From an uncultured Acidobacteriota bacterium (GTDB lineage Bacteria; Acidobacteriota; Vicinamibacteria; Vicinamibacterales; CAVVIG01): a stretch of DNA of 64,000 nt. Below the pieces are notes generated by a model. It did not search any database and was not told the DNA's origin. It worked only from the letters and a program-made list of their open reading frames with translations. The first letter of the stretch is position 1. The number at the start of each line of letters is the position of its first letter. The stretch is from the NCBI GenBank assembly GCA_963794705.1, contig CAWCFI010000003.1, positions 519,531 through 583,530 of the forward strand, given 5' to 3'. The position numbers were made by a program, and so were the translations under genes. Shown here piece by piece: positions 1 to 64,000 of the stretch.

Positions 1-52
1 AAAGCCCTGAGGCGGCGCGCAGTTTGCACCCTGGTCCGGCTGAGGTGAGCGT

Positions 53-424
53 ATGAGGTTCGCAACTGCCCTGCTCGTCGGACTGGCGGCCCTTTCAGCG
101 GCGTGTGGTTCCGGACTGGCGCGACCAGGTCCGGTCGTCAACACACACCCAGCACAGGTCGGCGGCACGATCGCCGGCATCGTCAAGACCGCCGACGCCG
201 CGGTCGCGGTTCCCGGCCGCAAGGTGACGGTGATCGAGGTGACAACCGGCACCCGCCACGAAACGACGACGGCGTCCAACGGGGGCTACACGATTCAGGT
301 GCCCAGCGGTACGTATCGAATCGAGATCGAGCTGCGGCCCGGCGAGACATTGGCGAAGCAACCGGAACAGACCCACGTCGGCAACGGCGATCTCGACACT
401 ACCCGCGATTTCGTCATCAAATGA
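53..424 (+). CDS. Lipoprotein with carboxypeptidase-regulatory-like beta-sandwich domain
   Basis: 123 aa ORF. Signal peptide with lipobox LSAAC. NGGYTIQVPSGTYRIEIEL-type motif. GAGGTGAG precedes the ATG. Confidence 0.6.
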   Translation: MRFATALLVGLAALSAACGSGLARPGPVVNTHPAQVGGTIAGIVKTADAAVAVPGRKVTVIEVTTGTRHETTTASNGGYTIQVPSGTYRIEIELRPGETLAKQPEQTHVGNGDLDTTRDFVIK

Positions 425-436
425 GAACCACCGCGG

Positions 437-1212
437 GTGACCGATGACCAACGGCTGATGACCGACGACTCGTCGACGCGCTCCTGGGACGCCGCGGCCG
501 ACGACTGGATCGCGCACGCCGACGCCAGCGACTATCAGAACCTCTTCCTGCAGCCGCGCATGCTCTCCCTCGTCGGCGAGGTATCGGGCACGCGGCTGCT
601 CGATCTCGGATGCGGCGAAGGCTCGTACGCGCGGGAACTGGCCCGCCGCGGCGCCCGCGTCACCGGCGTCGACGGCAGCGCGACGCTGATCGACGCGGCG
701 CGCCGGCGGTCGGCTGCCGCAGGCCTCGACACCGAGTTTCTCTGCCTGAACGCCAACGCACTGAACGGGATCGCCGCCGACGCGTTCGACGTCGTCGTCG
801 CGTCGATGGTCCTGATGAACGTCGAGGATTACCCCGGCGCGATCCGCGAGGCGCATCGGGTGCTCGCGCCCGGCGGCGCGCTCTGCGTCAGCATCACCCA
901 TCCCTGCTTCTCGGCGCCGGTCTCCGACTGGGTGCACGGCAAGGGGAAGAACCCGCGGTACTTCGCGGTCGATCGCTATTTCGAGCGGATCGCGTGGGAG
1001 GATCGCATCACGCCGGCGTTCCGCGCCCCACGCTCCGCCGTCATCGTCCGCTCGAGGACTACATGAAGGGCGCGATCGACGCGGGCTTCGTGCTGCGGGA
1101 GTTTCAGGAGCCGATGGCGACGGAGGACGAGCTGAAGGCATCGGCGAGGTTCGCACCGATGACGCGGGTGCCGTACTTCCTGTTCATGCGGTGGCAGAAG
1201 ACGCTCGGCTGA
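437..1212 (+). pseudogene. Class I SAM-dependent methyltransferase, one frameshift
   Basis: ORFs 437..1066 and 610..1212 are two frames of one gene. SAM motif LLDLGCGEGSYARELARRGARVTGVD. The C-terminus HRPLEDYMKGAIDAGFVLREFQEP continues in the other frame. The switch is at a C-run near 1029. Confidence 0.75.
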
Positions 1213-1237
1213 AGCCGTCGCGGTCCGCCGTCCGACT

Positions 1238-1271
1238 GTAGCGCGAAGGCTTTAGCCGAGCGCCTTCGCTT
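1238..1271. repeat. REP-like GTAG-headed hairpin overlapping the clpA stop codon
   Basis: GTAGCGCGAAGGC-TTTA-GCCGAGCGC, followed by GCCTTCGC pairing with GCGAAGGC. The same 22-mer recurs at 44427..44448. The clpA stop (TTA on plus, 1252..1254) lies in the TTTA loop. Confidence 0.45.
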
Positions 1272-3597
1272 CGTAGGCAAACGTGAGCGCGTTGTCGGCG
1301 ACCCCGATCGTCACGGTGCCGCCGTGCTCGAGCGCGCCGAACAGGATCTGATCGGTGAGCGGATCCCGCACTTCCTTCTGCACCACCCGCCCGAGCGGGC
1401 GCGCGCCGAACACGGGATCGTAGCCCTTCACCGCCAGCCAGGCGCGCGCCTCTTCGGTCAGCGTGATCGCGACGTGCCGCTCGGCCAGCTGCTGCTCGAG
1501 CTGCAGCACGAACTTGTCGACGATCTGCTCCATCACCGACGCGCTCAGGGTGCGGAAGGTGACGATCGCGTCGAGGCGGTTGCGGAATTCCGGGCTGAAC
1601 ACCTTCTCGATCGCGGTCTTCGACTTGCTGGCCGCGGCCTTGCGCAGCCGCTCGTCGTGCGCGTCGCCGCTGCCGCCCTCGGCAAACCCGATCGACGCCG
1701 CGCTCATCTCGCGCGAGCCGGCGTTCGACGTGAGGATCAGCACCACGTTGCGGAAGTCGGCCTTCCGGCCGGTGTTGTCGGTGAGGGCCGCGTGGTCCAT
1801 CACCTGCAGCAGGATGTTGTAGATGTCCGGATGCGCCTTCTCGATCTCGTCGAGCAGGACGACGCTGTAGGGATGGGTGCGGACCATGTCGACCAGCAGG
1901 CCGCCCTGCTCGAAGCCGACGTAGCCGGGCGGCGCGCCGATCAGCCGCGCCACCGCATGCTTCTCCATGTACTCGCTCATGTCGATGCGCGAGAACTCGT
2001 TGCCGAGCTGAATGGCGAGCTGTTTGGCGAGCTCGGTCTTGCCGACGCCGGTCGGTCCGGTGAACAGGAAGCAGCCGGCCGGACGATCGGGCTGACCAAG
2101 GCCGGCGCGCGAGCGCTTGATCGCCTGCGCCACCAGATGCACCGCGTCGTCCTGGCCGAACACCACCCGCTGCAGCGATTCCTCCAGCGTGCGCAGCCGT
2201 TCGCGATCCGAGGACGAAGCCTGGCGAGCCGGGATGCGCGCGATGCGCGCCACGATCCGCTCGATGTCAGGAGCGTCGACGATCACGGTGGCGGGAGGGG
2301 CAGGAAGGGCGGGATGGGCTGGATCGGCAGGATCCGCCGGCACGGCGGGCGGCGCGGCCAACCGTGCCACCGAGCCTGCTTCGTCGATCAGATCGATCGC
2401 GCTGTCGGGCAGCTTGTAGTCGCGCAGATGACGTGCGGCCAGCTTCACGGCCGCCTCGATCGCCGCATCGGTATAGGCGACGCGGTGGTGGTCCTCGTAG
2501 CGGCTCTTCAACCCCGCCAGGATGCGGATGGCCTCCTCGATCGACGGCTCCTCGATCGCGATCTTCTGCAGCCGGCGCGCCAGCGCGCGATCCTTCTCGA
2601 TGTGTTTGTACTCGTCGAACGTCGTCGATCCGATCACGCGCAGCTCGCCGGCGGTCAGCATCGGCTTGATCAACGTCGCCAGATCCATCGTGCCGCCAGT
2701 GGTCGCGCCGGCGCCGACGGTGGAGTGGATCTCGTCGATGAACAGAATCGACTTCGGCCGGGCGCTGAGCGCCCTGATGACCGCCTTGAAGCGCTCCTCG
2801 AAATCGCCGCGGAAGCGCGTGCCCGCGAGCAGCCCCGCGGTATCGAGCGAGAAGATTTCCGCGTCCCGCAGCGCCTCGGGCGCATCGTCGGCCAGCAGGC
2901 GCACCGCGAGCCCCTCGGCCATCGCGGTCTTGCCCACGCCAGCCTCGCCGACAAACACCGGATTGTTCTTGCGGCGCCGGCACAGCACCTCGATGGTGCG
3001 CTGCAGCTCCAGCGTCCGGCCGATCAGCGGATCGAGGGCGCCCGCGCGGGCGCGCTCGGTCAGATTGGAACAGTAGGCGGCGAGGGGATCGCGCGCGGTC
3101 GCGGAGCCTTCGTCGCCGCCTCCGGCTTCGGTCCCATGCGGGCTCGAACCGGGTGCGCCGGTCGGGACCTTGGAAATGCCGTGCGAGATGTACTCGAGGA
3201 TGTCGAGCCGGGTGATGCCCTGCTCCGCCAGCAGCTGTGCCGCGTGGGTCTTGGGCTGCTGCAGGATCGCCGCAAAAATGTCGCCGGCCTCCACCTCGCC
3301 GCGCTGCGCGCTCTGGACGTGGAGCACGGCCGTCTGCAGCACGCGGCGAAACGCCGCGGTCTGCTCCGGCTCGCGGGCGTCGCCGCGCTTCATCTGCTCG
3401 AGCGACTCGCTCAAATAGGCGTCGAGATCGCGGCGCAGCCTCGGCAGATCGGCTCCGCAGGCGGCCAGGATGCGCTCCCCGTCGTTGTCGTGCGCGAGCG
3501 CGTAGAGCAGGTGCTCGAGCGTGACGTAGGCGTGCCGGCGCGAGACCGCTTCGCGGTAGGCGATGGTGAGGACGACTTCGATGGCGGCAGAAAACAC
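1252..3597 (-). CDS. clpA: ATP-dependent Clp protease ATP-binding subunit ClpA
   Basis: Intact 781 aa ORF. N-terminal Clp repeat MFSAAIEVVLTIAYREA. Two AAA+ modules with Walker A GEAGVGKT and GPTGVGKT. Lies 8 nt downstream of clpS. Confidence 0.95.
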   Translation of the reverse strand: MFSAAIEVVLTIAYREAVSRRHAYVTLEHLLYALAHDNDGERILAACGADLPRLRRDLDAYLSESLEQMKRGDAREPEQTAAFRRVLQTAVLHVQSAQRGEVEAGDIFAAILQQPKTHAAQLLAEQGITRLDILEYISHGISKVPTGAPGSSPHGTEAGGGDEGSATARDPLAAYCSNLTERARAGALDPLIGRTLELQRTIEVLCRRRKNNPVFVGEAGVGKTAMAEGLAVRLLADDAPEALRDAEIFSLDTAGLLAGTRFRGDFEERFKAVIRALSARPKSILFIDEIHSTVGAGATTGGTMDLATLIKPMLTAGELRVIGSTTFDEYKHIEKDRALARRLQKIAIEEPSIEEAIRILAGLKSRYEDHHRVAYTDAAIEAAVKLAARHLRDYKLPDSAIDLIDEAGSVARLAAPPAVPADPADPAHPALPAPPATVIVDAPDIERIVARIARIPARQASSSDRERLRTLEESLQRVVFGQDDAVHLVAQAIKRSRAGLGQPDRPAGCFLFTGPTGVGKTELAKQLAIQLGNEFSRIDMSEYMEKHAVARLIGAPPGYVGFEQGGLLVDMVRTHPYSVVLLDEIEKAHPDIYNILLQVMDHAALTDNTGRKADFRNVVLILTSNAGSREMSAASIGFAEGGSGDAHDERLRKAAASKSKTAIEKVFSPEFRNRLDAIVTFRTLSASVMEQIVDKFVLQLEQQLAERHVAITLTEEARAWLAVKGYDPVFGARPLGRVVQKEVRDPLTDQILFGALEHGGTVTIGVADNALTFAYEAKALG

Positions 3598-3605
3598 GGA
3601 TCAGC

Positions 3606-3920
3606 TCACGCTTCTTCTATGGCGGCGCGCAGCGGGAACTGCGCTTCGCGGGCCAGCGCGGCCAGCGTCTCCACCTTGGTCTCGGCGACTTCCCAGGGAT
3701 ACACGCCGGCGATCCCACTACCGTTTAGATGCACCTGCATCATGATTCGATACGCCTCGGCGGGAGATTTCTGGAAAATGCCCTCCAGCACCTGCAGCAC
3801 GAACTCCATCGTCGTGTAGTCGTCGTTGAGCAGGATGACCTTGTAGAGAGTCGGCTCTTTGTTCTCGGTCTTGATCCGTTCCTTGACGGCGCCGTCCGTC
3901 TGGTCCTGTCGCTCGCTCAC
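3606..3920 (-). CDS. clpS: ATP-dependent Clp protease adaptor ClpS
   Basis: C-terminal 104 codons of ORF 3606..4091: LYKVILLNDDYTTMEFVLQVLEGIF...YRIMMQVHLNG. In-frame GTG at 3920 chosen as start. Classic clpS-clpA order. Confidence 0.88.
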   Translation of the reverse strand: MSERQDQTDGAVKERIKTENKEPTLYKVILLNDDYTTMEFVLQVLEGIFQKSPAEAYRIMMQVHLNGSGIAGVYPWEVAETKVETLAALAREAQFPLRAAIEEA

Positions 3921-3961
3921 ACCCCAGCGTACCCCACTTTTCCTGCCGAGTTCGGCGGCCG

Positions 3962-3990
3962 TTGACGCAAATGCAGATATCTGCTTATTA
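3962..3990 (+). promoter_or_regulatory. Putative sigma70-type promoter with palindromic operator for the PadR gene
   Basis: TTGACG (3962..3967), 17-nt spacer, TTATTA (3985..3990). The spacer contains the perfect palindrome GCAGATATCTGC (3973..3984). The ATG at 3999 is only about 8 nt after the -10 box. Confidence 0.3.
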
Positions 3991-3998
3991 TTCGCGAC

Positions 3999-4361
3999 AT
4001 GCGACGGAAGCCCGGCAGTCTCGTCCCCCTGGAAATCGCGATCTGCTCGGCCGCGGCGATTCTGCATCGACAGGGCGCGGCCGACTTCCACGGCTACGAA
4101 ATGGCGAAGACGCTCGGCGACGCCGCCGATACCCGCCTGCTCACCGCCTACGGCACGCTCTATCGCGCGCTCGGCCGGCTGGAAAAGATGGGGCTCGTCA
4201 CCAGCCGCTGGGAAGATCCCGCCGTGCCCGCGCGCGAGAACCGTCCCGGACGCAGGCTCTATACGCTGACCGCGCTCGGCGACGCGGCGGCTGATGCCGC
4301 GCGACTCGCGCAGACGGCCGCTCCGCCGAAGCGCGCGCGCAGGCGGCTGGCACCCGCATGA
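3999..4361 (+). CDS. PadR family transcriptional regulator
   Basis: 120 aa. Winged-helix signature YEMAKTL...GTLYRALGRLEKMGLVTSRWEDP...GRRLYTLT. Confidence 0.85.
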   Translation: MRRKPGSLVPLEIAICSAAAILHRQGAADFHGYEMAKTLGDAADTRLLTAYGTLYRALGRLEKMGLVTSRWEDPAVPARENRPGRRLYTLTALGDAAADAARLAQTAAPPKRARRRLAPA

Positions 4362-4864
4362 GCCTGCCGCTCCGCTGCGCGATCGCGCTCGTCACGGGGT
4401 GGACACGGCTCTACACCACGGGGCTGGATCCGGTGACGAGGCAACGCCGCCGCGCGGAGATCGAATCAGATCTCTGGGAATTTCACGAGGACGCGCGGCG
4501 GAGACGCTACTTGCCCGCCGAAATCGCGATGCACATGGTGCTGCGTTTAGTGGCGGGCCTGCCGCACGACGTGTTGTGGCGCGTCGAGAGCGTGGACGAG
4601 ACGAGCCGCGCGTGGGGTCGAGCCGCGTGGCTGACGGCCCACGCGGCTGGCGTGTCGGCGTGTGTCGCGGCTGCCTATGTTTTGTTTCTGGTCACATACT
4701 TCGTCTCGCTGATGCCGCTTCCCGATTCGACGCGCGTCGAACGCACGTTCATCCGGACGGCGCGCTCATTGGCTCCCCCGGCGCCGCCACCGCCGCAGCC
4801 TGCCGGCCTGCGCGTGCCGGTGGTCATGATGCCTCCGCCATCGCCGCCTCCTCCGCCGCGGTAA
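4358..4864 (+). CDS. PadR-coupled membrane protein with proline-rich C-terminus
   Basis: 168 aa. ATGA start/stop overlap with padR. Hydrophobic segments. The tail is PPAPPPPQPAG...PPPSPPPPPR. Confidence 0.5.
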   Translation: MSLPLRCAIALVTGWTRLYTTGLDPVTRQRRRAEIESDLWEFHEDARRRRYLPAEIAMHMVLRLVAGLPHDVLWRVESVDETSRAWGRAAWLTAHAAGVSACVAAAYVLFLVTYFVSLMPLPDSTRVERTFIRTARSLAPPAPPPPQPAGLRVPVVMMPPPSPPPPPR

Positions 4865-4955
4865 AAAACGATCGGCACGGGAGAATCGCGATGCTCGCCA
4901 TGATCCTCGCGCTGCTGGGGCTCGCGCCCTCTCAACCGCCGTCGGAGGTAGCGCT

Positions 4956-5987
4956 GTGACGCAGACAGCACTGAGCATGCTCGCCGTCGCTCCCCACCAC
5001 TTCAGTGCGATCGCGATTGAGGAGGGTCCGCTCGCCGCAGGGGAGCTGGAGGAGCGGACGCGGCGTCCCGACGGCCTGTCGCAGCTGCTGGCGTTCGAGC
5101 AGGCGTTCCCCAACTCGATCGGCGTCTACAACGCACGTGAAGAGGTGAACGCGCTGCAGCAGTGCGCGCAAGCCGCGCCCGACGCGTTTCATCTCTGGGG
5201 ACTGAACCAGGAGGGGTTGAACGGCGCCGGGCTGATCCTGTCGCGCGTGCTGGCATCGCCCGGGCTTGGCGCGAATGCGCGTGCCGCGATGCAGCAATTG
5301 TCGAACGAGAACGACGAAGCCTACCGGCGCGCGCTGCGGACCGGCAGCATCTTCGACTTTTTCATGATTGCCGCCGACGACCAGAAGCTCGCCGCGGCTG
5401 CCGCGCTGCTGGCCCACGAAAGCAGCCCAGAGGCCCAATCACTGTTCGCCTCGCTCATCGAGAGCCACGAGATCAACCGCGCCCCGCCGGTGGAATACAC
5501 CAACGCGCGCCGGCGCGAACGCCTGATGAAGACGCTGCTCGCTGCCAACTACTCGAGGGTGGCTGCCACCGCCTCGCTGCCGCCGAAGGTGCTGCTGCGC
5601 TTCGGCGCCTATCATCTCTATCGCGGACTCAATCCGGTGCGAGGCAGCGGCATCGGGAACTACGTCGCCGAGTTCGCCGAGGCGCAGGGCGCGCAGTCGC
5701 TGCACATCCGCCTGATGCCGGTCAAAGGTACGCAGCCGATCCATCCACGGGTCGGACAGCCTGCGCAGCTGCGGGCGTTCAACAATCTCGAGCTGCCGGC
5801 CTTCCGCTACATGCAGCCAATCTTCGGCAGCCTGCTGGCGCCGGCCTGGACGATGTTCGACCTGCGGCCGCTGCGCCGGGAATGGAATGTGTTGGGCGTG
5901 CGTGATGCTGAACTGGCGGCGCTCGTCTTCGGCTACGACATCCTCGTGATCGTTCCCGAGGCGACGCCGACGACCGGGATTCGCTAG
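4956..5987 (+). CDS. Hypothetical protein
   Basis: 343 aa ORF with ordinary composition. A short signal-like ORF (MLAMILALLGLAPSQ, from 4892) ends just upstream in another frame, so the true N-terminus is uncertain. Confidence 0.45.
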   Translation: MTQTALSMLAVAPHHFSAIAIEEGPLAAGELEERTRRPDGLSQLLAFEQAFPNSIGVYNAREEVNALQQCAQAAPDAFHLWGLNQEGLNGAGLILSRVLASPGLGANARAAMQQLSNENDEAYRRALRTGSIFDFFMIAADDQKLAAAAALLAHESSPEAQSLFASLIESHEINRAPPVEYTNARRRERLMKTLLAANYSRVAATASLPPKVLLRFGAYHLYRGLNPVRGSGIGNYVAEFAEAQGAQSLHIRLMPVKGTQPIHPRVGQPAQLRAFNNLELPAFRYMQPIFGSLLAPAWTMFDLRPLRREWNVLGVRDAELAALVFGYDILVIVPEATPTTGIR

Positions 5988-6359
5988 GTGGGACTGGACT
6001 CGTGCCCCTCGCACAGCTTGCGGACCACGCCGACGATTTCGGGAAAGCTGACCGGCTTGTGGAACGACGCGGCCGCGTCCATGTCCTGCACGCCGTCCGT
6101 CTCCATGCCCGACAGCACGACGATCGGAATCGCGGCGAGGCCGGGATCGCCGCGCTGCTCCTGCGGAACGTCCAGCCGTCCATCACCGGCATGCGCAGAT
6201 CGAGCAGGATGACGCTGGCGCTGCCGCCGCCGCGCAGATAGTCGAGCGCCTCGGCGCCGTTGGCGGCGGGCACCGGCGCGAATCCTTCCAGCGTCAGAAA
6301 TTGCTCATCAGCCGGACCAGATTCGGATCGTCATCGACGACGAGCACACTCGAGGGCAT
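5984..6359 (-). pseudogene. Single-domain CheY-like response regulator, two 1-nt frameshifts
   Basis: Manual minus-strand translation gives MPSSVLVVDDDPNLVRLMSNF / LTLEGFAPVPAANGAEALDYL...VILLDLRMPVMDGWTF / ...IPIVVLSGMETDG...FHKPVSFPEIVGVVRKLCEG in three frames. Both breaks look like a lost C in a CC pair (near 6296 and 6170). Confidence 0.7.
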
Positions 6360-6416
6360 GGACTCTCAGTGTAGGCCAATTGACAGCCGTGCAACCGGCG
6401 CGTAGTGTCGCGTTCC

Positions 6417-7572
6417 ATGCAACGACGTGATTTCCTGCGGCGTCGGCGCAGCCTCGCTGGCGCCTGGCGCGTCGAGGCGCGGCGCCAGTCGGCTCCGCCA
6501 TCTCCCGCCGCGACCGTGCTTTACGATGATCGCGCGGTCGCGCTCGATCGCATCGGCCCGGCCGCGCTGCGCGCGACGCGGCGCCTTGTGGATTCGTAAG
6601 CGCGATCTGCCGCGCGTCAACGGCTTCGAGCTGAAGCCGCAGGGCGCGTGCCGCGCCGACCTCTGTATTCCCATCCCGAAGACGATGACGCGCGGCGAGT
6701 ACTTCAACCTCACGGCCTTCGCGAAGAAGGCGGGCCAGGCGGTCGTCGCCGAACCGGCGGCACGCGTCTGGAGTTTCGGCGAGATGCAGGCGCTCGGCGG
6801 CGGGCTCGCCAACTCCCGCGTCGCGCCTGACTTCGAAGTCTCCGATCGGCGGGGCCGTCCCGTGCATCTTGCCGGTTTCCGCGGCAAGAAGGCGCTGGTG
6901 ATCACCTGGGCCTCCTGGTGAGGGTGCCGCTTTGATCTGCCAGGCTGGCAGAAGGTCTACGCGGAGCTGAAAGACCAGGAACTTCGAGATCATCGCGGCG
7001 GCGCAGGACGTCGGGCGGCGAAGCGGCCGCCGGCAGGTGGTACGACGCCGCGAAGGCGACGTTCACCACGCTGGTCGACACCAAGCACACCGTCAGCTCG
7101 GTGTTCCAGTTCATCAACGTGCCGATGGGCGTGTGGATTGACGAGAACGGGCGCGTCGTGCGCCCCGCCGAGCCGGCGTGGGCCGCGAGCCGCACCGACG
7201 TCTACGGCGGCAAGCCGCTCGAGATCGAAGGCGAACTGTACGTCGCCGCGCTGCGCGACTGGGTCGCCAACGGCGACAAGAGCGAGTACGTGCTCTCCGA
7301 CGAAGAGTTCGCGCGGCGCGTGAGGCCGCGCTCGCCTGCCGAAATGGAAGCCGAAGCCAGCTTCAAGCTCGCGGTCTGGTTCCAGCAGGCGGGCAACCCG
7401 GAGCTCGCCGCAGAAGTATTTCGAGCGCGCGCAGACGCTCAACCCCGACGACTGGAACTATCACCGTCAGGAATGGAGCTTCACGGGCGAAGCCGGCAAG
7501 AAGTGGCTGGAGAAGTTCAAGGGGTTCGACAAGGAGTACTACCCGAAGCTGCAGCTCAAAGAAGGGGGCTAG
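6417..7572 (+). pseudogene. Tat-signal thioredoxin-fold (TlpA/ResA-like) protein with in-frame TGA at the redox motif; multiply frameshifted
   Basis: MQRRDFLRGVGAASLA twin-arginine signal. ...GKKALVITWASW-TGA-GCRFDLPGWQKVYAELKDQ-NFEIIAAAQDVGG-...AGRWYDAAKATFTTLVDTKHTVSSVFQFINVPMGVWIDENGRVV...-KYFERAQTLNPDDWNYHRQEWSF...KLQLKEGG. About six frame changes are needed to read it. Confidence 0.6.
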
Positions 7573-7586
7573 TGCTGCGAGCTCCG

Positions 7587-7610
7587 GTCGTGTCCGGCTT
7601 TAGCCGGACC
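7587..7610. repeat. REP-family variant hairpin
   Basis: GTCGT-GTCCGGC-TTTA-GCCGGAC-C. It has the same architecture as GTAGT-GCAGGCC-TTCA-GGCCTGC-C. Lies between convergent genes. Confidence 0.4.
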
Positions 7611-7618
7611 AAGCGCGA

Positions 7619-8821
7619 TCACGGCCTAGCGCGCCTGACCGATCTCGGCTTCGCTCCTGCGGAGGGCCGCGCCTCTAGAACCTTTCGATAGATCTCCATC
7701 GCCCGGCGGCCGACCGCGTCCCAGCTCAGCTCGCGCGCGAAGTGATCCGCGAGCTGCGCGCGTTCCGCGTCGAGATCGCGGCGCGCCGGCGTCGGCGAGC
7801 GCACGCGCGCAGTCCTCGGCATCGCCCGGCGTCCACAGCGCGCCGACTGCTCCCGCACCCGTCATCAGCCGGAACGTCGGGATGCTGGTGACGACCGGCA
7901 CCGCGCCGCACGCGCAGGCTTCCATCAGCGAATAGCCGCTCCCCTCGTGATGGCTGCCGACGACGAACAGATCGGCCGCGCTGTAGAAGGAGGCCATCCG
8001 GTCGTGCGGCACCGCGCCGGCCAGGCGCACCCGCGCGCGTCAGCGCGGGCGACCGCTGCGATCGCGCTGCGCGCACGGCCTCGAGCAGCTCGCCGTCGCC
8101 GTAAATCATCGTCAGCGTCGCGTCGGGCAGATCCGGCAGCGCGCGCTCGAAGCCCGTCGAGCACCGTCAGCGGATCCTTGTTCGCGTTGAGGCGGCCGAC
8201 CCAGAGCATCGCCGGCGATCCGGTGACGCCGCTCGGCACGCGCCGTCGCGCGCGATCGATCGGCGTGCCCTGAGCCTTGTCGAAGGGCTGCAGCGTCGAG
8301 CTCGCCGGCATCACCTGATACGTCGGCTGATCGCGGGCGATGAAGCCGGCAGCGCCGCCACGCCGCCGCGTGCTCGTCGGCGGCAAACAAGAAACGCGTC
8401 GGCCGCGCGGCGCGTGGCGCGGCCGAGCAGGCGCAGCCCCGGGGCGCGGCCGATCGCGCCGCCGTCGGCGTGGCTCTGCACGACGAGGGCGCACGGCCGC
8501 GATCGAGCGCGCGGCGCAGCAGCCAGGTCTGCACCGGAAAGATCAGGCCGTTGACGTGGGCGACGTCCGGCCGGCAGCGCCGCGACCGCCGCCGGGATCG
8601 CCGCGCGGCGGAAGAGGTAGTCGACGCCGTTCCTGACGACCTCGACGTCGCGGTGAAAGCGCTGGACCACGGCGACCGGTCCGGCGCCGGCGCGGACGCA
8701 GCGCGTCACTCCAGCCGGTGAGGGTGAAATAGCGGCCGAGCAGCGCGTCGGGGTCGGTCAACGCCTTGTCGAACGCGTAGTTAACCTGGACGACCGAAAG
8801 CGGGTTCGGGCGAGTTTTCAC
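7619..8821 (-). pseudogene. Glycosyltransferase family 4-like (GT-B), several frameshifts
   Basis: Fragments on one strand: MKTRPNPLSVVQVNYAFDKALTDPDALLGRYFTLTGWS, VAVVQRFHRDVEVVRNGVDYLFRR, FYSAADLFVVGSHHEGSGYSLMEACACGAVPVVTSIPTF, DAERAQLADHFARELSWDAVGRRAMEIYRKV. Confidence 0.7.
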
Positions 8822-8908
8822 TTGAAGCGGCGCCCCATCGCCATATATTGTGCCTCTGCGTACAATAGTGTCGTTTTTCCCTCATCCACATCCACGCAGG
8901 AGTGCTCG

Positions 8909-11125
8909 ATGACTCGAAGAGTGTTTCAATCCCTGGTGGCCGTCGTCTCGCTCGTCCTGCTGGTCGGCCTGAAGCTCGCCGGGCAGACCGCCGGCGATGC
9001 CGAGCACGAAGAACGGCGACTGGACGCACTACACCGCCGATATGCGCGGCACCAAGTACTCGCCGCTCGATCAGATCAACGCGCAGCAACTTCAATCAGC
9101 TCGAAGTCGCGTGGCGGTTCAAGACCGACAACCTCGGCACGCGCCCCGAGTTCAAGCTCGAAGGCACGCCGCTGGCGATCAAGGGCGTCCTCTACACGAC
9201 CGCCGGCACGCGCCGCTCGGTGGTCGCGCTCGACGGCCGCACCGGCGAGCTGATCTGGACGCACAGCTACCGCGAAGGCAACCGCGCCGCGATCGCGCCG
9301 CGCCAGCTGTCGGGCCGCGGCGTCTGGTACTGGACCGACGGCAAGGGCGACGACCGCATCCTCTACGTCACCACCGGCTATCGCCTGATCGCGCTCAACG
9401 CCAAGAACGGCGCGATGGTCTCGTCGTTCGGCGAAGGCGGCGTCGTCGATCTGAAGAAGGGCGCGGTCATCGGCAAGGGCCAGCAGATCGAGCTGGAGAC
9501 CGGCGAGATCGGCCTGCACTCGACGCCGACCATCGTCGGCAACATCGTGCTGATCGGCTCGTCGTTCAAGGAAGGCATGACGGTCGCGACGCACAACAAC
9601 ACCAAGGGCCTGGTGCGCGCGTTCGACGTGAAGAGCGGCAAGCTGCTGTGGACGTTCAACACGATTCCGCGCCCCGGCGAGTTCGGCAACGACACGTGGG
9701 AAAACGAGTCGTGGGCGATCAACGGCAACACCGGCGTGTGGACGCAGATCACGGTCGACGAGGAAGCCGGGCCTGGTCTATCTGCCGGTCGAAGATCCGA
9801 CGTCGGACTACTACGGCGGCCATCGGCCCGGCAACAACCTGTTCGGCGACAGCATCGTCTGCGTCGACCTGAAGACCGGCCAGCGCAAGTGGCACTTCCA
9901 GATCGTGCATCACCCGATCTGGGACTACGACATGTCGTCGGCGCCGATCCTGCTCGACGCCAACGTCAACGGCAAGCTGGTCAAGGCGGTCGCGGTGCCG
10001 AGCAAGCAGTCGTTCCTCTACGTGTTCGATCGCATCACCGGCCAGCCGATCTGGCCGATCGAAGAGCGCGCCGGTGCAGCAGTCGGACGTGCCGACGGAG
10101 AAGACGTCGCCGACGCAGCCGTTCCCGACCAAGCCGCCGGCCTACGGCCGTCCGTTCCTCAAGGTGCCGGACGATCTGATCGACTTCACGCCGGCGATGC
10201 GCGCGCAGGCGCTCGAGAATCTCAAGAGCTATCGCGTGGCGGGGATGTACAACCCGCCGCTGCTCGGCACAGGTCGGCGGACGCTGCGCGGCGCGATCAA
10301 CGTCGGCAACGCGAGCGGCGGCACCAACTGGCCGGGCGCCGGCGCCGATCCGGAAACGCACACCGTCTACGCGCAGGCGGCGATGGCGTTCGTCAGCGGC
10401 CTGTCGCTGCGCGAGCCGCCGGCGACGCTTCGCTCGGACATGAAGTACGTCTCGGGCGTCGACGGCACCGAATTCCGCGAAGCGCTCGGCCCGGGCTTCG
10501 GCAGCGCGGCCGACTCGCCGCTCGCGGCGGCGCGCGGACGCGCCGGCGCGGCGCGGCGCCGGCGCGCCGACGCGCCGGCGGCGGGACGCGGCGGCCGTGG
10601 ACGCGGCGCGGCGCGGCGGCGGCGCCCGGCGCGCCGGCGCCGCCCGCGGGCGGCGGCGGCGGCCTCCAGGTCGAAGGCCTGCCGATCGTGAAGCCGCCGT
10701 ACGGCGTGCTCGCGGCGATCGATCTCGACAAGGGCGAGCTGAAGTTCCAGGTGCCGCACGGCGACACGCCGGACAACGTCCGCACCAATCCCGCGCTGCA
10801 GGGGATGAACATCCCGAAGACCGGCCAGAACGGCAGCGTCGGCCTGATGGTCACCAAGACGCTCGTCGTGCTCGGCGATCCGCAGGTGACGGCGCCGCCG
10901 GGACGCGCCGCGCGGCGCGATGCTGCGCGCCTACGACAAGAACAACGGCACCGAGGTCGGCGCCGTGTGGATGCCGGCGGCGCAGAGCGGATCGCCGATG
11001 ACCTACATGGCCGACGGCAAGCAGTACATCGTCGTCGCGGTCAGCGGCGGCAACTACTCGGGCGAGTACATCGCGTTCGCGCTGCCGAACGCGGCCGCGG
11101 AACACCAGCGTCGGGCAGCAGCTAA
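8909..11125 (+). pseudogene. Soluble PQQ-dependent dehydrogenase (glucose/quinate/shikimate-type), paralog A, at least 7 frame changes
   Basis: SD GCAGGAG then ATG 8909. Signal peptide. Colinear with paralogs B and C ([78 protein letters not shown]) but read across frames 2,0,1,2,0,2,0. No stop in the last frame before gene B, so the end is approximate. Confidence 0.8.
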
Positions 11126-11160
11126 GCAGTCTTCACTCAATCGAAAAAGGGCAAACAGAA

Positions 11161-13367
11161 ATGACACGAACATTGAAACGCACCGTGCTGGCGGCCGCCG
11201 CCATCGCCGGCGTGGCCGGGCTGATGACCGCCGGGCCGCGCATGACGGCCCAGCTCTCGGGGCAGGCCCCGGGATTCCCGAGCACCAAGAACGGCGAGTG
11301 GCCGTACTACACCGCCGACGTCAAGGGCTCGCGCTACTCGCCGCTCGATCAGATCAACGGCAGCAACTTCAACCAGCTCGAAGTCGCCTGGCGCTTCAAG
11401 ACCGACAACCTCGGCACGCGTCCCGAGTTCAAGCTCGAAGGCACGCCGCTGATGGTCAAGGGCGTCATCTACGCGACCGGCGGCACGCGCCGCTCGGTGG
11501 TCGCGCTCGACGGCAAGACCGGCGAGCTGATCTGGGTCCACGCCGAGAAGGAAGGCGCCCGCGCCGTCAACGCGCCGCGCCAGCTCTCGGGCCGCGGCCT
11601 CTCCTACTGGACCGACGGCAAGGGTGACGACCGCGTCATCTACGTCACGCCCGGCTATCGCCTGATCTCGCTGAACGCGAAGACCGGCGTGCCAATCACC
11701 GGCTTCGGCAGCAACGGCGTCGTCGACATGAAGGTCGGCGCCGTCGTCGGCAAGGGCCAGCAGATCGATCTGGAGACCGGCGAGATCGGCCTCCACTCGA
11801 CGCCGACCATCGCCAAGGACGTGATCATCGTCGGCTCGTCGTTCCGCGAAGGCCTGACGGTGAAGACGCACAACAACACCAAGGGCCTGGTGCGCGCGTG
11901 GGACGTCCGCACCGGCAAGCTGCTGTGGACGTTCAACACGATCCCGAAGCCGGGTGAATTCGGCAACGACACCTGGGAGAAGGAGTCGTGGGCGCAGAAC
12001 GGCAACACCGGCGTGTGGACGCAGATCACCGTCGACGAGGAGCTCGGCCTGGTCTACCTGCCGGTCGAGGATCCGACGTCGGACCTCTACGGCGGCCATC
12101 GTCCCGGCAACAACCTGTACGGCGACAGCCTGGTGTGCGTCGACCTGAAGACCGGCCAGCGCAAGTGGTACTACCAGATCGTCCATCACCCGATCTGGGA
12201 CTACGACATGCCGGCGGCGCCGCTGATCGCCGACATCAACGTCAACGGCAAGCCGGTCAAGGCGGTCGCGCAGGCGACCAAGCAGGGGCTGCTCTACGTG
12301 TTCGACCGCGTCACCGGACAGCCGGTGTGGCCGATCGAAGAGAAGCCGGTGCCGCAGACCGACGTTCCCGGCGAGAAGACCTCGCCGACGCAGCCGTTCC
12401 CGAGCCGTCCGCCGGCCTATTCGCGCAACGGCGTGATCGAGAGCGATCTGATCGACTTCACGCCGGAGCTCAAGGCCGCGGGTCTCGAAGCGTCGAAGCG
12501 CTTCCGCCTCGGCCCGGTGTTCCTGCCGCCGGTCGTCAGCAAGCTCGAAGGCCCGATCGGCGCGCTGACCTCGGGCACGCTGAGCGGCGGCGTCAACTGG
12601 CCGGGCTCGGCCTACGATCCGGAAATGCATGCCTTCTTCACGCATGCGTGCAACTCGTGCATCGCGCCGCTCGGCCTGGTCGCGCCGCCGAAGGACTTCT
12701 CGGATCTCGACTACGTGATGGGCACCGCCGGCGCCACATTCCGTCCGATCGAGGGTGGCGGTGTCGGCGAATCGGCCGACTCGCCGCGTCCCGCTCGTCC
12801 GGCGACACCTCCCCCGCCACCGACTCCTCCGCCGGCCGCGGCGGGTGGCGGTCGCGCGGGTGCTCCGCCGGCAGGTGGCGGCGGCGGTGGATTCGGTGCG
12901 ACGGTTCAGGGTCTGTCGATCGTCAAGCCGCCGTACGGCCAGATCGTCGGCATCAACCTGGACAAGGGCGAGCTGATGTGGTCGACGCCGCACGGCGACA
13001 CGCCTGACGCGGTCCGCAATCATCCGGCGCTGAAGGGTGTGAACATCCCGAAGACCGGTCAGCAGGGCAACGTCGGCGTGGTCGTGACCAAGACGCTGGT
13101 CGTATCCGGCGATCCGAGCGTGACGACGACGCCGGAGCATCCGCGCGGCGCGATGCTGCGTGCCTACGACAAGAACACCGGCGCGCAGGTCGGCGCGGTG
13201 TGGATGCCGGCGCCGCAGAGCGGCTCGCCGATGACCTACTAGCGTGGACGGCCGCCAGTACATCATCGTCGCGGTCAGCGGCGGCAACTACTCGGGCGAG
13301 TACATCGCGTTCGCGCTGCCGCAGTCGGCGACGCGCGGCACGGCGGGACGGTCGGTAGAATTCAGAA

Positions 13368-13378
<11 letters not shown>
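11161..13378 (+). CDS. Soluble PQQ-dependent dehydrogenase, paralog B (C-terminal 45 codons in +1 frame)
   Basis: 693 aa ORF 11161..13242 with signal peptide and HHPIWDYDM motif. After MTY-TAG the text [27 protein letters not shown] continues from 13244 to TAG 13376..13378. Paralog C has ctc where B has tagc. Confidence 0.85.
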
Positions 13379-15659
<2,281 letters not shown>

Positions 15660-15747
15660 GGTAGCAAAACCGCCCCGGATGAGCTTTCGTCTTGCGAGAG
15701 CCGGAGCGCGCCTGCTACCCTCGGCGTTCCTTATGATGAGGCTTCCC

Positions 15748-16840
15748 ATGCGCGCGTTCGTAGCCACCCTTGCGTCGATCATCGCCGTCGGTCTGCTGTC
15801 GCCGGCCGCCACGCTCCAGGAAAAAATGGAGAAGGGCGGCGAGGAAGAAACCGGCCCCTATACGGTGGTCGAGAACTGGCCGACGCCGTGGTCGCGGCAG
15901 GGCTACATCTGGGGATCGCAGCCGGGCATCTTCGCCGAGACGCCGAACCGGATCTTCATCGCCGCGCGCGGCGAGCTGAAGCTGCCCGACACGCTGCCGC
16001 GCGGGTTCAACGGCATCTGGGGATCGATGAACCAGCGCGCCACCGAGCCCAAGCCCGAGATGCGCAACTGCATCGTCATCGTCGACGGCAGCGGCAAGCT
16101 GATCGAGGCGTGGACGCAGTGGGACAAGCTGTTCGAGGGCGGCGGCGGACCGCACAAGATCCGCATCAGCCCGTACGATCCGCAGAAGCACGTCTGGGTC
16201 GTGAACGACGCGCGCCACCAGATCTACGAGTTCACCAACGACGGCAAGCAGCTGGTGCGGACGCTGGGTGAAGCCGACGTCGCCGGCGAACGACGACACG
16301 CATTTCGGCCGGCCGCAGGACATCGCCTGGCTGCCCGACGGCAGCCTGCTCGTCGCCGACGGTCTCGGCAACTCACGCGTCGCGAAGTTCGACAAGAACG
16401 GCGTCTTCGTGAAGGCGTGGGGCACGCGCGGCAACGCGCCGGGCCAGTTCAGCGGCCCGCACGGCATCGCCACCGATCGCAGCGGCCGCGTCTACGTCGC
16501 CGATCGCACCAACCACCGCATCCAGATCTTCGACGGCGACGGCAAGTTCCTCGACCAGTGGCCCGGGCTGCGCCAGGCCAACGACATCGTGATCGACAAG
16601 AATCAGCACGTCTGGGTCGCCGACGGCACCAACTCGAAGGTGCTGGAATACGATCAGAGCGGCAAGCTGCTCTATTCGTGGGGCACCTACGGCACCTTCC
16701 CGGGCGCCTTCTGGGAGCTGCACCAGATGTCGATCGACTCCGAAGGCAATCTCTATGGCGCCGACAGCTTCGGCGGCCGCGTGCAGAAGTTCACGCCGCG
16801 GGCCGGAGCCGATCGATCGAAGCTGATCGTGACGTACTAG
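15748..16840 (+). pseudogene. Secreted NHL-repeat beta-propeller protein (peptidyl-alpha-hydroxyglycine lyase-like), one frameshift near 16287
   Basis: Signal MRAFVATLASIIAVGLL. ...HQIYEFTNDGKQLVRTLGEADVAG then, in the second frame, DDTHFGRPQDIAWLPDGSLLVADGLGNSRVAKFDKNGVFVKAWGTRGNAPGQFSGPHGIATDRSGRVYVADRTNHRIQIFD. Confidence 0.75.
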
Positions 16841-16873
16841 CAATTCCTTACGAATCGCTTCTGGCTGGCAACG

Positions 16874-17446
16874 GTGTTGCTGGTTCCACGCCTGATGGCC
16901 CGCGTCTACGTGCTCTTTCTGTCCGCTTTCCTGGTCGGTTGGGCTGGATCTGCGCGGGCTCAGGACTCTAGAGGGGACGATCCGCAGGCGCCGGCGCCGC
17001 GTCCAGTCGCCGTCGAGTACAGCGACGCCTACTACACGCGCGCAAAGATCCATAAGTACGCGAGCTTCGCGACGCTGCCGCTCTTCGCCACCGAGGTCGC
17101 GCTCGGACAAACCATCTACAACGATCCCAACGCCAACAGCAGCGCCGTCAAAGGCGCGCACATCGCGGTCGGCACCGCGATCACCGGGCTCTTCGCGGTG
17201 AACACGGTCACCGGCGTCTGGAACATGTGGGAGAGCCGGCACGAGCCGGAGCACCACAAGCTGAAGCTGGCGCATGGCATCCTGATGCTGGCCGCCGACG
17301 CCGGGTTCGTGGCCACGTTCGCCAGCGGCCCCAGCGGCCATGGCACCACTCTCGAGTCGGACAAGCAAACGCACCGGACCCTGGCGCTGACGTCGATGGG
17401 CGTTGCCACCGCAAGCTATCTGCTGATGCTCTTCGGGAACCGATAG
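16874..17446 (+). CDS. Integral membrane protein, His-rich, unknown function
   Basis: 190 aa. Signal or anchor plus about 3 further hydrophobic helices. Conserved-looking His residues (KGAHIAVG, HEPEHHKLKLAHGILM). Confidence 0.5.
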   Translation: MLLVPRLMARVYVLFLSAFLVGWAGSARAQDSRGDDPQAPAPRPVAVEYSDAYYTRAKIHKYASFATLPLFATEVALGQTIYNDPNANSSAVKGAHIAVGTAITGLFAVNTVTGVWNMWESRHEPEHHKLKLAHGILMLAADAGFVATFASGPSGHGTTLESDKQTHRTLALTSMGVATASYLLMLFGNR

Positions 17447-17448
17447 CC

Positions 17449-17934
17449 ATGCTGGACTGGCTGTCCTCGGCCGCCGCACCCTGGGCGTCGCTGTACTCGA
17501 ATCACGCCGCGCTGCGCACCGCCGTCGTCTTCGCGCACATCGGCGGCCTGGTGGGGGCCGGCGGCTGCGCCGTCGCCGCCGATCGCGCGACGCTCCTCGC
17601 GCTGCGGCGCCACGAAGCCGAGCGGCGTCATCAGGTCGAAGCGCTCGCCGGCACGCACCGCGTCGTCATCGTCGGCTTGGTGGGCATCGTGATCAGCGGC
17701 GCGCTGCTCTTCGCCGCCGACGTGCAGACGTTCCTCCCCTCGCGCATCTTCTGGATCAAGATGACGCTGATCCTGCTGCTGCTCGTCAACGGCGCGATGC
17801 TGACGTCCGCCGAGCGCCGCGCCAGCCGCGGCGCCGACGATGCGTGGGGCCGGCTGCGCGCGACGGCTGTGGCGAGCCTGATGCTGTGGTTTCTGATCAC
17901 CTTCGCGGGCGTGGCGTTGACCAATGCCGGATAA
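17449..17934 (+). CDS. Integral membrane protein (4 predicted helices), unknown function
   Basis: ATG at 17449, 2 nt after the previous stop. MLDWLSSAAAPWASLYSNHAALRTAVVFAHIGGLVGAGG...IFWIKMTLILLLLVNG. Confidence 0.5.
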   Translation: MLDWLSSAAAPWASLYSNHAALRTAVVFAHIGGLVGAGGCAVAADRATLLALRRHEAERRHQVEALAGTHRVVIVGLVGIVISGALLFAADVQTFLPSRIFWIKMTLILLLLVNGAMLTSAERRASRGADDAWGRLRATAVASLMLWFLITFAGVALTNAG

Positions 17935-18397
17935 GCCAGCGGGATCGCCGTGCGAATCGTGCGGCGCAGCGGTCTCCTTTCCATCGCGACGGGCGTTTCT
18001 CCAACTGCTGACGGCGGGAGCCGCGATCACGTTCGTCGAGGGCCTGCGCGCCGGTTCCGAGGTCCGCTACCCCGTCCCGGCGGCCGACGGCGTGACCATC
18101 GACAAGACCGCCCAGGTGATCATCGTTCGCTATCAGGGACACGCCTATGCCTTCAACCTCGCCTGCCCGCATCAGAACCAGATGCTGCGCTGGCTGCCGA
18201 AGGAAGCGCGCTTCCAGTGCCCGAAGCACGAGTCGAAATATCAGCCGACCGGTGTGTTCATGAACGGACGCGCGACCCGCAACATGGATCGACTCGCCGT
18301 CAGAGTCGACGCCGGCCAGCTGGTCGTCAACGTCGACAAGATGTTCATGTCCGACAAGGATCCCGCCGGCTGGGCCGCCGCTGCCGTTACAATCTGA
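17924..18397 (+). CDS. Tat-exported Rieske [2Fe-2S] protein
   Basis: 157 aa. SRRAFLQ Tat-like motif. CPH-x15-CPKH Rieske ligand pattern. Overlaps the upstream gene by 11 nt. Confidence 0.85.
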   Translation: MPDKPAGSPCESCGAAVSFPSRRAFLQLLTAGAAITFVEGLRAGSEVRYPVPAADGVTIDKTAQVIIVRYQGHAYAFNLACPHQNQMLRWLPKEARFQCPKHESKYQPTGVFMNGRATRNMDRLAVRVDAGQLVVNVDKMFMSDKDPAGWAAAAVTI

Positions 18398-18401
18398 TCC
18401 C

Positions 18402-20162
18402 ATGACTCGATCGAGCCGATGGATTGCCACCGGCGCGCTGCTGCTGGCCGCGGCAGCCGTGCCTTCCGTGCTCCTCGCCACGCGCCCTGCGGTCTCCCCG
18501 GTCACGCAGGCCGCGCCGTCGGTCGCCGACCTCGTGCTGCGCAACGGCAAGATCGCCACCGTGGACGAGGCGCTGCCGGAGGCACAGGCCATGGCCGTGC
18601 GCGGCGACACCATCGTCGCGCTCGGATCCGATCAGGAGATCCAGCGCTACATCGGCGCGTCGACGAAGGTGATCGACCTGAAGGGCGCGTTCGCGACGCC
18701 TGGATTCATCGACGCCCACGTCCACTTCACCGGCGTCGGCGAAGCGGCCCGGAACCTCAAGCTCTCCACCGCGAAGAACTGGGACGACATCGTCCGGATG
18801 GTCGCGGCGGCGGCGAAGACGGCGCGTCCGGGCGAGTGGATCCTCGGCCGCGGCTGGCATCAGGAAAAATGGTCCGAGGTGCCGTCGCCGAACGTCGAAG
18901 GCTTCCCGCTGCACGAGGCGCTGAGCAAGGCCGCGCCGAACAATCCGGTCTGGCTGACGCACGCCAGCGGCCATGCCGGCTTCGCCAACGCGATGGCGAT
19001 GAAGGCCGCCGAGGTCACGAGAACGACACCTGATCCGGCGGGCGGCAAGATCCTGAAGGACGCCGACGGCAACCCGACCGGCCTGTTCAACGAGCGGGCG
19101 CAGTCGCTGGTCGGCGACGCGCTGGCGCGCGATCGCGCAACACGCACGCCGGCGCAGGTCGAGGCCGACCTCCGGCAGGTGATCGAGCTCGCCGCTCGGG
19201 AGAGCCTGGCCAAGGGGCTGACGACGGTGAGCGATGCCGGGTCGCCGCCGTCGACGATCGAGGTGATGAAACGGGTCGTCGATGAAGGCAAGCTGCCGCT
19301 GCGGGTCTGGATGATGCTGCGTGAGGACGCCGCCAAGCTCGCGATCGACATGCCGAAGTACCGGGTCATCAACTACGGGGACAAGCGGTTCACGGTGCGC
19401 GCGACCAAACGGCAGATTGATGGCGCCCTCGGTTCGCGCGGCGCGTGGATGCTGGAGCCGTACGCCGATCTGGCGTCGACCAGCGGCATGCTGACCGACT
19501 CGCTCGACGACATCCGCACGGCAGCGGAGCTGGCCATCACCAACGGCTACCAGATGGCGATCCACGCGATCGGCGATCGCGGCAACCGCGAGGTCCTCAA
19601 CATCTACGAGGAGACGTTCAAGCGCCATCCCGAGAAGAACGGCAAGGACCTGCGCTGGCGGGTCGAGCACGCCCAGCACATCAGCGCGCCGGACATCCCG
19701 CGCTTCGGCGCGCTCGGCGTGATCGCCTCGATGGAAGGCATCCACTGCACGTCGGACGCGCTCTACGTGCTCGCGCGTCTCGGACCGAAGCGGGCGGAGG
19801 AAGGCGCCTACGTCTGGCAGAAGCTGATCAAGTCCGGGGCGATCATCGCCAACGGTACTGATGCCCCGGTCGAGGACATCGATCCCATCCCGTCGTTTTA
19901 CGCGTCGGTGTCGCGCCGCGCCAAGGACGGCACCGTGTTCTTTCCCGACCAGCGCATGACCCGGATGCAGGCGCTGCAGTCCTACACCATCAACGCCGCC
20001 TTCGCCGGCTTCGACGAGACCATCAAGGGATCGCTGCGGCCCGGGAAGCTGGCCGACGTCACGGTCTTCTCGAAGGACCTGCTGACGATTCCCGAGGACC
20101 AGATCCCGTCGGCGCAGGTGCTCTACACCATCGTCGGCGGCACCGTGCAGTACGCCCGCTAG
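18402..20162 (+). CDS. Exported metal-dependent amidohydrolase (YtcJ/Amidohydro_3-like)
   Basis: 586 aa, signal peptide. ATPGFIDAHVHF metal motif. Paralogous in layout to 34365..36050. Confidence 0.85.
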   Translation: MTRSSRWIATGALLLAAAAVPSVLLATRPAVSPVTQAAPSVADLVLRNGKIATVDEALPEAQAMAVRGDTIVALGSDQEIQRYIGASTKVIDLKGAFATPGFIDAHVHFTGVGEAARNLKLSTAKNWDDIVRMVAAAAKTARPGEWILGRGWHQEKWSEVPSPNVEGFPLHEALSKAAPNNPVWLTHASGHAGFANAMAMKAAEVTRTTPDPAGGKILKDADGNPTGLFNERAQSLVGDALARDRATRTPAQVEADLRQVIELAARESLAKGLTTVSDAGSPPSTIEVMKRVVDEGKLPLRVWMMLREDAAKLAIDMPKYRVINYGDKRFTVRATKRQIDGALGSRGAWMLEPYADLASTSGMLTDSLDDIRTAAELAITNGYQMAIHAIGDRGNREVLNIYEETFKRHPEKNGKDLRWRVEHAQHISAPDIPRFGALGVIASMEGIHCTSDALYVLARLGPKRAEEGAYVWQKLIKSGAIIANGTDAPVEDIDPIPSFYASVSRRAKDGTVFFPDQRMTRMQALQSYTINAAFAGFDETIKGSLRPGKLADVTVFSKDLLTIPEDQIPSAQVLYTIVGGTVQYAR

Positions 20163-20179
20163 ACGGGTTTCACTCTGGT

Positions 20180-20233
20180 GTAACGCAGGCCTTCAGGCCT
20201 GCACGACACGACGGACCTGAGGGTCCGCGCTAC
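20180..20233. repeat. REP pair (inverted orientation)
   Basis: GTAAC-GCAGGCC-TTCA-GGCCTGC then CGGACC-TGAG-GGTCCG-CGCTAC. Confidence 0.6.
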
Positions 20234-20251
20234 AACAGAGCGGAAAGCGAA

Positions 20252-21668
20252 CTAGGCGGGCAGCGGCAGTTCGAGCGTGACGATGAAACCGCCGTCCGGC
20301 GCGTTGGCGGCGGTGGCGGTGCCGCCGTGGACCTCGAACGTCCGCCGGGTGATGGCGAGTCCCAGCCCGGTCCGCTCGGGGTTCGACAGGCCGTCGGTCA
20401 CCACCTGGGCGAACGGGACGAACAGCCCGTCGACCGCGGTCTCCGGCACGCCCGGGCCGTGATCGCGCACCTGGATGATCGCGCGCGATCCGTCGGCGGC
20501 CTGGCGCCGATCCAGCGAGACCTCTACCTTCGTGCGCGCCGCCGTGTGCCGGACCGCGTTGCGCACGACGTTCTCGACCGCGCCGCGCAGCATCTCGCGC
20601 GCGCCTTCCACCACGCAGGCGCCGCGCTGGCTGAACGCGACCGCGCACTCGCGATGACGCGCCTCGTACTCGGCGTCGGTGCTGACCTCTTCGACCACGC
20701 TGCCGAGGTCGAACCGCGTCGGCCGTTCGAGGTCGACGCCGCTGTCGACCCGCGCCATGGTCAGCAGCTGGCCAATCAGCTTGTTGAGCCGCTCCGCTTC
20801 GGTCTCGATGCGATCGAGATGCTCGGTGGTCGCCTGGCCGTTGCGCTGACGAGCAAGGCCGAGCGCCACGTTCAACCGCGCCAGCGGCGAGCGCAGCGCG
20901 TGCGAGACGTCCGCGAGCAGGTGCCGCTGGGCGGTCACCAGGTGCTCGATCCGCTCGGCCATGCGATCGAAGTCGCGGCCGAGATCGGCGAGCTCGTCCT
21001 TGCGCTCGATCACGCTGCCGTCCACCCGCGTCTGCAACTGCTGGTTGGCGATGTTGCGCGCCGCCAGCGCGCAGCCGATCGATCGGCTGCGCGATGTGGC
21101 GCGCCAGCACGAAACACAGCACGCCGGCGACCAGCAGGACCGCCGCGACCCGGCCGATCGACTCGCGGCTCGGGCGCTCGGCGTAGATGTCCGGCGACAG
21201 GAACTCGAACAGCGATCGGTTCAGGACCGAGGGGCTCGGGTAGTCGACCACCACGATGTGCGACGCGCCGCGCGCGTCGATGACGCGTTCGGCGATGATC
21301 CGTTCCGCCGGGTCCACGCGCGGCGAGCCCGGCGGCCACTCCGCCATCGAATTCACCAGCCGCCGCACCGGCGCATCGGGAGTGCGTCCGAGCACGTCCT
21401 TGCCGTCGGCGTCGAAGATGTAGTTCACGACGCCGGGATCCATCGCGAACGAGGCGACGTAGCGCGCCAGCGCGGCGGGGCCTTCGCGGCGCAGGATGCC
21501 TGATTCCTGCCGCGCCCACATGTCCAGGCGCGGCGTGTACTTCTCCTCCCAGCGCCGGTCGTCCTCGGCGCGCGAGTGGCTCAACTCGGTCAGCGAGACC
21601 AGCGTGCCGCTGACGATCAGCACGCCGAGCCAGAACCAGAGAAAGATTTTGACGTGCAGCCGGCGCAT
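20252..21668 (-). pseudogene. CpxA/EnvZ-type sensor histidine kinase, frameshift near 21050
   Basis: MRRLHVKIFLWFWLGVLIVSG N-terminus. HAMP, then LLADVSHALRSPLARL H-box and GLGLAITRRTFEVHGG in ORF 20252..21037. TGATG overlap with the regulator gene. Confidence 0.8.
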
Positions 21669-22416
21669 CAGCGTTCGTGGACGGGCATGCGCTCGTGCAG
21701 CGCATACTGATAGCCGATGCCGCGGACGCCCTTGATGCGCTCGGTCGCCGTCGGGCGCCGGCCCGAGCTTGCGCCGCAGGTTGCTGACGTGGGTGTCGAT
21801 GCTGCGGTCGAACGGCGAGAACTCCCGGCGCAGGACGCTCTGCACCAGCTCGTCGCGCGGGATCACCCGCCCGGCGCCGCGCAGCAGCAGGTCGAGCAGA
21901 TCGAACTCGACCGTCGTCAGGTCGAGCGCCTGATCGCCGCGCCGCGCGACCCGCGCGCCCTTGTCGACCGAGACGTCGCCGACCACGAGCGCGATCGCCG
22001 GCGCGCCGCTCGATCGACGCCTGTCGGCCGCGACCGGCGCAGGACCGCGTCGATGCGCGCGCTGAGCTCGCGCGGATTGAACGGCTTGGGCAGGTAGTCG
22101 TCGGCGCCCATCTCGAGGCCGAGGATCCGGTCCTGCTCGTCGCCGCGCGCCGTGAGCATCAGGATCGGCCGCCGCGACTGCGCCCGCACGCGGCCGCAGC
22201 ACCTCGAAGCCCTTGAGATCCGGCAGCATCACGTCGAGCACGACGATGCGCGTGATCGCCGGCGAGCGCGCGCTCGATCCCGAGACGTCCGGTATGGACG
22301 CACTCGACCGCATAGCCTTCGGTGGCGAGATATTCGGACAACAGCTCGCACAGCTCGGTGTCGTCGTCGACGACGAGCACGCGCAGCTCCGGAGAGCCAG
22401 CAGGCAGTGTGGACAT
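21668..22416 (-). pseudogene. OmpR/CpxR-family response regulator, at least 4 frameshifts
   Basis: MSTLPAGSPELRVLVVDDDTELCELL / [18 protein letters not shown] / [46 protein letters not shown] / [25 protein letters not shown]...HVSNLRRKL / GVRGIGYQY, in alternating frames. Confidence 0.8.
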
Positions 22417-22549
22417 GGGGTGCAGATCGTCATTGTACAGAGCCGTTCAGCCGCGCCAAAGGTGAAGATTTGTCAAGGACGTCTTCACAAAGCTGAGCAG
22501 CGCGCGCCGATTGGCCCCTGTAGCCTGTAAAGGCCGAGGTCGATAGACC

Positions 22550-22891
22550 ATGTTGATTGCCATGACCCTTGTGTCTGCATTGATCGCCGTCGCCGCCGCC
22601 GATGTCGTCTGGCGAAGCCGCCACGAGGCGGATCTGCGTCGTCGATGGCGCAGCCGCGCCGCGTCAACCGTGGCACCTGTCGTGACCGGACAGCTGATCG
22701 CGCTCGCCCAGCAGCCGGAGGATCCGGAGAACCTGATTCCGCGCAGCCCGCTCAGCGACGGCGACGTGATCGTGTTCGTCTCGTTCATCGTGATCGTCGC
22801 TCTGGTCTTCGGTTTCGACATGGCCCGCACCTGGTGGGAAACCACGCGATGGCGCCGCGAGGCGCGCCGCCGACGACGAGAGATTCGCTAA
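22550..22891 (+). CDS. Hypothetical small membrane protein
   Basis: 113 aa, two hydrophobic segments, Arg-rich tail. No recognisable motif. Confidence 0.4.
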   Translation: MLIAMTLVSALIAVAAADVVWRSRHEADLRRRWRSRAASTVAPVVTGQLIALAQQPEDPENLIPRSPLSDGDVIVFVSFIVIVALVFGFDMARTWWETTRWRREARRRRREIR

Positions 22892-22921
22892 AGAGCTATC
22901 CTAGAACCGTCCCACGGTTCT

Positions 22922-24871
22922 ATGGCGCTGTCCTCGTTCCATCCCATCGTTTCGCAGTGGTTCTCTGAAACACTCGGCGAGCCGACCCGTGCCCAGGCGC
23001 TCGGATGGGCGGCGATCCGCGAGCGCCGTCACACGCTGATCGCGGCCCCGACCGGTTCGGGCAAGACGCTCGCCGCCTTCCTCACCTCGATCGACGATCT
23101 CGCGCAGGAGGCGATGGCCGGGCCGCTGCCGGACGAAGTGCGGGTCGTCTACGTCTCGCCGCTCAAGGCGCTGAGCGCCGACATCCACAAGAACCTCGCC
23201 GAGCCGCGTGCCGGCATCGAGCGGATCGCCGCGGCCGCCGGCGTGGCCGTGCCGCGAATCACTTCGGCGGTGCGCACCGGCGACACCCCGGCCTCGGAAC
23301 GCGCGGCGATGCTGAAGCGCCCGCCGCACATCCTGGTCACCACGCCGGAGTCGCTCTATCTGCTGCTCACGGCGGCGCGCAGCCGCGAGATGCTGCGGAC
23401 GGCGCGCACCGTCATCGTCGACGAGATCCACGCGGTGATCGGGACGCGGCGCGGCGCCCATCTGGCGCTGACGCTGGAGCGCCTGCAGGAGGCCGCCGAG
23501 CGTCCGCTGCTGCGCATCGGCCTGTCGGCGACGCAGAAGCCGATCGAAGAGGTCGCACGTTACCTGATCGGGTCGCGTTCCCAATCTGACATCTGCAATC
23601 TGCCATCTGCGATTGCGATCATCGACGAGGGCCACCGCCGCGCCATGGATCTCGGCATGGAGGTGCCGCGCTCGCCGCTCGACGCGGTGATGTCCCACGA
23701 GATCTGGGAGGAATATTTCGCGCGGCTGACCGCGCTCATCGAGCAGCACCGCACGACCCTGATCTTCGTCAACACGCGGCGCATGGCGGAGCGCGTGGCG
23801 CGTCACCTGAGCGAGCGCCTCGGCGAGGAGGCGGTCACCGCCCATCACGGCAGCCTGTCGAAGGAGAAGCGGCTCGACGCCGAAATGCGGCTGAAGGCCG
23901 GCCGCCTTCGGGCGCTGGTCGCAACCGCGTCGCTGGAGCTGGGCATCGACATCGGATCGATCGACCTGGTGTGCCAGATCGGATCGCCGCACCGGATCGC
24001 GACGCTGCTGCAGCGCGTCGGGCGATCGGGCCACACCATCTCGGGCACGCCCAAGGGACGGCTGTTCCCGGTGTCGCGCGACGATTTGATCGAGTGCGCG
24101 GCGCTGATGCGGTGCGCCCGCCGCGGCGAACTCGATCGCATCGTCAGCCACGACGCGCCGCTGGACGTGCTGGCGCAGCAGATCGTCGCCGAGACCGCGT
24201 GCCGCGACTACGGCGAGGACGAGCTGTTCGCACTGGTCAGACGCGCCTGGCCGTATCGCGCGCTGACGCGATCGAGCTTCGACGCCGTGGTCGCGATGAC
24301 CGCCGAGGGGTTCGCGACCAGGCGCGGACGCCGCAGTGCGCTCGTTCACCGCGACGAAGTGAACGCGCGGCTGCGCGGGCGGCGCGGCGCGCGCATGCTG
24401 GCGATCGCGTCGGGCGGCGCCATCCCGGAAGTCGCGGACTATCGGGTCGTGCTCGATCCCGGCGACACCTTCATCGGCACCCTCAACGAAGACTTCGCGA
24501 TCGAGAGCAACGCCGGCGACGTGTTTCAGCTGGGCAACGCGTCGTGGCAGGTGCTGCAGGTGCTGACCGGCGTCGTGCGCGTGGCCGACGCAAAAGGGGC
24601 GCCGCCGACGATTCCGTTCTGGCTCGGCGAGGCGCCGGCGCGCAGCGACGAGCTGTCGCGCGCCGTCAGCGATCTGCGCGCGGATATTGAGGCAAGACTC
24701 ACGGCAGGCCTGAAGGCCTGCACTACACGAGACGACGGCGGACATCCCGCGGTCGTAGTGCAGGCCTTCAGGCCTGCCATGGCCGCGGTCGAAGCCTTTA
24801 GGCCTGCCATCGCCGCAGTCGTATGCAGGCCTGAGGCCTGCCATGGCCGCAGTCGTAGTGCAGGCCTTTAG
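22922..24871 (+). CDS. lhr: ATP-dependent helicase Lhr, N-terminal fragment (helicase core)
   Basis: Walker [48 protein letters not shown]. The ORF ends at a TAG inside a REP loop (24869..24871). Confidence 0.9.
23582..23609. repeat. Heptanucleotide array NNATCTG x4 inside lhr
   Basis: caatctg acatctg caatctg ccatctg. Translated as [11 protein letters not shown]. Confidence 0.6.
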
Positions 24872-24887
24872 GCCTGCCGTCGCGTGG
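24703..24887. repeat. REP array inside lhr: one inverted REP plus four tandem 36-nt REP-derived units
   Basis: GGCAGGCCTGAAGGCCTGCACTAC (24703..24726). Units start at 24752 (36 nt), 24788 (30 nt), 24818 (34 nt) and 24852 (36 nt), each GTC-GTAGTGCAGGCCTT(C/T)AGGCCTGCC-ATGGCCGCA-like. Confidence 0.85.
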
Positions 24888-27416
24888 CTCGTCGAGGAGA
24901 CAGGCATTCCCGAGGCCGCCGCGGAACAGGCCATTGCCTATCTCGCCGATGGCCGCGCCGCGCTGGGCGTGCTGCCGACGCAGGACACCATCGTGCTCGA
25001 GCGGTTCTTCGACGAATCGGGCGGGATGCAGCTCGTGCTGCACGCGCCGTTCGGCAGCCGCGTCAACAAGGCGTGGAGCCTGGCGCTGCGCAAGCGATTC
25101 TGCCGGCAGTTCAACTTCGAGCTTCAGGCCGCCGCCACCGAGGACGCGCTGCTGCTGTCGCTCGGCCCGCAGCACTCGTTCCCGCTGGCCGACGTATTCC
25201 GCTATCTGCACCCGGCGACGACGCGCGACGTGCTGGTGCAGGCGTTTCTCGACGCGCCGGTGTTCCAGACGCGCTGGCGGTGGAACACCACCATCTCGCT
25301 GGCCGTGCCGCGCAATCGCGGCGGCAAGAAAGTGCCGCCGCAGCTGCAGCGGATGCTGGCCGACGACCTGATGGCCGCGGTCTTTCCCGACGCCGCCGCC
25401 TGTCTGGAAAACATTCCCGGCGATCGCGAAATCCCGGACCATCCGCTCGTCAGCCAGGCGGTGCGCGACTGCCTCGAGGAAGCGATGGACTTCGAGGCGC
25501 TGTCGGCCGTGCTCGCCCGGATCCACGGCGGCGGGATCCGCTGCGTCGCGCGCGACACGCCGGAACCCTCCGCGCTGGCGCACGACATTCTCAACGCCCG
25601 GCCGTACGCGTTCATGGACGATGCCCCGCTCGAAGAGCGGCGGACGCAGGCGGTCTACACCCGCCGCGCCGGCGAGCCCTCGGGCGCCGATGACCTCGGC
25701 GCGCTGGATGCCGCCGCGATCGAACGAGTCCGCGACGAAGCGCGTCCCGATCCGCGCGACGCGGATGAGTTGCACGACGCACTCCTCAGCGCGGGCTTCC
25801 TGACGCAGCGCGACATCACCTCGGTCGCGCCGGACCTTTTTCGCGCGCTCGCCGACGCGCGTCGTGCGTGCGAATTCAGCATTCCACATTCGGCATTCAG
25901 AATTCTTGCGGCGGCCGAGCGCCTGCCGGAATTGCGCGCCGTTCACGCCGACGCGGTGTGCGCACCGCTCGTCGATCCGCCGCCGTCGCGCGCCGCGCGG
26001 GTCTGGAGCCGGGACGAAGCGATCGTCGGACTCCTGCGCGGCCGCCTCGCGATCGCCGGACCGACCACGGCGCAGGCGCTCGCCGACGCGATGGGCATCG
26101 ACGTCGCGGACGCGGATCGCGCGCTGCTCGCGCTCGAGGGTGAGGGCCTGGTGCTGCGCGGCCACTTCTCCAAACGGGCACCCCTTTTGGAATGGTGTGA
26201 CCGCCGCCTGCTCGCCCGGATTCATCGCTACACGCTCAACCGCCTGCGCGCCGAAATCGAGCCGGTCAGCCCGTCCGACTTCATGCGGTTCCTGTTCGCG
26301 TGGCAGCACGTCGCGCCCTCGAGCCGCCTGACCGGGCTCGACGGACTGCGCGCCGTCCTCGACGCACTCGACGGCTTCGAGCTGGCTGCCGACGCCTGGG
26401 AGCGCGCGATCCTGCCGGACCGCATCGACGGCTATCAACCGTCGATGCTCGACACGCTGTGCCTGACCGGCGAGATCGGCTGGGCCCGGCTCTCCCCCAC
26501 CGGCCGTGACGCGACGCAGATGGTCGGCGCGACGCCGATCGCCCTGTTCCTGCGCGAGCACGCTAATGCCTGGGCAGCCCTGAAAGACTGGGGCCCGAGT
26601 CACGACGACGACCCCGAGCAGCGCCTCGAGTCGCCGAAGCGCGATGAGCGCGACGGCGGCCGCCTCGTGCTCGAGGCGCTTCGCACCCGCGGCGCCTCGT
26701 TCATCACCGACCTGACGTCAGCCTGCGGCCTGGACGAAGCGGCGGTGCGGACCGCGCTCGGCGATCTCGTCGCCGCCGGTCTCGCCGCCTCCGACGGCTT
26801 CGGCGGCCTGCGGACCATCATCCGCTCGTCCAGCGGACGCTCGACGCCGCCGGGCCGCAGCAGCGTCACGGGCCGCTGGTCCCTCTTGAACGGCGCCGGC
26901 CTTCAGGCCTGCGATCGCGAAACCGCCGTCGAACTCCAGGCGCGCACACTGCTGAAGCGCTACGGCATCGTGTTCCGCCGCCTGCTGGCCCGCGAAGCGA
27001 ACGTCGCGCCCTGGCGCGAGCTGATTCGGGTGTACCGGCGTCTGGAGGCGCGTGGCGAAATCCGCGGCGGGCGATTCGTGTCCGGCATGTCCGGCGAGCA
27101 GTTCGCGCTCGACGGCGCGATCGCGGGCCTTCGGGAAATGCGTCGGACGCCGGCCGACGGCGCGTGCCTGGTCATCAGCGCCGCCGATCCGCTGAACCTC
27201 GCCGGCATCGTAACCGCGGGCGAGAAGGTACGGGCCGTCGCGCCGACGCGGATTGCGTATCGGGACGGCGTCGCTGTTGCAGCACTCGAAGGCGACTATG
27301 TGCGACCATTGATCGCGCTCGCCGACGTCGCTCCCGCGATTGCCGCCGAGGTGGCGACAACGCTTGCGGGGCGCCCGGTCGGGGCGGTGCTCAGTGGTTT
27401 TGTCGGGAGGTCATGA
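24843..27416 (+). CDS. lhr: ATP-dependent helicase Lhr, continuation (Lhr-core domain 4 plus C-terminal domain)
   Basis: 857 aa. [36 protein letters not shown]. 649 + 857 aa together match the roughly 1500 aa size of Lhr. Confidence 0.85.
25872..25905. repeat. Heptanucleotide array NNATTCN x5 inside lhr
   Basis: gaattca gcattcc acattcg gcattca gaattc. Translated as [12 protein letters not shown]. Same motif family as 13355..13397 and 38673..38700. Confidence 0.6.
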
Positions 27417-27847
27417 TGCGCCAGATTGTCGCCGCCGCCGCCCTCATCCTCGTCTGCGCTCTGCCGCTCGGAGCCCAGGACAAGAAAACCGCCTCCAAGC
27501 CGGCGGACAAGACCATCTCGTTGAGCGGGTGTGTCGTCCGAGGCGAAAAAACTCCCGATGAGTTCACGCTCGAAGACGCCACAGAGGGTAAGTACCGACT
27601 CTCAGGTGTGAAGCTCAAGGACTACATCGGGCAGCGGGTGCAGATCGCCGGCGGCGTCGTCGAGTCGAAACGGCTCGTCATCAAGGGCGGGCTGCTCCCC
27701 AATCCAAATGTCGCGGCTCAGGCAGGCTCGATGGACCCGGCGCGCGCGGCCGTCGCTTCCATGGGAGGCGCGGCGGGACCGGGAACAGTCGACCTTCCTG
27801 AATTCAAGGTGAGAAGTGTCCGGCCGGTCACGGGAGGATGTCCCTGA
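27413..27847 (+). CDS. Small secreted protein, translationally coupled to lhr
   Basis: ATGA overlap with the lhr stop, [30 protein letters not shown] signal peptide. About 144 aa, ends ...VTGGCP. Confidence 0.6.
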   Translation: MMRQIVAAAALILVCALPLGAQDKKTASKPADKTISLSGCVVRGEKTPDEFTLEDATEGKYRLSGVKLKDYIGQRVQIAGGVVESKRLVIKGGLLPNPNVAAQAGSMDPARAAVASMGGAAGPGTVDLPEFKVRSVRPVTGGCP

Positions 27848-27877
27848 TTGACCGGCCCGGCGCGATAGAGGGGCGTA

Positions 27878-28018
27878 TTATTCGGGGGAGACGGACGTCT
27901 TGCCGCAGTCGTCGCAGCGAAGATACAACACCGGCAGCGCTTCGGATCGGCCGATCACGCGAGCGCTCGGCACGCCGCAACGTGGACAGACAATGCCCGA
28001 GGTGGATCGTTTGGCCAT
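27878..28018 (-). CDS. Zinc-ribbon mini-protein (46 aa)
   Basis: AAGGAGA SD then ATG at 28018. MAKRSTSGIVCPRCGVPSARVIGRSEALPVLYLRCDDCGKTSVSPE has CxxC...CxxC. Confidence 0.6.
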   Translation of the reverse strand: MAKRSTSGIVCPRCGVPSARVIGRSEALPVLYLRCDDCGKTSVSPE

Positions 28019-28216
28019 GGAATTCTCCTTACAACTCGTTAGACTCTCAGACGACCAATTAAGATACATCGTTTGAACTGGTCGAGGCTGTACCAGTTGT
28101 GTATTTCCTTGTCTCGCACCACTTTACTGGGCAAATTCATCCATTCCGATTGAACTGCTGCCGAGCTGGCTGCAGTTGGCACCGTTCCTTGCAATAGCAT
28201 CCGTCGGAGGATTGAG

Positions 28217-28369
28217 ATGCTGTATACACTGGCGGTGATTCTGTTGATTGCCTGGCTGCTCGGCGTGGTCGGGACCTATACCATTGGCGCGTTCGTCCAC
28301 GTGCTGCTCGTGATTGCCATCGTGCTGTTCCTGGTCGGCCTGATCAGCGGCCGTCAGACACTGGCCTAG
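28217..28369 (+). CDS. lmo0937-family small membrane protein (50 aa)
   Basis: Not in the ORF track because it is under 60 aa. GGAGG SD. MLYTLAVILLIAWLLGVVGTYTIGAFVHVLLVIAIVLFLVGLISGRQTLA is a typical two-helix lmo0937-like sequence. Confidence 0.65.
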   Translation: MLYTLAVILLIAWLLGVVGTYTIGAFVHVLLVIAIVLFLVGLISGRQTLA

Positions 28370-30585
28370 GGCATCGGGCGCGAGTCCGCCGGCGAGTGCA
28401 TCTGGTACTCGCGCGGCGGCTCCGCCCCGAGCAGGTACCTCACGAAGTAATCCCAGCGTCGACGCACCATGTAGCCTTCGTTGCCGAACCCGTGTCCGCG
28501 GTTGGGCAGCATCAGCAGGTCGAAGTCCTTGTTGGCCTTGATCAGCTCGTTGACCACCAGCAGCGTATTGTTGGGCGGCACGTTGTTGTCCATCGTGCCG
28601 TGCGCCAGCAGCAGCTTGCCCTTCAGGTTTTTCGCCTGCAGCTGGTTCGCCTGATTGTCGTAGTTGGTCGTTCCGTCGGCTTTCTTCTCGAGCAGTCCCT
28701 GCCACTTTTCCGCCCAGTCGTCCTCGTAGACACGATTGTCGTGGTTCCCCGCTTCCGAGATGCCGACCTTGAAGAAATCCGGGTAACGGAACATCGCGTC
28801 CGCTGTCGCATAGCCGCCGCCCGAGTGCCCGTAGATGCCAGCGCGATCGATGTCGATCCACGGATACCGCCCCGCCAGCTCCTTCATGCCCGCGACCTGA
28901 TCGGGCAGCGTGTTGTCGCCCATGTTGCCGTAATAGGCTTCGTGGAACCGTTTCGACCGCCACGGCGTCCCCATCCCGTCGATCTCGACGACGACGAAGC
29001 CGAGCTCGGCGAGCGCCTGGGCATCGCCGCGCGACGCGTTGAAGGTGCGGCCGCCGACGCTGCCGGTCTGGGGACCGGGATAGATGTGGTTCACGATCGG
29101 ATACTTCTTCGCCGGATCGAGCATGGTCGGCTTGTACATCAGACCGTAGAGATCGGTGACGCCATCGCGCGCCTTGACGGTAATCGGCACCGGCGGCTGC
29201 CAGCCGGCGGCCACCAGCCTGGTCACGTCGGCCTTTTCCAGCGCGAGGATCAGCTTGCCGTCCGCATCGCGGAGCTGGGCCACCGGCGGCACATCAGGCT
29301 TCGAATAGACATCGACGAAAAAACGACCGGAGGGCGACATCGTGACGTCGTGATCGGCGTCTTCCGGCGTCAGCAGCTGCGGGTTCCGGCCGTCCAGGCC
29401 GACCCGGTAGAGATGACGGAAGTAAGGGTCTCGCCCCTGCTCGCGGCCGACCGCGACGAAGTAGAGCTGGCGGTTCTTCTCGTCGACGCGCAGGAGCTGG
29501 GTGACGTTGCCGTTGCCGCTGGTGATCGGATTCTTTTCGCGCCCGGTCTTCAGATCGTGCAGGTAGAGATGGCCCCAGTTGTCGCGCTCGGAGAACCAGA
29601 TCACCTCGTTCGACGCCGGCAGGTATCGCCAGTTGATGGCGCCGTTGCCGGATTCGAAGAAGGTCTCGGCTTTCTCCTGCAGCACGTCCCGGATCGCACC
29701 GGTGGCCGCGTCGGCGACGCGCATCTCCTCGCGCCGGTGATCGCGGGCCGTGGAGACGAACGCGATGCTCGCGCTGTCGGGACCCCATTGCACGTCGCCC
29801 CAGTCGCCGCGGCAGGCGAGGTCGTCGCACAGCGTGGAACGATGCTGGTCGGGCGGCAGCTGGAGGCGGACGATCTTCCCCGTTTCCACGTCGATGACCA
29901 CGCGCTGGATCATGGTGACGACGGGGTCGCCCGGCAGCGGGTATTTCCAGGCCTGCAGGGTCGGGTGGCCGACGGTGGTATCCACCAGATACATCTCGCC
30001 GACGCCGCGCTGGTCCTGCTGGAAGGTCGCGATCTTCTTCGAATCGGGCGACCAGCGGAGGATGGGACGTTCGCTGCGCGCCCAGCCGGCGTTGTCGGTC
30101 GCGTATCCGAAGTCTTTCACGCCGTCCCTGGTCAGCTGCGTCTCGCGGCCGCTCGCGACGTCGCGCACCCACAGGTTCCAGTCGCGCACGAACGCGCTGC
30201 GGGTGCGGTCAGGCGACGTCTCGGCGTATCGCCCGCCGCCGGCCGCGCCGGCCCGCGCGGGATCCTCGCGCTCGGCCGCCTTGCACGCGGGGAGTTCGCA
30301 CGCCGACTTCAACGCCTTCCCCGGATCCACCAGCACCGTCTCGACGCCCTTCTCCGTCGTGGTGCGGTACCAGAAGCGGTCCGAGGGATCGCCGGGCAGC
30401 CACGACGCGCGCACGCCGGTCCTCAACACCAGCGGGTTCGTACTGTAGGGCATGAATTTTTCGGCGCGGGCATAGTCCGCCGCGGTGAAAGCAGCCGGCG
30501 CATCAGCCGGGCGCTGGGCCAGCGCGGTGGCGCCGGCCAGAAGAGACAGGGCGCCGCACACGCCCAGGCGGGAGGTGAAGGACAT
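28366..30585 (-). CDS. S9 family peptidase, dipeptidyl-peptidase IV-like
   Basis: Start taken at internal MSFTSRLGVCGALSLLAGATALAQ (signal peptide). DPP-IV N-terminal propeller text. GHSGGGY nucleophile elbow. Confidence 0.9.
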   Translation of the reverse strand: MSFTSRLGVCGALSLLAGATALAQRPADAPAAFTAADYARAEKFMPYSTNPLVLRTGVRASWLPGDPSDRFWYRTTTEKGVETVLVDPGKALKSACELPACKAAEREDPARAGAAGGGRYAETSPDRTRSAFVRDWNLWVRDVASGRETQLTRDGVKDFGYATDNAGWARSERPILRWSPDSKKIATFQQDQRGVGEMYLVDTTVGHPTLQAWKYPLPGDPVVTMIQRVVIDVETGKIVRLQLPPDQHRSTLCDDLACRGDWGDVQWGPDSASIAFVSTARDHRREEMRVADAATGAIRDVLQEKAETFFESGNGAINWRYLPASNEVIWFSERDNWGHLYLHDLKTGREKNPITSGNGNVTQLLRVDEKNRQLYFVAVGREQGRDPYFRHLYRVGLDGRNPQLLTPEDADHDVTMSPSGRFFVDVYSKPDVPPVAQLRDADGKLILALEKADVTRLVAAGWQPPVPITVKARDGVTDLYGLMYKPTMLDPAKKYPIVNHIYPGPQTGSVGGRTFNASRGDAQALAELGFVVVEIDGMGTPWRSKRFHEAYYGNMGDNTLPDQVAGMKELAGRYPWIDIDRAGIYGHSGGGYATADAMFRYPDFFKVGISEAGNHDNRVYEDDWAEKWQGLLEKKADGTTNYDNQANQLQAKNLKGKLLLAHGTMDNNVPPNNTLLVVNELIKANKDFDLLMLPNRGHGFGNEGYMVRRRWDYFVRYLLGAEPPREYQMHSPADSRPMP

Positions 30586-30712
30586 GAGCGGATGATACAA
30601 CCCCGCGGCGTTGTCCTCGAAATGCATCAGCAGTATGGCGATATCAAAGCAATTGCTAAAGATTTCGATGGCAAGCAACTTGCCCCTGATAGGGGCATTG
30701 CCGGAGGGCACA

Positions 30713-31606
30713 ATGACCAAGCTCAGGACTCTCATCACGCCAACAGCACTGCTTGCGGCGTTTACTCTGGCTGCGGCTCCCTCGTTCGCGCAGGAAAAGT
30801 ACCACGGCCGACAGGGCTCATCGGGCCAGCAGTCGAACGGCCAGGCGTCGGGCGGCCAGAGCCGCGAGCGGGCTCAGCCGCGCAGCGAAGCGCCGCGCGC
30901 CCAGGCGCAGCCCGCTCAGCCGCAGGCCGCTCGTCCTCAGAACGCCGCTCCGCCTCCGGTCGCGTCGCGCCAGGAAACGCCGCGCGTGCAGCCGCAGCGC
31001 CAGGCGGAGACGGCGCGCGGCGAGAACCGCGCGAACAATAACAACCGCGCGAACAATAACAATCGCGCGAACAATAACAATCGCGCCAACGATTACCACG
31101 GCAACGACGTCGGACACGCGGTCCCCCGGGGCAACGTGTACGCGCCTCACTACGATCCGCGATATGCGCCGAACTACTCGCCGCGCGTCTACGCGCCGAG
31201 GGTATACGGACCACGTTCCTATTACCGGCCGTACGTCTTCCGTCCCCGCTACTCGGTCGGATTCGGCATCTACCTCGGATACCCGGTGCCGTATACCTAC
31301 AGCTACCCGTATCCGATTGAGGTGTATGGATACGGCGCGCCGCGCAATGAAGTGATGGTCGCGCCGGGCTCAACGGCCTACGGCGGCGTCGCGCTCGAGA
31401 TCACGCCGGCGGACGCGGATGTGTTCGTGGACGGCCAGTATGCCGGGCGCGTCCAGGACTTCGACGGGACGACCCAGCCGCTGACGCTGACGCCGGGCAC
31501 CCACCGCATCGAGGTGCAGGCACAGGGCTACGAGCCGCTGAGCGTGGACGTCGGCGTGCAGGCAGGCCAGGTCATTCCGTATCGAGGCGACCTGCGGCCA
31601 TATTAG
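30713..31606 (+). CDS. PEGA domain protein with low-complexity Q/R/N/Y-rich region
   Basis: GGAGGG SD, signal MTKLRTLITPTALLAAFTLAAAPSFAQ. C-terminal PEGA-like ALEITPADADVFVDGQYAGRV...LTLTPGTHRIEVQAQGYEP. Confidence 0.75.
   Translation: MTKLRTLITPTALLAAFTLAAAPSFAQEKYHGRQGSSGQQSNGQASGGQSRERAQPRSEAPRAQAQPAQPQAARPQNAAPPPVASRQETPRVQPQRQAETARGENRANNNNRANNNNRANNNNRANDYHGNDVGHAVPRGNVYAPHYDPRYAPNYSPRVYAPRVYGPRSYYRPYVFRPRYSVGFGIYLGYPVPYTYSYPYPIEVYGYGAPRNEVMVAPGSTAYGGVALEITPADADVFVDGQYAGRVQDFDGTTQPLTLTPGTHRIEVQAQGYEPLSVDVGVQAGQVIPYRGDLRPY
31027..31080. repeat. 18-nt tandem repeat x3 (RANNNN) in the PEGA gene
   Basis: cgcgcgaacaataacaa(c/t) x3, followed by a partial fourth copy. Confidence 0.8.
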
Positions 31607-32804
31607 TCGCCGTCCGGACATGCTCCGGACGAATGCCAATCCCGACCAGCCGCGCCGGTATACGGCGAAGCATCGGGAGCCACCGCAGCAGCTTCAGTGC
31701 AAACGGGAGCTGCTGCGGTCCTTTCCCGCTCAGGGCCGGACCAATCACCCTCTCCTGCGCCATCACCTGCACCCACTGCACCACGCGCGTCGGCAGCTCT
31801 CGCCGGGTCTGGACCCGGGCGAGATCGGCGTCGGCACATGCACCACGGGTCAGCGGCTCCGCGAGGAGATTGGCCGCTGCGACCGCGTCCTGAATCGCGA
31901 GGTTGATCCCGACGCCTCCGATTGGCGACATCGCGTGTGCGGCGTCGCCGATGCACAGCAGGCCGGGGCGATGCCAGCGGCGCAGCCGATCGACCAGCAC
32001 GGTCAGCAGCTTGACGTCGTCCCACTCCCGGAGCTCGACGACGCGATCGCGCATCGACGGCACGATGGCGGCGATCTCCGCGCGAAATGCCTCGATGCCG
32101 CGCCGCTTGATGTCGTCGAACCCCCCTTTCGGGATGACGAACGCGCACTGCCAGTAGTCGCCGCGATCGAACATCACCAGGATGCGGCCGTTCTCCACAT
32201 AGCCGAAGGCCTGGCCGGGATCGTCCGTTCGCCTCGGCAGGCGCATCCACAACACGTCGATCGGCGCGCCCAGATTCTCGACCTCGAGGCCCGCCTGTTG
32301 TCGCACCACCGACCGGCGGCCGTCGGCGCCGACCACGAGATCGGCGCGAATCTCCCCAGGCCCGCCGGGGGTGTTGACCTGGACGCCGGCGACATGACCT
32401 TCCTCTTCGATGAGTCCGGTCACCTCGGTGTCCATCCGCAGCTCGAAGGTCTCGAACGCGCGCGCCTTCCCTGCCAGGAAATCGAGAAAGTCCCATTGCG
32501 GCATCAGCGCGAGAAACTTGCAGTGCGTGGGGAGATGCGTGAAGTCGGCGATCGTGACGCTCTCGCCGGCGACGCGGCCGGTGAGCTGGCTTACTTCCTG
32601 GTGCGGCCGCTTCAGGAACTCGTCGAGGAACCCGAGCTCGTACATCAGTTCGAGCGTCGAGGGATGGATGGTGTCGCCGCGGAAGTCTCGGAGGAAGTCG
32701 GCGTGCTTTTCGAGCACCGTGACGCGCACGCCGGCACGCGCCAGGAGCAATCCCAGCATCATGCCGGCCGGTCCGCCGCCGGCCACCACGCACTGCGCGT
32801 GCAT
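31572..32804 (-). CDS. FAD-dependent monooxygenase/oxidoreductase
   Basis: 410 aa. VVAGGGPAGMMLGLLLARAGVRVTVLEK dinucleotide fold. CIGDAAHAMSPIGGVGINLAIQDA motif. Confidence 0.85.
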   Translation of the reverse strand: MHAQCVVAGGGPAGMMLGLLLARAGVRVTVLEKHADFLRDFRGDTIHPSTLELMYELGFLDEFLKRPHQEVSQLTGRVAGESVTIADFTHLPTHCKFLALMPQWDFLDFLAGKARAFETFELRMDTEVTGLIEEEGHVAGVQVNTPGGPGEIRADLVVGADGRRSVVRQQAGLEVENLGAPIDVLWMRLPRRTDDPGQAFGYVENGRILVMFDRGDYWQCAFVIPKGGFDDIKRRGIEAFRAEIAAIVPSMRDRVVELREWDDVKLLTVLVDRLRRWHRPGLLCIGDAAHAMSPIGGVGINLAIQDAVAAANLLAEPLTRGACADADLARVQTRRELPTRVVQWVQVMAQERVIGPALSGKGPQQLPFALKLLRWLPMLRRIPARLVGIGIRPEHVRTATNMAAGRLDTE

Positions 32805-32823
32805 GGTGGCTAGCGTATCGCGA

Positions 32824-33345
32824 CTATTGCGTTCTGACGAGCTGACCGCGCGCCACGCCGCCCGGGTTGAGCGTCGAGTGCACGTTGAAGTAGAAGCCCG
32901 CCGGATTGTTGAGGATGGTGTTCGCCAGCGCCGGATCGACGGTCAAATTGGAGGCGGTGAAGCTGCCCGATCCGTTGGCCAGCACGACCTGACCGGCCGT
33001 GATGTTGCTGTTGACCACGACGGCGCCGTTGACGCCCGAGGCCGCCTGGTGAATGTGCGAGATGTTGATCGGCGTTCCAGCCGGGAAGCCGCTCAGATTC
33101 ACGACGAAGGTCGCTGTCGCCGACGTGATGTTGCCGGCGCTGTCTTTCGTCGTCACCATCGTCACCGTCGAGGTGCCGGTGCCGCTCGCCTCCGCTCCAA
33201 CGATCGCAGGTACTTCGTTCGCGGGAGACAAAGTCGCCACGAACGTGGGATTGGTCGGCGTGGTCGGCGCCGTGGACGACGAGCTACCGCAAGCAGCGGC
33301 AAACACGCCAAGAGTGACGAACAGCAGGGAGGAAAAACGTTTCAT
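32824..33345 (-). CDS. CHRD domain-containing secreted protein
   Basis: 173 aa, signal peptide. LSPANEVP...GTGTSTVT...HIHQAASGVNG...FYFNVHS...PGGVARGQL. Confidence 0.75.
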   Translation of the reverse strand: MKRFSSLLFVTLGVFAAACGSSSSTAPTTPTNPTFVATLSPANEVPAIVGAEASGTGTSTVTMVTTKDSAGNITSATATFVVNLSGFPAGTPINISHIHQAASGVNGAVVVNSNITAGQVVLANGSGSFTASNLTVDPALANTILNNPAGFYFNVHSTLNPGGVARGQLVRTQ

Positions 33346-33376
33346 CGGGCCAGCTCCTTTTTCAGTGAACAGACGA

Positions 33377-34273
33377 TCAGAAGAACTTCCGGGTCAGGTT
33401 GAACCCCAGCGTCAGATGTTCCGGCACACCGCCGTGGGCAATTTGCCGGAAGGTCGTACCGGGACCGTTTTGGAACGTCAGCGAGAAGACGTGAGCGCCG
33501 ACGCGCGTCTCGATCGCGAAGGCGTACTGCGCGTCGCCGATCACGAAACCGCCCATGCGCGGAGACCCTTCGAGCACGAAGAACGCGCTCTTGCTGAGGC
33601 GCAGGCGGCTGCCGAGGCCGAAGAAGCCAGTATCTCTCGTTTCCGCACCACCGGTGCCGGTGTTGTGGACCCACATCGGCGTCGCGTAGAGCGCCAGCCG
33701 ATCGCCAATGTTCCGGGAGACAACGACGCCGAGCGCCGGCGCAAAGTTGGCCTGGGCGCCGCCTTCGGTGTTGTGGAAGTTGTTCTCGCCTTCGATCGAG
33801 ACGATCCCCGACAGGCCGACCGGAAACGTCGCGGTCTGATGCCAGCCGTCGTACTTGCCGGTGAACTGAAACGTCCTGCCGAGGCTGGTGCGCGTCACGA
33901 TCGCTTCGAGATGTTTCATCACCCCGTAGCGAAACTCGAGGCCGATGTTGGCGCCGTTGTCGAGGCCAAACAGGTTGCCCAACTGCGTCTCGAAGCTGTC
34001 GTTGCGCAGGTCCTCGTTGAACCGGTGCGTGAGATGAAACGTCATCGCGTGCGCCGGGAGCGGCAGCGTCGTCGGCAGGTTGATGGTCACGAAGTCCGGC
34101 TCGAGAGGCCGGAACTTGGCGTCGTCGTCATCGGACGGTTGCGCGGCCGCCTGAGCCGCAGGGTCGGCCGGCGCCTCCGGAGCCGCAGGTGGTTGCGCGT
34201 AGACGCGAGCAGCGTTTGATGCGGCGAACGTCAGAACGAGGGCGAGTACGGTCGAATAAGAGGATCGGATCAC
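33377..34273 (-). CDS. Outer-membrane beta-barrel-like protein (DUF5777-like)
   Basis: AGGAGG, 6 nt, GTG at 34273. Signal peptide ending ARVYAQ. Alternating-hydrophobic strands. C-terminal ...LGFNLTRKFF. Confidence 0.55.
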   Translation of the reverse strand: MIRSSYSTVLALVLTFAASNAARVYAQPPAAPEAPADPAAQAAAQPSDDDDAKFRPLEPDFVTINLPTTLPLPAHAMTFHLTHRFNEDLRNDSFETQLGNLFGLDNGANIGLEFRYGVMKHLEAIVTRTSLGRTFQFTGKYDGWHQTATFPVGLSGIVSIEGENNFHNTEGGAQANFAPALGVVVSRNIGDRLALYATPMWVHNTGTGGAETRDTGFFGLGSRLRLSKSAFFVLEGSPRMGGFVIGDAQYAFAIETRVGAHVFSLTFQNGPGTTFRQIAHGGVPEHLTLGFNLTRKFF

Positions 34274-34364
34274 AATGCGCCTCCTTGAGCAAGGTGGGGA
34301 CCAGCTCCAACGCGTTGAAAACAAAGGATGAAGAGTCTGAGCGCGTTACTCGGAACGTAAGCTC

Positions 34365-36050
34365 TTACGGTCTGCGATACACGAACGTCCCGCCGACCAT
34401 CGTCATCGAGACCTGCATGCGCTCGATGCTTTTTTCCGGGCAGGTGAGGATGTCTTCCGGCAGGACCACGAGGTCGGCGAGCTTGCCCGGTTCGATCGAG
34501 CCTTTGAGGCGCTCTTCGAAGGTCAGGTAGGCGTTGTTGATGGTCTCGACCTGCAGCGCTTCCCTGCGGGTGATCTTCTGATCCGCGCCGAGCACGCCGC
34601 CGCTGATCGTGTCGCGGGTGATGAAGTGATAGAGGACCCAGAGCGGCGGGTACGGCACCACGGCCGAATCTGTGCCGCCGGCGACGACGAACCCCGCATC
34701 GATGAAAGCGCGCATCGGCGTCGTCCGCGCCGCGCGCGCCGGTCCCCAGTAGTTGACCAGGCTCGGCCCGGCCAGATAGAGGTGATCCTGCGCCGAGATC
34801 ACGAGGTCGAGTTTTTTCAGGCGCGCGATCTGATCCGGTTGGGCGATGAAGCCGTGTTCGAGCGCCCAGCGGCGCCCGGCGATCGGCTTTTCCGCGTTGG
34901 CGGCCTCGTAAGCGGCGAGCACTTCGTCGATGGCCGCGTCGCCGACCGCGTGGGTCGCGACCCGCCAGCCGAGACGATTCAGCTCCTTCACCACGTCGGT
35001 GTAAGGCGCCTGCTTCATGGTGTTGACGCCGTAGAAGGTGCCCCCTTCTCCCCAGGGCTCGACGTACGGCTGCCGCATCCAGCCGCCCTCGAACCCGCCG
35101 TCGACGCCGAGCTTCATGCCGCCGACCCGCAGCCACTCGTCGCCCTCGTCCGGCTTGAGGTTGAGGGCGGAGACCGCCGCGCGCATCGTCTCGGCGCTGT
35201 CTGCGGGAAGGCGCATCAACTGGCTCACCCGCACCGTCAGCAAGCCGCGGCGTTTCATCTCCTCGAGCAGTCGGTACTGGTCGATCGACGCGCCGGGATA
35301 GCGGATGCTGGTCAGCCCCGCAGCGTTCAGGATCTTGTGCTGTTCGATCAACGCCTCGATGGTGAGCGGCGGCGCCGGCGGCAGCTGCACCAGCGCCTTG
35401 GCGCGATCGATCAGCTCGCCGTTCAGCTCGCCGTTGAGGCCGCGGGTGATGCGCCCGCCTGGCTGTTGCGGAGTGTCTTTCGTGATGTTCCACTTCCGCA
35501 GCGCGGCGGAGTTGAGGATGTACTCGTGACCGCCGCGCACCAGCACCACCGGGTTCGCCGGGGACACGGCATCGAGATCCGCGCGATACGGCAGGCGATG
35601 CTCGGTCAGCTGCGCCTCGTGCCAATCGCTGTTCGAGACGATGACGTCACCGGGGCGGCTCTGCCTGACCCGGGCGGCGACCGCGGCAGCGATGTCGGCG
35701 AGGCTGCGTGCGCGGGAGAGATCGACACCCGGCCCGCCGCCGGCGTCGTGGAGGTGGCCGTCGGCGAGCCCGGGAATGACCGTCTGGCCGTGCAGGTCGA
35801 TCGTGGTCGTCTTCGGACCCGCGAGTCCGCGGATCGCCGCGCTGGTCCCGACCGCGGTGAACCTGCCGCCGGCGATCGCCACGGCCTCCGCAATCGAAAA
35901 ACGCGCATCGACAGTGACGACGTGGGCATTCACGAGGATCGTGTCGGGCGGCGCACCCGGCTGCTGTGCCGCGGCGATCGTCACGATCGCCAGCAACACG
36001 CATATGTAGTGCAGGCCTTTAGGCCTGCCGTTGACGTTCCCGCCGTTCAT
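34365..36050 (-). CDS. Exported metal-dependent amidohydrolase (YtcJ/Amidohydro_3-like)
   Basis: 561 aa ORF. The first 17 codons translate a REP element (NGRPKGLHY), so the real start may be GTG at 35999. VIPGLADGHLHD metal motif. Confidence 0.85.
   Translation of the reverse strand: MNGGNVNGRPKGLHYICVLLAIVTIAAAQQPGAPPDTILVNAHVVTVDARFSIAEAVAIAGGRFTAVGTSAAIRGLAGPKTTTIDLHGQTVIPGLADGHLHDAGGGPGVDLSRARSLADIAAAVAARVRQSRPGDVIVSNSDWHEAQLTEHRLPYRADLDAVSPANPVVLVRGGHEYILNSAALRKWNITKDTPQQPGGRITRGLNGELNGELIDRAKALVQLPPAPPLTIEALIEQHKILNAAGLTSIRYPGASIDQYRLLEEMKRRGLLTVRVSQLMRLPADSAETMRAAVSALNLKPDEGDEWLRVGGMKLGVDGGFEGGWMRQPYVEPWGEGGTFYGVNTMKQAPYTDVVKELNRLGWRVATHAVGDAAIDEVLAAYEAANAEKPIAGRRWALEHGFIAQPDQIARLKKLDLVISAQDHLYLAGPSLVNYWGPARAARTTPMRAFIDAGFVVAGGTDSAVVPYPPLWVLYHFITRDTISGGVLGADQKITRREALQVETINNAYLTFEERLKGSIEPGKLADLVVLPEDILTCPEKSIERMQVSMTMVGGTFVYRRP
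36006..36029. repeat. REP element
   Basis: GTAGTGCAGGCCTTTAGGCCTGCC. Confidence 0.8.
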
Positions 36051-37114
36051 GGGTTGGCGCGCATCGGCGTGCGCAGCGTGCCGATCCCGTCGATCTCGAT
36101 CGTGACGACGTCGCCCGGCTTGAGGAATTCCGGCGGCTTGCGTCCGGCGCCGACGCCGTCCGGCGTGCCGCTCGAGATCACGTCGCCGGGATAGAGCGTC
36201 AGGATCGACGTCAGGTAGCGGACCATGTGCGCTTCATCCCAGATGAAGTTCCGGGTATCGCCGTCCTGCTTCACCACGCCGTTCACCTTGGTGACGATGT
36301 GGAACGAGGCGGGATCCTTCACGAACTCCTTCGGCACGATGAACGGACCGAACGGCGCCGAGCGATCGCCGCTCTTGCCGGCGAACCAGTTCGGTCCGTT
36401 GAACATGCCGGTCAGCGGCCGGCGGCCGGTGCCGCCGCGGTCGCTGAGGTCGTACATGATGCTGTAGCCGAACACGTGATCGTGCGCCTGCGCTTCGGCG
36501 ACCTTGAACGACGGCTTGCCGATGATGATCGCCAGCTCCCCTTCCCAGTCGATGTTGCGCCCGGGCGTGATCGCGTAGCTCTCGTCGGGATCGATGATGC
36601 ACGAGCGCGGCGACTTGGCGAAGAAGACCGGGTCTTCCTTGTCCTGATCGGCTTCGTTGGCGGCCTTCTGCTGCGGGCTGCCGGGCGCGAACATCTCGCC
36701 GGCGTGCAGCTTGTAGTTGGCCGCGACCGCCAGGATGTTGTACGGATACTTGATGGGCGCCTTGATCGCGACCTTGGCGACGTCGAAGACGAACGGCGCG
36801 TCGAGCTTGGTGGCGCTGAAATAGTTGGCGATCCGGTAGAGGCCGGGCGCAACCGTGTCGTAGGTCTCGATCAGCGTCCGCATGTCGCGCGGCATCGGCG
36901 GCTCGCCGCGCAGGGCGACCTCCTGCACGATCAACGCGTGGGCGCTCTCGATGTCGAGGATGCGATTGCCGAGCACCAGCCCGACCCGGACCTTGCCCGC
37001 CGCCTCGAACGTCGCCAGCTTGAACGGCGTCTCGGGCTTGGTCGAGATCACCGGCCGCTGAGCGCCGAGAGGAATCGTGAACGCGACAAGAACGGCAAGA
37101 ACGGCTGTACGCAT
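36047..37114 (-). CDS. Fumarylacetoacetate hydrolase family protein, exported
   Basis: 355 aa, signal peptide. GRNIDWEGELAIIIGKP and PGDVISSGTPDGVG motifs. ATGA overlap with the downstream ORF. Confidence 0.85.
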   Translation of the reverse strand: MRTAVLAVLVAFTIPLGAQRPVISTKPETPFKLATFEAAGKVRVGLVLGNRILDIESAHALIVQEVALRGEPPMPRDMRTLIETYDTVAPGLYRIANYFSATKLDAPFVFDVAKVAIKAPIKYPYNILAVAANYKLHAGEMFAPGSPQQKAANEADQDKEDPVFFAKSPRSCIIDPDESYAITPGRNIDWEGELAIIIGKPSFKVAEAQAHDHVFGYSIMYDLSDRGGTGRRPLTGMFNGPNWFAGKSGDRSAPFGPFIVPKEFVKDPASFHIVTKVNGVVKQDGDTRNFIWDEAHMVRYLTSILTLYPGDVISSGTPDGVGAGRKPPEFLKPGDVVTIEIDGIGTLRTPMRANP

Positions 37115-37127
37115 ATACCTCCCGGAA

Positions 37128-37231
37128 CAGTCGGCCGTCTCAGACGAAACAGTCGACAGCTTCAGTCTCAGTCGACTGAGACTGCTGACTGAGACTGCTG
37201 ACTGAGACTGCTGACTGCTGACTGCTGACTG
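37128..37231. repeat. CAGTC/GACTGAG repeat block: 22-bp perfect palindrome, 13-mer x3, 7-mer x3
   Basis: cagtctcagtc|gactgagactg (37163..37184). ctgactgagactg tandem copies to 37210. ctgactg x3 at 37211..37231. Lies in a divergent intergenic region. Confidence 0.85.
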
Positions 37232-37292
37232 CCCGCCGCATCATACCCGTTTGGGTGATTCGCGGCGCCGCACGTTCTGTCACGATTCGCGC

Positions 37293-38195
37293 ATGGCTAC
37301 TGACCTTCTCTCATCATTTTCGAACCAGCTCGCCGACGCCGTCAGCGCGGCGTCACCGTCGGTCGTGCAGGTCCAGGGGCGGCGCCGGCCCGCGAGCGGC
37401 CTGGTCTACGCCGACAACGTAGTACTGACGACGGTCCGCGCGCTCGGCCGCGAGGACGGCCTCCATGTCCGTCGGCACGACGGGCGCACGCTCGACGCCG
37501 AGCTCGCCGGATGGGATCCAACCACCAGCCTGGCGGTGCTGCGGGTCGCGGGGCTGGAGACGCCGCCGTTCGCGCCGGCCGCCGCGGCGCCGCGGGTCGG
37601 ACATCTCGCGCTTGCCGTGGCGCGGTCCTGGAGCAACGTCGTCACCGCCAGCGCGGGCATCGTGTCGGTGATCGGCGGGCCCTTGCCGACCGGCCGGCGC
37701 CGGGCCATCGATCAGGTGATCCGGACGACCGCGCCCATGCACGACGGGTTCGCGGGGGGCGCGTTTCTCGACACCGCCGGCGGCCTGATCGGCATCGCGA
37801 CCGCCGCGGCGATTCGCGGACTCGGGGTCGTCATCCCCGCGGCGATCGCGTGGAAGACCGCGGCGACGGTGCTCGAGCACGGCAGCCTGAGACGGGGCTA
37901 TCTCGGTCTGGCGGGCCAGCCGGTCGCGCTGCCCGAGGGCCAGGGCGGCGCCGACGGACGGCAACAGGCGCTGCTCGTCGTCGGCGTCACGAGCGGCGGT
38001 CCGGCATCGCAGGCCGGCGTCCTGGTCGGCGACCTGCTGCTCGAGTTCGATGGGCATCCCGTCGAAGCGCCGGAGGAGCTGCTCGATCTCCTGCTTGGCG
38101 ATCGCGTCGGCAAGCCGGTCGCGCTCAAGATTCTGCGAGGCGGCACGGTCACCGAGGTGTCGGTCACAGTCGGCGAACGGCCTGCGCAACAGTGA
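37293..38195 (+). CDS. HtrA/S1C-like protein with PDZ domain, catalytic triad replaced (pseudo-protease)
   Basis: Aligned by eye to the paralog at 38720..39646: LTNSHVV vs LTTVRAL (H to R), DTDLAVIRV vs TTSLAVLRV (D to S), GNSGGPL vs GFAGGAF (S to A). The PDZ-like C-terminus is retained. Confidence 0.75.
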   Translation: MATDLLSSFSNQLADAVSAASPSVVQVQGRRRPASGLVYADNVVLTTVRALGREDGLHVRRHDGRTLDAELAGWDPTTSLAVLRVAGLETPPFAPAAAAPRVGHLALAVARSWSNVVTASAGIVSVIGGPLPTGRRRAIDQVIRTTAPMHDGFAGGAFLDTAGGLIGIATAAAIRGLGVVIPAAIAWKTAATVLEHGSLRRGYLGLAGQPVALPEGQGGADGRQQALLVVGVTSGGPASQAGVLVGDLLLEFDGHPVEAPEELLDLLLGDRVGKPVALKILRGGTVTEVSVTVGERPAQQ

Positions 38196-38272
38196 TATTT
38201 CAGAGTTAAAACTTCAGATTTCAGGTTGGCATTTCAGAATGAATCTGAAATCTGAAATCTGACGTCTGAAAT
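38196..38272. repeat. AT-rich TTCAGA / TCTGAAA heptamer dyad upstream of the LuxR-type gene
   Basis: Left arm has TTCAGA-type units and the right arm has atctgaa atctgaa atctgac gtctgaa. Core perfect inverted repeat ATTTCAGA-N5-TCTGAAAT (38231..38251), 25 nt before the GTG at 38276. Confidence 0.7.
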
Positions 38273-38275
38273 CCT

Positions 38276-38653
38276 GTGAGAGTGCTTCTCGTCGGATCCC
38301 CATCCGGCCGCGCAAGGCTGCGCACGCAGGTGAACGGATCGATGGCGGTCGCGGGCGAGTTCGACTCGCTCGCGGCGGCCCGCGCCTCGGAGCTCGACAG
38401 CGACGGAATTCTCGTCGCGCCGGATGCGATCGATCCCGATGAGGACGGCTTCGACGAACCGCTGACCGCGCGCGAAGTGCAGGTGCTGGAGCTGCTTGCG
38501 GAAGGGCTGCCGAACAAGGCGATCGCGGCGCGCCTGCGCATCAGCGACCAGACCGTGAAGTTTCACGTGTCGTCCATCTCCGGGAAGCTCGGCGCGAAGA
38601 ACCGGACCGACGCGGTCCGGCGGGCCGTCCGCCGCGGACTGATCACGCTCTGA
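38276..38653 (+). CDS. LuxR/NarL-type HTH regulator with truncated, degenerate receiver
   Basis: 125 aa, GTG start. C-terminal LTAREVQVLELLAEGLPNKAIAARLRISDQTVKFHVSSISGKLG. The N-terminal ~60 aa (MRVLLVGSPSG...) lack the acidic pocket. Confidence 0.8.
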   Translation: MRVLLVGSPSGRARLRTQVNGSMAVAGEFDSLAAARASELDSDGILVAPDAIDPDEDGFDEPLTAREVQVLELLAEGLPNKAIAARLRISDQTVKFHVSSISGKLGAKNRTDAVRRAVRRGLITL

Positions 38654-38672
38654 GATTTCAAATTTAAGAAGG

Positions 38673-38700
38673 CAGAATTCAGATTGGAATCTGAATTCTG
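38673..38700. terminator. Perfect 13-bp AT-rich hairpin between convergent genes (possible bidirectional terminator)
   Basis: CAGAATTCAGATT-GG-AATCTGAATTCTG, followed by aaatccg aaatctg aaatctc heptamers up to the HtrA stop. Confidence 0.5.
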
Positions 38701-38719
38701 AAATCCGAAATCTGAAATC

Positions 38720-39646
38720 TCATCGCCCCTCGCGCGGCACCACAGTCACTTTTCGCTTTCGGGCCGCGCGAAGGAACGTCACGGCGGTTGGTTCGCCGAT
38801 CTTGTCCTCGGTCAACAAGCGATGAAGATCGTCAACGCCGGTCACCGGCGTGCCGGCGAGCGCCAGCACCACATCGCCATCCTTCACCCCCGCGGCCGCC
38901 GCGGGGCTGTTCGGCTCCACCGACACCACGAAGACACCGGACGTGACCGCGAGCTGATTGTCGCGCGCCACCGCCCTGGGAATCGGCACGGTCTGTCCAG
39001 CCAGCCCGATATAGCTGCGGCGGATGCGCCCGTCGCGAATCAGCCGCGCCGCGACGAACCGTGCCGTGTTGCTGGCGATCGCGAAGCACAGGCCCTGGGC
39101 GGGAAGAATCATCGCGGTGTTGACCCCGATCACCTCGCCTCGCGTCGTCACCAGCGGACCGCCGGAGTTGCCGGGATTGAGCGCCGCGTCGGTCTGGATG
39201 ATGTCGTCCATCAGCCGGCCGGAGCGCGCCCGCAGCGATCGACCCAGCGCGCTGACGACGCCCGCCGTCACCGAATGGTGAAAGCCGTAGGGGTTGCCGA
39301 TGGCGATCGCGATCTGTCCGACCCGCACCGCGCGCGAGTCGCCGAGGGTGGCGAACGGCATGGCGGAGCCGTCGACGCGGATCACCGCGAGATCGGTGTC
39401 GGCGTCCTGTCCGATCACATCGGCGCGCAGCGACCGGCCGTCGGTCATGACCACCGTCAGCGCGCCGCCGTTCTCGACCACGTGGCTGTTGGTGAGGATC
39501 AGGCCGTCGGGCGTGAACAGCACGCCAGAGCCGCCGCCGCGGCCCGCGTCGATCTTGACGACCGCGGGACCGACGGTGTCGACGGCGTGAATCACCGCCG
39601 AAGAGTAGGCATCGAGGAGCGCCGCATCGTCTGGCTGCGGGAGCAT
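38720..39646 (-). CDS. HtrA/DegP-family serine protease (S1C) with PDZ domain, intact triad
   Basis: 308 aa. TNSHVV, DTDLAVIRV, GNSGGPLV. PDZ-like C-terminus. Confidence 0.88.
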   Translation of the reverse strand: MLPQPDDAALLDAYSSAVIHAVDTVGPAVVKIDAGRGGGSGVLFTPDGLILTNSHVVENGGALTVVMTDGRSLRADVIGQDADTDLAVIRVDGSAMPFATLGDSRAVRVGQIAIAIGNPYGFHHSVTAGVVSALGRSLRARSGRLMDDIIQTDAALNPGNSGGPLVTTRGEVIGVNTAMILPAQGLCFAIASNTARFVAARLIRDGRIRRSYIGLAGQTVPIPRAVARDNQLAVTSGVFVVSVEPNSPAAAAGVKDGDVVLALAGTPVTGVDDLHRLLTEDKIGEPTAVTFLRAARKRKVTVVPREGR

Positions 39647-39680
39647 GCCTCGATCATAGGAAGCGCGGTGTCCGCGCGCC

Positions 39681-41372
39681 TCACCCGTTTGGGCGGGTCG
39701 GCTTCCAGCCCGGTCCGCGCACCACGCGGCCCGGTTTCTGGCCGGTGTGCTCGCCGTTCTTCAGGACCTGTCCCCCGTTGACCCAGACATGCTTGACGCC
39801 GACGGCGTACTGGTGCGGCTTCTCGTAGGTCGACGTGTCGGCGACGGTCTTCGGATCGAACACCACGACGTCCGCGAAGAATCCGGGCGCAAGCGTGCCG
39901 CGCTCCTTGATGCGCAGCGTCGCCGCCGGGAACGACGTCAGCTGGCGAATCGCTTGTTCCATCGGGATCACGTGCTCGTCACGCACGTACTTCCCGAGCA
40001 GGCGCGCGAAGTTGCCGTAGGCGCGCGGGTGCGTGCTGGTCTTGATGAAGACGCCTTCGGGAGCCATCGAGGAGGCGTCGGAGCCGAAACTGACCCACGG
40101 CAGCGCGATCTGCCGCTTGACGTTCTCCTCCGACATCAGGAAGTACACAACCTGGACACGACTGCCGTCCTCGACGACGAGATCCATCGCGGTGTCCTGC
40201 ACGCTCTTGCCGCGCGCCGTGGCGACCTCCTCCAGCGTCTTGCCTGCGTAGTGTCGCAGCGCTTCGTTCTTGAAGCCGACCAGCAGCGTGCCTTTGCCGC
40301 CCGCGGCGAGCATCAGGTTTTCCCAGGCCGGGCCCGGCGCCGTCATCTCGCGACGGACGCGTTCGCGGATCTTCGGGTCCTGGAGCCGTTTGGCCCACGC
40401 CTTGTAGCCGCCTTCCTGCACCCACGGCGGCATCGCCGCATCGAGGCCGGTGCTGCCGGCGGTGTAGTTGTACATGTCGGCGGTGATGTCCAGTCCCTCT
40501 TTGCGCGCACCCTCGATTTTCGCGATCACCGCGTCGAGCTTGCTCCAGTTCGACTGGCCGCTTTCCTTGAGGTGATAAATCTCGACGCGAATCTTCGCCT
40601 CTCTGGCGATCGTCAGCGTTTCGTCGATCGCCTCGAGCAGGCGGTCGCCTTCGCTGCGCATGTGCGAGATGTACATCCCGCCCGACGCCGACGCGACCTT
40701 GGCGAGCTCGACCAGCTCGTCGGTCCTGGCGAAGACGCCGGGAATGTAGATCAGCGCGGTGGTCAGCCCCATCGCGCCCTCGTCCATCGCGACGCGGACG
40801 TGGGCGCGCATCCGATCGAGCTCCTCCGCGGTCGGCGGCCGGTTATCGAGGCCGATTTCGTTGGCGCGGACCGTCGCCGCGCTGACGAACGACGCGACGT
40901 TGGTCGAGATGCCGCGCGCCACCAGGTGATCCAGGTAGCCGCCGAGCGTGTTCCAGACGATGTTGAACTTGATGTCGCCCTGGCGCTCCATCAGGTCCTT
41001 CTTCATCTGCTCGTTGACCGGCCCCATCGAGCTCTCGCCGAAGACTTCGAGCGTGACGCCCTGCCGCAGCGTCCCCTGCGCGTGTCCGTCCGCGATCAGC
41101 GACGACTCGGAGTGGCTGAGCATGTTGATGAAGCCGGGCGCGACCGCAAGTCCGGTCGCGTCGATCTCGTCCCGCCCGCGCTCGCCGCCGAGATCGCCGA
41201 CGGCCGCAATGCGATCGTCGAGGATGGCGACATCACCGACCTTGCCGGCGCCGCCGGTCCCGTCGTAGATCGTGCCGTGGCGGATGACGACATCGTACTT
41301 GGCCGGCGGCTTCGAGCATCCGGCGACCGCGGACGCGATCAGGGCGATGGACGCGAGGACGGTTCTGCTCAT
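39681..41372 (-). CDS. N-acyl-D-amino-acid deacylase (D-aminoacylase) family amidohydrolase, lipoprotein
   Basis: 563 aa. Lipobox AVAGC. YDVVIRHGTIYDGTGG...APGFINMLSHSE. Confidence 0.85.
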   Translation of the reverse strand: MSRTVLASIALIASAVAGCSKPPAKYDVVIRHGTIYDGTGGAGKVGDVAILDDRIAAVGDLGGERGRDEIDATGLAVAPGFINMLSHSESSLIADGHAQGTLRQGVTLEVFGESSMGPVNEQMKKDLMERQGDIKFNIVWNTLGGYLDHLVARGISTNVASFVSAATVRANEIGLDNRPPTAEELDRMRAHVRVAMDEGAMGLTTALIYIPGVFARTDELVELAKVASASGGMYISHMRSEGDRLLEAIDETLTIAREAKIRVEIYHLKESGQSNWSKLDAVIAKIEGARKEGLDITADMYNYTAGSTGLDAAMPPWVQEGGYKAWAKRLQDPKIRERVRREMTAPGPAWENLMLAAGGKGTLLVGFKNEALRHYAGKTLEEVATARGKSVQDTAMDLVVEDGSRVQVVYFLMSEENVKRQIALPWVSFGSDASSMAPEGVFIKTSTHPRAYGNFARLLGKYVRDEHVIPMEQAIRQLTSFPAATLRIKERGTLAPGFFADVVVFDPKTVADTSTYEKPHQYAVGVKHVWVNGGQVLKNGEHTGQKPGRVVRGPGWKPTRPNG

Positions 41373-41385
41373 GCGGACAGTCTCC

Positions 41386-41943
41386 TCAATGCGGCGTGCG
41401 CTCGACGACCGGCCGCCCCTGGTGGCACATGTAGCACTGGGTGCGCGGCGCGCGGATCGCGCTGTCGAAATAGGTCGGGATCAGATCGAAGATCGGCGCC
41501 ATCCGCGCGACCATCTGGTGCGGGCGCTTCGTTCCGGCGGTCCAGTCGCCGTCGACGTGACAGTGCGAGCACGCGACGCCCAGCGACGCCGCATACACGC
41601 TCATCGCGAGGCTCAGGTTGTCGCGGCCGGCGAACTCTGTTGTATGGACGGCGGCGATCGATTCCCAGTTGGCGCGCGGCAGCCGCGGCGGCGCGGTCTG
41701 TCCCCGATGACAGCTCCAGCAGGTGACGCCGCCAAGCGCCTGCAGCGGCCCGTCGTTGAGCCCCTGGACCATGCGCACCATCCGGCGCGCGAAGTCGAAC
41801 GCCGGCTTGGTCGAGTCGGCGAAGCTGCCGGCGGTGTGGCAGTGTTCGCAGCCGACGCCGAGCGCGACGTTGTAGGTGCGCGCCGCCGCATGCTCCGGCG
41901 CCGCCGCCAGGAACACCGCCGCAATCGCCACGACCCACGTCAT
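41386..41943 (-). CDS. Tetrahaem c-type cytochrome (reaction-centre cytochrome c subunit-like fold)
   Basis: 185 aa, signal peptide. Four CxxCH motifs (CEHCH, CWSCH, CSHCH, CYMCH), two of them preceded by Met-rich helices (RRMVRMV, HQMVARM). Confidence 0.8.
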   Translation of the reverse strand: MTWVVAIAAVFLAAAPEHAAARTYNVALGVGCEHCHTAGSFADSTKPAFDFARRMVRMVQGLNDGPLQALGGVTCWSCHRGQTAPPRLPRANWESIAAVHTTEFAGRDNLSLAMSVYAASLGVACSHCHVDGDWTAGTKRPHQMVARMAPIFDLIPTYFDSAIRAPRTQCYMCHQGRPVVERTPH

Positions 41944-42002
41944 CGCCGCAGAGTGTACTCGCGAAATATGTTGCCGGGACGGCGCGCTCCGGGTGTAAAT
42001 TC

Positions 42003-43490
42003 GTGGCGAACCGTCGGCTTCGAGGAGGTCCGCTCATGGCGTACGACCGTCGGCCGAGACGTCTGGGTCTGTTCAGCCTGTTGCTCACCGCCTCCGCGAC
42101 GGCCGGCGTCGGCCTGATCGCCCAGGCCCCCGCGACACCTGCTCCAGAGGTGACGTTCACCAGGGACATATCCCGTATCCTGCAGCGCAGTTGTCAGGAG
42201 TGCCATCACGCCGACGGCGTCGCGCCGATGGCGCTGATCACCTACGAGGACGTCCGGCCCTGGGCCAAGTCGATCAAGGCGCGAACCGCGCTGCGCAGCC
42301 AGCGCGGCGCGATGCCGCCGTTCTTCGTCGAGAAGAACATCGGCATCCAGAAGTTCAAACACGATCCCTCGCTCAGCGACGACGAGGTCGCGATGGTGGC
42401 GAAGTGGGTCGACAACGGCGCCCCGCGCGGCAACCCCGCCGACCTGCCCAAGGCGCTCGAGTTCGAGGGCACCGACAAGTGGACGATCGGCGAACCCGAT
42501 CTGATTCTGCGATCGAAGGACGTCACGGTGCCGGCGATCGGCCCGGACAGGTGGGGCGACTTCGGGCTGATCCCGACCGGGCTGAACGAGGACCGCTACG
42601 TGTCGGCGGTCGAAGTGCGCGAGGTCAACGACATCCCGCACGACAAGTCGGTGGCCACCGTCGGCGGTCGCTACGTCTTCCACCACATGACCTACGAGAG
42701 CATCGTCGAGGGCGAGCGCGCGAGCAGCGGCGCCAACGAGGGCGGCGGCAGCTGGCCGATCCACGAGGTCGGACGCAACGCCGATATCTTCCCGCCGGAG
42801 GCAGGACGACTGCTCGCCGCACACTCGTCGCTCTCCTTGAACGCCGGCCACCTCCACTCGAACGGCCGCGAGACCAGAGGGCACCTCGAGTTCGCGTTCA
42901 AGTTCTTCCCGCTCGGCTACAAGCCGATCTACAAACGATCGGGCGTCCGCCTCGGCGACGGCATCAACATCGACGTGCGCCCCAACGAGTCCGGCCAGGA
43001 GCTCCACGCCTACGCGGTGCTGCAGGAGCACACCAAGTACATCACCTTCGAGCCGCACCTGCACGCGCCCGGCGTCCGCATGTGCCTCGAGGCGATCTGG
43101 GGGCACAACATCCAGACGCTCAACTGCGTCGGCTACGACCACAACTGGGTGAAGCAGTACGTCTATGACGACGATGCGGCGCCGCTGCTGCCGAAAGGGA
43201 CGATCGTCCATCTGATCGGCTTCCTCGACACCACCGCCGCGAACAAGAACCCGGTCGATCCCAGAAACTGGGCGGGCGGCGGACGGCGCTCGGTCGCCAA
43301 CATGTTCATCGACCTCGGCTACTCGGTCTCGCTGACCGAAGACCAGTTTCAGGCGGAGATGGCGAAGCGGCGCAAGAACATGAAGAGCCGCAACGACTAC
43401 GACATCGGCTGTCCGTTGTGCTGGGCGCCGCCGACCGCGACGGCGACCTCGACCGCCGCGACGCCCGGGCGCCCGCAGGATCCGCAGTGA
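42003..43490 (+). CDS. Haem-c domain fused to PHM/DBH-like type-2 copper monooxygenase-like domain
   Basis: 495 aa, signal or anchor. CQECH at residues 64..68. His/Met pattern H227-H228...H283/H285...H352-x-H354...M434, with GGGRRSVANMF resembling the GG..S..EMC motif. Confidence 0.6.
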   Translation: MANRRLRGGPLMAYDRRPRRLGLFSLLLTASATAGVGLIAQAPATPAPEVTFTRDISRILQRSCQECHHADGVAPMALITYEDVRPWAKSIKARTALRSQRGAMPPFFVEKNIGIQKFKHDPSLSDDEVAMVAKWVDNGAPRGNPADLPKALEFEGTDKWTIGEPDLILRSKDVTVPAIGPDRWGDFGLIPTGLNEDRYVSAVEVREVNDIPHDKSVATVGGRYVFHHMTYESIVEGERASSGANEGGGSWPIHEVGRNADIFPPEAGRLLAAHSSLSLNAGHLHSNGRETRGHLEFAFKFFPLGYKPIYKRSGVRLGDGINIDVRPNESGQELHAYAVLQEHTKYITFEPHLHAPGVRMCLEAIWGHNIQTLNCVGYDHNWVKQYVYDDDAAPLLPKGTIVHLIGFLDTTAANKNPVDPRNWAGGGRRSVANMFIDLGYSVSLTEDQFQAEMAKRRKNMKSRNDYDIGCPLCWAPPTATATSTAATPGRPQDPQ

Positions 43491-44407
43491 TGCGGCGTCT
43501 GTGGTGCGCCGCGGGAGCGGCGTTGCTGATGATCACCGCCGCGAACGCGCAGATGCGGTTCACCTACTCGAGCGGCCAGGTCGTGTCGCCGGCATACGAG
43601 GGGTGGCGCACCGAAGACGACGGCTCGCAGACGCTGGTGTTCGGCTACATGAACCAGAACTGGGCGGAGGAATTCGACATCCCGATCGGGCCGGACAACA
43701 GCATCGAGCCGGGAGGACCGGATCGCGGCCAGCCAACGCATTTCTATCCGCGCCGCAGCCCGTTCCTCTTCACCATCAAGGTGCCCAAGGATTTCGGCGA
43801 CAAGGAACTGATCTGGACGGTGAAGACGCACGGCAAGATCGAAAAGGCCTACGCCTCGCTCAAGAACGACTACATGATCGACAACCAGGTGATCTCGACT
43901 GAAGTCGGCGGCGACTTCGGCAGCCTGCGCGACGAGCTGCGCACCAACCTTCCGCCCACCCTCAAGGTCGAAGGTGAAAACAAGAGGATGACCAAGGTCG
44001 GTGCGCCGCTGACGCTGACCGCGATCGCCAAGGATCCCGACAACATCCCCGCGCGTCGCGGGCGCGGCGCCTCGCTGCCGACGTCGATGCCCGCGGCGGC
44101 GTTGTATCGCGCCCCGACGTCGCTCGTGCCGGCGAGCGGCCCTGGCCTGCGGCTGTCGTGGATCGTCTACCGCGGCAAGGCGGCCGACGTCACGTTCAGC
44201 CCGGAGCAGATGAAGGCGTGGACCGACACCCGCGCCTACGGCAACTCGCCGTGGTCGCCGCCCTACTTCATCCCCGAGCCGCCCCCGAACAACACGTGGA
44301 TCACGGACGTGACGTTCAAGGAAGCGGGTACCTACGTGCTGCGGGCCGTCGCCAGCGACGGCGCGGTGTTCACCTACGACAACGTGACAGTCACGGTAAC
44401 GCGGTAG
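43490..44407 (+). CDS. Secreted protein of unknown function
   Basis: TGATG overlap with the upstream gene. MRRLWCAAGAALLMITAANAQ signal peptide. 305 aa. Ig-like C-terminal text (TDVTFKEAGTYVLRAVASDGAVFTYDNVTVTV). Confidence 0.6.
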   Translation: MRRLWCAAGAALLMITAANAQMRFTYSSGQVVSPAYEGWRTEDDGSQTLVFGYMNQNWAEEFDIPIGPDNSIEPGGPDRGQPTHFYPRRSPFLFTIKVPKDFGDKELIWTVKTHGKIEKAYASLKNDYMIDNQVISTEVGGDFGSLRDELRTNLPPTLKVEGENKRMTKVGAPLTLTAIAKDPDNIPARRGRGASLPTSMPAAALYRAPTSLVPASGPGLRLSWIVYRGKAADVTFSPEQMKAWTDTRAYGNSPWSPPYFIPEPPPNNTWITDVTFKEAGTYVLRAVASDGAVFTYDNVTVTVTR

Positions 44408-44448
44408 CGCGACGGCTTTGAACGGAGCGCGAAGGCTTCAGCCGAGCG
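44404..44448. repeat. REP-like GTAG-headed element (two partial copies)
   Basis: GTAGCGCGACGGCTTTGAACGG then GCGCGAAGGCTTCAGCCGAGCG. The TAG stop of the upstream gene (44405..44407) lies in the GTAG head. Confidence 0.45.
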
Positions 44449-44456
44449 GGAGAAAC

Positions 44457-44858
44457 ATGACGCGTGTAAAGCTCCTCACGATTCTGTGTGCGGTCGCCGC
44501 GCCGATCTGGGTCGTCGGCCAGACCAGCAACTTCATGGGCGGGACGCCGGGCGCGGTTGATGCCACCAAGGTGCGCACTACCCGACTGAAGTTCCCCAAG
44601 GGCAGCCGCTCCAACTGGCACAGTCACACCTGGGGCCAGCTGCTGATGCTCGAAGAGGGCAAGGGCCGGACCCAGGTGCGCGGCGGCCCGGTGATCGAAA
44701 CCGCGCCGGGCCAGCCGTGGTGGACCGCGGCGGGCGTCGAACACTGGCACGGCGCCGCGCCGGACACCGACGCGCTGCAGCTCACGATCTACGAGGGCGA
44801 CGTGAAGTGGCTCGAGCCGGTCCAGGACAAGGAGTACCTCGCGGCGCCGAAGAAGTGA
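44457..44858 (+). CDS. Secreted cupin domain protein
   Basis: Signal MTRVKLLTILCAVAAPIWVVGQ. Cupin motifs GSRSNWHSHTWGQLLMLEEG and GVEHWHG. Confidence 0.75.
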   Translation: MTRVKLLTILCAVAAPIWVVGQTSNFMGGTPGAVDATKVRTTRLKFPKGSRSNWHSHTWGQLLMLEEGKGRTQVRGGPVIETAPGQPWWTAAGVEHWHGAAPDTDALQLTIYEGDVKWLEPVQDKEYLAAPKK

Positions 44859-46628
44859 TCGTCGCGCTCCTGGCGGCCGCCGTTCTCGCGGGACTGCCTC
44901 AGGCACCCGACGGCTCGGCGATCTTCGCGCGCGACTGTTCGAGCTGCCATGACGGCGCCACCGGGTCGCGCGCGCCGAGCCCCGATCTCCTCAAGCGCCG
45001 ATCGCCGGAAGCGATCCTCGCCGCATTGACCGCAGGCGGCATGCGTCCGCAGGGCGGCCGCCTGAGCGGCGCCGAACGTCGCGCCGTCGCCGAATATCTC
45101 AGCGGCCGCGCGCTCGGCAGCGACATCACCGGCGCGAAGATCGGACGCTGCACCGCCTCGCCGCCGCTGGTCGATTCCGCCTCCTCACCCGCCTGGCGCG
45201 GCTGGTCGCCGTCGGCGGCCAACACCAGATTCCAGTCTGCGCAGCAGGCCGGCCTCACCGCGGAGCAGGTGCCGAAGCTGTCGTTGAAGTGGGCCTTCGG
45301 GTTTCCCGACGCCACCTCGGCGTGGTCGCAGCCGACCATCGCCGCCGGCCGGCTGTTCGTCGGCAGCCAGAACGGCACCGTTTACTCGCTCGACGCGGAG
45401 AGCGGGTGCATCTACTGGACCTTCACCGCCAAGAGCGGCGTGCGCACCGCGCTGTCGTTCGGCCCGCGCGAAGGCGCCGGCTACGCGGTCTACTTCGGCG
45501 ACACCGGCGCCAATGTCTATGCGCTCGACGCGGCAACCGGGCGGGAGTTGTGGTCGCGGCGGCTGGACGACCATCTCTACGCTCGCATCACCGGATCGCC
45601 CACGCTGTTTCAGGATCGCCTGTACGTGCCGGTCTCGTCGATGGAAGAGACCGCCGCCAGCCAGCCTGGCTACGAATGCTGCACGTTCCGCGGCAGCCTG
45701 AACGCGCTCGACGCGAGAACCGGCGCCACCCTCTGGCGAACCTGGATGGTGCCGGAGGCGCAGGCCGCCGGAAAGAACGCCGCCGGCGCAGCGCTGTGGG
45801 GACCATCGGGTGTCGGCATCTGGTCGGCGCCGACGATCGACGTCAAGCGCGGTCTGATCTACGCCGGCACCGGCAATACCTACAGCGCGCCGGCCCAGCC
45901 GACCGCCGACGCGATTGTCGCCTTCGATCTGCAGAGCGGCGCGATCAAGTGGATCCATCAGTTGACCGCCGGCGACGTCTTCGGCTGCCGCGCCGGCAGC
46001 GCGAACTGTGGCGAGAAGGCGGGGCCGGACTTCGATCTCGGAACGCCGCCGATGCTGGTCACGGTGGCGGGGCGGGACGTGATCATCGCGGCGCAGAAAT
46101 CCGGCAACGCGTTCGCGCTCGATGTCGAGAAGGAGGGTGCGCTGCTCTGGCAGTATCACGCCGGAGAAGGATCGATCTGGGGTGGCATCCAATGGGGCGC
46201 CGCCGTCGACGGTGAGCGCGCCTACTTCCCGGTGTCGGATATCCGGACCCCGAAGCCAGGCGGCCTGCACGCGGTGGATCTCGTCAGCGGCGACGCGCGC
46301 CTGGTACCTGCCGCCGCCGCCGCTGAAGTGCGCGGCCGGCACCGGCTGCAGCGCCGCGTTGATTTCCGCGCCGACGCTCATTCCCGGCGTGCTGTTCTCC
46401 GGGTCGAACGACGGCGCGCTGCGCGCGCACGCCACCCGGGACGGCGCAGTGATCTGGGAGTTCGACACCAATCGGGAATTCGAGACCTTGAACGGCATCA
46501 AGGCCGGCGGCGGCGCGATCCAGGGTCCGGGACCGACCATCGCCGGCGGCATGCTCTACCTCAACTCAGGCTACGGCAATCATCTCGGCCGCCCCGGCAA
46601 CGTCCTGCTCGCCTTCGAGGTGCAGTAG
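44855..46628 (+). pseudogene. Quinohaemoprotein dehydrogenase with N-terminal haem-c domain (polyvinyl-alcohol dehydrogenase-like), one frameshift near 46291
   Basis: GTG at 44855 overlaps the cupin stop (GTGA). CSSCH haem site. PQQ propeller text (GRLFVGSQNGTVYSLDAESG...). The C-terminus RAWYLPPPPLKCAAGTGCSAALISAPTLIPGVLFSGSNDGALRAH...GNVLLAFEVQ is in ORF 46122..46628. Confidence 0.8.
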
Positions 46629-46648
46629 CCGCCGCGTCCTGTCCGGTC

Positions 46649-47107
46649 TCACTTCTCTTCCGCGGCCGTCGACGTCGCCGGGCCCATCCCGACGATCTGC
46701 AGGACGCAGTCCTCGTCCTTGGCCCCGTCGTAGTGAATCTCCTTGCCGAAGTGCGTCACGAAGCTGCCGGCCGGCACCGGCTTCATCCCCTCGAGGTCGT
46801 ACTTTGGGCCGGTGTTCACCCACCAGGTCCCCGAGATGACCGTGATGTAGCGGTCGTTGGGATGGAAGTGCGGCCGGCTGTTGTTGTGCGCCAGCCATTT
46901 CTGCAGGACGACATAGAGACCCGGCTTGGAGGGATCGCCGACGAGCGTGGCACTTTCGGAGCCACGCCCCTTGTTCCATTTGATCTCGGCGGGAAGTTGA
47001 ATGGTAATCGCCTTGGGGTTCAGCTCGGCGCCGCCGCGCGCGAAACCAACACCCTGAAGCGCGAGCACGACCATCACGACTAGCACGACCGCGAACCGGC
47101 GAACCAT
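46649..47107 (-). CDS. Secreted cupin-like protein
   Basis: 152 aa, signal peptide. PHFHPNDRYITVISGTWWV...GSFVTHFGKEIHYDG. Confidence 0.6.
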   Translation of the reverse strand: MVRRFAVVLVVMVVLALQGVGFARGGAELNPKAITIQLPAEIKWNKGRGSESATLVGDPSKPGLYVVLQKWLAHNNSRPHFHPNDRYITVISGTWWVNTGPKYDLEGMKPVPAGSFVTHFGKEIHYDGAKDEDCVLQIVGMGPATSTAAEEK

Positions 47108-47160
47108 CGCACCCTCCTTCTAAACCTTTGCGCGCAGTATAGCCCCGCGGGTACAAAGAA

Positions 47161-47913
47161 GTGATGGACACGCTCGTCGACCAGGTCCGCCGCTGGCTCG
47201 CCGCCGCGACACGTGTGGTCGCGCTCACCGGCGCCGGGATTTCCACCGAGTCCGGCATTCCCGACTTCCGCGGGCCGCAGGGTGTCTGGACCAGGAATCC
47301 GAAGGCCGAGAAGCTGTCGAACATCCAGCACTACATGGCGGATCCCGAAGTGCGGCGGCTCGCCTGGCAGAGCCGTCTCGAGCATCCGGCCTGGAGCGCC
47401 ACGCCGAACGCCGGCCATCGCGCGCTGGTCGAGCTCGAGCGCCGCGGCACAATGCTCGCGCTGATCACGCAGAACATCGACGGCCTCCACCAACTGGCCG
47501 GTCATCCGCCGGAACACATCCTCGAAGTCCACGGCACGATGCGTGAGGTGATGTGCATGGCCTGCAGCTGGCGCGGACCGATGCCGCTCGTGCTCGATCG
47601 CGTGCGCGCCGGCGAAGAGGATCCGCCCTGCGAGCGCTGCGGCGGGATCCTGAAGAGCGCGACCATCTCGTTCGGCCAGTCGCTCGATCCGGTGGTCATC
47701 GACCGGGCGATGCGCGCCGCCGAGCACGCCGACCTCCTGCTGGCGATCGGCACCACGCTGCAGGTCTACCCGATCGCCGGGGCCGTGCCGCTGGCCAAGG
47801 CGGCCGGCGCCCGGCTCGTGATCATCAACGCCGAACCGACGCCGTTCGACGACATCGCCGACGCCGTGTTCAGAGATCCGATCGGCGTCGTCCTCCCGAG
47901 GATTGCATCATGA
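47161..47913 (+). CDS. cobB: NAD-dependent protein deacylase (Sir2/CobB family)
   Basis: 250 aa. GAGISTESGIPDFRGPQGVW, QNIDGLH, Zn ribbon CMAC...CERCGG. Confidence 0.88.
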   Translation: MMDTLVDQVRRWLAAATRVVALTGAGISTESGIPDFRGPQGVWTRNPKAEKLSNIQHYMADPEVRRLAWQSRLEHPAWSATPNAGHRALVELERRGTMLALITQNIDGLHQLAGHPPEHILEVHGTMREVMCMACSWRGPMPLVLDRVRAGEEDPPCERCGGILKSATISFGQSLDPVVIDRAMRAAEHADLLLAIGTTLQVYPIAGAVPLAKAAGARLVIINAEPTPFDDIADAVFRDPIGVVLPRIAS

Positions 47914-47923
47914 CCTTGGCTGA

Positions 47924-49314
47924 TCAATCGCGAGGCCGCTGCAGATCCTTCAGCTGCAACGCATTGATGTCGGCGATGATCTTCGCATAGGCGCGCGTCG
48001 TCGCCGCCAGGCCGTCGGCGGGGATGATGTCGGGCGTCTCCTTGTCGGAGTGCCAGTAGAGGCCGGTATCGATCAGCTGCATCGACGGCGCAAGATTCTG
48101 GATCCGGCCGATCTCGCCGGCCGCGCCGCGCTCGCCGCGGTCGTAGATCGGCACGCCGAAGCTGCGGTAGGCGCCAAGCACGATTTCCTCGAGCGAGTGG
48201 CTGCCGCCGACGTACCAGCATCAGCGGCGAGGTCGAACTCGCCTTGCGCACCGTGCCGTTGTAGGAGACCAGCTGGTTCGCCGCGGTGTGCTCGCAGTTG
48301 ATCAACAGCGCCGTCTTCGCGAACAGCTCGGGATGCTGCGACAGCCAGGTGCCGCTCTCCGCGGTGCCGTCGTGATGGCCGGTCGACCCGATAAACGTGA
48401 TCGTGCGGCGCCGCTGCGACGCCGGCACCTTCGCGAAGTACTCGGCGATCCCGAGCAGCGTCGCGATGCCGGTGCCGTTGTCGTTCGCGCCTTCGAACCA
48501 GCCGTCGCGATGCGCGACGACCATGACGTTCTCGTCGCTGGTGCCAGGCAGCGTGCCCCAGATCGTCGCGGTCTTCAGTCCGGGGACCATTTTCACGTCG
48601 AGTGCCAGCCTGACGCGTGGGGCGGGGCCGCCGGCCGATTTCGCGATCAGCTCACGCACCGCCAGCCCATCGTCCTGTCCGAGCGCAAAGGTCGGCATCG
48701 CGCTCTGCACCGGATAGAACTGGAAGTGCAGGTTGCCCGGGATCATCAGCGTGATGAAGATCGCCGCGGCGCCCTTCTCGCCGATGCGCTTCCACGCGCC
48801 GTTGGACGCGGTGGCGTGGCGCGACATGTAGTCGTTGCTGTAGAAGAAGACCGCCTTCCCCTTCAGATCCTGACGCGCGAGATCGGCGTCGGTGGCGAGT
48901 CCGACATCGACCGCTTCGAGCTCGAGCCCACCCGCCGGTGTGGCGACGCCACGATGGGTCGGCTGCGCGCTGCCGAGCACAAGGCTCTTGCCGCCGCCAG
49001 ACGCGCTGACGCTCCACGACTCCGGCATCCACTGCGGCGGCAGATCGAACGGCTGGTCGTGGACATCGGAGACCCCGAGCGCCTTGAGCTTCGCCATCAG
49101 CCAACGGCCGTTCTCGGCGTCGGCCTCACTGCCGATGATCCGGCCCCAGAACTGCGGATGCCCGTTGTCGCGATAGCGCCGCGACATCGCCGCCAGCTCC
49201 TCGACGTACAGACTTCAGGTGCGCGCCGTCGATCGACGCATACGAGTCGGCCGCGCGCAGCGGCAGCACCAGGCACGACACTCCCGCGATGATCGCCACG
49301 ATCGTTCGCCGCAT
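47924..49314 (-). pseudogene. M28 family metallopeptidase, secreted, at least 2 frameshifts
   Basis: AAGGAGG SD and ATG at 49314 (MRRTIVAIIAGVSCLVLPLRA). HRDGWFEGANDNGTGIATLLGIAEYF. The C-terminus FGVPIYDRGERGAAGEIGRI...YAKIIADINALQLKDLQRPRD is in ORF 47924..48181. Confidence 0.75.
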
Positions 49315-49406
49315 GACCACCTCCTTACCGCCCCTTTTCGGGTGAGTTTATCGCGCCTCGGGCGCCGCGCAAGCGTAAGATAGCGGCTCTCACGACTGGA
49401 GGAGAC

Positions 49407-51551
49407 ATGACGCGCAGATTCGGGCTCCTGTGTCTGTCGGCGGCGTTGCTTGCGGTCTCCACGGGGCTCTCGGGACAGGATCGCGCGGGCGCGGCGCGTC
49501 CGCCGTCGACCGCCAGCGGCGACTGGCCGCACTACACCGCCGACATGCGCGGCACGAAGTACTCGCCGCTCGATCAGATCAACGCCGCCAACTTCAAGAC
49601 GCTCGAAGTCGCCTGGCGCTTCAAGACCGACATGCTTGGGCCGCGCCCCGAGTACAAGCTCGAAGGCACGCCGCTCGCGATCAACGGCGTCCTCTATACG
49701 ACCGGCGGCACCCGGCGCTCGGTGGTCGCGCTCGACGGCAAGACCGGCGAGTTGTTGTGGGCGCACAGCTTGCGTGAGGGTAAGCGCGCCGGCGTCTCGC
49801 CGAGACAGCTGTCGGGCCGAGGGCTCTCGTACTGGACCGACGGCCGCGGCGACGACCGCGTGCTCTATGTCACCACCGGTTATCGCCTGGTCGCGCTCAA
49901 CGCCCACAACGGCGCGCCGATCGCCGGCTTCGGCAAGGATGGCATCGTCGATCTGAAGGAGGGCGCGGTGTTCGGCGCCGGGCAGCAGATCGATCTCGAG
50001 ACCGGCGAGATCGGCTGGCACGCGACCCCCGCCATCGCGAAGGACGTCGTCATCGTCGGATCGTCGTTTCGCGAAGGCGCAACCGTCAGCACCCACAACA
50101 ACACCAAGGGCCTGGTGCGCGGTTTCGACGTGCGGACCGGCAAGCGCCTGTGGACCTTCAACACGATCCCGCTGCCCGGCGAGTTCGGCAACGACTCGTG
50201 GGAGAAGGACTCGTGGGCCGTCAATGGCAACAACGGCGTCTGGACCCAAATCACCGTGGACGAAGAGCTCGGCCTCGTCTATCTGCCGGTCGAGACGCCG
50301 ACTTCCGACTACTACGGCGGACACCGGCCCGGCAACAACCTGTTCGCCGAAAGCCTGGTCTGCGTCGATCTCAAGACCGGCGTCCGCAAGTGGCACTACC
50401 AGCTGGTGCACCATCCGCTCTGGAACTACGACATGTCCTCCGCGCCGATCCTCGCGGACATCACCGTGAACGGGCGGGCCATCAAAGCGGTGGCGGTCGC
50501 CGGGAAGCAGGCGTTTCTGTTCGTCTTCGATCGCGTCACTGGACAACCGGTCTGGCCGATCGAGGAGCGGCCCGTGCCGACGTCGGACGTGCCGGGCGAG
50601 ACCACGAGCCCGACGCAGCCGTTTCCGACCAGGCCGCCGGCCTACGCCCGGAACTATCTGAAGGTTCCGGACGATCTGATCGACTTCACGCCGGAGCTCC
50701 GCGCCCAGGCGATCAAGAACATCTCACGCTACAAGGTCGGACCGTGGATGTACAACCCGCCGGTGCTCGGCGACGTCAACGGCGTGCTCGGCGCGATCAA
50801 CATGGGCAACGCGGTGGGAGGCACCAACTGGCCGGGCATCGCCTACGACCCGGAAACCCACACCGCCTTCGCCAACGCGAACAACGTCGGCATCACCTCG
50901 GGATCGCTGGTGCCGCCGCCGCCGAACTTTTCGGACATCCGGTATGTGTCGGGTATCGCCGGACGGCCGTTCACCGAGGTGATCGGCCCGGGCGACTGCT
51001 GCGCCGCCGACTCGCCGCGAGCGGCCGCGCAGGCGGCGGCGCAACGAGCCGCCGCGGCGGCGCCGCCCGCACCGGCCAACGCGCCAACGGTCGGCGGCGG
51101 TGCCGGCGGCGGCCTGCTCGTGGACGGCCTGACCATCCTCAAGCCGCCCTACGGCACCATCTCCGCCATCAACCTCGATCGCGGCGACATCGTCTGGCAG
51201 GTGGCGCACGGCGACACGCCGGACAACGTCCGGAATCATCCCGCGCTCAAAGGTCTGACGATTCCAAAGACCGGACAGGCCGGCACCGGCGGCATCGGGC
51301 TGATGGTGACGAAGACGCTGGTGGTGATGGGCGATCCGCAGTTGACGACGACGCCCGATCATCCGCGCGGCGCCATGCTGCGCGCCTACGACAAGAGCGC
51401 GGGCGCGGAAGTCGGCGCCATCTGGATGGCGGCGCCGCAGAGCGGCTCGCCGATGACCTACCTCGTGGACGGCAAGCAGTACATCGTGGTGGCGATCAGC
51501 GGCGGCAACTACTCGGGGGAATACGTCGCGTTCACGCTGCCGCAGCGGTGA
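49407..51551 (+). CDS. Soluble PQQ-dependent dehydrogenase, paralog C (intact)
   Basis: 714 aa, GGAGGA SD, signal peptide. [55 protein letters not shown]. Confidence 0.9.
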   Translation: MTRRFGLLCLSAALLAVSTGLSGQDRAGAARPPSTASGDWPHYTADMRGTKYSPLDQINAANFKTLEVAWRFKTDMLGPRPEYKLEGTPLAINGVLYTTGGTRRSVVALDGKTGELLWAHSLREGKRAGVSPRQLSGRGLSYWTDGRGDDRVLYVTTGYRLVALNAHNGAPIAGFGKDGIVDLKEGAVFGAGQQIDLETGEIGWHATPAIAKDVVIVGSSFREGATVSTHNNTKGLVRGFDVRTGKRLWTFNTIPLPGEFGNDSWEKDSWAVNGNNGVWTQITVDEELGLVYLPVETPTSDYYGGHRPGNNLFAESLVCVDLKTGVRKWHYQLVHHPLWNYDMSSAPILADITVNGRAIKAVAVAGKQAFLFVFDRVTGQPVWPIEERPVPTSDVPGETTSPTQPFPTRPPAYARNYLKVPDDLIDFTPELRAQAIKNISRYKVGPWMYNPPVLGDVNGVLGAINMGNAVGGTNWPGIAYDPETHTAFANANNVGITSGSLVPPPPNFSDIRYVSGIAGRPFTEVIGPGDCCAADSPRAAAQAAAQRAAAAAPPAPANAPTVGGGAGGGLLVDGLTILKPPYGTISAINLDRGDIVWQVAHGDTPDNVRNHPALKGLTIPKTGQAGTGGIGLMVTKTLVVMGDPQLTTTPDHPRGAMLRAYDKSAGAEVGAIWMAAPQSGSPMTYLVDGKQYIVVAISGGNYSGEYVAFTLPQR

Positions 51552-51558
51552 TGCAGAT

Positions 51559-51628
51559 GGCAGGCCTAAAGGCCTGCACTACGACACATGTCGCGCTCCG
51601 ACATGTAGCGCAGACCTTCAGGTCTGCC
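51559..51628. repeat. REPIN-like inverted REP doublet
   Basis: GGCAGGCCTAAAGGCCTGCACTAC, 22 nt, GTAGCGCAGACCTTCAGGTCTGCC. Lies between convergent genes. Confidence 0.85.
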
Positions 51629-51638
51629 GTCGCCGCGT

Positions 51639-53264
51639 TCAGTGCGCCGCGAGCTCCGGCTCCACGGCGCGGGTCCGGAGCGGTTCGTCCCGCAACACGA
51701 TGTGCAGGATCACCGCCGGCACCATGATCGCGGCGGCGCAGAGGTAGATCAGGTGCAGTCCGCTGGCGAGCGAGGCGCGGACGTTGTCGAACAGCGTCTG
51801 CAGCAGCGCGGGTCCGCCCGGGAAGCGGCTGAAGGCCGCCTCCATCTGCGGGCGCACCTGCACCAACAGCAGCGGGTTCGCGAAATACGGTGCCGCGGCC
51901 GCGGGTACGTGTGCCGGCATCGACTGTTCGAATACCGCGTGATAGCGGGTCAGCATGATCGAGCCGAACGCGGCGACGCCCACCGTGCTGCCAATCGATC
52001 GGAAGAAGATCGTCGACGAGGTGGCCGAACCCATCTGCCGCCGGGGCGCGACGTTCTGCACCGCAAGCGTGTAGACCGGTTGCAGCAGTCCCATGCCCAG
52101 GCCCGAGATGACCATGCCGCCGGCGACGAACAGCCTCGTGGTATCCACGCCCATCTGCGCGAAGACCACCATGCCGATCGCCACCAGCACGGAACCGACC
52201 ACCGCCACCTTCTTGTAGGTGCCGGTCCTCGACACCGTCTGGCCGCCGACGATGCTGCCGACGACGGCGCCCATCATCAGCGGCGTGAGCAGATTCCCCG
52301 ACTGCGTCGCCGACACCCCGAGCACACCCTGCATGAACAGGGGCAGATAGATAATCACGCCGAACATGCCCATCCCGAGCACGAAGGCGCAGACCGAACA
52401 GATCGCGATGATCGGATCCCTGAAGAGCATCAGCGGAATCACCGGCTCGGGAGCCTGGGATTCGGCATACAGGAACAGCGCGAGCATCACGGCCGCGAGT
52501 GCCAGCAGTGACTCGACGCGCACCGACGTCCAGCCGTACTGCGTGGCCCAGGTCAGCGCCAGCAGCAGCGGCACCACCGTGCCGATCAACGTGGCGAAGC
52601 CGGCCCAGTCGAGCCGGCGCGTGGCGCCGCGCGGCTTCATGTGGGGAAACTCGAAGTAGATCGCCGCGACCGCGACCGCGCCCACCGGGAGATTGACCCA
52701 GAAGCAGGCGCGCCACGACCAGTGGTCGGTCAGCCAGCCGCCCAGCGTCGGTCCGAAGATCGACGCCAGACCCCACACCGCGGCGAACAGTCCTTGAAAG
52801 CGCCCGCGCTCGGCCGGCGAGAAGATGTCGCCCACGATCGTGAACAGCAGCCCCATCACCATCCCGGCGCCGATCCCCTGCAGGCCGCGGAACAGAATCA
52901 GCTGCCCCATGCCGTCGATCGGCAGGAACGTGAGCGTGCCGGCGGCGCCGCACAGCGCCGACGTCGCCGTGAAGAGGGTGGCACCCAGCAGAAAGAACGG
53001 CTTGCGCCCGTGGATATCGGACAGGCTCGCGAAGATCGGCACCGACACCGTCGAGGTCAGCAGGTAGGCGGTCGCGATCCAGGGATAACGGTCGAACCCG
53101 GACAGCTGCGCGATGATGCGCGGCTCGGCGGTACCGACGATGGTCTGGTCGATGGCCGCGAGCAGCGCGGCCAGCAGCAGTCCGGTCAAGGTGCCGACCA
53201 GCTGCGGACGGGTCAGCCGGACCAGACCCGAGGTGCGAAACTCCGTCTCGGTCGCAGCGGTCAC
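51639..53264 (-). CDS. MFS transporter, DHA2 (14-TMS, EmrB/QacA-like) family
   Basis: 541 aa, about 14 hydrophobic segments. LSDIHGRKPFFL motif. Confidence 0.85.
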   Translation of the reverse strand: MTAATETEFRTSGLVRLTRPQLVGTLTGLLLAALLAAIDQTIVGTAEPRIIAQLSGFDRYPWIATAYLLTSTVSVPIFASLSDIHGRKPFFLLGATLFTATSALCGAAGTLTFLPIDGMGQLILFRGLQGIGAGMVMGLLFTIVGDIFSPAERGRFQGLFAAVWGLASIFGPTLGGWLTDHWSWRACFWVNLPVGAVAVAAIYFEFPHMKPRGATRRLDWAGFATLIGTVVPLLLALTWATQYGWTSVRVESLLALAAVMLALFLYAESQAPEPVIPLMLFRDPIIAICSVCAFVLGMGMFGVIIYLPLFMQGVLGVSATQSGNLLTPLMMGAVVGSIVGGQTVSRTGTYKKVAVVGSVLVAIGMVVFAQMGVDTTRLFVAGGMVISGLGMGLLQPVYTLAVQNVAPRRQMGSATSSTIFFRSIGSTVGVAAFGSIMLTRYHAVFEQSMPAHVPAAAAPYFANPLLLVQVRPQMEAAFSRFPGGPALLQTLFDNVRASLASGLHLIYLCAAAIMVPAVILHIVLRDEPLRTRAVEPELAAH

Positions 53265-53283
53265 TGACTCTCCTCTCGATGTC

Positions 53284-53913
53284 TCACGGCTTCGGCACCC
53301 TGAGCGTTGCGCTGATCATGGCGCTCCCGCTGGCCACGTACACGAGCGAGAGCGGGTGCAGCAGCGCCGGTCCCACTCGATACACGCCGAACCAGAGCCG
53401 GTCGTCGATGTGCCCCAGCGCGAAGGCGACGCCCAGGAGGACGACGAGCAGGATGCTGGTGGGGATCGGGGTGCCCTCGAAGTATTTCACTTTCCCGGTC
53501 TCGGCGTCGACCAATGCGGCGGCGGTCACGTTGAAGCGCGCCAGCCGGCTGATGCCGCACACCACGAAGTAGGTAAGGCACAGCATGTCCCAGCCGCCGC
53601 GCAGCCCCAGCGTGAACCCGAGCACCGCGGGCGCCACGCCGAATGAGATGACGTCGGACAGCGAGTCGAGATCGCCGCCCATCACCGACTGTCGGTTCCG
53701 GTGCAGCCGGGCGACATAGCCGTCGAGGACGTCGAGCACCAGCGCGAGCGGCAGCAGCACGAAGGCAATCCACAGGAACTTCCGGTTGTCCGCGGCGACG
53801 TAGTCGAGGCACAGGAAGATCGCGATCGTCCCGCAGCTCGCGTTGCCGATGGTGAGGACATCGGCGGGCGTGAAGGATCGCAGCAGCGACAGATGCCGTG
53901 TTTCGCGGGCCAC
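53284..53913 (-). CDS. pssA: CDP-alcohol phosphatidyltransferase (phosphatidylserine synthase-like)
   Basis: GTG at 53913. DGYVARLHRNRQSVMGGDLDSLSD matches D-G-x2-A-R-x8-G-x3-D-x3-D. Confidence 0.8.
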   Translation of the reverse strand: MARETRHLSLLRSFTPADVLTIGNASCGTIAIFLCLDYVAADNRKFLWIAFVLLPLALVLDVLDGYVARLHRNRQSVMGGDLDSLSDVISFGVAPAVLGFTLGLRGGWDMLCLTYFVVCGISRLARFNVTAAALVDAETGKVKYFEGTPIPTSILLVVLLGVAFALGHIDDRLWFGVYRVGPALLHPLSLVYVASGSAMISATLRVPKP

Positions 53914-53918
53914 GGCGC

Positions 53919-56900
53919 CTAGAACGTCATCGGCGCGAGCCCTGCCGCGGCGAGCGTCGCGTTCGCCGCGGGCACGTCCACGGACCTGATCGCGGTCCAC
54001 TTCGCCATCGCCGTCGCCGCAGACGCGCGGGCGCGCGAGATCGCGGTCAACTGCACCGTGGTCGGCTGCACATCCGCGCCCTGCAGCGAATTCATCACGC
54101 CGGCGAGACCGCCGCCCGCCGCGCTCAGCGTATCGCCGCCAGCCGCCGGTGTGCCCAACAGCGCCTCGATCGACGAATCGAGGGTAGTCAACGCGGCGGC
54201 CGCCGGCCCTGACGCCTGCGCCTTCCTGGCCGCGATCTGATCGCGGATCGCCCGCGCCTGCCGCGCCGCCGCCTGCACGTCGATCGCGCCGTAGTAGAGC
54301 GCCTTCGACAGCGTGTAGACCTGCTGCATCGCGAGCGCGGGCGTCTTGACGCGCGGATCGGCCTTGACGACGATCGGCTGCGAGTAGGTCTTGCCGTTGA
54401 CCGTCAGCTTCACCGTGAACGTGCCCGGGATTGACCCACGGCGTCGTCGGCGCCGGGACCGTGTTGTGGCCGATCGCGGCGATCGGCAGCGTTCGGCCGC
54501 CGACCGCCGCGCCGTCTGCCGCCGTCCGGGGAGCGGCTGATAGTGCACGTCCCAGGTGAAGCGGTGCATGCCGGCCGCCGCCGACAGCGCCGTCGGCGGG
54601 CGATACCAGTAGAGCGGCATCGTGCTGGTCTTCGGATCGGGCGTGAAGACGGTGGTCGGTGCTCGAGTAATTGCGCACCGCGCTTGCCGTCGCGCCGAAG
54701 ATCTCCGAGCGTCGACCGGACCGCTCGCGGCCGACTTCAAGTAGTAGTCGATGATCGCGCCTTCCGGGCGGATTGGGTGCCGCCGGCTCGTCGGGCGGCA
54801 GCGGCGTGTCGGTGTTCATGTTCCACCGCACGCGCAGCGCCGGCTGCGGCTTGAACAGGATCACGTCCGCTCGGCACCGTCGCGCCGCTCGCTCGTCGAT
54901 CTGCCGCAGCGGCGTGATGTCGTCGAGGATCCAGATGCCGCGGCCGTGCGTGCCGACCACCAGGTCGTCGTCCTTGATCACGCAGATCGCGGACCGACGA
55001 CGCCGCCATGTTCAGCCGCAGCGACTGCCAATGATCGCCGTCGTCGAACGACACGTAGACCTGCGTCTCCGATCCGGCGAACAGCAGCCCCTTGCGCTTC
55101 GGATCTTCGCGCACGACGCTGACCGGCGCGCCGCCGGGAATGCCGTTGACGATCTCCGTCCAGGTCTTGCCGCCGTCGTGGGTCCGGTAGAGATGCGGGT
55201 TCATGTCGTCAAGGCGCAGCGTGTTGACCGCCGCGTAGGCGGTCAGCGGATCGAAGCGGCCGGGATCGATCGTGAACACCTTCATGAACGGCGAGAGCTG
55301 CGGCGGGGTGACATTGGTCCAGTGCAGGCCGCCGTCCGCCGTCGTGGCGATCACGCCGTCGTCGGTGCCGATCCAGATCCGGTTGATGTCGCGTGTACGA
55401 CGGACCGATCGTGTAGATGACCTGCGCGCGGGATCGCGCCGCGCTCGCGCGCTCGCACGCTGGACGCGTAGGTGCCGACGCTCTTCGGGACGTCCCACGT
55501 CTCGCGCGTCAGGTCGGGGCTGATCTGCTTCCAGTTGATGCCGCCGTCGATCGTCTTCCACAGCACGTTGTTGCCGTAGAACAGCGCCCGCTTGTCGACC
55601 GTCGAGAACACGACCGGCTGCGTGCGGACGGTGCGATAGGTCGGGCGCGCCGGCGGGCCGCCGCGGCCACGGCCGCCGCCTCTGCCGCCTTCGACCGGCC
55701 CGACGTTCGACACCTGGCCGGTGCGGCGATCGTAGCGCGTCACCTTGCCGCCGTAGACGAGATCGGGATCGAGCGGGTCGGGCGCGGCGTAGCCGTATTC
55801 CTCGACGCCGACCGGATGCCACTCGCGAATCGTGATCTGCGCCGTCGTTGCCGCGGCTCGCGATGCAGACCGATCCGCTGTCCTGCTGACCGCCGCAGAC
55901 GCGATACGGAAACGCGTTGTCGGTCATCACGTGGTACAGCGCGGCGGTCGACTGCGTGAACCACGAGCTCCAGGTCTGGCCGCCGTTCAGGGTGATCGAC
56001 CGCGCCCTGATCGATCACCAGCAGCATGATGTTCGGGTCGTTCGGGTTCCACCAGATGTTCTGGTTGTCGTCGCCGCCAGGCGCGCCCTTGAACGGCACG
56101 AACGTCCGTGCCGCCGTCGGTGGACTTGTGGCTGACGACGTCGGTGACGATCAGGGTGTCGGGATCCTTCGGATGGACGTGCGGCACCACTTCGTTGATG
56201 CGGCTGACCGGACGCGCATCGGTGGTGCTGCGCACCCACGTCTCTCCGGCATCGTCCGAGCGATAGATGCCGGTGCCGTTCCCGGTGGCCTCGAGCGTCA
56301 CGTAGATGCGCTTCGGATTGCTCGGCGCGATCGTCGAGCTCGGCGTTGATGATCGCCGTCGGGCAGCCCCTGCTTCAACGGCTTCCAGGTCGTGCCGCCG
56401 TCGACCGACTTGAAGATGCCGCCGCTGGTGCCGCCCCACGCGCCGTTCTCCCACGGGCCCTGACGCTGTTCCCACAGCGTCGCGTAGACGATGTCGGGGT
56501 TCGACGGATCGATGTCCACGTCCTTGCCGCCGGTGTTCTCGTCCTTGAACAGCACCCGATCGAACGTCTTACCGCCGTCGGTCGATCGGAAGATGCCGCG
56601 TTCCTGGTTGGGGCCGTAGGGATGGCCGAGCGCGGCGACGAACAGCGCGGTTCGCGTTCTTGGGATCGATGGCGATCTTCGGAATCTGCTGCGCGTCGCG
56701 CAGGCCGAGGTGCGTCCAGGTCTCGCCGGCGTCGGTCGACTTGTAGATCCCGTCGCCGACCGCGAGGTCCGGGACGCGGCAGCCCTTCGCCGCTGCCGAC
56801 GTAGACGACGTTCGGATCGGACAAGGCCACCGACACCCATCCGATCGATCCGGTCGGCTGGTCGTCGAAGATCGGCTTCCAGGTGCGGCCGGCGTCGGTT

Positions 56901-57142
56901 GTTTTCCACACGCCGCCGTTCACCATGCCGATGTAGAAGGTGTACGGCTGGCTCGGCACGCCGGCCGCCGCCTTGGTGCGGCCCGCCGCGATAGGGCCGA
57001 TGTTGCGCCACTTCATGTCGGCAAACAGCGACGGGTTCACGCCGGGCGCCTGCTGCGCGGGAATGGAGACCACGAGGGAACCGACCAGCGCAAAGGTGAC
57101 GGCGAGCACGGAACAGAGGCGGCGTGAGGACATGCTGGACAT
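53919..57142 (-). pseudogene. Secreted BNR/Asp-box repeat (sortilin/VPS10-like) protein, many frameshifts
   Basis: Signal MSSRRLCSVLAVTFALVGSLVVSIPAQ. Asp-box motifs across frames: [78 protein letters not shown]. Confidence 0.75.
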
Positions 57143-57147
57143 TCTAA

Positions 57148-57901
57148 CTATTCCCAGCGAAAGACCCTGGACGACACCGCGATGCCGACGATGCACACCA
57201 GCGCCAGGGCCGCGATGTCGCTGCAGGTGGGCGCTCCATGCTTCGCCCTTCCAGATCCCCTGCAGCAGCGACACCGCATAGGTGAGCGGCAGCACGCGCG
57301 CCAGCGTCTGCAGCGCCGGCGGCAGCGCTCCCAGCGGAAAGAACAGGCCCGACAGGCCGACCATCGGGTACAGGATCGCGGCGCCGATCGGCTGCGCAAA
57401 GCGCGCGGTCGGCACCACGCTGGCGATCACGAATCCGATCGAGAGGATGCTGGCGGTGCTGATCAGCAGGGCGATCGCGAAACTCAGCAGCGGCGCCGCC
57501 ACCGTCACGGGGTAGTAGCGCTTGCCGGCGAGGATCATCAGGATCAGCGTGACGACGGTCAGCAGGAGCTTGACCAGGACGTGAGCCGAGAGGATTGTCT
57601 GTGGACGCAGCGGGGTCGCGCGCAGCCGCTTGAGAATCCCGCCCTCACGGTAAATCGAGACGATCGTGACGAGCGACAGCACCGCCGTGATGGCGATCAT
57701 CACCGACGCAAACACCGGCAGATCGACGCTCAGCAGGTTGCCGTCCGGGAGCGCCGGCATGGCCGTCCGCCGGCCGCCGGCGAGCCGGCCGAACCCCACG
57801 AAGATCGCCACGGGGATGAGGATCGTCCCCAGCGCGCCCAGCGGCTCGCGCATGAAGATCTTGATCTCGAGCCAGGTCAGCTGCAGCAGTCCTCGCCACA
57901 T
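57148..57901 (-). pseudogene. ABC-2 type transporter permease, one frameshift near 57235
   Basis: MWRGLLQLTWLEIKIFMREPLGALGTILIPV...; six hydrophobic segments. The C-terminus DIAALALVCIVGIAVSSRVFRWE is in ORF 57148..57399. Confidence 0.8.
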
Positions 57902-57952
57902 TCCTCAGTCCTCAGTCCTCAGTCCGTCAGTCGGCAGTCTCAGTCTCAGTCG
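57902..57952. repeat. GACTGAG/CTGAGGA heptamer array forming the RBS of the ABC permease gene
   Basis: Minus strand reads tgagac tgagac tgccgac tgacggac tgaggac tgaggac tgagga ATG. Same motif family as 37128..37231. Confidence 0.8.
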
Positions 57953-58863
57953 CGAATCGAATGGCCGGTGACCGTGAGAAACACGTCCTCGAGCGTCGGC
58001 ATCAGCGTGCGGAAGTCGGTCGCCCGGATTCGGTGGTCCGACAGGCATTGGATCACGTCGGCCACGAAATCCTCGCCGCGGCCGCGGATGACGTAGCGGT
58101 CGTCGCGCTGCTCTACCGCGTCGACCGACGCGATCCGCCGGAAGTGCGCCGCTGCGTTCGGGTCGGCGGTGCCGACCTCTATCGTGCGCTCCGGGCAGTG
58201 CTTCGCGACCAGCCGCGCCGGTGTGTCGATGTCCACGATGCGGCCGTGGTCGATGATCGCGACGCGGTCGCATAGCCGCTCGGCCTCCTCCATCAGGTGC
58301 GTCGTGAGGAAGACGGTCTTGCCGCGCGCGCGAATGCCGCGCACCAGATCCCAGATGGTCCGGCGCGACTGCGGGTCCAGCCCGGTGGTCAGCTCGTCGA
58401 GAAAGACGACGTCGGGATCGTTGACGAGCGCGAGCGCGATGAACAGCCGCTGCTTCTGCCCGCCCGACAAGGTCATGAACCACGCGTTGCGCTTGTCCGA
58501 CAGACCGAGCTGGTCGAGCAGACGGTCGCCATCGGCGGCTGGCCGGCGGTAGAGCGAGGCCCACAGGTGCACCGCCTCCCACACCTTGATCCGTTTCTGG
58601 AGCTGCGCCTGCTGGAGCTGCACGCCGATCCGCTGTTGCAGCTGGTAGACATCGCGGACCGGGTCCAGGCCGAGGACCGAAATGGTGCCGCGATCGGGTT
58701 GGCGCACGCCTTCGACGCATTCCATCGTCGTGGTCTTGCCGGCGCCGTTGGGGCCGATCAGTCCGAAGATTTCCCCGTCGGCGACGTCGAACGACACCTC
58801 GTCGACGGCCACGGTCGAGCCGTAGGTCTTGCGACAGCCGGAAACCCGTATTACGGGATCCAC
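57946..58863 (-). CDS. ABC transporter ATP-binding protein
   Basis: GTG at 58863 overlaps the end of the YVTN gene. Walker A GPNGAGKTT, signature LSGGQKQR, Walker B VVFLDE. Confidence 0.88.
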   Translation of the reverse strand: MDPVIRVSGCRKTYGSTVAVDEVSFDVADGEIFGLIGPNGAGKTTTMECVEGVRQPDRGTISVLGLDPVRDVYQLQQRIGVQLQQAQLQKRIKVWEAVHLWASLYRRPAADGDRLLDQLGLSDKRNAWFMTLSGGQKQRLFIALALVNDPDVVFLDELTTGLDPQSRRTIWDLVRGIRARGKTVFLTTHLMEEAERLCDRVAIIDHGRIVDIDTPARLVAKHCPERTIEVGTADPNAAAHFRRIASVDAVEQRDDRYVIRGRGEDFVADVIQCLSDHRIRATDFRTLMPTLEDVFLTVTGHSIRD

Positions 58864-59849
58864 GCCATGCCGTCGGGGCCGGTGCCGGTCTGGATCTTCT
58901 TCGTCACCTGCCAGGTCTTGAGATCGATCACGGCGACGAAGTTGTCGCCGTTCACGGCGACGTAGGCCAGGCCGCCGGCCGGCGGCATCAGGATGCCCTC
59001 CGGCGACTTGCCGACCGGAATGTGCGCGATCACCTTGCGGGCCGGCGCGTCGAGCACGACCACCTCGCCGGTGTCGATGTCCGACACCAGCGCGAACTTC
59101 CCGTCGGGCGTCAGCTTGATGCGGTTCGATCGCTTGGTGCCGATGGCGATCGTCTGGACGACCTTCCTCGCCCTGGTGTCGATCACCGACACGCCGCCAT
59201 CGCGCGAGTGCGCGCTCCAGATCTCGCGGCCGTTCGGCGACAGGTCGATGCCTTCCGGTCCCTTCCCCACCGGGATGACCGTCTGCGTCCAGACGCCGTT
59301 CACGCCCTGCTGGATCGCCGACACGCTGTCGCTGCCGATGTTGGAGGTGTAGACGTTCATCGCGTCCCTCGTCGCCAGCACCATATGGGTCGTCGTTTGG
59401 CCGGTCTCGAACTGCCACTCGATCCGATCGCGGGTGGGATCGTAGCGCACGACCTTCTTGTCAGCCTCCGCGGTGATGTAGAGCTTGCCGTTGAGGAAGG
59501 CGAGGCCGTGCGGCCGCGACAGCGGCGCGACGTCAACGCGCCGCAGCTCCTTCTGGGCGGCGATGTCGATCATCGAGATGGTGTGTCCCGGGGCCGGACC
59601 GGTGCCGTAGTTGCTCGCGAACGCCAGCTTGCCGTCCGAGGACGTCACGAGCTCGTGCGGTCCCTGACCGACCGGGACGCGGCCCAGGACGGTGCCGCTC
59701 GCGGGATCGACAATCGCCAGGTCCGCGTCGTCCTTGTTCAGCACGAGCAGGCGAGCCGTGCCGGTTCGCTGGGCGTTCGTCACACTCCCCGCCGCTATTG
59801 CCAGACACACCGTGGTCATCGCCAGCAGAGTTCGTGTGCGCATCGTCAT
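58851..59849 (-). CDS. YVTN-family beta-propeller repeat protein, secreted
   Basis: Signal MTMRTRTLLAMTTVCLAIAAGSVTNAQ. Repeated G.GP.G(I/L/M) blades (VGQGPHELV, RPHGLAF, VGKGPEGIDLSPNG, VGKSPEGILM, TGTGPDGMAW). Confidence 0.8.
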   Translation of the reverse strand: MTMRTRTLLAMTTVCLAIAAGSVTNAQRTGTARLLVLNKDDADLAIVDPASGTVLGRVPVGQGPHELVTSSDGKLAFASNYGTGPAPGHTISMIDIAAQKELRRVDVAPLSRPHGLAFLNGKLYITAEADKKVVRYDPTRDRIEWQFETGQTTTHMVLATRDAMNVYTSNIGSDSVSAIQQGVNGVWTQTVIPVGKGPEGIDLSPNGREIWSAHSRDGGVSVIDTRARKVVQTIAIGTKRSNRIKLTPDGKFALVSDIDTGEVVVLDAPARKVIAHIPVGKSPEGILMPPAGGLAYVAVNGDNFVAVIDLKTWQVTKKIQTGTGPDGMAWIP

Positions 59850-59917
59850 CCTCGGATTGTATGCAGAGTTTCCGGCTGCGAGCTCGCCGATCATACAACG
59901 TGGTCTATCATGGCGCC

Positions 59918-61075
59918 GTGCCCAGCGTCGAACTTCATCAGGATCTGCGCCACGCGGTCCGCGATCTGTGCAGGGCCTTTCCCGACAGCTATTGGCGGGA
60001 GCTCGACGCCGCCCGCGCGTATCCCGACGCCTTCGTCAAGGCGGTGACCGACGCGGGATATCTCGCGGCGCTAATCCCGGAGGAATACGGCGGCGCTGGT
60101 CTGGGTATCGGCGACGCGGCGATCATCCTCGAGGAAATCAACCGCAGCGGCGGCAACGCCGGCGCCTGCCATGCGCAGATGTATACGATGGGCACCCTGC
60201 TGCGGCACGGCTCCGAGGCGCAGAAGCGTGAGTTCCTGCCGAAGATCGCCACGGGCGCGCTGCGGCTGCAGGCCTTCGGCGTCACCGAGCCGACCACCGG
60301 ATCCGACACGACGCAGTTGAAGACGACGGCGACCAGACAGGGCGACCGCTATATCGTCCGCGGGCAGAAAGTCTGGATCTCGCGCGCGGAGCACTCGGAT
60401 CTGCTGCTGTTGGTCGTCCGGACCACGCCGATCGAGCAGGTGAAGAAACGCACCGAGGGCCTGTCGATCCTCCTGATCGATCTGCGCGAAGCGGTCGGCC
60501 ACGGCCTCACCATCCGTCCGATCCGCACGATGATGAACCACGCGACCACCGAGCTGTTCTTCGACGATCTCGAGGTGCCGGCGTCGACGCTGGTCGGGGA
60601 GGAGGGCAGGGGCTTCCGCTACCTGCTCGACGGGCTGAACGCAGAGCGCATCCTGATCGCCGCCGAGTGCGTCGGCGACGGCCGCTGGTTCATCGACAAG
60701 GCCACGCGTTACGCCCGGGAGCGGATCGTCTTCAACCGGCCGATCGGCCAGAACCAGGGCGTGCAGTTTCCGATCGCGCGGGCGCACGTCAACGTGGAGG
60801 CGGCCGACCTGATGCGGATCAAGGCGGCGGAGATGTTCGATCGCGGCGAGGCGTGCGGCAGCGAGGCGAACATGGCCAAGCTGCTCGCCGCCGACGCGTC
60901 GTGGGAGGCCGCCAACGTCGCGGTCCAGACCCACGGCGGCTTCGGCTTCGCGGAGGACTACGACATCGAGCGCAAGTTCCGCGAGACGCGGCTCTATCAG
61001 GTGGCGCCGATCTCGACCAACCTGATCCTCGCCTATGTCGCGGAACACGTGCTTGGTCTGCCGCGATCGTACTGA
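59918..61075 (+). CDS. Acyl-CoA dehydrogenase
   Basis: GTG at 59918. FGVTEPTTGSDT, ...VQTHGGFGFAEDYDIERKFRETRLYQVAPISTN. Confidence 0.88.
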   Translation: MPSVELHQDLRHAVRDLCRAFPDSYWRELDAARAYPDAFVKAVTDAGYLAALIPEEYGGAGLGIGDAAIILEEINRSGGNAGACHAQMYTMGTLLRHGSEAQKREFLPKIATGALRLQAFGVTEPTTGSDTTQLKTTATRQGDRYIVRGQKVWISRAEHSDLLLLVVRTTPIEQVKKRTEGLSILLIDLREAVGHGLTIRPIRTMMNHATTELFFDDLEVPASTLVGEEGRGFRYLLDGLNAERILIAAECVGDGRWFIDKATRYARERIVFNRPIGQNQGVQFPIARAHVNVEAADLMRIKAAEMFDRGEACGSEANMAKLLAADASWEAANVAVQTHGGFGFAEDYDIERKFRETRLYQVAPISTNLILAYVAEHVLGLPRSY

Positions 61076-61076
61076 G

Positions 61077-61131
61077 GGCGGACCTGAAGGTCCGCACTAC
61101 ATCTGTCGTAGTGCAGGCCTTCAGGCCTGCC
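61077..61131. repeat. REPIN-like inverted REP doublet
   Basis: GGCGGACCTGAAGGTCCGCACTAC, 7 nt, GTAGTGCAGGCCTTCAGGCCTGCC. Confidence 0.85.
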
Positions 61132-61141
61132 GAAACACACC

Positions 61142-62317
61142 ATGCTCCCGCTGAACGGCATCACCGTCGTCTCGATCGAACAGGCCGTGGCCGCGCCATT
61201 CGCGACGCGTCAGCTGGCCGATCTCGGGGCGCGCGTGATCAAGATCGAGCGGCCTGACGGCGGCGACTTCGCCCGAGGTTACGACACCAAAGTCCGAGGA
61301 CTGTCGAGTTACTTCGTCTGGCTGAATCGATCGAAGGAATCGCTCACGCTCGACCTCAAGCGCCCGGAGTGCGCCGACGTGCTCGCGCGGCTCCTCGCCC
61401 GCGCAGACGTGTTCGTTCAGAACCTGGCCCCCGGCGCCGCGGAGCGCCTTGGCACGGCATCGTCGACGCTGCGCCAGGCGCATCCCCGACTGATCATCTG
61501 CAACGTGTCGGGCTACGGATCGACCGGTCCATACGCGCGGAAGAAGGCCTACGATCTGCTGGTGCAGAGCGAAGTCGGGCTGCTGTCGATCACCGGCGAC
61601 GATGCGCCGGCCAAGGTCGGCATCTCGGTGGCCGACATCGCGGCCGGCATGTACGCGTATTCAGGGATCCTCACGGCGCTGCTGTCGCGGACCGCGACCG
61701 GCCAGGGATGCTCGCTCGACATCTCGCTGTTCGACGCGCTCGGCGAGTGGATGGGCCAGCCCGCGTACTACGCGGCGTACGGCGGGACCGCGCCGCCGCG
61801 GACCGGATCGAACCACGCGTCGATCGCCCCGTACGGACCGTTTCGCGCGGGCGACGGCGGAGCGCTCATGCTCGGCATCCAGAACGCCCGCGAATGGACG
61901 CGCTTCTGTCGCGACGTGCTGGGTCGCGGCGAGTTGGCCGACGACGAGCGGTTCAATTCCAACAGCCGGCGCGTGGAACATCGGCTGGCGCTCCACGCCG
62001 CGATCGAGTCGGTGTTCGCCACGCTCACCGCCGGCGAAGTAGTCGAGCGCTTAGAATCGGCCGGCATCGCGTGCGCCCGGATGAATTCGGTGGGCGAGTT
62101 CCTCGATCATCCGCAGCTTGCCGACCGCGGCGTGTGGCGCGAGATCGGCTCCCCCGCCGGTCCGCTGCGCGCCATGATCCCGCCGGTCAGGATGGAGGGG
62201 GTCGAGCCGGCGATGGGCGACATCCCGGCGCTCGGCCAGCACACCGACGCGATTCTCGAAGAACTGAACGTCTCGCGCGACACGATCGCGGCGTGGCGGA
62301 AAGAGGGAGCGATCTGA
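61142..62317 (+). CDS. Family III (CaiB/BaiF) CoA-transferase
   Basis: 391 aa. LNGITVVSIEQAVAAPFATRQLADLGARVIKIERP. Confidence 0.88.
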   Translation: MLPLNGITVVSIEQAVAAPFATRQLADLGARVIKIERPDGGDFARGYDTKVRGLSSYFVWLNRSKESLTLDLKRPECADVLARLLARADVFVQNLAPGAAERLGTASSTLRQAHPRLIICNVSGYGSTGPYARKKAYDLLVQSEVGLLSITGDDAPAKVGISVADIAAGMYAYSGILTALLSRTATGQGCSLDISLFDALGEWMGQPAYYAAYGGTAPPRTGSNHASIAPYGPFRAGDGGALMLGIQNAREWTRFCRDVLGRGELADDERFNSNSRRVEHRLALHAAIESVFATLTAGEVVERLESAGIACARMNSVGEFLDHPQLADRGVWREIGSPAGPLRAMIPPVRMEGVEPAMGDIPALGQHTDAILEELNVSRDTIAAWRKEGAI

Positions 62318-62808
62318 TGGCGATCAAACCAGGCTGGACCGGACGGGTGTTCGAGGACTTCACGGTCGGCGACGTCTACGAGCATCCGCTGGGCCGCACG
62401 ATCCTCGACGCCGACAACGTCTGGTTCACCTGCCTGACGATGAACACCAACCCGATTCATTTCGACGGCGAGTACGCCAGGCAGACGGAGTTCAAGCGAC
62501 GGCTGGTCAATTCCTGTTTCACGCTGTCGCTGGTCACCGGCCAGTCGGTGACCGACCTGACCATGAACGGCGTCGCCAACCTGGGGTGGGACGAGGTCCG
62601 GCTGCCCCACCCGCTGTTCGAAGGCGACACGGTCTATTCACGCAGCGAGGTGCTCGAGACCCGCGAGTCGAAATCACGCCCGCACGTGGGGATCGTCCGG
62701 GTCAGGACGACCGGCGTCAATCAGGACAAGACTCCGGTCATCGAATTCACGCGCACGTTCATGGTCTGGAAACGCGGCCACGTGCCGGTGTCACCTTCAC
62801 GAACGTAG
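62317..62808 (+). CDS. MaoC-like (R)-specific enoyl-CoA hydratase/dehydratase
   Basis: ATGA-type overlap (TGATG) with the CoA-transferase gene. MAIKPGWTGRVFEDFTVGDVYEHPLGRTI...TMNTNPIHFD hot-dog fold text. Confidence 0.82.
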   Translation: MAIKPGWTGRVFEDFTVGDVYEHPLGRTILDADNVWFTCLTMNTNPIHFDGEYARQTEFKRRLVNSCFTLSLVTGQSVTDLTMNGVANLGWDEVRLPHPLFEGDTVYSRSEVLETRESKSRPHVGIVRVRTTGVNQDKTPVIEFTRTFMVWKRGHVPVSPSRT

Positions 62809-62905
62809 GGCGGGTCCTTTTGGACCCGCCGCCGGGTGCCAAAGGACCCGGGACCCGCCGCATCGCCATCGACGCCCATGAGTAGTGCAGGCCTTCAGGC
62901 CTGCC
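62805..62905. repeat. REP variants upstream of the RAYT gene
   Basis: GTAGG-GCGGGTCC-TTTT-GGACCCGC-C (62805..62830; the MaoC TAG stop lies in the head). CCGGGTGCC-AAA-GGACCCGG. GTAGTGCAGGCCTTCAGGCCTGCC (62882..62905). Confidence 0.8.
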
Positions 62906-62925
62906 CTTTGCAATCGTGCCTCCGC

Positions 62926-63438
62926 ATGATCACCAATCGACCGAAGCGACTGAGGGGCGTGAGCTATGTCGGGATGCAGCGATATTTCGTCACCACCTGT
63001 ACCGCATTCCGAACTCCAACCTTCACGGACGCAACCGTCGCAGAAAACGCCATCGCTCTAATTTTGAAATCAGCCGCCAGCCACGGTTTCGCAATTGTCG
63101 CGTATTGCGTGATGCCCGACCACGTTCACCTGCTGGTGGCGGGAGAACGTGAGGACGCGGATCTTGGCAGGTTCGTGAAACACACCAAGCAAGTCACCGG
63201 GTTCGCCCATAGTCAGTCAAAGCACGCAGAGCTCTGGCAGCCCGGCTACCACGAGCGCGTTCTTCGCGACGAAGAGGCCACCCTGACCGTCGCACGGTAC
63301 ATTCTGGAGAATCCAGTGCGCGCTGGCCTCGCCGAAACTCTCGGAGAATGGCCGCATGCCGGCTCCGGCGTCTATACGTGGCCAGAACTCATGACCGCAT
63401 GGGAAGAGAATGCACCGTCATGGGAAAGGCAGACCTAA
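62926..63438 (+). CDS. REP-associated tyrosine transposase (RAYT; IS200/IS605 Y1 HUH family)
   Basis: 170 aa from MITNRPKRLRGVSYVGMQRYFVTTCT. HUH motif MPDHVHLLV. Catalytic-Tyr helix TVARYILENPVRAGL. The stop TAA lies in a REP loop. Confidence 0.8.
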   Translation: MITNRPKRLRGVSYVGMQRYFVTTCTAFRTPTFTDATVAENAIALILKSAASHGFAIVAYCVMPDHVHLLVAGEREDADLGRFVKHTKQVTGFAHSQSKHAELWQPGYHERVLRDEEATLTVARYILENPVRAGLAETLGEWPHAGSGVYTWPELMTAWEENAPSWERQT

Positions 63439-63563
63439 AGGTCTGCACTACTGCCGCCGGCTGGCGGGAAGCAGACCTAAAGGTCTGCACTACTAGCGTG
63501 GCGGGCAGACCTGAAGGTCTGCACTACTGCCGCACACAAGTAGTGCAGGCCTTCAGGCCTGCC
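63428..63563. repeat. REP array: three direct GCAGACC-type copies plus one inverted GCAGGCC-type copy
   Basis: 63428..63451, 63470..63493 and 63504..63527 (G/AGCAGACCT(A/G)AAGGTCTGCACTAC). 63540..63563 (GTAGTGCAGGCCTTCAGGCCTGCC). Confidence 0.9.
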
Positions 63564-64000
63564 TGAGCTCGAACAACGGCGTAACCGTCCGCACATCCGC
63601 GACGTCGTCAATGCCGCGCAGGGCCGCGAGCGCGGCGGCAGCCTGTGGCGGCGAGAGGGTTTGCGTCGCGCACGAGGTGAACTTGACCGCCAGCTGCTCG
63701 TCGCTGGCGGGACGGTCGGGATATCCGCGCGCGCCGTTGGCCGCCGCGTTCAGCACGCGTCCGTCGCGCAGGCGGACCGTGACGCGCGCCTGCGTCAGCG
63801 AGGGCGCGGCCGCATCCAGCGTGGGATCGACGCGCATCGGTCACGCGTGACTGCAACGACAGGATCTCCGGGTCGTGCAGCGCGGCCGCGTCGAACGTCT
63901 CCATCCCGACCCGCCCGCGGACGATCGCCGCCGCGGCGCAGAACGGCATGCTGAACTTGCCTTCCAGCCCGCTCGACGGGCGGTCATAAAGCAGGATGGT
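63553..64000 (-). pseudogene. MmgE/PrpD family protein, C-terminal part (runs off the window), one frameshift near 63840
   Basis: FSMPFCAAAAIVRGRVGMETFDAAALHDPEILSLQSRVT, then MRVDPTLDAAAPSLTQARVTVRLRDGRVLNAAANGARGYPDRPASDEQLAVKF in the adjacent frame. Confidence 0.7.

What the first reader, a model, noticed from the sequence alone, without database searches (positions are those of the whole stretch)
6901..6964. In-frame TGA at the redox motif WASW-U-GC of a Tat-exported thioredoxin-fold protein: candidate selenoprotein
The reading frame ...GKKALVITWASW hits TGA (6919..6921). It then continues without interruption as GCRFDLPGWQKVYAELKDQ, which is the position and context of the active-site Cys in TlpA/ResA-type redoxins (FWASWCxPCR..P.L..LY). 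The pattern W-A-x-x-U-G-C matches what I recall as a RefSeq family name, ResA-like WAxxUGC motif-containing protein. This is from memory and must be verified. A hairpin CTGCCA-GGC-TGGCAG lies at 6937..6951, 16 nt after the TGA. An outer CCGC/GCGG pairing (6927..6930 with 6961..6964) could extend it. Together these could form a bacterial SECIS. Caveat: the same gene needs about six frame corrections, so a plain nonsense mutation cannot be excluded.
Basis: partly seen in the sequence, partly recalled or inferred. Interest (0 to 1): 0.7.

Follow-up and report, generated by a model that had tools for sequence, protein, structure and literature searches.

The report
Known UGC-motif selenoprotein redoxin gene

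Summary
TGA 6919-6921 lies in frame inside W-A-S-W-TGA-G-C of a 385-codon gene (6417-7572, + strand). The frame-corrected protein matches NCBIfam NF041054, "ResA-like WAxxUGC motif-containing protein" (E 7e-89). It scores 298.6-299.4 bits against a curated cut-off of 300.

Across 118 distinct orthologous sequences from public genomes, this column is TGA in 111 and TGC (Cys) in 7. Substitutions are biased to third codon positions on both sides of the TGA, so one reading frame runs through it.

A 7-bp hairpin (6936-6952, loop GGC, -9.8 kcal/mol) sits 21 nt after the TGA and meets all four criteria of the published bacterial SECIS model. It is kept in about 93% of cells across 70 Sec forms. One pair covaries (U-A 72, C-G 24) and a silent stem position is G in 112 of 112. 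It is disrupted in 5 of 7 Cys forms. The outer CCGC/GCGG stem is not conserved.

The six frame corrections are real. They belong to patchy single-base insertion noise that also hits neighbouring genes, so they do not show decay of this gene.

Sec machinery is absent from the window and cannot be tested for this genome. The family has been in the literature since 2008 as "Prx-like (UGC-containing)". Verdict: already known, low interest.

The parts
6417..7572 (+). Whole gene for the exported UGC-motif redoxin selenoprotein: ATG at 6417, TAG at 7570-7572, about 385 codons. As given, it needs six frame corrections.
   Evidence: Three-frame translations. NCBIfam NF041054 E 7e-89, profile positions 9-335 of 354. 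84-89% nt and about 90% aa identity to L001/L002.
6417..6500 (+). N-terminal twin-arginine-type signal (MQRRDFL..., then the hydrophobic stretch VGAASLAPGA). It contains two of the frame breaks (about 6441 and about 6475).
   Evidence: TIGR01409 TAT_signal_seq scores 15.6 bits (cut-off 16.7) on the reconstruction and 18.4 bits on the near relative P0055. Relatives also start MxRRDF(L/I).
6649..6666 (+). Conserved Cys pair C-x4-C (GACRADLCIP) in the N-terminal domain that precedes the thioredoxin fold.
   Evidence: Both Cys are invariant in the alignment of 38 full-length homologues (C80 and C85 of P0002). The domain is modelled with high confidence and has no PDB match.
6907..6927 (+). Redox motif W-A-S-W-U-G-C (TGG GCC TCC TGG TGA GGG TGC).
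   Evidence: W, A, S, W, C/U and C are invariant in homologues. It aligns to WASWCGPC of ResA/Etrx-type proteins with a one-residue gap.
6919..6921 (+). In-frame TGA, read as selenocysteine.
   Evidence: TGA in 111 and TGC in 7 of 118 distinct orthologous sequences. Third-position-biased divergence on both sides of the codon.
6936..6952 (+). SECIS hairpin. Stem 6936-6942 pairs with 6946-6952 (7 bp, UCUGCCA/UGGCAGA); apical loop GGC at 6943-6945.
   Evidence: -9.8 kcal/mol. 93% of cells paired in 70 Sec forms. Pair 6936/6952 covaries: U-A 50 and C-G 16; U-A 72 and C-G 24 in 112 sequences. Silent position 6939 is G in 112 of 112. Meets the bSECIS criteria quoted in PMC13188914.
6927..6964 (+). 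It is not part of the conserved element.
   Evidence: It is present in the single-sequence MFE fold. However, three of the four pairs form in only 34-43% of the 70 Sec forms, and RNAalifold does not predict it.
6977..6979 (+). Single-base insertion (frame 1 to frame 2) relative to L001, L002 and L003.
   Evidence: blastn gap lists.
7010..7015 (+). Single-base insertion in a G run (frame 2 to frame 3).
7406..7412 (+). Single-base insertion (frame 3 to frame 1), inside the C-terminal helical domain.
6820..7180 (+). Thioredoxin-fold (ResA/TlpA-like) core domain; approximate limits.
   Evidence: Pfam AhpC-TSA 49.2 bits and Redoxin 34.6 bits. PDB sequence hits to Etrx, TlpA and ResA, E 7e-13 to 1e-8. 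Foldseek hits to ResA, DsbE and TlpA, E about 1e-10, TM 0.73-0.82 per target.
7230..7569 (+). C-terminal helical, TPR-like domain with the invariant W-N-Y-x-R-Q-x-W signature; approximate limits.
   Evidence: Weak Pfam TPR hits, below gathering score. Invariant columns. Helices 273-371 in the model of P0002. No PDB match covers it.

Best explanation
The gene 6417-7572 encodes an exported thiol-disulfide oxidoreductase of about 385 residues. It has three domains: an N-terminal domain with a Cys pair, a ResA/TlpA-like thioredoxin fold, and a C-terminal helical domain.

Shown here:
- The active-site nucleophile is selenocysteine, encoded by UGA 6919-6921.
- The gene belongs to, or sits at the edge of, the curated 'ResA-like WAxxUGC motif-containing protein' / 'Prx-like (UGC-containing)' selenoprotein family.
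- The UGA column, the single reading frame across it, and the downstream hairpin are all conserved in relatives.

Inferred from how bacterial Sec insertion is known to work: the hairpin 6936-6952 inside the coding sequence acts as the SECIS. It binds SelB carrying Sec-tRNA(Sec), which delivers Sec to the ribosome when the UGA is in the A site. Translation then continues through G-C-R-F-D-L-P-G-W-Q.

Inferred from the motif and fold: after export (probably by Tat), the selenolate attacks an oxidised substrate, either a disulfide or a sulfenic acid/peroxide. The Cys two residues downstream resolves the adduct as an intramolecular selenenylsulfide in a tight U-G-C ring. The substrate and the recycling reductant are unknown.

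The six frame breaks in this copy are most likely sequencing or assembly errors rather than decay.
For: Family match:
- NF041054 is the top hit at E 4e-89 to 7e-89.

Sec/Cys column:
- TGA in 75 of 79 loci from the first genome scan.
- TGA in 111 and TGC in 7 of 118 distinct sequences after a second scan. The carriers span Acidobacteriota, Planctomycetota, Hydrogenedentota and Gammaproteobacteria.

Translation continues past the TGA:
- Differences from L001 and L002 are 35/52 and 31/44 at third codon positions downstream.
- Upstream they are 37/51 and 34/49.

Public gene callers split the gene:
- They yield about 200-aa C-terminal fragments for the Sec forms.
- They yield full-length proteins of about 380 aa for the Cys forms.

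SECIS:
- The 7-bp stem is 93% paired across 70 Sec forms. The observed pairing and covariation exceed all 500 shuffles and all slid controls.
- Pair 18-34 is U-A 72, C-G 24, U-G 3.
- The Leu/Val codon in the stem ends in G in 112 of 112 sequences. The neighbouring Leu codon ends in G in only 11 of 79.
- Mean hairpin energy is -8.9 kcal/mol in Sec forms and -4.6 in the 7 Cys forms. In 5 of those 7, two to four of the seven stem pairs are broken.
- All four published bSECIS criteria are met: loop 3-9 nt, stem 4-16 bp, G in the first two loop positions (A-GGC-U fits N1-G-[G|U]-N-N2), UGA-to-loop spacing 16-37 nt (here 21), and MFE at or below -7.5 kcal/mol (here -9.8).

Fold:
- ResA, TlpA, DsbE and Etrx are the best matches by sequence and by structure.

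Frameshifts as noise:
- The same single-base insertions, mostly in short G/C runs, riddle the adjacent glycosyltransferase and PQQ-dehydrogenase-like genes relative to two independent references.
- The substitution pattern still shows purifying selection.

Literature:
- The family is listed as a selenoprotein family in PMC2398784 and PMC13188914.
Against: - No tRNA-Sec, selA, selB or selD lies in the 64 kb window. The rest of the genome is unavailable, so Sec decoding capacity of this organism is not shown.
- The reconstructed protein scores 298.6-299.4 bits, just under the curated 300-bit cut-off of NF041054.
- As written, the sequence cannot produce a full-length protein without six frame corrections.
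- On the single sequence the hairpin is not statistically remarkable.
- Stem pairs 20-23/29-32 are largely forced by the conserved peptide L-P-x-W-Q. Two Cys forms (L081, L139) still fold a hairpin there.
- No biochemical data for this family were found in the searched literature.
Confidence: 0.93

Rival explanations
1. This particular copy is a decaying pseudogene of a selenoprotein gene. On this reading the six frameshifts are real mutations, so the TGA is ancestral Sec but nothing functional is made here.
For: Six frame breaks fall in 1.16 kb. Many other genes in the window are intact over 500-800 codons, so the noise is not uniform.
Against: - In the C-terminal half of the gene and in the neighbouring genes the breaks are +1 insertions, mostly in short G/C runs (the three in the signal/linker region are mixed indels).
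- The same kind of insertion hits the adjacent GT4 and PQQ-dehydrogenase-like genes, and other patches of the window.
- No in-frame stop other than the Sec TGA appears after correction.
- Divergence from relatives remains biased to third positions, with about 90% aa identity.
- Bacterial pseudogenes usually decay by deletions, not by a run of +1 insertions (general knowledge).
Confidence: 0.12
2. The TGA is an ordinary nonsense mutation or a base-calling error in a Cys codon (TGC to TGA) of a TlpA/ResA-type redoxin.
For: The region is error-prone. TGC and TGA differ by one base. Cys forms of the family exist.
Against: - All close relatives carry the identical TGG TGA GGG TGC.
- 111 of 118 distinct orthologous sequences from independent assemblies have TGA at this column.
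- The Sec-specific hairpin is present.
- The errors seen in this window are insertions, not substitutions.
Confidence: 0.01
3. The TGA is a true stop. The locus makes two separate polypeptides, or TGA is reassigned to Trp or Gly in this lineage.
For: Gene callers output a separate C-terminal ORF of about 200 aa. One pipeline translated the TGA as W (P0001).
Against: - A stop here would cut the thioredoxin fold at its active site.
- The homologous column holds Cys, not Trp or Gly, in the non-TGA forms.
- The carriers belong to phyla that use the standard code (general knowledge).
- The stretch 6922-6978 between the TGA and the called restart sites is conserved as coding sequence in the same frame.
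Confidence: 0.01
4. Functional rival: the enzyme is a peroxidase (Prx/GPx-like, with the selenolate reducing peroxides) rather than a ResA/TlpA-like disulfide reductase.
For: - Pfam AhpC-TSA is the best Pfam hit, 49 bits.
- There is a weak GSHPx hit at E 3e-4 and a plant GPx5 PDB hit at E 3e-4.
- The local context xASxUG resembles the GPx active-site string NVASxUG (my knowledge).
- The literature name is 'Prx-like (UGC-containing)'.
Against: - The best sequence and fold matches are all extracytoplasmic thiol-disulfide oxidoreductases: ResA, TlpA, DsbE, Etrx, SdbA.
- The motif aligns to WCxxC with a one-residue gap.
- The Prx signature PxxxTxxC is absent: A at -3 and V at -7.
- The GSHPx hit is below Pfam's gathering score.
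Confidence: 0.3

Closest known systems
NCBIfam NF041054.1 (WAxxUGC_long), 'ResA-like WAxxUGC motif-containing protein'
   Same: Same motif W-A-x-x-U-G-C, same length class and the same three-part architecture. The match covers profile positions 9-335 of 354 at E 7e-89.
   Different: The score is 298.6-299.4 bits, against a curated cut-off of 300. Relatives score 294.6-308.3, so this acidobacterial clade straddles the cut-off. That may be why public records show split genes.
[quoted passage not shown]
   Same: UGC Sec motif in a pfam00578/TlpA-like thioredoxin fold. The family was reported as more abundant in non-marine samples, which fits the soil-type Acidobacteriota relatives here.
   Different: I did not compare sequences with the published exemplar (MDE0950781.1). 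The identification rests on motif, fold and name. In that survey Cys homologues outnumbered Sec forms (855 to 46, broad definition). In the long subfamily sampled here Sec forms dominate (111 to 7).
ResA / TlpA / DsbE (CcmG) / Etrx extracytoplasmic thiol-disulfide oxidoreductases
   Same: Same thioredoxin fold with the WxxW-C context. Best PDB matches by sequence (E 7e-13 to 1e-8) and by fold (E about 1e-10, TM 0.73-0.82 per target). Exported.
   Different: Those proteins have C-x-x-C and no Sec. This family has U/C-G-C, one residue shorter. It also carries extra N-terminal (Cys-pair) and C-terminal (helical) domains with no PDB counterpart.
Bacterial SECIS consensus (bSECISearch model, as summarised in PMC13188914)
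   Same: Loop size, stem length, G at the start of the loop followed by G, spacing of 21 nt and MFE of -9.8 kcal/mol all fall within the model.
   Different: The element is minimal: one 7-bp stem with a 3-nt loop (or 6 bp with a 5-nt loop). No conserved lower stem reaches back to the UGA.
Formate dehydrogenase-N/O catalytic subunit (FdnG/FdoG) as a Tat-exported selenoprotein (my knowledge, not tested here)
   Same: A precedent for a selenoprotein with a twin-arginine signal. The window's N-terminus even gives a weak hit to the formate-dehydrogenase TAT-target model TIGR02811.
   Different: Unrelated fold and chemistry (molybdopterin enzyme). The resemblance lies only in the export route.

Membership tests
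NCBIfam NF041054 (ResA-like WAxxUGC motif-containing protein) | Whole-protein HMM score at or above the curated cut-off (300 bits) | tested here: inconclusive
   299.4 bits without the N-terminus and 298.6 bits for the full reconstruction, at E 7e-89. The query has U replaced by C and guessed residues at six frame joins, so a 1.4-bit shortfall is within reconstruction error. Relatives score 308.3 (P0011), 297.6 (P0002) and 294.6 (P0006).
NCBIfam NF041054 (ResA-like WAxxUGC motif-containing protein) | Motif W-A-x-x-U-G-C with U encoded by TGA | tested here: met
   TGG GCC TCC TGG TGA GGG TGC at 6907-6927.
NCBIfam NF041054 (ResA-like WAxxUGC motif-containing protein) | 'Long' architecture: near full-length match to the 354-position profile | tested here: met
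   One stretch covering profile positions 9-335 of 354.
Bacterial selenoprotein gene (general criteria) | In-frame UGA aligned with UGA or Cys in homologues | tested here: met
   111 TGA and 7 TGC among 118 distinct orthologous sequences.
Bacterial selenoprotein gene (general criteria) | Coding conservation continues in the same frame downstream of the UGA | tested here: met
   Third-position bias of differences both downstream (35/52, 31/44) and upstream (37/51, 34/49). Downstream peptide GCR(F/L)DLPGWQ is conserved.
Bacterial selenoprotein gene (general criteria) | SECIS stem-loop just downstream of the UGA that fits the bSECIS model (loop 3-9 nt, stem 4-16 bp, G in the first two loop positions, spacing 16-37 nt, MFE at or below -7.5 kcal/mol) | tested here: met
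   7-bp stem, loop GGC, 21-nt spacing, -9.8 kcal/mol. Criteria taken from PMC13188914. Conservation and covariation.
Bacterial selenoprotein gene (general criteria) | selA, selB, selD and tRNA-Sec present in the same genome | not testable with these tools
   None in the 64 kb window and none beside the gene in 80 related loci. The rest of the genome is not available. Sec use in Acidobacteriota is documented in the literature (PMC1794560 Table 2; PMC12013277 Table 2).
TlpA/ResA-like thiol-disulfide oxidoreductases (cd02966) | Thioredoxin fold of the TlpA/ResA type | tested here: met
   PDB sequence hits to Etrx2, TlpA and ResA. Foldseek hits to ResA, DsbE and TlpA at E about 1e-10, run on the model of homologue P0002 (pLDDT 87.8).
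TlpA/ResA-like thiol-disulfide oxidoreductases (cd02966) | C-x-x-C active-site motif | tested here: not met
   The motif is U-G-C (C-G-C in Cys forms). HMMER needs a one-residue gap to align it with WASWCGPC. It therefore works like, and derives from, the TlpA/ResA fold, but it is a distinct CxC-type subfamily.
Peroxiredoxin (AhpC/TSA, PF00578) | Pfam score above the gathering threshold | tested here: met
   49.2 bits against 26. PF00578 is a broad model that also captures TlpA-like proteins.
Peroxiredoxin (AhpC/TSA, PF00578) | Peroxidatic signature P-x-x-x-T-x-x-C (signature recalled from general knowledge) | tested here: not met
   The context is V-I-T-W-A-S-W-U, with A at -3 and V at -7.
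Twin-arginine (Tat) exported proteins | Tat signal HMM (TIGR01409) above its cut-off | tested here: inconclusive
   15.6 bits against 16.7 for the reconstructed window N-terminus, which contains two frame joins. The near relative P0055 scores 18.4 bits and P0002 scores 16.6.

The most novel reading that the evidence does not exclude
In Acidobacteriota the UGC selenoprotein may be a dedicated periplasmic partner of the PQQ-dependent-dehydrogenase-like quinoproteins encoded immediately downstream. That arrangement occurs in 38 of 80 related loci across several classes. The window has three such paralogues. The redoxin could, for example, form or repair a redox-active disulfide in them through its strained U-G-C selenenylsulfide. 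If so, this would give a selenoprotein family of unknown function its first physiological substrate. Separately, the clade scores just under the NCBIfam cut-off and is routinely split by gene callers. It may therefore be a widespread, under-counted soil selenoprotein.
Probability: 0.08. Interest if true: 0.5.

Novelty: already known. Interest (0 to 1): 0.2.

Why it matters
Mainly for annotation. The gene should be called as one selenoprotein ORF (6417-7572, with transl_except at 6919-6921), not as a truncated redoxin plus an orphan 'TPR' or hypothetical protein. The split form is how public pipelines report most relatives. The acidobacterial clade sits within a few bits of the NCBIfam cut-off, so automatic naming can miss it.

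Biologically it adds one more example of a family in which Sec, not Cys, is the prevalent form (111 to 7 in species representatives). The SECIS there constrains the peptide L-P-G-W-Q. The family's substrate is still unknown. Nothing here challenges current understanding.

Tried and rejected
- A GC3 phase-switch (Viterbi) count was tried as a measure of window-wide frameshift density. It could not separate the window (1.66 switches per kb) from reference loci (0.8-1.9 per kb) and was dropped. Direct blastn gap lists against L001-L003 were used instead.
- RNAalifold on the 70-sequence alignment returned only the four invariant pairs. The fuller stem had to be tested with explicit pair counts.
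- Sec machinery was sought in the window with ARAGORN, Rfam and NCBIfam scans of stitched translations of about 90% of the window. Nothing was found.
- tRNA-Sec was sought beside the gene in 80 related loci. None was found.
- I found no way to pull SelD, SelA or SelB from the relatives' genomes. Protein-seeded scans return only the closest 80 matches to the seed.
- DNA for the Cys form P0004 was unavailable. Cys forms were obtained from P0011 and a second genome scan instead.
- A full-text search for 'WAxxUGC' found no paper. Peng 2016 and BSepDB do not mention the family in their main text.
- The promoter and terminator consensus scan of 6200-7800 found nothing.
- A crude scan for other in-frame TGAs with coding signal on both sides gave only one antisense artefact at 62457. 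It did not even recover the true site, so it is uninformative.
- Foldseek found no PDB counterpart for the N- or C-terminal domains.
Full report
**Observation.**
In the frame of ORF 6427..6921 the peptide ...GKKALVITWASW runs into TGA at 6919-6921. The same frame continues as GCRFDLPGWQKVYAELKDQ.
- The inverted repeat CTGCCA-GGC-TGGCAG is at 6937-6951. CCGC and GCGG are at 6927-6930 and 6961-6964.
- The whole gene runs from ATG 6417 (MQRRDFL...) to TAG 7570-7572. It needs six frame corrections.
- Three corrections fall in the signal/linker region, at about 6441, 6475 and 6570-6582.
- Three are single-base insertions at about 6979, 7015 and 7406-7412. They are located by alignment to the three closest public relatives.

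**What the protein is.**
- With the frames joined and U written as C, the best family is NCBIfam NF041054.1, WAxxUGC_long, 'ResA-like WAxxUGC motif-containing protein'. The E-value is 4e-89 to 7e-89 and the match covers profile positions 9-335 of 354.
- The score is 298.6-299.4 bits against a curated cut-off of 300. Relatives score 294.6 to 308.3, so this clade straddles the threshold.
- Pfam gives AhpC-TSA and Redoxin above threshold, plus weak TPR hits at the C-terminus.
- The closest solved structures, by sequence and by fold, are all extracytoplasmic thiol-disulfide oxidoreductases: Etrx2, TlpA, ResA and DsbE. The fold search used an AlphaFold model of the 67%-identical Cys homologue P0002 (pLDDT 87.8).
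- These matches cover only the central domain.
- HMMER aligns WASWCG-C of this family to WASWCGPC with a one-residue gap. The active site is therefore U/C-x-C, not CxxC.
- The N-terminal domain has an invariant C-x4-C pair. The C-terminal helical domain has an invariant WNYxRQxW signature. Neither has a PDB counterpart.
- The N-terminus looks like a twin-arginine signal. TIGR01409 scores 15.6 bits against a 16.7 cut-off here and 18.4 bits in the near relative P0055.

**Is the TGA a Sec codon?**
- A scan of one genome per species found 80 related loci. They come from Acidobacteriota (Vicinamibacterales, Bryobacteraceae, Blastocatellia, Holophagae), Planctomycetota, Hydrogenedentota, Pseudohongiella and others. 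The best are 89-91% identical in protein.
- At the homologous column 75 of 79 loci have TGA and 4 have TGC. After a second scan seeded with a Cys form, the tally over distinct sequences is 111 TGA to 7 TGC.
- The protein database shows the expected annotation artefact. Cys forms are called full length at about 380 aa. Sec forms appear as C-terminal fragments of about 200 aa.
- One apparently full-length protein with W at the site (P0001) actually has TGA in its DNA. Another (P0003) has AGA with the hairpin intact.
- Against L001 and L002, nucleotide differences are concentrated at third codon positions both upstream (37/51, 34/49) and downstream (35/52, 31/44) of the TGA. One frame is therefore under purifying selection across the codon.

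**SECIS.**
- On the single sequence the hairpin is unremarkable. Six-bp hairpins occur 427 times in this GC-rich window, against about 220 in shuffles. The 57-nt fold has z = -1.1.
- The 23-nt hairpin alone gives -9.8 kcal/mol, z = -2.4.
- The comparative evidence is decisive. In an ungapped alignment of 70 distinct Sec forms (A1), the helix 6936-6942/6946-6952 is paired in 93% of cells.
- The closing pair 6936/6952 covaries: U-A in 50 and C-G in 16. In 112 sequences it is U-A 72, C-G 24, U-G 3.
- The Leu/Val codon inside the stem ends in G in 112 of 112 sequences (CTG, GTG, TTG). The Leu codon two residues upstream ends in G in only 11 of 79. This shows selection on a silent site.
- Several stem pairs are forced by the peptide L-P-x-W-Q. 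This is why RNAalifold reports only four invariant pairs.
- In 5 of the 7 Cys forms, two to four of the seven stem pairs are broken. Mean hairpin energy is -4.6 kcal/mol in Cys forms and -8.9 in Sec forms.
- The element meets every criterion of the bacterial SECIS model as summarised in PMC13188914: a 3-9 nt loop, a 4-16 bp stem, G in the first two loop positions (A-GGC-U fits the stated pattern), 16-37 nt spacing (21 here), and MFE at or below -7.5 kcal/mol.
It pairs in only about 35-40% of relatives and shows no support. I do not count it as part of the element.

**Frameshifts.**
- Relative to L001 and L002, the window carries many single-base insertions, mostly in short G/C runs.
- They occur in this gene, in the adjacent minus-strand GT4 glycosyltransferase (about 7626-8800), and in the PQQ-dehydrogenase-like gene at about 8997-11110.
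- Other patches of the window are similarly broken, while genes such as clpA (1255-3588) are intact.
- After correction no extra stop appears, and the protein is about 90% identical to its orthologues.
- I read the breaks as patchy sequencing or assembly error. I keep a 12% chance that this copy is a real pseudogene. Either way the TGA is the ancestral Sec codon, not a nonsense mutation.

**Sec machinery.**
- ARAGORN finds no tRNA in the window. Rfam finds nothing at gathering thresholds.
- NCBIfam scans of stitched translations covering about 90% of the window find no SelA, SelB or SelD.
- This is expected for 64 kb and says nothing about the genome.
- No tRNA-Sec lies next to the gene in 80 related loci.
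- The literature records selenoproteins in Acidobacteria (PMC1794560 Table 2) and in an acidobacterial isolate (PMC12013277 Table 2).

**Mechanism.**
- Shown: a conserved UGA, a conserved downstream hairpin with covariation, a single frame across both, and a ResA/TlpA-type fold with U at the position of the N-terminal active-site Cys.
- Inferred from established bacterial Sec biology: SelB with Sec-tRNA(Sec) binds the hairpin and decodes the UGA.
- Inferred from motif and fold: after export the selenolate attacks an oxidised substrate. Cys+2 then resolves the adduct as a selenenylsulfide.
- Whether the enzyme is a disulfide reductase or isomerase (my preference, about 60%) or a peroxidase (about 30%) cannot be decided here.
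- For the peroxidase reading: the AhpC-TSA hit, a weak GSHPx hit and the xASxUG context.
- For the ResA/TlpA reading: the structural neighbours and the absence of the PxxxTxxC signature.

**Comparison with what is known.**
- The family was described as 'Prx-like (UGC-containing)' in the GOS selenoproteome, with 46 Sec sequences, and was noted as more abundant in non-marine samples (PMC2398784).
[quoted passage not shown] It has its own NCBIfam model.
- No paper uses the string WAxxUGC, and I found no biochemical characterisation.
- The finding is therefore correct and already known.
- The only mildly new observations are these. Sec forms outnumber Cys forms 111 to 7 in this long subfamily. The acidobacterial clade falls at the NCBIfam cut-off and is usually mis-annotated. 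A PQQ-dehydrogenase-like gene follows the redoxin gene on the same strand in 38 of 80 loci.

Noticed in passing
window 8997-11110, 11179-13345 and 49404-51548; L001-L048, L056, L062: A PQQ-dependent-dehydrogenase-like gene of about 700-770 aa lies immediately downstream of the UGC redoxin gene, on the same strand, in 38 of 80 related loci across several acidobacterial classes. It matches NCBIfam TIGR03074 and TIGR04528, 'acido-empty-quinoprotein'. The window holds three such paralogues. This could be a functional link or just inherited synteny.
   Followed up: partly
window about 7626-8800 (- strand): A GT4 glycosyltransferase gene is wedged between the redoxin gene and the PQQ-dehydrogenase-like gene in the window and in L001, but not in L002. 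It is the most heavily frameshifted stretch seen, with more than ten single-base insertions relative to L001.
   Followed up: partly
window about 6400-11100, 13574-15655, 21069-22392, 53922-56793: Frameshifting noise, almost all +1 insertions, is patchy. These stretches are broken into fragments. Other genes are intact over 500-800 codons: clpA 1255-3588, 11179-13239, 22973-24682, 24876-27272 and 28369-30741. This suggests uneven consensus quality in the source assembly.
   Followed up: partly
window 6380-6408: TTGACA-N17-TAGTGT lies 8 nt upstream of the ATG at 6417 and is conserved in L001 and L002 (alignment). It fell below the promoter scanner's threshold. There is no Shine-Dalgarno-like sequence before the ATG. 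The gene may have a very short-leader or leaderless transcript.
   Followed up: no
L162:301-1455 (protein P0003): One relative has AGA (Arg) in place of the Sec TGA, while the downstream hairpin GATCTGCCAGGCTGGCAG is intact. This is either a recent inactivating change or an assembly error in that MAG.
   Followed up: partly
L044 about 3335-3370: One Bryobacteraceae MAG keeps the TGA but has a deletion that removes the peptide PGWQKVYxELKD and with it the SECIS hairpin (GCRLDLRQNFEIVA). It is probably a pseudogene or a misassembly.
   Followed up: no
proteins P0009, P0010, P0059 and others; P0001 (L163): Public gene calls for Sec forms are C-terminal fragments of about 200 aa, named 'hypothetical' or 'TPR repeat protein'. 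One JGI call translated the TGA as W. This is a systematic mis-annotation of the family.
   Followed up: partly
window 7586-7604: A 6-bp GC-rich hairpin (TCCGGC TTTA GCCGGA) lies about 15 nt after the stop codon, without a T run. The terminator scan did not call it.
   Followed up: no
window 6331-6993 and 6366-6905 (- strand): Long antisense ORFs (220 and 179 aa) overlap the redoxin gene. Homologous antisense ORFs cluster across loci simply because the sense gene is conserved. This is a typical high-GC artefact, not a gene.
   Followed up: partly

Follow-up and report, generated by a model that had tools for sequence, protein, structure and literature searches.

The helicase gene lhr in the 64-kb stretch of Acidobacteriota DNA analysed here (the window) is distributed over two open reading frames (ORFs), which meet in an array of palindromic repeats of a kind usually found between genes. 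This locus raises the question of whether the organism makes one Lhr protein or two, how mobile palindromes came to lie within the coding sequence of a DNA-repair helicase, and whether the break in the reading frame belongs to the organism or to its assembly.

The two lhr reading frames

The upstream ORF (22922..24871, forward strand, 649 aa) encodes the DEAD, Helicase_C and WH_Lhr domains and the beginning of domain 4 (Pfam matches PF00270, PF00271 and PF19306), and matches residues 1-625 of the Lhr encoded by L083, an intact, syntenic and Illumina-assembled orthologous contig, with 87.6% identity. The downstream ORF (24843..27416, forward strand, 857 aa) continues with DEAD_assoc, which is the remainder of domain 4, WH3_Lhr, WH4_Lhr and an AlkZ-like region (PF08494, PF23235, PF23234 and PF06224), and matches L083 Lhr residues 611-1486. 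Frames were called by codon-usage Viterbi segmentation, checked by Pfam and by comparison with L083; heuristics based on GC3 and on GC1-GC2 fail to tell sense from antisense at the 68% GC of this DNA. The ORF starts lie at 2 mod 3 and 0 mod 3, respectively, and tblastn against L083 places the break between 24811 and 24831. The last ~17 codons of the upstream ORF are an out-of-frame read-through across repeat units 3 and 4, ending at a TAG (24869-24871) in the loop of unit 4, exactly where a preliminary description of this DNA had located the stop. The nominal start ATG of the downstream ORF is a Met codon within unit 3 (PAMAA).

Together, the two ORFs contain the full domain set of a long-form Lhr: DExH core, winged helix (WH), domain 4 (DEAD_assoc) and C-terminal WH modules. 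Their coverage of the Lhr profiles is complementary in both Pfam and NCBIfam, where they account for positions 353-643 and 662-1451 of PRK09751, and each of the 120 best homologues is a single polypeptide of 1404-1539 aa. The two ORFs are thus halves of one Lhr, and a natural two-gene Lhr, the arrangement that the preliminary description had named as contradicting its proposal, was rejected because no homologue in this set is split. The proposed continuous protein of about 1500 aa is borne out in length as well, since a single open frame of 1498 aa results when unit 3 is extended by two bases. Two missing bases, which had been offered as the explanation of the split, do restore the frame, but this is one arithmetic solution and not the only one: the two frames overlap over 110 nt (24759-24868) in which both are open, and the removal of a single base anywhere in this overlap repairs the gene equally well.

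Anatomy and family of the repeats

The junction comprises one inverted REP and four head-to-tail units of 36, 30, 34 and 36 nt (24752-24887), a layout that the preliminary description had given correctly to the base. The inverted copy (24703..24726, reverse strand, GGCAGGCCTGAAGGCCTGCACTAC), which is read in frame as (T)AGLKACTT, forms a head-to-head dimer with the direct copies, and the intact L083 orthologue has an identical 24-mer at this position. It is followed by a 25-nt spacer (24727..24751, forward strand, RDDGGHPA), and a similar spacer of ~25 nt is present in an intergenic head-to-head REP dimer at 51560-51627. All four units lie on the forward strand. Unit 1 (24752..24787) consists of the REP GTAGTGCAGGCCTTCAGGCCTGCC and a 12-nt spacer, which add up to 36 nt and 12 residues, and unit 2 (24788..24817; 30 nt, 10 residues) lacks 6 nt of the 5' stem arm in frame. 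Unit 3 (24818..24851; 34 nt, GTCGTATGCAGGCCTGAGGCCTGCCATGGCCGCA) is the site of the frame change; it has GTATGC in place of GTAGTGC and the loop CCTGAGG, and retains a hairpin with a 7-bp stem and a 3-nt loop. Unit 4 (24852..24887; 36 nt, 12 residues in the downstream frame) is the original REP, adjoining the conserved WLVEE, and the orthologues of L083 and of a second Illumina-assembled contig, L084, have one direct REP at its position.

Units 1-3 have nearly identical spacers (CATGGCCGCGGTC, CATCGCCGCAGTC and CATGGCCGCAGTC), and the array receives a Tandem Repeats Finder score of 170. The REP GCAGGCCTTCAGGCCTGC pairs into a stem of 7-8 bp, and the predicted folding energy of the 201-nt array region (-129.3 kcal/mol, z-score -9.05) agrees with the strong hairpin array that had been anticipated. 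A phase-variable contingency repeat was considered and rejected: unit lengths of 36 and 30 nt are multiples of three and the orthologous arrays are in frame, so that changes in copy number leave the frame unchanged and do not switch lhr on or off. A second, degenerate REP-like hairpin (26895..26912, forward strand, GCCGGCCTTCAGGCCTGC, reading GAGLQAC) is placed in the C-terminal domain, in a variable loop after GRWSLL where L083 has 54 nt more than the window gene.

The derivation of these units from REPs, which had been proposed from their appearance, stands. The motif GCAGGCCTNNAGGCCTGC, with up to 2 mismatches allowed, has 14 matches in the window against 0.04 expected, and its occurrence in lhr is therefore not due to chance. 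All copies outside lhr lie between ORFs, and the 24-mer of the lhr linker is identical to some of these intergenic copies. The GTAG tag is arranged alike in lhr and between genes, with GTAGTG before the stem in direct copies and CACTAC after the stem in inverted ones; the lhr repeats are true GTAG-type REPs. The same window carries a gene for a RAYT-type tyrosine transposase (Y1_Tnp, 62927..63438, forward strand; PF01797, E 1.9e-11, 44.6 bits against a cutoff of 23) with the motifs HVHLLV, GYHERVLRD and ENPVRAGL. One REP precedes it (62883..62907, forward strand) and a cluster of three inverted copies (period 42) and one direct copy follows (63428..63563). The RAYT is the likely mobiliser of the REP family found in lhr. 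The cluster behind the RAYT gene has an architecture of the same kind as the lhr array, yet it is intergenic.

The frame break in unit 3

The frame break has to be seen against the condition of the window, in which many unrelated genes are frameshifted, nearly always by single-base insertions, while their codon bias and homology are otherwise intact; such broken genes lie, among other places, at 9750-11000 and 21060-22260. The gene for a PQQ dehydrogenase is broken over at least 4 frames, a BNR/sortilin-type gene falls into at least 6 frame pieces, and a hybrid kinase matches positions 26-92 of 111 of HATPase_c and 1-66 of 111 of Response_reg in different frames. In comparison with L083, six 1-nt insertions are found in the regulator and kinase genes immediately upstream of lhr. 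Every uncompensated indel in the comparison with this contig is a 1-nt insertion, so that one spurious base or consensus error in unit 3 is at least as likely as two deletions, and two real 1-nt deletions, the cause originally put forward, appear unlikely.

A real frameshift would have arisen by slippage or hairpin-induced deletion and would have left either an lhr pseudogene or two polypeptides, the second restarting at ATG 24843. Several observations agree with it. The gene has no other uncompensated indel over 4.4 kb (relative to L083) and the six genes that follow it (~6 kb downstream) are unbroken, which indicates that errors in the window are clustered rather than uniform; the sole break in lhr falls exactly in the hairpin and tandem array, and arrays of this type are known mutation hot spots. 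Unit 3 moreover departs from the unit consensus at two separate, independent places, and a single error does not account for both. A GAGG 7 nt before ATG 24843, which arises solely from the shortening of the loop in unit 3, would suit a restart. Nevertheless, we consider a real frameshift unlikely: the shifts in the window, with codon bias and homology preserved, have the signature of consensus errors and not of decay, the break lies within domain 4 of the Lhr core, and the protein is split in none of the 120 homologues. As truncated M. smegmatis Lhr-(1-562) is without ATPase activity (PMC5758891), an isolated N-terminal fragment would probably be inactive.

Programmed +1 ribosomal frameshifting within the array, which would yield full-length Lhr from the sequence as given, could make use of the 110-nt two-frame overlap and the strong RNA structure downstream. 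We rejected it as extremely improbable, because orthologues that carry the same REPs read straight through them in frame, so that nothing is conserved that needs recoding, and because frameshifts abound elsewhere in the window; the array sequence shows none of the known +1 slippery or stop-codon contexts. The linker keeps the frame in 120 of 120 homologous proteins and at 76 of 80 genome loci, the four exceptions (L069, L073, L077 and L080) being noisy Nanopore metagenome-assembled genomes (MAGs). Nanopore MAGs of relatives show the same sort of noise throughout lhr (PMC12313526); as shifts occur all along the gene there, those in the four linkers are uninformative and were discarded as a sign of a recurrent feature.

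Searches for an independent copy of the array gave two unrelated chance matches of the unit-junction pattern among genome contigs (a Rubrivivax and an Actinomycetota contig) and nothing in the metagenome contigs scanned; neither lhr ORF was found on record, nor were reads or a second assembly of the same organism. On the sequence comparisons described here, the most probable cause of the frame break in unit 3 is a mistake in the assembled consensus rather than a biological split. Annotators should record a single lhr gene, flagged for a suspected sequencing error or, until reads are at hand, as a pseudogene, and should not list the ORFs as two genes. More generally, when a long-read MAG shows a gene split at a repeat, the overall frameshift load of the assembly should be taken into account.

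The domain-4 linker and its palindromes among known systems

Alignment with Lhr orthologues, which the preliminary description had recommended, identifies the insert site as a length-variable linker, which ranges from 0 to 474 nt across 80 genomes and from 0 to 74 aa among the 120 best homologous proteins; the window Lhr has ~62 aa, against 0-13 aa in the orthologues with the shortest linkers. In-frame REP-encoded peptides, often in tandem, are found in this linker in 50 of the 120 homologues, and the density of the REP-peptide motif is 100-200 times that of the rest of the protein. The orthologues of L083 and L084 carry the same REP pair in intact lhr genes, and in a further relative (L049) this site is filled by nine units of 39 nt. 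The key fact that emerges from these alignments, and that the preliminary description had missed, is that the linker of many related Lhr proteins holds in-frame REPs of several families. An AlphaFold model of residues 1-900 of the homologue P0004, which is mediocre overall (mean pLDDT 65.5, pTM 0.61), has pLDDT below 50 at residues 596-616, between helices 567-590 and 614-632/636-653, and hints at a disordered linker.

The reading that we favour, with a probability of roughly 0.7, combines these results: a REP pair of the RAYT-associated family entered the lhr linker, was amplified in frame and persists as a neutral passenger in an Lhr of about 1500 aa, and the frameshift is a consensus error. 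The head-to-head GTAG-type pair, which stems from the genome's own family, lies in lhr coding sequence between the preceding helix of domain 4 and the helix that starts with WLVEE, where length is tolerated. The direct REP and its 12-nt spacer would then have been amplified by tandem duplication of the 36-nt unit, presumably through slippage or unequal exchange between near-identical units. As this unit equals 12 codons, the array keeps to the reading frame and is translated as a (V)VQAFRPAxAA linker; a loss of 6 nt, likewise in frame, shortened unit 2. Such inserts are held in frame by purifying selection on Lhr, as the many intact orthologues show, and are themselves probably selectively neutral, carried along in a surface loop of the single Lhr that the organism most likely makes.

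The array might instead be kept for a function, as an mRNA or ssDNA hairpin that tunes expression, as a selected flexible spacer in domain 4, or as an active RAYT target. The recurrence of REPs and other palindromes in frame at this site in many Vicinamibacterales and some Gemmatimonadota, the strong predicted fold and the overrepresentation of intragenic REPs in genes for replication and repair (Di Nocera et al., PMC3733652) would suit such a role. We regard it as improbable, because the closest relatives include short linkers free of REPs (11 aa in P0002, which is 83% identical, and 7-13 aa in many others) and because close relatives differ in REP family, copy number and even kind of element, which fits neutral turnover in a permissive loop. 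Improbable, too, is a more far-reaching proposal, in which the linker would serve as a lineage-wide landing pad in Vicinamibacterales and some Gemmatimonadota, where REPs and REP doublets, MITE-like inverted repeats and minisatellites of different families repeatedly insert, displace each other and grow without ever leaving the frame. This pattern would go beyond mere tolerance and reflect either RAYT insertion targeted to the neighbourhood of a hairpin already resident in the repair-helicase gene, or selection for a structured nucleic-acid or peptide element that tunes the expression or function of Lhr; in a weaker variant, the frameshift would be genuine and Lhr would be made as two coupled polypeptides. 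Hundreds of orthologues form a natural series in which to study what allows selfish palindromes to persist within genes, how REP hairpins co-vary inside a protein linker, and how far the Lhr core tolerates insertions between the two parts of domain 4.

The lhr unit resembles in-frame coding minisatellites in being a multiple of three nucleotides and in varying in copy number and length among relatives, and it differs from ordinary ones in its derivation from a mobile palindrome. BIMEs (REP clusters), REPINs and REPtrons with RAYT transposases (Nunvar et al. 2010; Bertels & Rainey 2011; PMC3733652) are defined as extragenic. The lhr repeats share with them the GTAG head, the GC-rich hairpin, the inverted doublets and a REP-flanked RAYT gene (62883-63563 here), whereas in lhr doublet and array are coding sequence. 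Closer in this respect are the Rickettsia palindromic elements (RPEs), which are likewise palindromic repeats inserted in frame within genes, but belong to an obligate intracellular alphaproteobacterium and are without a linked RAYT or tandem amplification in codon multiples. RPE-1, with a length of about 100-150 bp, is also longer than the lhr REPs. RPEs are selfish, and the proteins that carry them still function (Ogata et al. 2000, cited in PMC3733652).

The Lhr proteins of M. smegmatis and E. coli (PDB 5V9X and 7LHL; PMC5758891, PMC8053096) are built of RecA1, RecA2, WH, domain 4 and a C-terminal domain, and the window Lhr follows the same domain order, including the C-terminal WH modules and the AlkZ-like region. 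The M. smegmatis protein can be aligned on either side of the insert, and the site maps between its residues ~620 and ~640 (7LHL numbering); the mycobacterial Lhr has ~20 residues here, in contrast to the ~62 REP-encoded residues of the window protein.

A REP minisatellite translated within a repair gene had been called unusual; it is uncommon, but the phenomenon has been described before. GTAG-type REPs are RAYT-associated palindromes of 20-40 bp that occur mostly as head-to-head dimers and clusters. Some copies are wholly enclosed by an ORF whose frame runs through them, and clusters can add 43-82 aa to the protein (Di Nocera, De Gregorio, Rocco 2013, PMC3733652). Many of their hosts act in replication and repair (UvrA/B/C, UvrD, RecBCD, DnaE2, ligase, helicases), and the inserts were proposed to sit in flexible linkers or loops (BMC Genomics 14:522). 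The supplement lists Oter_3781, a DEAD/DEAH helicase from Opitutus terrae; this protein is 876 aa long, carries a REP dimer at residues 502-529 and might be an Lhr-core relative. Neither Lhr nor Acidobacteriota are among the reported hosts, and 'Lhr' has no relevant match in the text or supplement of that study. The lhr array resembles these intragenic REPs in being GTAG-tagged, head-to-head, RAYT-associated and part of a repair gene; unlike them, it probably grew by tandem duplication of REP and spacer as a 12-codon unit, and its one site holds different REP families across many orthologues. Lhr and soil Acidobacteriota thus join the DNA-repair proteins and organisms with in-frame REPs, and the new detail that they contribute to this known phenomenon is a linker hot spot common to a lineage.

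The REP array within lhr

The REP array in lhr is real. It lies at the junction of two forward-strand ORFs, which encode the N-terminal (22922..24871) and C-terminal (24843..27416) halves of Lhr, and begins with an inverted REP (GGCAGGCCTGAAGGCCTGCACTAC, 24703-24726) that reads (T)AGLKACTT in the frame of the first ORF. A 25-nt spacer follows directly, and then four direct units: unit 1 (24752-24787; 36 nt, 12 residues), unit 2 (24788-24817; 30 nt, 10 residues), unit 3 (24818-24851; 34 nt) and unit 4 (24852-24887; 36 nt, 12 residues in the frame of the second ORF), the loop of which contains the TAG stop of the first ORF (24869-24871). This anatomy agrees base by base with the preliminary description. 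The repeat is far above chance level, with 14 occurrences of GCAGGCCTNNAGGCCTGC at up to two mismatches in the window vs 0.04 expected. The array scores 170 in Tandem Repeats Finder, and the surrounding 201 nt fold at -129.3 kcal/mol (z = -9.05). A 12-nt spacer is nearly identical across units 1-3, which indicates that the array grew by duplication in tandem, REP and spacer being copied together as a 12-codon unit, rather than by repeated insertion. Unit 4, adjoining the conserved WLVEE, is the original REP copy.

The first ORF contains the domains DEAD, Helicase_C and WH_Lhr, and the second DEAD_assoc, WH3_Lhr, WH4_Lhr and a weak AlkZ-like match; one covers positions 353-643 of the Lhr model PRK09751 (1538 positions), the other 662-1451. 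Each of the 120 top-ranking homologues of the joined protein is one polypeptide (1404-1539 aa, top identity 85%), and in the alignment with M. smegmatis Lhr the junction falls between residues ~620 and ~640 (7LHL numbering), inside core domain 4 (aa 530-856; PMC5758891). The split therefore represents no natural gene boundary, a two-gene Lhr is unsupported, and the earlier reading of a REP-derived, in-frame array in one Lhr stands.

Origin of the frame break

The preliminary description had attributed the split to two 1-nt deletions in unit 3. Adding two bases there does give a single open frame of 1498 aa; removing one base, e.g. T24824, leaves a 33-nt unit of 11 residues and restores the frame equally well, so that two missing bases are not the sole solution. 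The sign of the shift (+1) is that of one inserted base.

Frameshifts, mostly 1-nt insertions, are abundant in unrelated genes of the window. A PQQ dehydrogenase (8933-11181) is spread over four or more frames and first shifts at an extra G in CCGGGCC; a second PQQ dehydrogenase/PQQ-repeat gene (44856-46625) shifts at 46303, a glycosyltransferase (7688-8932) has multiple frameshifts, and a BNR/sortilin-type gene (53922-57109) consists of at least six frame pieces. In a hybrid histidine kinase (13407-15646), HisKA, HATPase_c (only profile positions 26-92 of 111) and Response_reg (only 1-66 of 111) lie in different frames. Compared with L083, a syntenic Illumina-assembled contig with intact lhr, a response-regulator gene (21671-22416) falls into three frames and its paired kinase gene (within 20255-22440) shifts at 21065; DNA alignment of these two genes to L083 revealed six uncompensated 1-nt insertions and no uncompensated deletion. 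Codon bias and homology of the broken genes are otherwise intact and their indels are nearly all insertions, which favours consensus error over gene decay. The window resembles an error-prone long-read assembly with errors concentrated in some genes. Up to nine shifts along lhr occur in related Nanopore MAGs from the Microflora Danica project (PMC12313526).

We therefore consider the lhr frame break to be probably a sequencing artefact (roughly 70%). A real mutation is unlikely in view of the many frameshifts in unrelated genes, but would fit the clustering of errors elsewhere and the otherwise clean lhr, which shows only one break vs L083, with six unbroken genes downstream. Hairpin arrays are, moreover, natural hot spots for mutation. 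Nothing was found in support of programmed frameshifting or phase variation.

A linker hot spot in related Lhr proteins

The chief result beyond the preliminary description is that this linker is a lineage-wide hot spot among the relatives compared, which were Acidobacteriota, mostly Vicinamibacterales. Between ...DLRADxExRL and WLxxE the linker is hypervariable, ranging from 0 to 474 nt in 80 species-representative genomes and from 0 to 74 aa in the 120 closest proteins. In-frame REP peptides occur in the linkers of 50 of the 120 intact homologues, 26 of which have both orientations; inverted REPs read AGLKACTT, (E)VRLKPDTT, VRLKADTT or AALKGCAT, while direct ones include VAHGFSRA besides other forms. 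REP-peptide motifs are 100-200 times denser in the linker than in the rest of the protein, a descriptive count, as the motifs were defined post hoc. Tandem copies are frequent, with five in the homologue P0031 and three each in P0032, P0054 and P0011. Both stem arms co-vary between families (GCAGGCC, GTCCGGC, GTCCGCC, GCAGCCC), so the hairpin is retained at the DNA level. Other in-frame linker inserts in related loci comprise a different palindrome pair (L001; AEKGSYPFS / AEKGVRPLF), nine REP-flanked 39-nt repeats TPDPTGGEQGLPL (L049, 3169-3642) and 200-240-nt inverted-repeat, MITE-like inserts (L011, L020 and L054, a Gemmatimonadales MAG).

Two contigs with close intact homologues, L083 (ENA SPAdes) and L084 (JGI), served for a check at the DNA level. 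The 1486-aa gene of L083 contains an exact GGCAGGCCTGAAGGCCTGCACTAC, a spacer, GTAGTGCAGGCCTTTAGGCCTGCC and then a degenerate second unit. An AlphaFold model of residues 1-900 of its product is mediocre (mean pLDDT 65.5); in it, the residues encoded by the REPs (596-616) have pLDDT <50 and lie between helix 567-590 and helices 614-632/636-653.

Two further sites were noted in lhr. A second REP-like hairpin (GCCGGCCTTCAGGCCTGC, 26895-26912), read GAGLQAC, lies in the variable loop that follows GRWSLL in the C-terminal domain; this site has 0-30 additional residues in relatives, including PDRRAEALRH...GAGLQPC, and 54 additional nt in L083. A helicase-core loop contains a small in-frame tandem duplication (CAATCTGACATCTG, ~2 copies, 23571-23615), which adds 27 nt to the loop as compared with L083 (GSQSETSIIDEGH).

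REP family, RAYT gene and known systems

Di Nocera et al. 2013 (PMC3733652) defined REPs tagged with GTAG, the head-to-head dimers and clusters that these form, and the RAYT genes associated with them. The lhr repeat is a true GTAG-type REP with all testable defining features: direct copies read GTAGTG-GCAGGCC-loop-GGCCTGC-C, and inverted copies have CACTAC at the end. The identical 24-mer recurs in intergenic positions at 36011, 61113, 62887 and 63545, as do variants at 20185, 51560, 51610 and 63429-63522; intergenic head-to-head dimers like the lhr pair lie at 51560-51627 and 61083-61130. A RAYT-type tyrosine (Y1) transposase gene (62927-63438; PF01797 Y1_Tnp, E 1.9e-11) with the motifs HVHLLV, GYHERVLRD and ENPVRAGL is flanked 5' by a single direct REP and 3' by three inverted REPs (period 42) and a further direct one. 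Together they form a complete REPtron (62883-63563), where local G+C is lower (0.648).

Other GC-rich hairpins with different stems adjoin REP copies at 62808-62830 (GGCGGGTCCTTTTGGACCCGCC) and 20215-20235 (GCGGACCTGAGGGTCCGC), and their sequences suggest more than one palindrome family in this genome. The window also contains heptamer AATCTGA arrays (~4.6 copies each; 38242-38273 and 38688-38720) that bracket a small LuxR/GerE-like ORF (38318-38653), with inverted TTCAGAT-type copies directly upstream; tandem repeats of 18 nt (31025-31090; 3.7 copies, 95% matches), 13 nt (37174-37232; 4.4 copies) and 7 nt (57887-57951; 9.7 copies); and a very GC-rich low-complexity tract (10519-10663) within the broken PQQ dehydrogenase.

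We found no description of Lhr as a host of intragenic REPs, of Acidobacteriota as a lineage with such elements, or of a single site that several REP families, along with other palindromes, share as a hot spot in many species. REPs wholly inside ORFs, many of them in genes for DNA replication or repair, were reported by Di Nocera et al. 2013 (PMC3733652), who suggested that such inserts occupy flexible linkers. The lhr element, an in-frame REP within a gene, is a further example of this described phenomenon, for which the Rickettsia RPEs provide an older precedent of in-frame intragenic palindromes.

Follow-up and report, generated by a model that had tools for sequence, protein, structure and literature searches.

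A haem-copper protein pair encoded beside PQQ dehydrogenases suggests an undescribed extracytoplasmic oxidation system

Closest described systems

The copper type II, ascorbate-dependent monooxygenases PHM (peptidylglycine alpha-hydroxylating monooxygenase), DBH (dopamine beta-hydroxylase), both hormone-processing enzymes, and tyramine beta-monooxygenase have the ligand pattern HH...H at CuH and HxH...M at CuM. The product of gene 1, the first plus-strand gene of the soil acidobacterial locus described here (Table 1), has an equal pattern with equal spacing and also shares the D-x-M context of the CuM methionine. In contrast to PHM and DBH, however, it is bacterial and predicted to be periplasmic, it carries a fused c-type cytochrome that would replace the ascorbate/cytochrome b561 supply, it goes along with a separate, apparently obligatory partner protein encoded by gene 2, and it has neither a DOMON nor a PAL domain. 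Moreover, its sequence has diverged beyond what the curated models recognise.

The PQQ protein of the locus can be compared with two kinds of quinohaemoproteins. Polyvinyl alcohol dehydrogenase (cytochrome), EC 1.1.2.6, is periplasmic and has its haem c N-terminal to the PQQ propeller, as is the case here, and proteobacterial proteins of that architecture share 39-42% identity with the PQQ protein over about 96% of its length. In Pseudomonas sp. VM15C and Sphingopyxis sp. 113P3 the pva operon consists of pvaA-pvaB-cytC, whereas the PQQ gene here is accompanied by the haem-copper monooxygenase pair and the cupin gene, with no gene for an oxidised-PVA hydrolase. Furthermore, PVA is unlikely as the natural substrate, and the gene is frameshifted in the window, by which we mean the whole 64-kb stretch of DNA that was analysed. 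The type II quinohaemoprotein alcohol dehydrogenases (ADH IIB, Comamonas testosteroni, 1kb0) are likewise soluble periplasmic PQQ propellers with a covalently linked haem c, and 1kb0 is the best solved-structure sequence match for the propeller here (5e-14). Their haem domain, however, is located at the opposite end, and the position of their vicinal Cys-Cys is unmatched in the 1kb0 alignment, the PQQ protein having a Cys-Cys elsewhere (YECCTF).

The cupin is similar to the manganese cupins of the GtHNL/TM1010 type (4bif, 4uxa, 2f4p), which are single barrels of about 130 aa with HxH...Q...H, but it has a signal peptide and scores below the cut-off of the (R)-mandelonitrile lyase model NF049940 (87.8 vs 140). 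A like logic, in which a cytochrome-bearing dehydrogenase supplies an extracytoplasmic copper monooxygenase with electrons taken from its substrate, is found in the fungal LPMO systems with cellobiose dehydrogenase or PQQ pyranose dehydrogenase (PMC6472588). These eukaryotic systems have an unrelated copper site (histidine brace) and a b-type cytochrome, whereas at the present locus c-type haems occur on both partners, the genes are operon-linked and the coupling is a predicted one.

Table 1. Features of the locus and its surroundings (positions within the window)
Feature	Position	Strand	Description	Basis
Tetrahaem cytochrome c gene	41386..41943	-	185 aa, PufC relative, non-photosynthetic	
GAGGAGG ribosome-binding site	42023..42029	+	6 nt 5' of ATG 42036	
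Gene 1	42036..43490	+	secreted, 484 aa, cytochrome c domain and putative divergent PHM/DBH-type core	ORF and ribosome-binding site
Gene 2	43490..44407	+	secreted, 305 aa, predicted all-beta, no known family	
Cupin gene	44457..44858	+	secreted 133-aa metal cupin, GtHNL/TM1010 type	
N-haem quinohaemoprotein gene (PVA-dehydrogenase-like)	44855..46628	+	frame broken once	Pfam and NCBIfam
Single extra C in the PQQ gene	46294 (about)	+		alignment with L002, L004, L006, L007
Haem-less PQQ dehydrogenase gene, second in the area	49407..51551	+	714 aa, 5 kb downstream	PF01011 1e-168

Gene layout and the gene 1-gene 2 pair

The TGATG and GTGA overlaps described in the first-pass annotation of this locus are both present in the sequence: the TGA of gene 1 (43488-43490) and the ATG of gene 2 (43490-43492) have one base in common, and the TGA of the cupin gene (44856-44858) overlaps the GTG of the PQQ gene at 44855. 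Gene 1 had been let start at GTG 42003, leaving a divergent gap of 60 nt to the tetrahaem cytochrome gene. The GAGGAGG motif and homologues of about 480 aa, which cover 99% of the query, most likely place the start at ATG 42036 instead, and therefore the gap is 92 nt. The cupin gene starts with ATG 44457, with a GGGAGA ribosome-binding site 5' of it, and the short N-terminus that results from the GTG of the PQQ gene also occurs in the homologue P0461 (590 aa, 88% identical). All four products had been regarded as secreted; judged by eye, three of the signal peptides (gene 1, gene 2, cupin) are clear, whereas the PQQ protein has a short one with an uncharged N-region.

The N-terminus of the gene 1 product is a mono-haem cytochrome c domain with C53xxC56H57 and an MPP motif containing M93, and a GCPLC sequence is present at the C-terminus. 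A Pfam search gave a weak Cytochrome_CBB3 match and nothing else, and no copper monooxygenase domain was matched on gene 1 itself in Pfam, NCBIfam or the PDB sequences. Nevertheless, the original reading as a cytochrome c-copper monooxygenase is backed by several other analyses. Foldseek returned human DBH (4zel, probability 1.00, 302 columns) as well as PHM structures, matching a two-jelly-roll core in the gene 1 model, although AlphaFold gave models of poor quality (mean pLDDT 52 and 51) and the fold matches depend on partial models. Among 27 diverse members of the gene 1 family, seven have matches to PF03712 and four to PF01082; two distant members pass the PF03712 gathering cut-off, and P0348 shows PF01082 and then PF03712 in the correct order. 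The candidate ligands are H216, H217 and H272 for CuH, conserved in 96/100, 97/100 and 87/93 representatives of 50%-identity clusters, respectively, and H341, H343 and M423 for CuM (75/78, 73/78 and 57/60). The ligand positions are 94-99% conserved in these representatives, in which the remaining histidines are variable; 85 of 86 have the haem motif CxxCH and 102 of 104 the methionine of MPP. Moreover, hhalign against rat PHM, a sequence whose identity was verified, brings HH, H, HxH and M in register with H107/H108, H172, H242/H244 and M314, with weak scores (E 0.002-0.005, probability 8-15%). Taken from sequence and model, this supports gene 1 as a haem c domain fused to a PHM/DBH-type core, which is predicted to bind copper and to act as a hydroxylase.

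Gene 2, for which no recognisable motif had been noted, has indeed no match in Pfam, NCBIfam or the PDB sequences, and its low-confidence model gives generic Ig-like matches and nothing more specific. It has >6,578 homologues with a mean column identity of 63%. In 77 of 80 related loci the two genes are neighbours, and in all 52 loci with full flanks, i.e., with at least 5 kb on each side of the pair, gene 2 follows gene 1; paralogous pairs (35-43% identity) are adjacent as well. Among metagenome gene calls, fusions of the two proteins occur in both orders (P0269, P0272, P0275, P0277), with the internal signal peptide gone; no such fusion was found in the genome collection. The gene 2 product is therefore probably the second subunit of a complex with gene 1.

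One might assume that this pair is only an electron sink: the haem would take electrons from PQQ dehydrogenases, the copper sites would pass them to O2 to give water or H2O2, and the pair, which would then need no organic substrate, would serve as a periplasmic oxidase that keeps quinoproteins turning over. Uncoupled turnover with O2 reduction is possible at PHM-type sites, and gene 1-gene 2 pairs occur together with at least two unrelated types of PQQ dehydrogenases, which fits a generic partner better than a substrate-specific one. However, the whole monooxygenase ligand set is conserved, including the CuM methionine, and both gene 2 and the large catalytic core are strongly conserved, which points to a specific pocket for a substrate. 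In addition, wasting electrons in the periplasm saves no energy, and PQQ systems are already served by ordinary cytochrome c oxidases, so that we consider the sink rather unlikely.

Quinoprotein, cupin and cytochrome neighbours

In the N-haem PQQ protein, CSSCH and Cytochrome_CBB3 (7.7e-10) precede the PQQ propeller (PF01011, 3.7e-25), which is the domain order first noted. The single frameshift that had been placed near 46291 turned out to be one extra base (C) compared with four orthologous loci. After its removal the protein has 590 aa, is colinear with intact relatives of about 600 aa and is 71-91% identical to them. This frameshift represents either an assembly error (indel) or a recent inactivation by real decay, and since other genes of the window also change frame the two cannot be separated. 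JGI names the intact relatives 'polyvinyl alcohol dehydrogenase (cytochrome)', which together with the N-haem architecture and 38.9% identity over 96% of the length to a same-architecture plasmid protein of the PVA degrader Sphingopyxis sp. 113P3 could point to a known pva-type operon for degradation of polyvinyl alcohol or a similar 1,3-diol polymer. However, the characterised pva operon has been assigned to the chromosome (PMC4611681), and the plasmid-borne protein may therefore be a paralogue. As neither the window nor about 80 related loci yielded a homologue of oxidised-PVA hydrolase, the locus does not appear to be the PVA pathway; moreover, natural soils contain the family in far too great numbers for a role on a synthetic polymer, and a different PQQ type is the partner in other genomes. 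A PVA operon is thus highly improbable.

Across the full-flank loci, a PQQ dehydrogenase of either the N-haem or the haem-less type is encoded within 7 kb of the pair in 37 of 52. Fifty of all 80 loci have such a gene, at a distance of at most 1.7 kb in 44 of them, and the nearest one lies <1 kb from the pair in 37 loci, often on the same strand. The PQQ partner is exchangeable, being either the N-haem type or the haem-less type plus a separate dihaem cytochrome: of 26 loci with the haem-less type, 19 have this cytochrome, as against 0 of the 21 that have the N-haem type alone. The cupin (Cupin_2 1e-07, with HxH...Q...H motifs; nearest solved structures 4uxa and 4bif, 1e-15) has homologues with 57-93% identity in 29 of the 80 loci and is present in 22 of the 52 with full flanks, 20 of which also have a PQQ gene.

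It could be argued that gene 1 and gene 2 are self-contained and that numerous PQQ genes and cupins merely accumulate alongside, as such genomes are PQQ-rich (four PQQ-type genes are present in the window alone), gene order and strand vary, and 30 of 80 loci have no PQQ gene within about 7 kb. Against this stands the clustering of PQQ genes at <1 kb from the pair, on the same strand with short gaps in about 30 loci, the recurrence of the small cupin nearly only beside a PQQ gene, and the distribution of the association over Vicinamibacterales, Bryobacteraceae, Terriglobia and Gemmatimonadota. A neighbourhood without common function is therefore rather unlikely, and these data support the four plus-strand genes as a recurrent neighbourhood and not a chance cluster. 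Of the five-gene neighbourhood whose conservation the first-pass annotation wished to see surveyed, these four genes recur, but neither their order nor the PQQ partner is fixed, and the fifth gene does not belong to it.

This fifth gene does encode, divergently on the minus strand, the cytochrome with four CxxCH motifs (CEHCH, CWSCH, CSHCH, CYMCH) that had been described, with matches to CytoC_RC (4e-17) and NF033196 (79.7, over the cut-off of 70). Its assignment to the oxidative system had to be given up: no homologue is present in any of the 80 gene 1 loci, L002 with both flanking genes included, and its own homologues never adjoin gene 1 or gene 2. About 14 of them (49-68% identity) are located elsewhere without gene 1 or gene 2, and two homologues occur in MAGs that have the gene 1-gene 2 pair on a different contig.

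The haem-less PQQ dehydrogenase downstream is possibly an accessory of the system, because relatives of the same type are found near gene 1-gene 2 pairs elsewhere, i.e., within 7 kb in L002, L043, L050, L065 and L071 and, in about 18 of 40 loci, at 2-4 kb from a paralogous pair. The haem-less PQQ neighbour reaches 533 bits on TIGR04528, 'acido-empty-quinoprotein group A', which would be in line with a peptide or protein substrate as in PHM, either for alpha-hydroxylation or amidation of secreted peptides or for cofactor or residue maturation in the quinoproteins encoded nearby, in lineages presumed to be without PQQ synthesis. PHM is also the closest characterised chemistry, and a gene for an NHL-repeat propeller, which has the PAL domain of PAM among its PDB matches (3fvz, 4e-29), occurs close to gene 1 in 7 of 80 loci and close to a paralogous pair in about 10 of 40. 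The NHL protein, however, is closer to other NHL proteins (Thin, TRIM71) than to PAL and is missing at the present locus, no precursor-peptide gene was seen, and the models of ordinary PQQ families are passed or nearly reached by the PQQ proteins of this locus. A peptide substrate is hence improbable.

A possible hydroxylase-dehydrogenase relay

We consider it most plausible, with a probability of about 0.5, that a periplasmic hydroxylase and a quinoprotein dehydrogenase cooperate via c-type haems. The two-subunit periplasmic core would consist of gene 1, with a c-type haem and uncoupled CuH (His-His-His) and CuM (His-His-Met) sites, and the all-beta partner gene 2. By analogy to PHM and DBH, it would consume O2 and two electrons in the hydroxylation of a C-H bond in an organic substrate, the electrons reaching the copper sites via the fused cytochrome c in place of ascorbate. 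A functional link would tie this core to a PQQ dehydrogenase that always brings its own c-type haem, either fused as at the present locus or in a neighbouring dihaem cytochrome, and the secreted metal cupin may often be part of the link. In the most economical relay, the product of the copper enzyme would be an alcohol or else a carbinol-type intermediate, which may be processed by the cupin; the PQQ enzyme would oxidise this product and hand its two electrons back to the copper enzyme via the haems of both partners. Overall, the reaction would be RH2 + O2 -> R=O + H2O, for which a cytoplasmic reductant would not be required.

What we observe is the identity of the domains, the conservation of the ligands, the linkage and fusion of gene 1 and gene 2 and the counts for their neighbourhoods. 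In this relay, we infer the binding of copper, the hydroxylase activity, the complex of gene 1 with gene 2, the substrate, the exchange of electrons between gene 1 and the PQQ enzyme and what the cupin does. A PQQ enzyme and a cytochrome in the same operon are normal for any quinoprotein system, and therefore the haem pattern does not alone prove an electron return to gene 1. The fungal PQQ pyranose dehydrogenase, which is able to give electrons to LPMO, represents a precedent for a cytochrome-bearing PQQ dehydrogenase feeding a copper monooxygenase (PMC6472588).

Gene 1 has >5,955 homologues, and none of the top 120 (72-90% identity) carries a functional name. Every name found for homologues of gene 1 and gene 2 was 'hypothetical' or 'cytochrome c', and no annotation or paper describing the family was found. 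Gene 1 and gene 2 probably represent an uncharacterised and very widespread two-protein enzyme, and their usual location beside PQQ alcohol dehydrogenases suggests an undescribed extracytoplasmic oxidation system.

The putative haem-copper protein and its probable partner

Gene 1 encodes a secreted haem-c/two-copper-type protein, whose partner, the product of gene 2, is co-inherited and sometimes fused to it, and both are encoded beside PQQ dehydrogenases with c-type haems. Four independent lines drawn from sequences and models indicate that gene 1 joins a cytochrome c domain to a putative copper monooxygenase of the PHM/DBH type, in the copper type II superfamily. With the window protein as query, the curated libraries return a weak cytochrome c domain and nothing more, PDB sequence searches find nothing besides cytochrome c, and neither PF01082 nor PF03712 matches even at E<=10. 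For comparison, 1.84 billion cluster representatives were searched exhaustively, and 27 diverse relatives with 32-52% identity were taken from the matches. Seven of these 27 are matched by PF03712 (Cu2_monoox_C), with P0270 (24.8 bits) and P0299 (23.6 bits) exceeding the cut-off of 23 bits, and four by PF01082 (Cu2_monooxygen), each under the cut-off; one relative, P0348, matches both families in the correct order and position. Since the Pfam matches are obtained via relatives only, gene 1 can be assigned at the superfamily level, through intermediates.

Both copper-site patterns are present in gene 1, namely for CuH an adjacent His-His with a third His about 55-65 residues further on, and for CuM an HxH motif followed by a Met about 70-80 residues on. 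Of the proposed CuH ligands, H216 is retained in 96/100 representatives, H217 in 97/100 and H272 in 87/93; of the proposed CuM ligands, H341 is retained in 75/78, H343 in 73/78 and M423 in 57/60. It is exactly the six expected copper positions that are 94-99% conserved among the representatives, in which other histidines of gene 1, invariant in close homologues, vary. The haem motif is kept in 85/86 and the methionine of an MPP motif in 102/104 representatives. Aligned by hhalign with rat PHM, the sequence of which was checked against the PDB, H216, H217 and H272 fall on H107, H108 and H172 of PHM, and H341, H343 and M423 on H242, H244 and M314, in an alignment of 255 columns that is statistically weak (E 0.002-0.005). 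This ligand register comes only from diverse alignments, as an alignment of close homologues of gene 1 gave nothing against PHM. AlphaFold2 models of gene 1 and gene 2, built from 44-46 close homologues, are poor (mean pLDDT 52 and 51, respectively). Foldseek matches the gene 1 model, at this pLDDT of 52, to human DBH (4zel, probability 1.00, E 1.5e-3, TM 0.32) and to PHM (3mih and 1sdw, probability 0.63-0.66), and these hits stand among other jelly-roll matches.

A C-terminal GCPLC motif (residues 459-463, window 43410-43424) is conserved in the main clade of gene 1, with C459 in 19/25 and C462 in 19/24 of the representatives covering it, and is found in none of the paralogous clades; judged from the sequence, it may have a role in copper handling or redox chemistry. 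The extra domains of longer gene 1-family members revealed no connection to PQQ enzymes or cupins.

Gene 2 is probably an obligatory partner of gene 1, as far as gene order and fusions can tell. It comes after gene 1 in 77 of the 80 related loci, and without exception in the 52 whose flanks reach 5 kb or more on each side, and gene 2 homologues also come after paralogous copies of gene 1. Fusions of the two, some with gene 1 and some with gene 2 first and all without the internal signal peptide, occur among metagenomic cluster representatives (P0269 and P0272, P0275 and P0277); none was found in the genome collection, where the Gemmatimonadota locus L084, a candidate for a genomic gene 2-gene 1 fusion, consists of two adjoining genes instead. 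No Pfam or NCBIfam family and no PDB sequence relative was found for gene 2, and its predicted fold gives generic Ig-like matches only (model pLDDT 51).

Both families are large, with more than 5,955 (gene 1) and more than 6,578 (gene 2) clusters at 90% identity, the best 120 matches of each being 70-95% identical, and of the clusters at 50% identity, 7,053 are hit by gene 1 (E<=1e-10). Homologues are on record as 'hypothetical', as 'cytochrome c' or under obvious mis-annotations, and no curated family of Pfam or NCBIfam embraces either gene. Vicinamibacterales loci L085-L121 harbor paralogous gene 1-gene 2 pairs with about 38% identity to that of the window, which lie (e.g., L088, 1107-13061) among three to six copies of a secreted protein of about 320 aa ending in ...EYACHEGN..., for which no match was found in Pfam, NCBIfam or the PDB.

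Gene order and the recurring neighborhood

The four plus-strand genes of the locus are closely packed (see the table below), and inspection of the sequence bears out the overlaps described in the first-pass annotation, TGATG between gene 1 and gene 2 and GTGA between the cupin and the haem-c/PQQ gene. The most likely start of gene 1 is ATG 42036, which has a GAGGAGG site upstream, GTG 42003 being disfavored, so that the gap to the divergent cytochrome gene is 92 nt. The nearest named relatives of the window proteins come from Vicinamibacterales MAGs.

Positions and strands of the genes at the locus (window coordinates)
Feature	Position	Strand
Amidohydrolase	39681-41372	minus
185-aa cytochrome, four CxxCH	41386-41943	minus
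Gene 1	42036-43490	plus
Gene 2	43490-44407	plus
Cupin	44457-44858	plus
Haem-c/PQQ protein	44855-46628	plus

Neighbors were counted within 7 kb of the pair in the 52 loci with full flanks. Any PQQ dehydrogenase is present in 37/52 loci, the N-haem, PVADH-like type in 22/52 and other PQQ types in 18/52; a secreted cupin occurs in 22/52 and cupin and PQQ gene together in 20/52. The nearest PQQ gene lies less than 1 kb from the pair in 37 loci and less than 1.7 kb in 44 of the 50 PQQ-bearing loci. Usually it either immediately precedes gene 1 or follows gene 2, and the cupin gene may or may not intervene. A dihaem cytochrome c accompanies the haem-less PQQ type, which passes TIGR03075, in 19/26 loci, and the N-haem type in 0/21. 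From these counts a recurring set emerges in which the gene 1-gene 2 pair is joined by a PQQ dehydrogenase with c-type haem and often by a cupin. The interpretation in the first-pass annotation is partly supported: it was right on the four-gene redox module and the cofactor chemistry, and its polymer or secondary-alcohol substrate is a conjecture. A rival explanation is that the neighborhood has no shared function. Gene order and PQQ subtype differ between loci, and the loci that share the set span Vicinamibacterales, Bryobacteraceae, other Terriglobia and Gemmatimonadota. A haem-less PQQ gene is located directly upstream of gene 1 in L078 and about 25 similar loci, and that of L078 (upstream of 7001) scores 533 bits with TIGR04528 ('acido-empty-quinoprotein group A', cut-off 650).

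The same annotation had also placed the divergently transcribed tetrahaem cytochrome in the system, which does not hold, since homologues are absent from the 80 gene 1 loci and occur apart from gene 1 elsewhere: for about 14 genomic homologues (49-68% identical), neither gene 1 nor gene 2 lies within 5 kb, and two of the homologues are in MAGs with the gene 1-gene 2 pair on another contig. In L002 the same amidohydrolase abuts gene 1, 168 nt apart, without the tetrahaem cytochrome. With four CxxCH motifs and 79.7 bits for NF033196 (cut-off 70), the protein is a non-photosynthetic relative of PufC; the PufC equivalog NF040706 stays at 67 with a cut-off of 150. In L131, L132, L135 and L149 the gene for the tetrahaem homologue has a PQQ-type dehydrogenase gene convergent directly downstream, and therefore this cytochrome may serve another quinoprotein system.

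A gene for a secreted protein of 152 aa (46649-47107, minus strand) converges with the PQQ gene, the stop codon of which is 20 nt away. The protein has no family match and belongs to a 38-member cluster at 90% identity; as a member of the set it was rejected, being absent from all gene 1 loci.

The quinohaemoprotein, the cupin and known pathways

Alignment with four orthologous loci reveals a single frame change in the PQQ gene of the window, an extra C at about 46294, and without it the gene encodes 590 aa that align colinearly with intact relatives. At least two further genes change frame, the PQQ gene 9000-11087 and a peptidase gene near 48180, and this total of three or more broken genes over 64 kb suggests an indel-prone assembly or gene decay; with these other genes also affected, the two look alike for the PQQ gene of the locus. 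The peptidase-like gene (47766-49187, minus strand) shifts frame near 48180, its true C-terminus continuing in ORF 47924-48181. The genes 9000-11087, which falls into five or more frame segments, and 11161-13242, which is intact and 67% identical to the haem-less PQQ gene 49407-51551, are two more PQQ dehydrogenase genes of the latter type in the window.

The PQQ protein contains CSSCH with a Cytochrome_CBB3 domain (residues 16-82), followed by PF01011 and PQQ_2, so that an N-terminal haem c precedes the PQQ propeller in one secreted polypeptide, and relatives are built in the same way. An N-terminal haem is the arrangement of PVADH, with which the title of a 2006 paper by Hirota-Mamoto et al. 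is consistent. The C-terminal haem c of type II quinohaemoprotein alcohol dehydrogenases is not present, as the sole CxxCH is N-terminal and the C-terminal 110 aa are propeller. At residues ~250-258 (YECCTFRGS, window 45602-45628) a Cys-Cys directly follows the glutamate aligned with 'AEYGVRG' of 1kb0, and the PVADH-like propeller is without a vicinal Cys-Cys at the 1kb0 position.

The repaired protein is 71-91% identical to intact proteins, for which the JGI name is polyvinyl alcohol dehydrogenase (cytochrome), and shares 39-42% identity with proteobacterial proteins that are built alike. One of them, WP_053556537, encoded on a plasmid of the PVA degrader Sphingopyxis sp. 113P3, shows 38.9% identity over 96% of the length. 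The genome paper places the pva operon of this strain on the chromosome, and thus the plasmid-borne WP_053556537 may be a paralogue and not the characterised pvaA (PMC4611681). The putative hydrolase encoded beside the Sphingopyxis gene, a candidate oxidised-PVA hydrolase, was searched for by tblastn in the window and the gene 1 loci; no homologue was found, and a PVA pathway was rejected on this ground.

The cupin groups with the GtHNL/TM1010 manganese cupins, with 4bif and 4uxa at 1e-15, which applies to the fold and family level only. NF049940, the model of the (R)-mandelonitrile lyase GtHNL, reaches 87.8 bits and hence not its cut-off of 140, and whereas the GtHNL-type lyase is a cytoplasmic Mn cupin, the window cupin has a signal peptide.

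It could also be assumed that gene 1 and gene 2 constitute a peptide- or protein-modifying enzyme, a rival explanation on which NHL propellers bear. Such a propeller is found near gene 1 in 7/80 loci and also near paralogous pairs, and its matches include, besides other NHL proteins, the PAL (lyase) domain of peptidylglycine alpha-amidating monooxygenase (3fvz, 4e-29), which ranks third among its PDB matches. No PAL-type NHL propeller is present at the window locus, the nearest NHL gene of the window being 16268-16840. With NHL in 7/80 loci and PAL as third-best match, a PAM-like pairing of PHM and PAL was rejected as not general. The NHL gene lies upstream of gene 1 in L050, and others are near gene 1 in L022, L039, L058 and L070 and near the paralogous pairs of L085-L121.

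Proposed reaction cycle and implications

Taken as a whole, we read the set as a putative hydroxylase and a quinoprotein dehydrogenase linked via c-type haems, to which we give a probability of about one half. The putative gene 1-gene 2 hydroxylase would act on a C-H bond with O2 and two electrons arriving via the haem of gene 1, and the PQQ enzyme would oxidise the hydroxylated product, or a related alcohol, and return electrons to gene 1. The cupin may process an unstable hydroxylated intermediate, like PAL after PHM. The closest parallel to this logic comes from fungi, in which LPMO is driven by a PQQ or flavin dehydrogenase that bears a cytochrome domain (PMC6472588). As a rival explanation, gene 1 and gene 2 would reduce O2 as an electron sink. 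Returning to the hydroxylase-dehydrogenase reading, its extension to a self-sufficient extracytoplasmic cycle, in which gene 1-gene 2 would hydroxylate a natural soil compound and the adjacent PQQ quinoprotein would oxidise the alcohol and give the two electrons directly back via the c-type haems, is more doubtful and put forward tentatively.

To our knowledge, PHM/DBH-type copper monooxygenases are almost exclusively animal enzymes. Those of animals are ascorbate-dependent and act in hormone and neurotransmitter synthesis, whereas the bacterial branch has its own cytochrome c and a presumably obligatory partner protein, and is consistently linked to PQQ dehydrogenases. Neither the catalytic fold nor the class of the PQQ enzyme is new; the cytochrome fusion, the partner subunit, the linkage to the quinoprotein and the great abundance are, and full-text searches of the literature turned up neither a bacterial PHM/DBH homologue fused to cytochrome c nor this set of genes.

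The families of gene 1 and gene 2 are strongly conserved across dominant, hard-to-culture soil phyla, and a testable function is herewith proposed for two 'hypothetical protein' families that rank among the larger ones of soil metagenomes. The protein may also serve bioinorganic chemistry as a model for the PHM/DBH copper site that is both soluble and haem-wired. If the relay exists, it would explain the electron source of a periplasmic monooxygenase, and soil carbon turnover would gain another enzyme system. If the self-sufficient cycle is true, the pair would be an O2-dependent CH2-to-C=O 'oxidase' that works without cellular reductant, and this would be a widespread, hitherto unrecognised attack on organic matter by Acidobacteriota and Gemmatimonadota.
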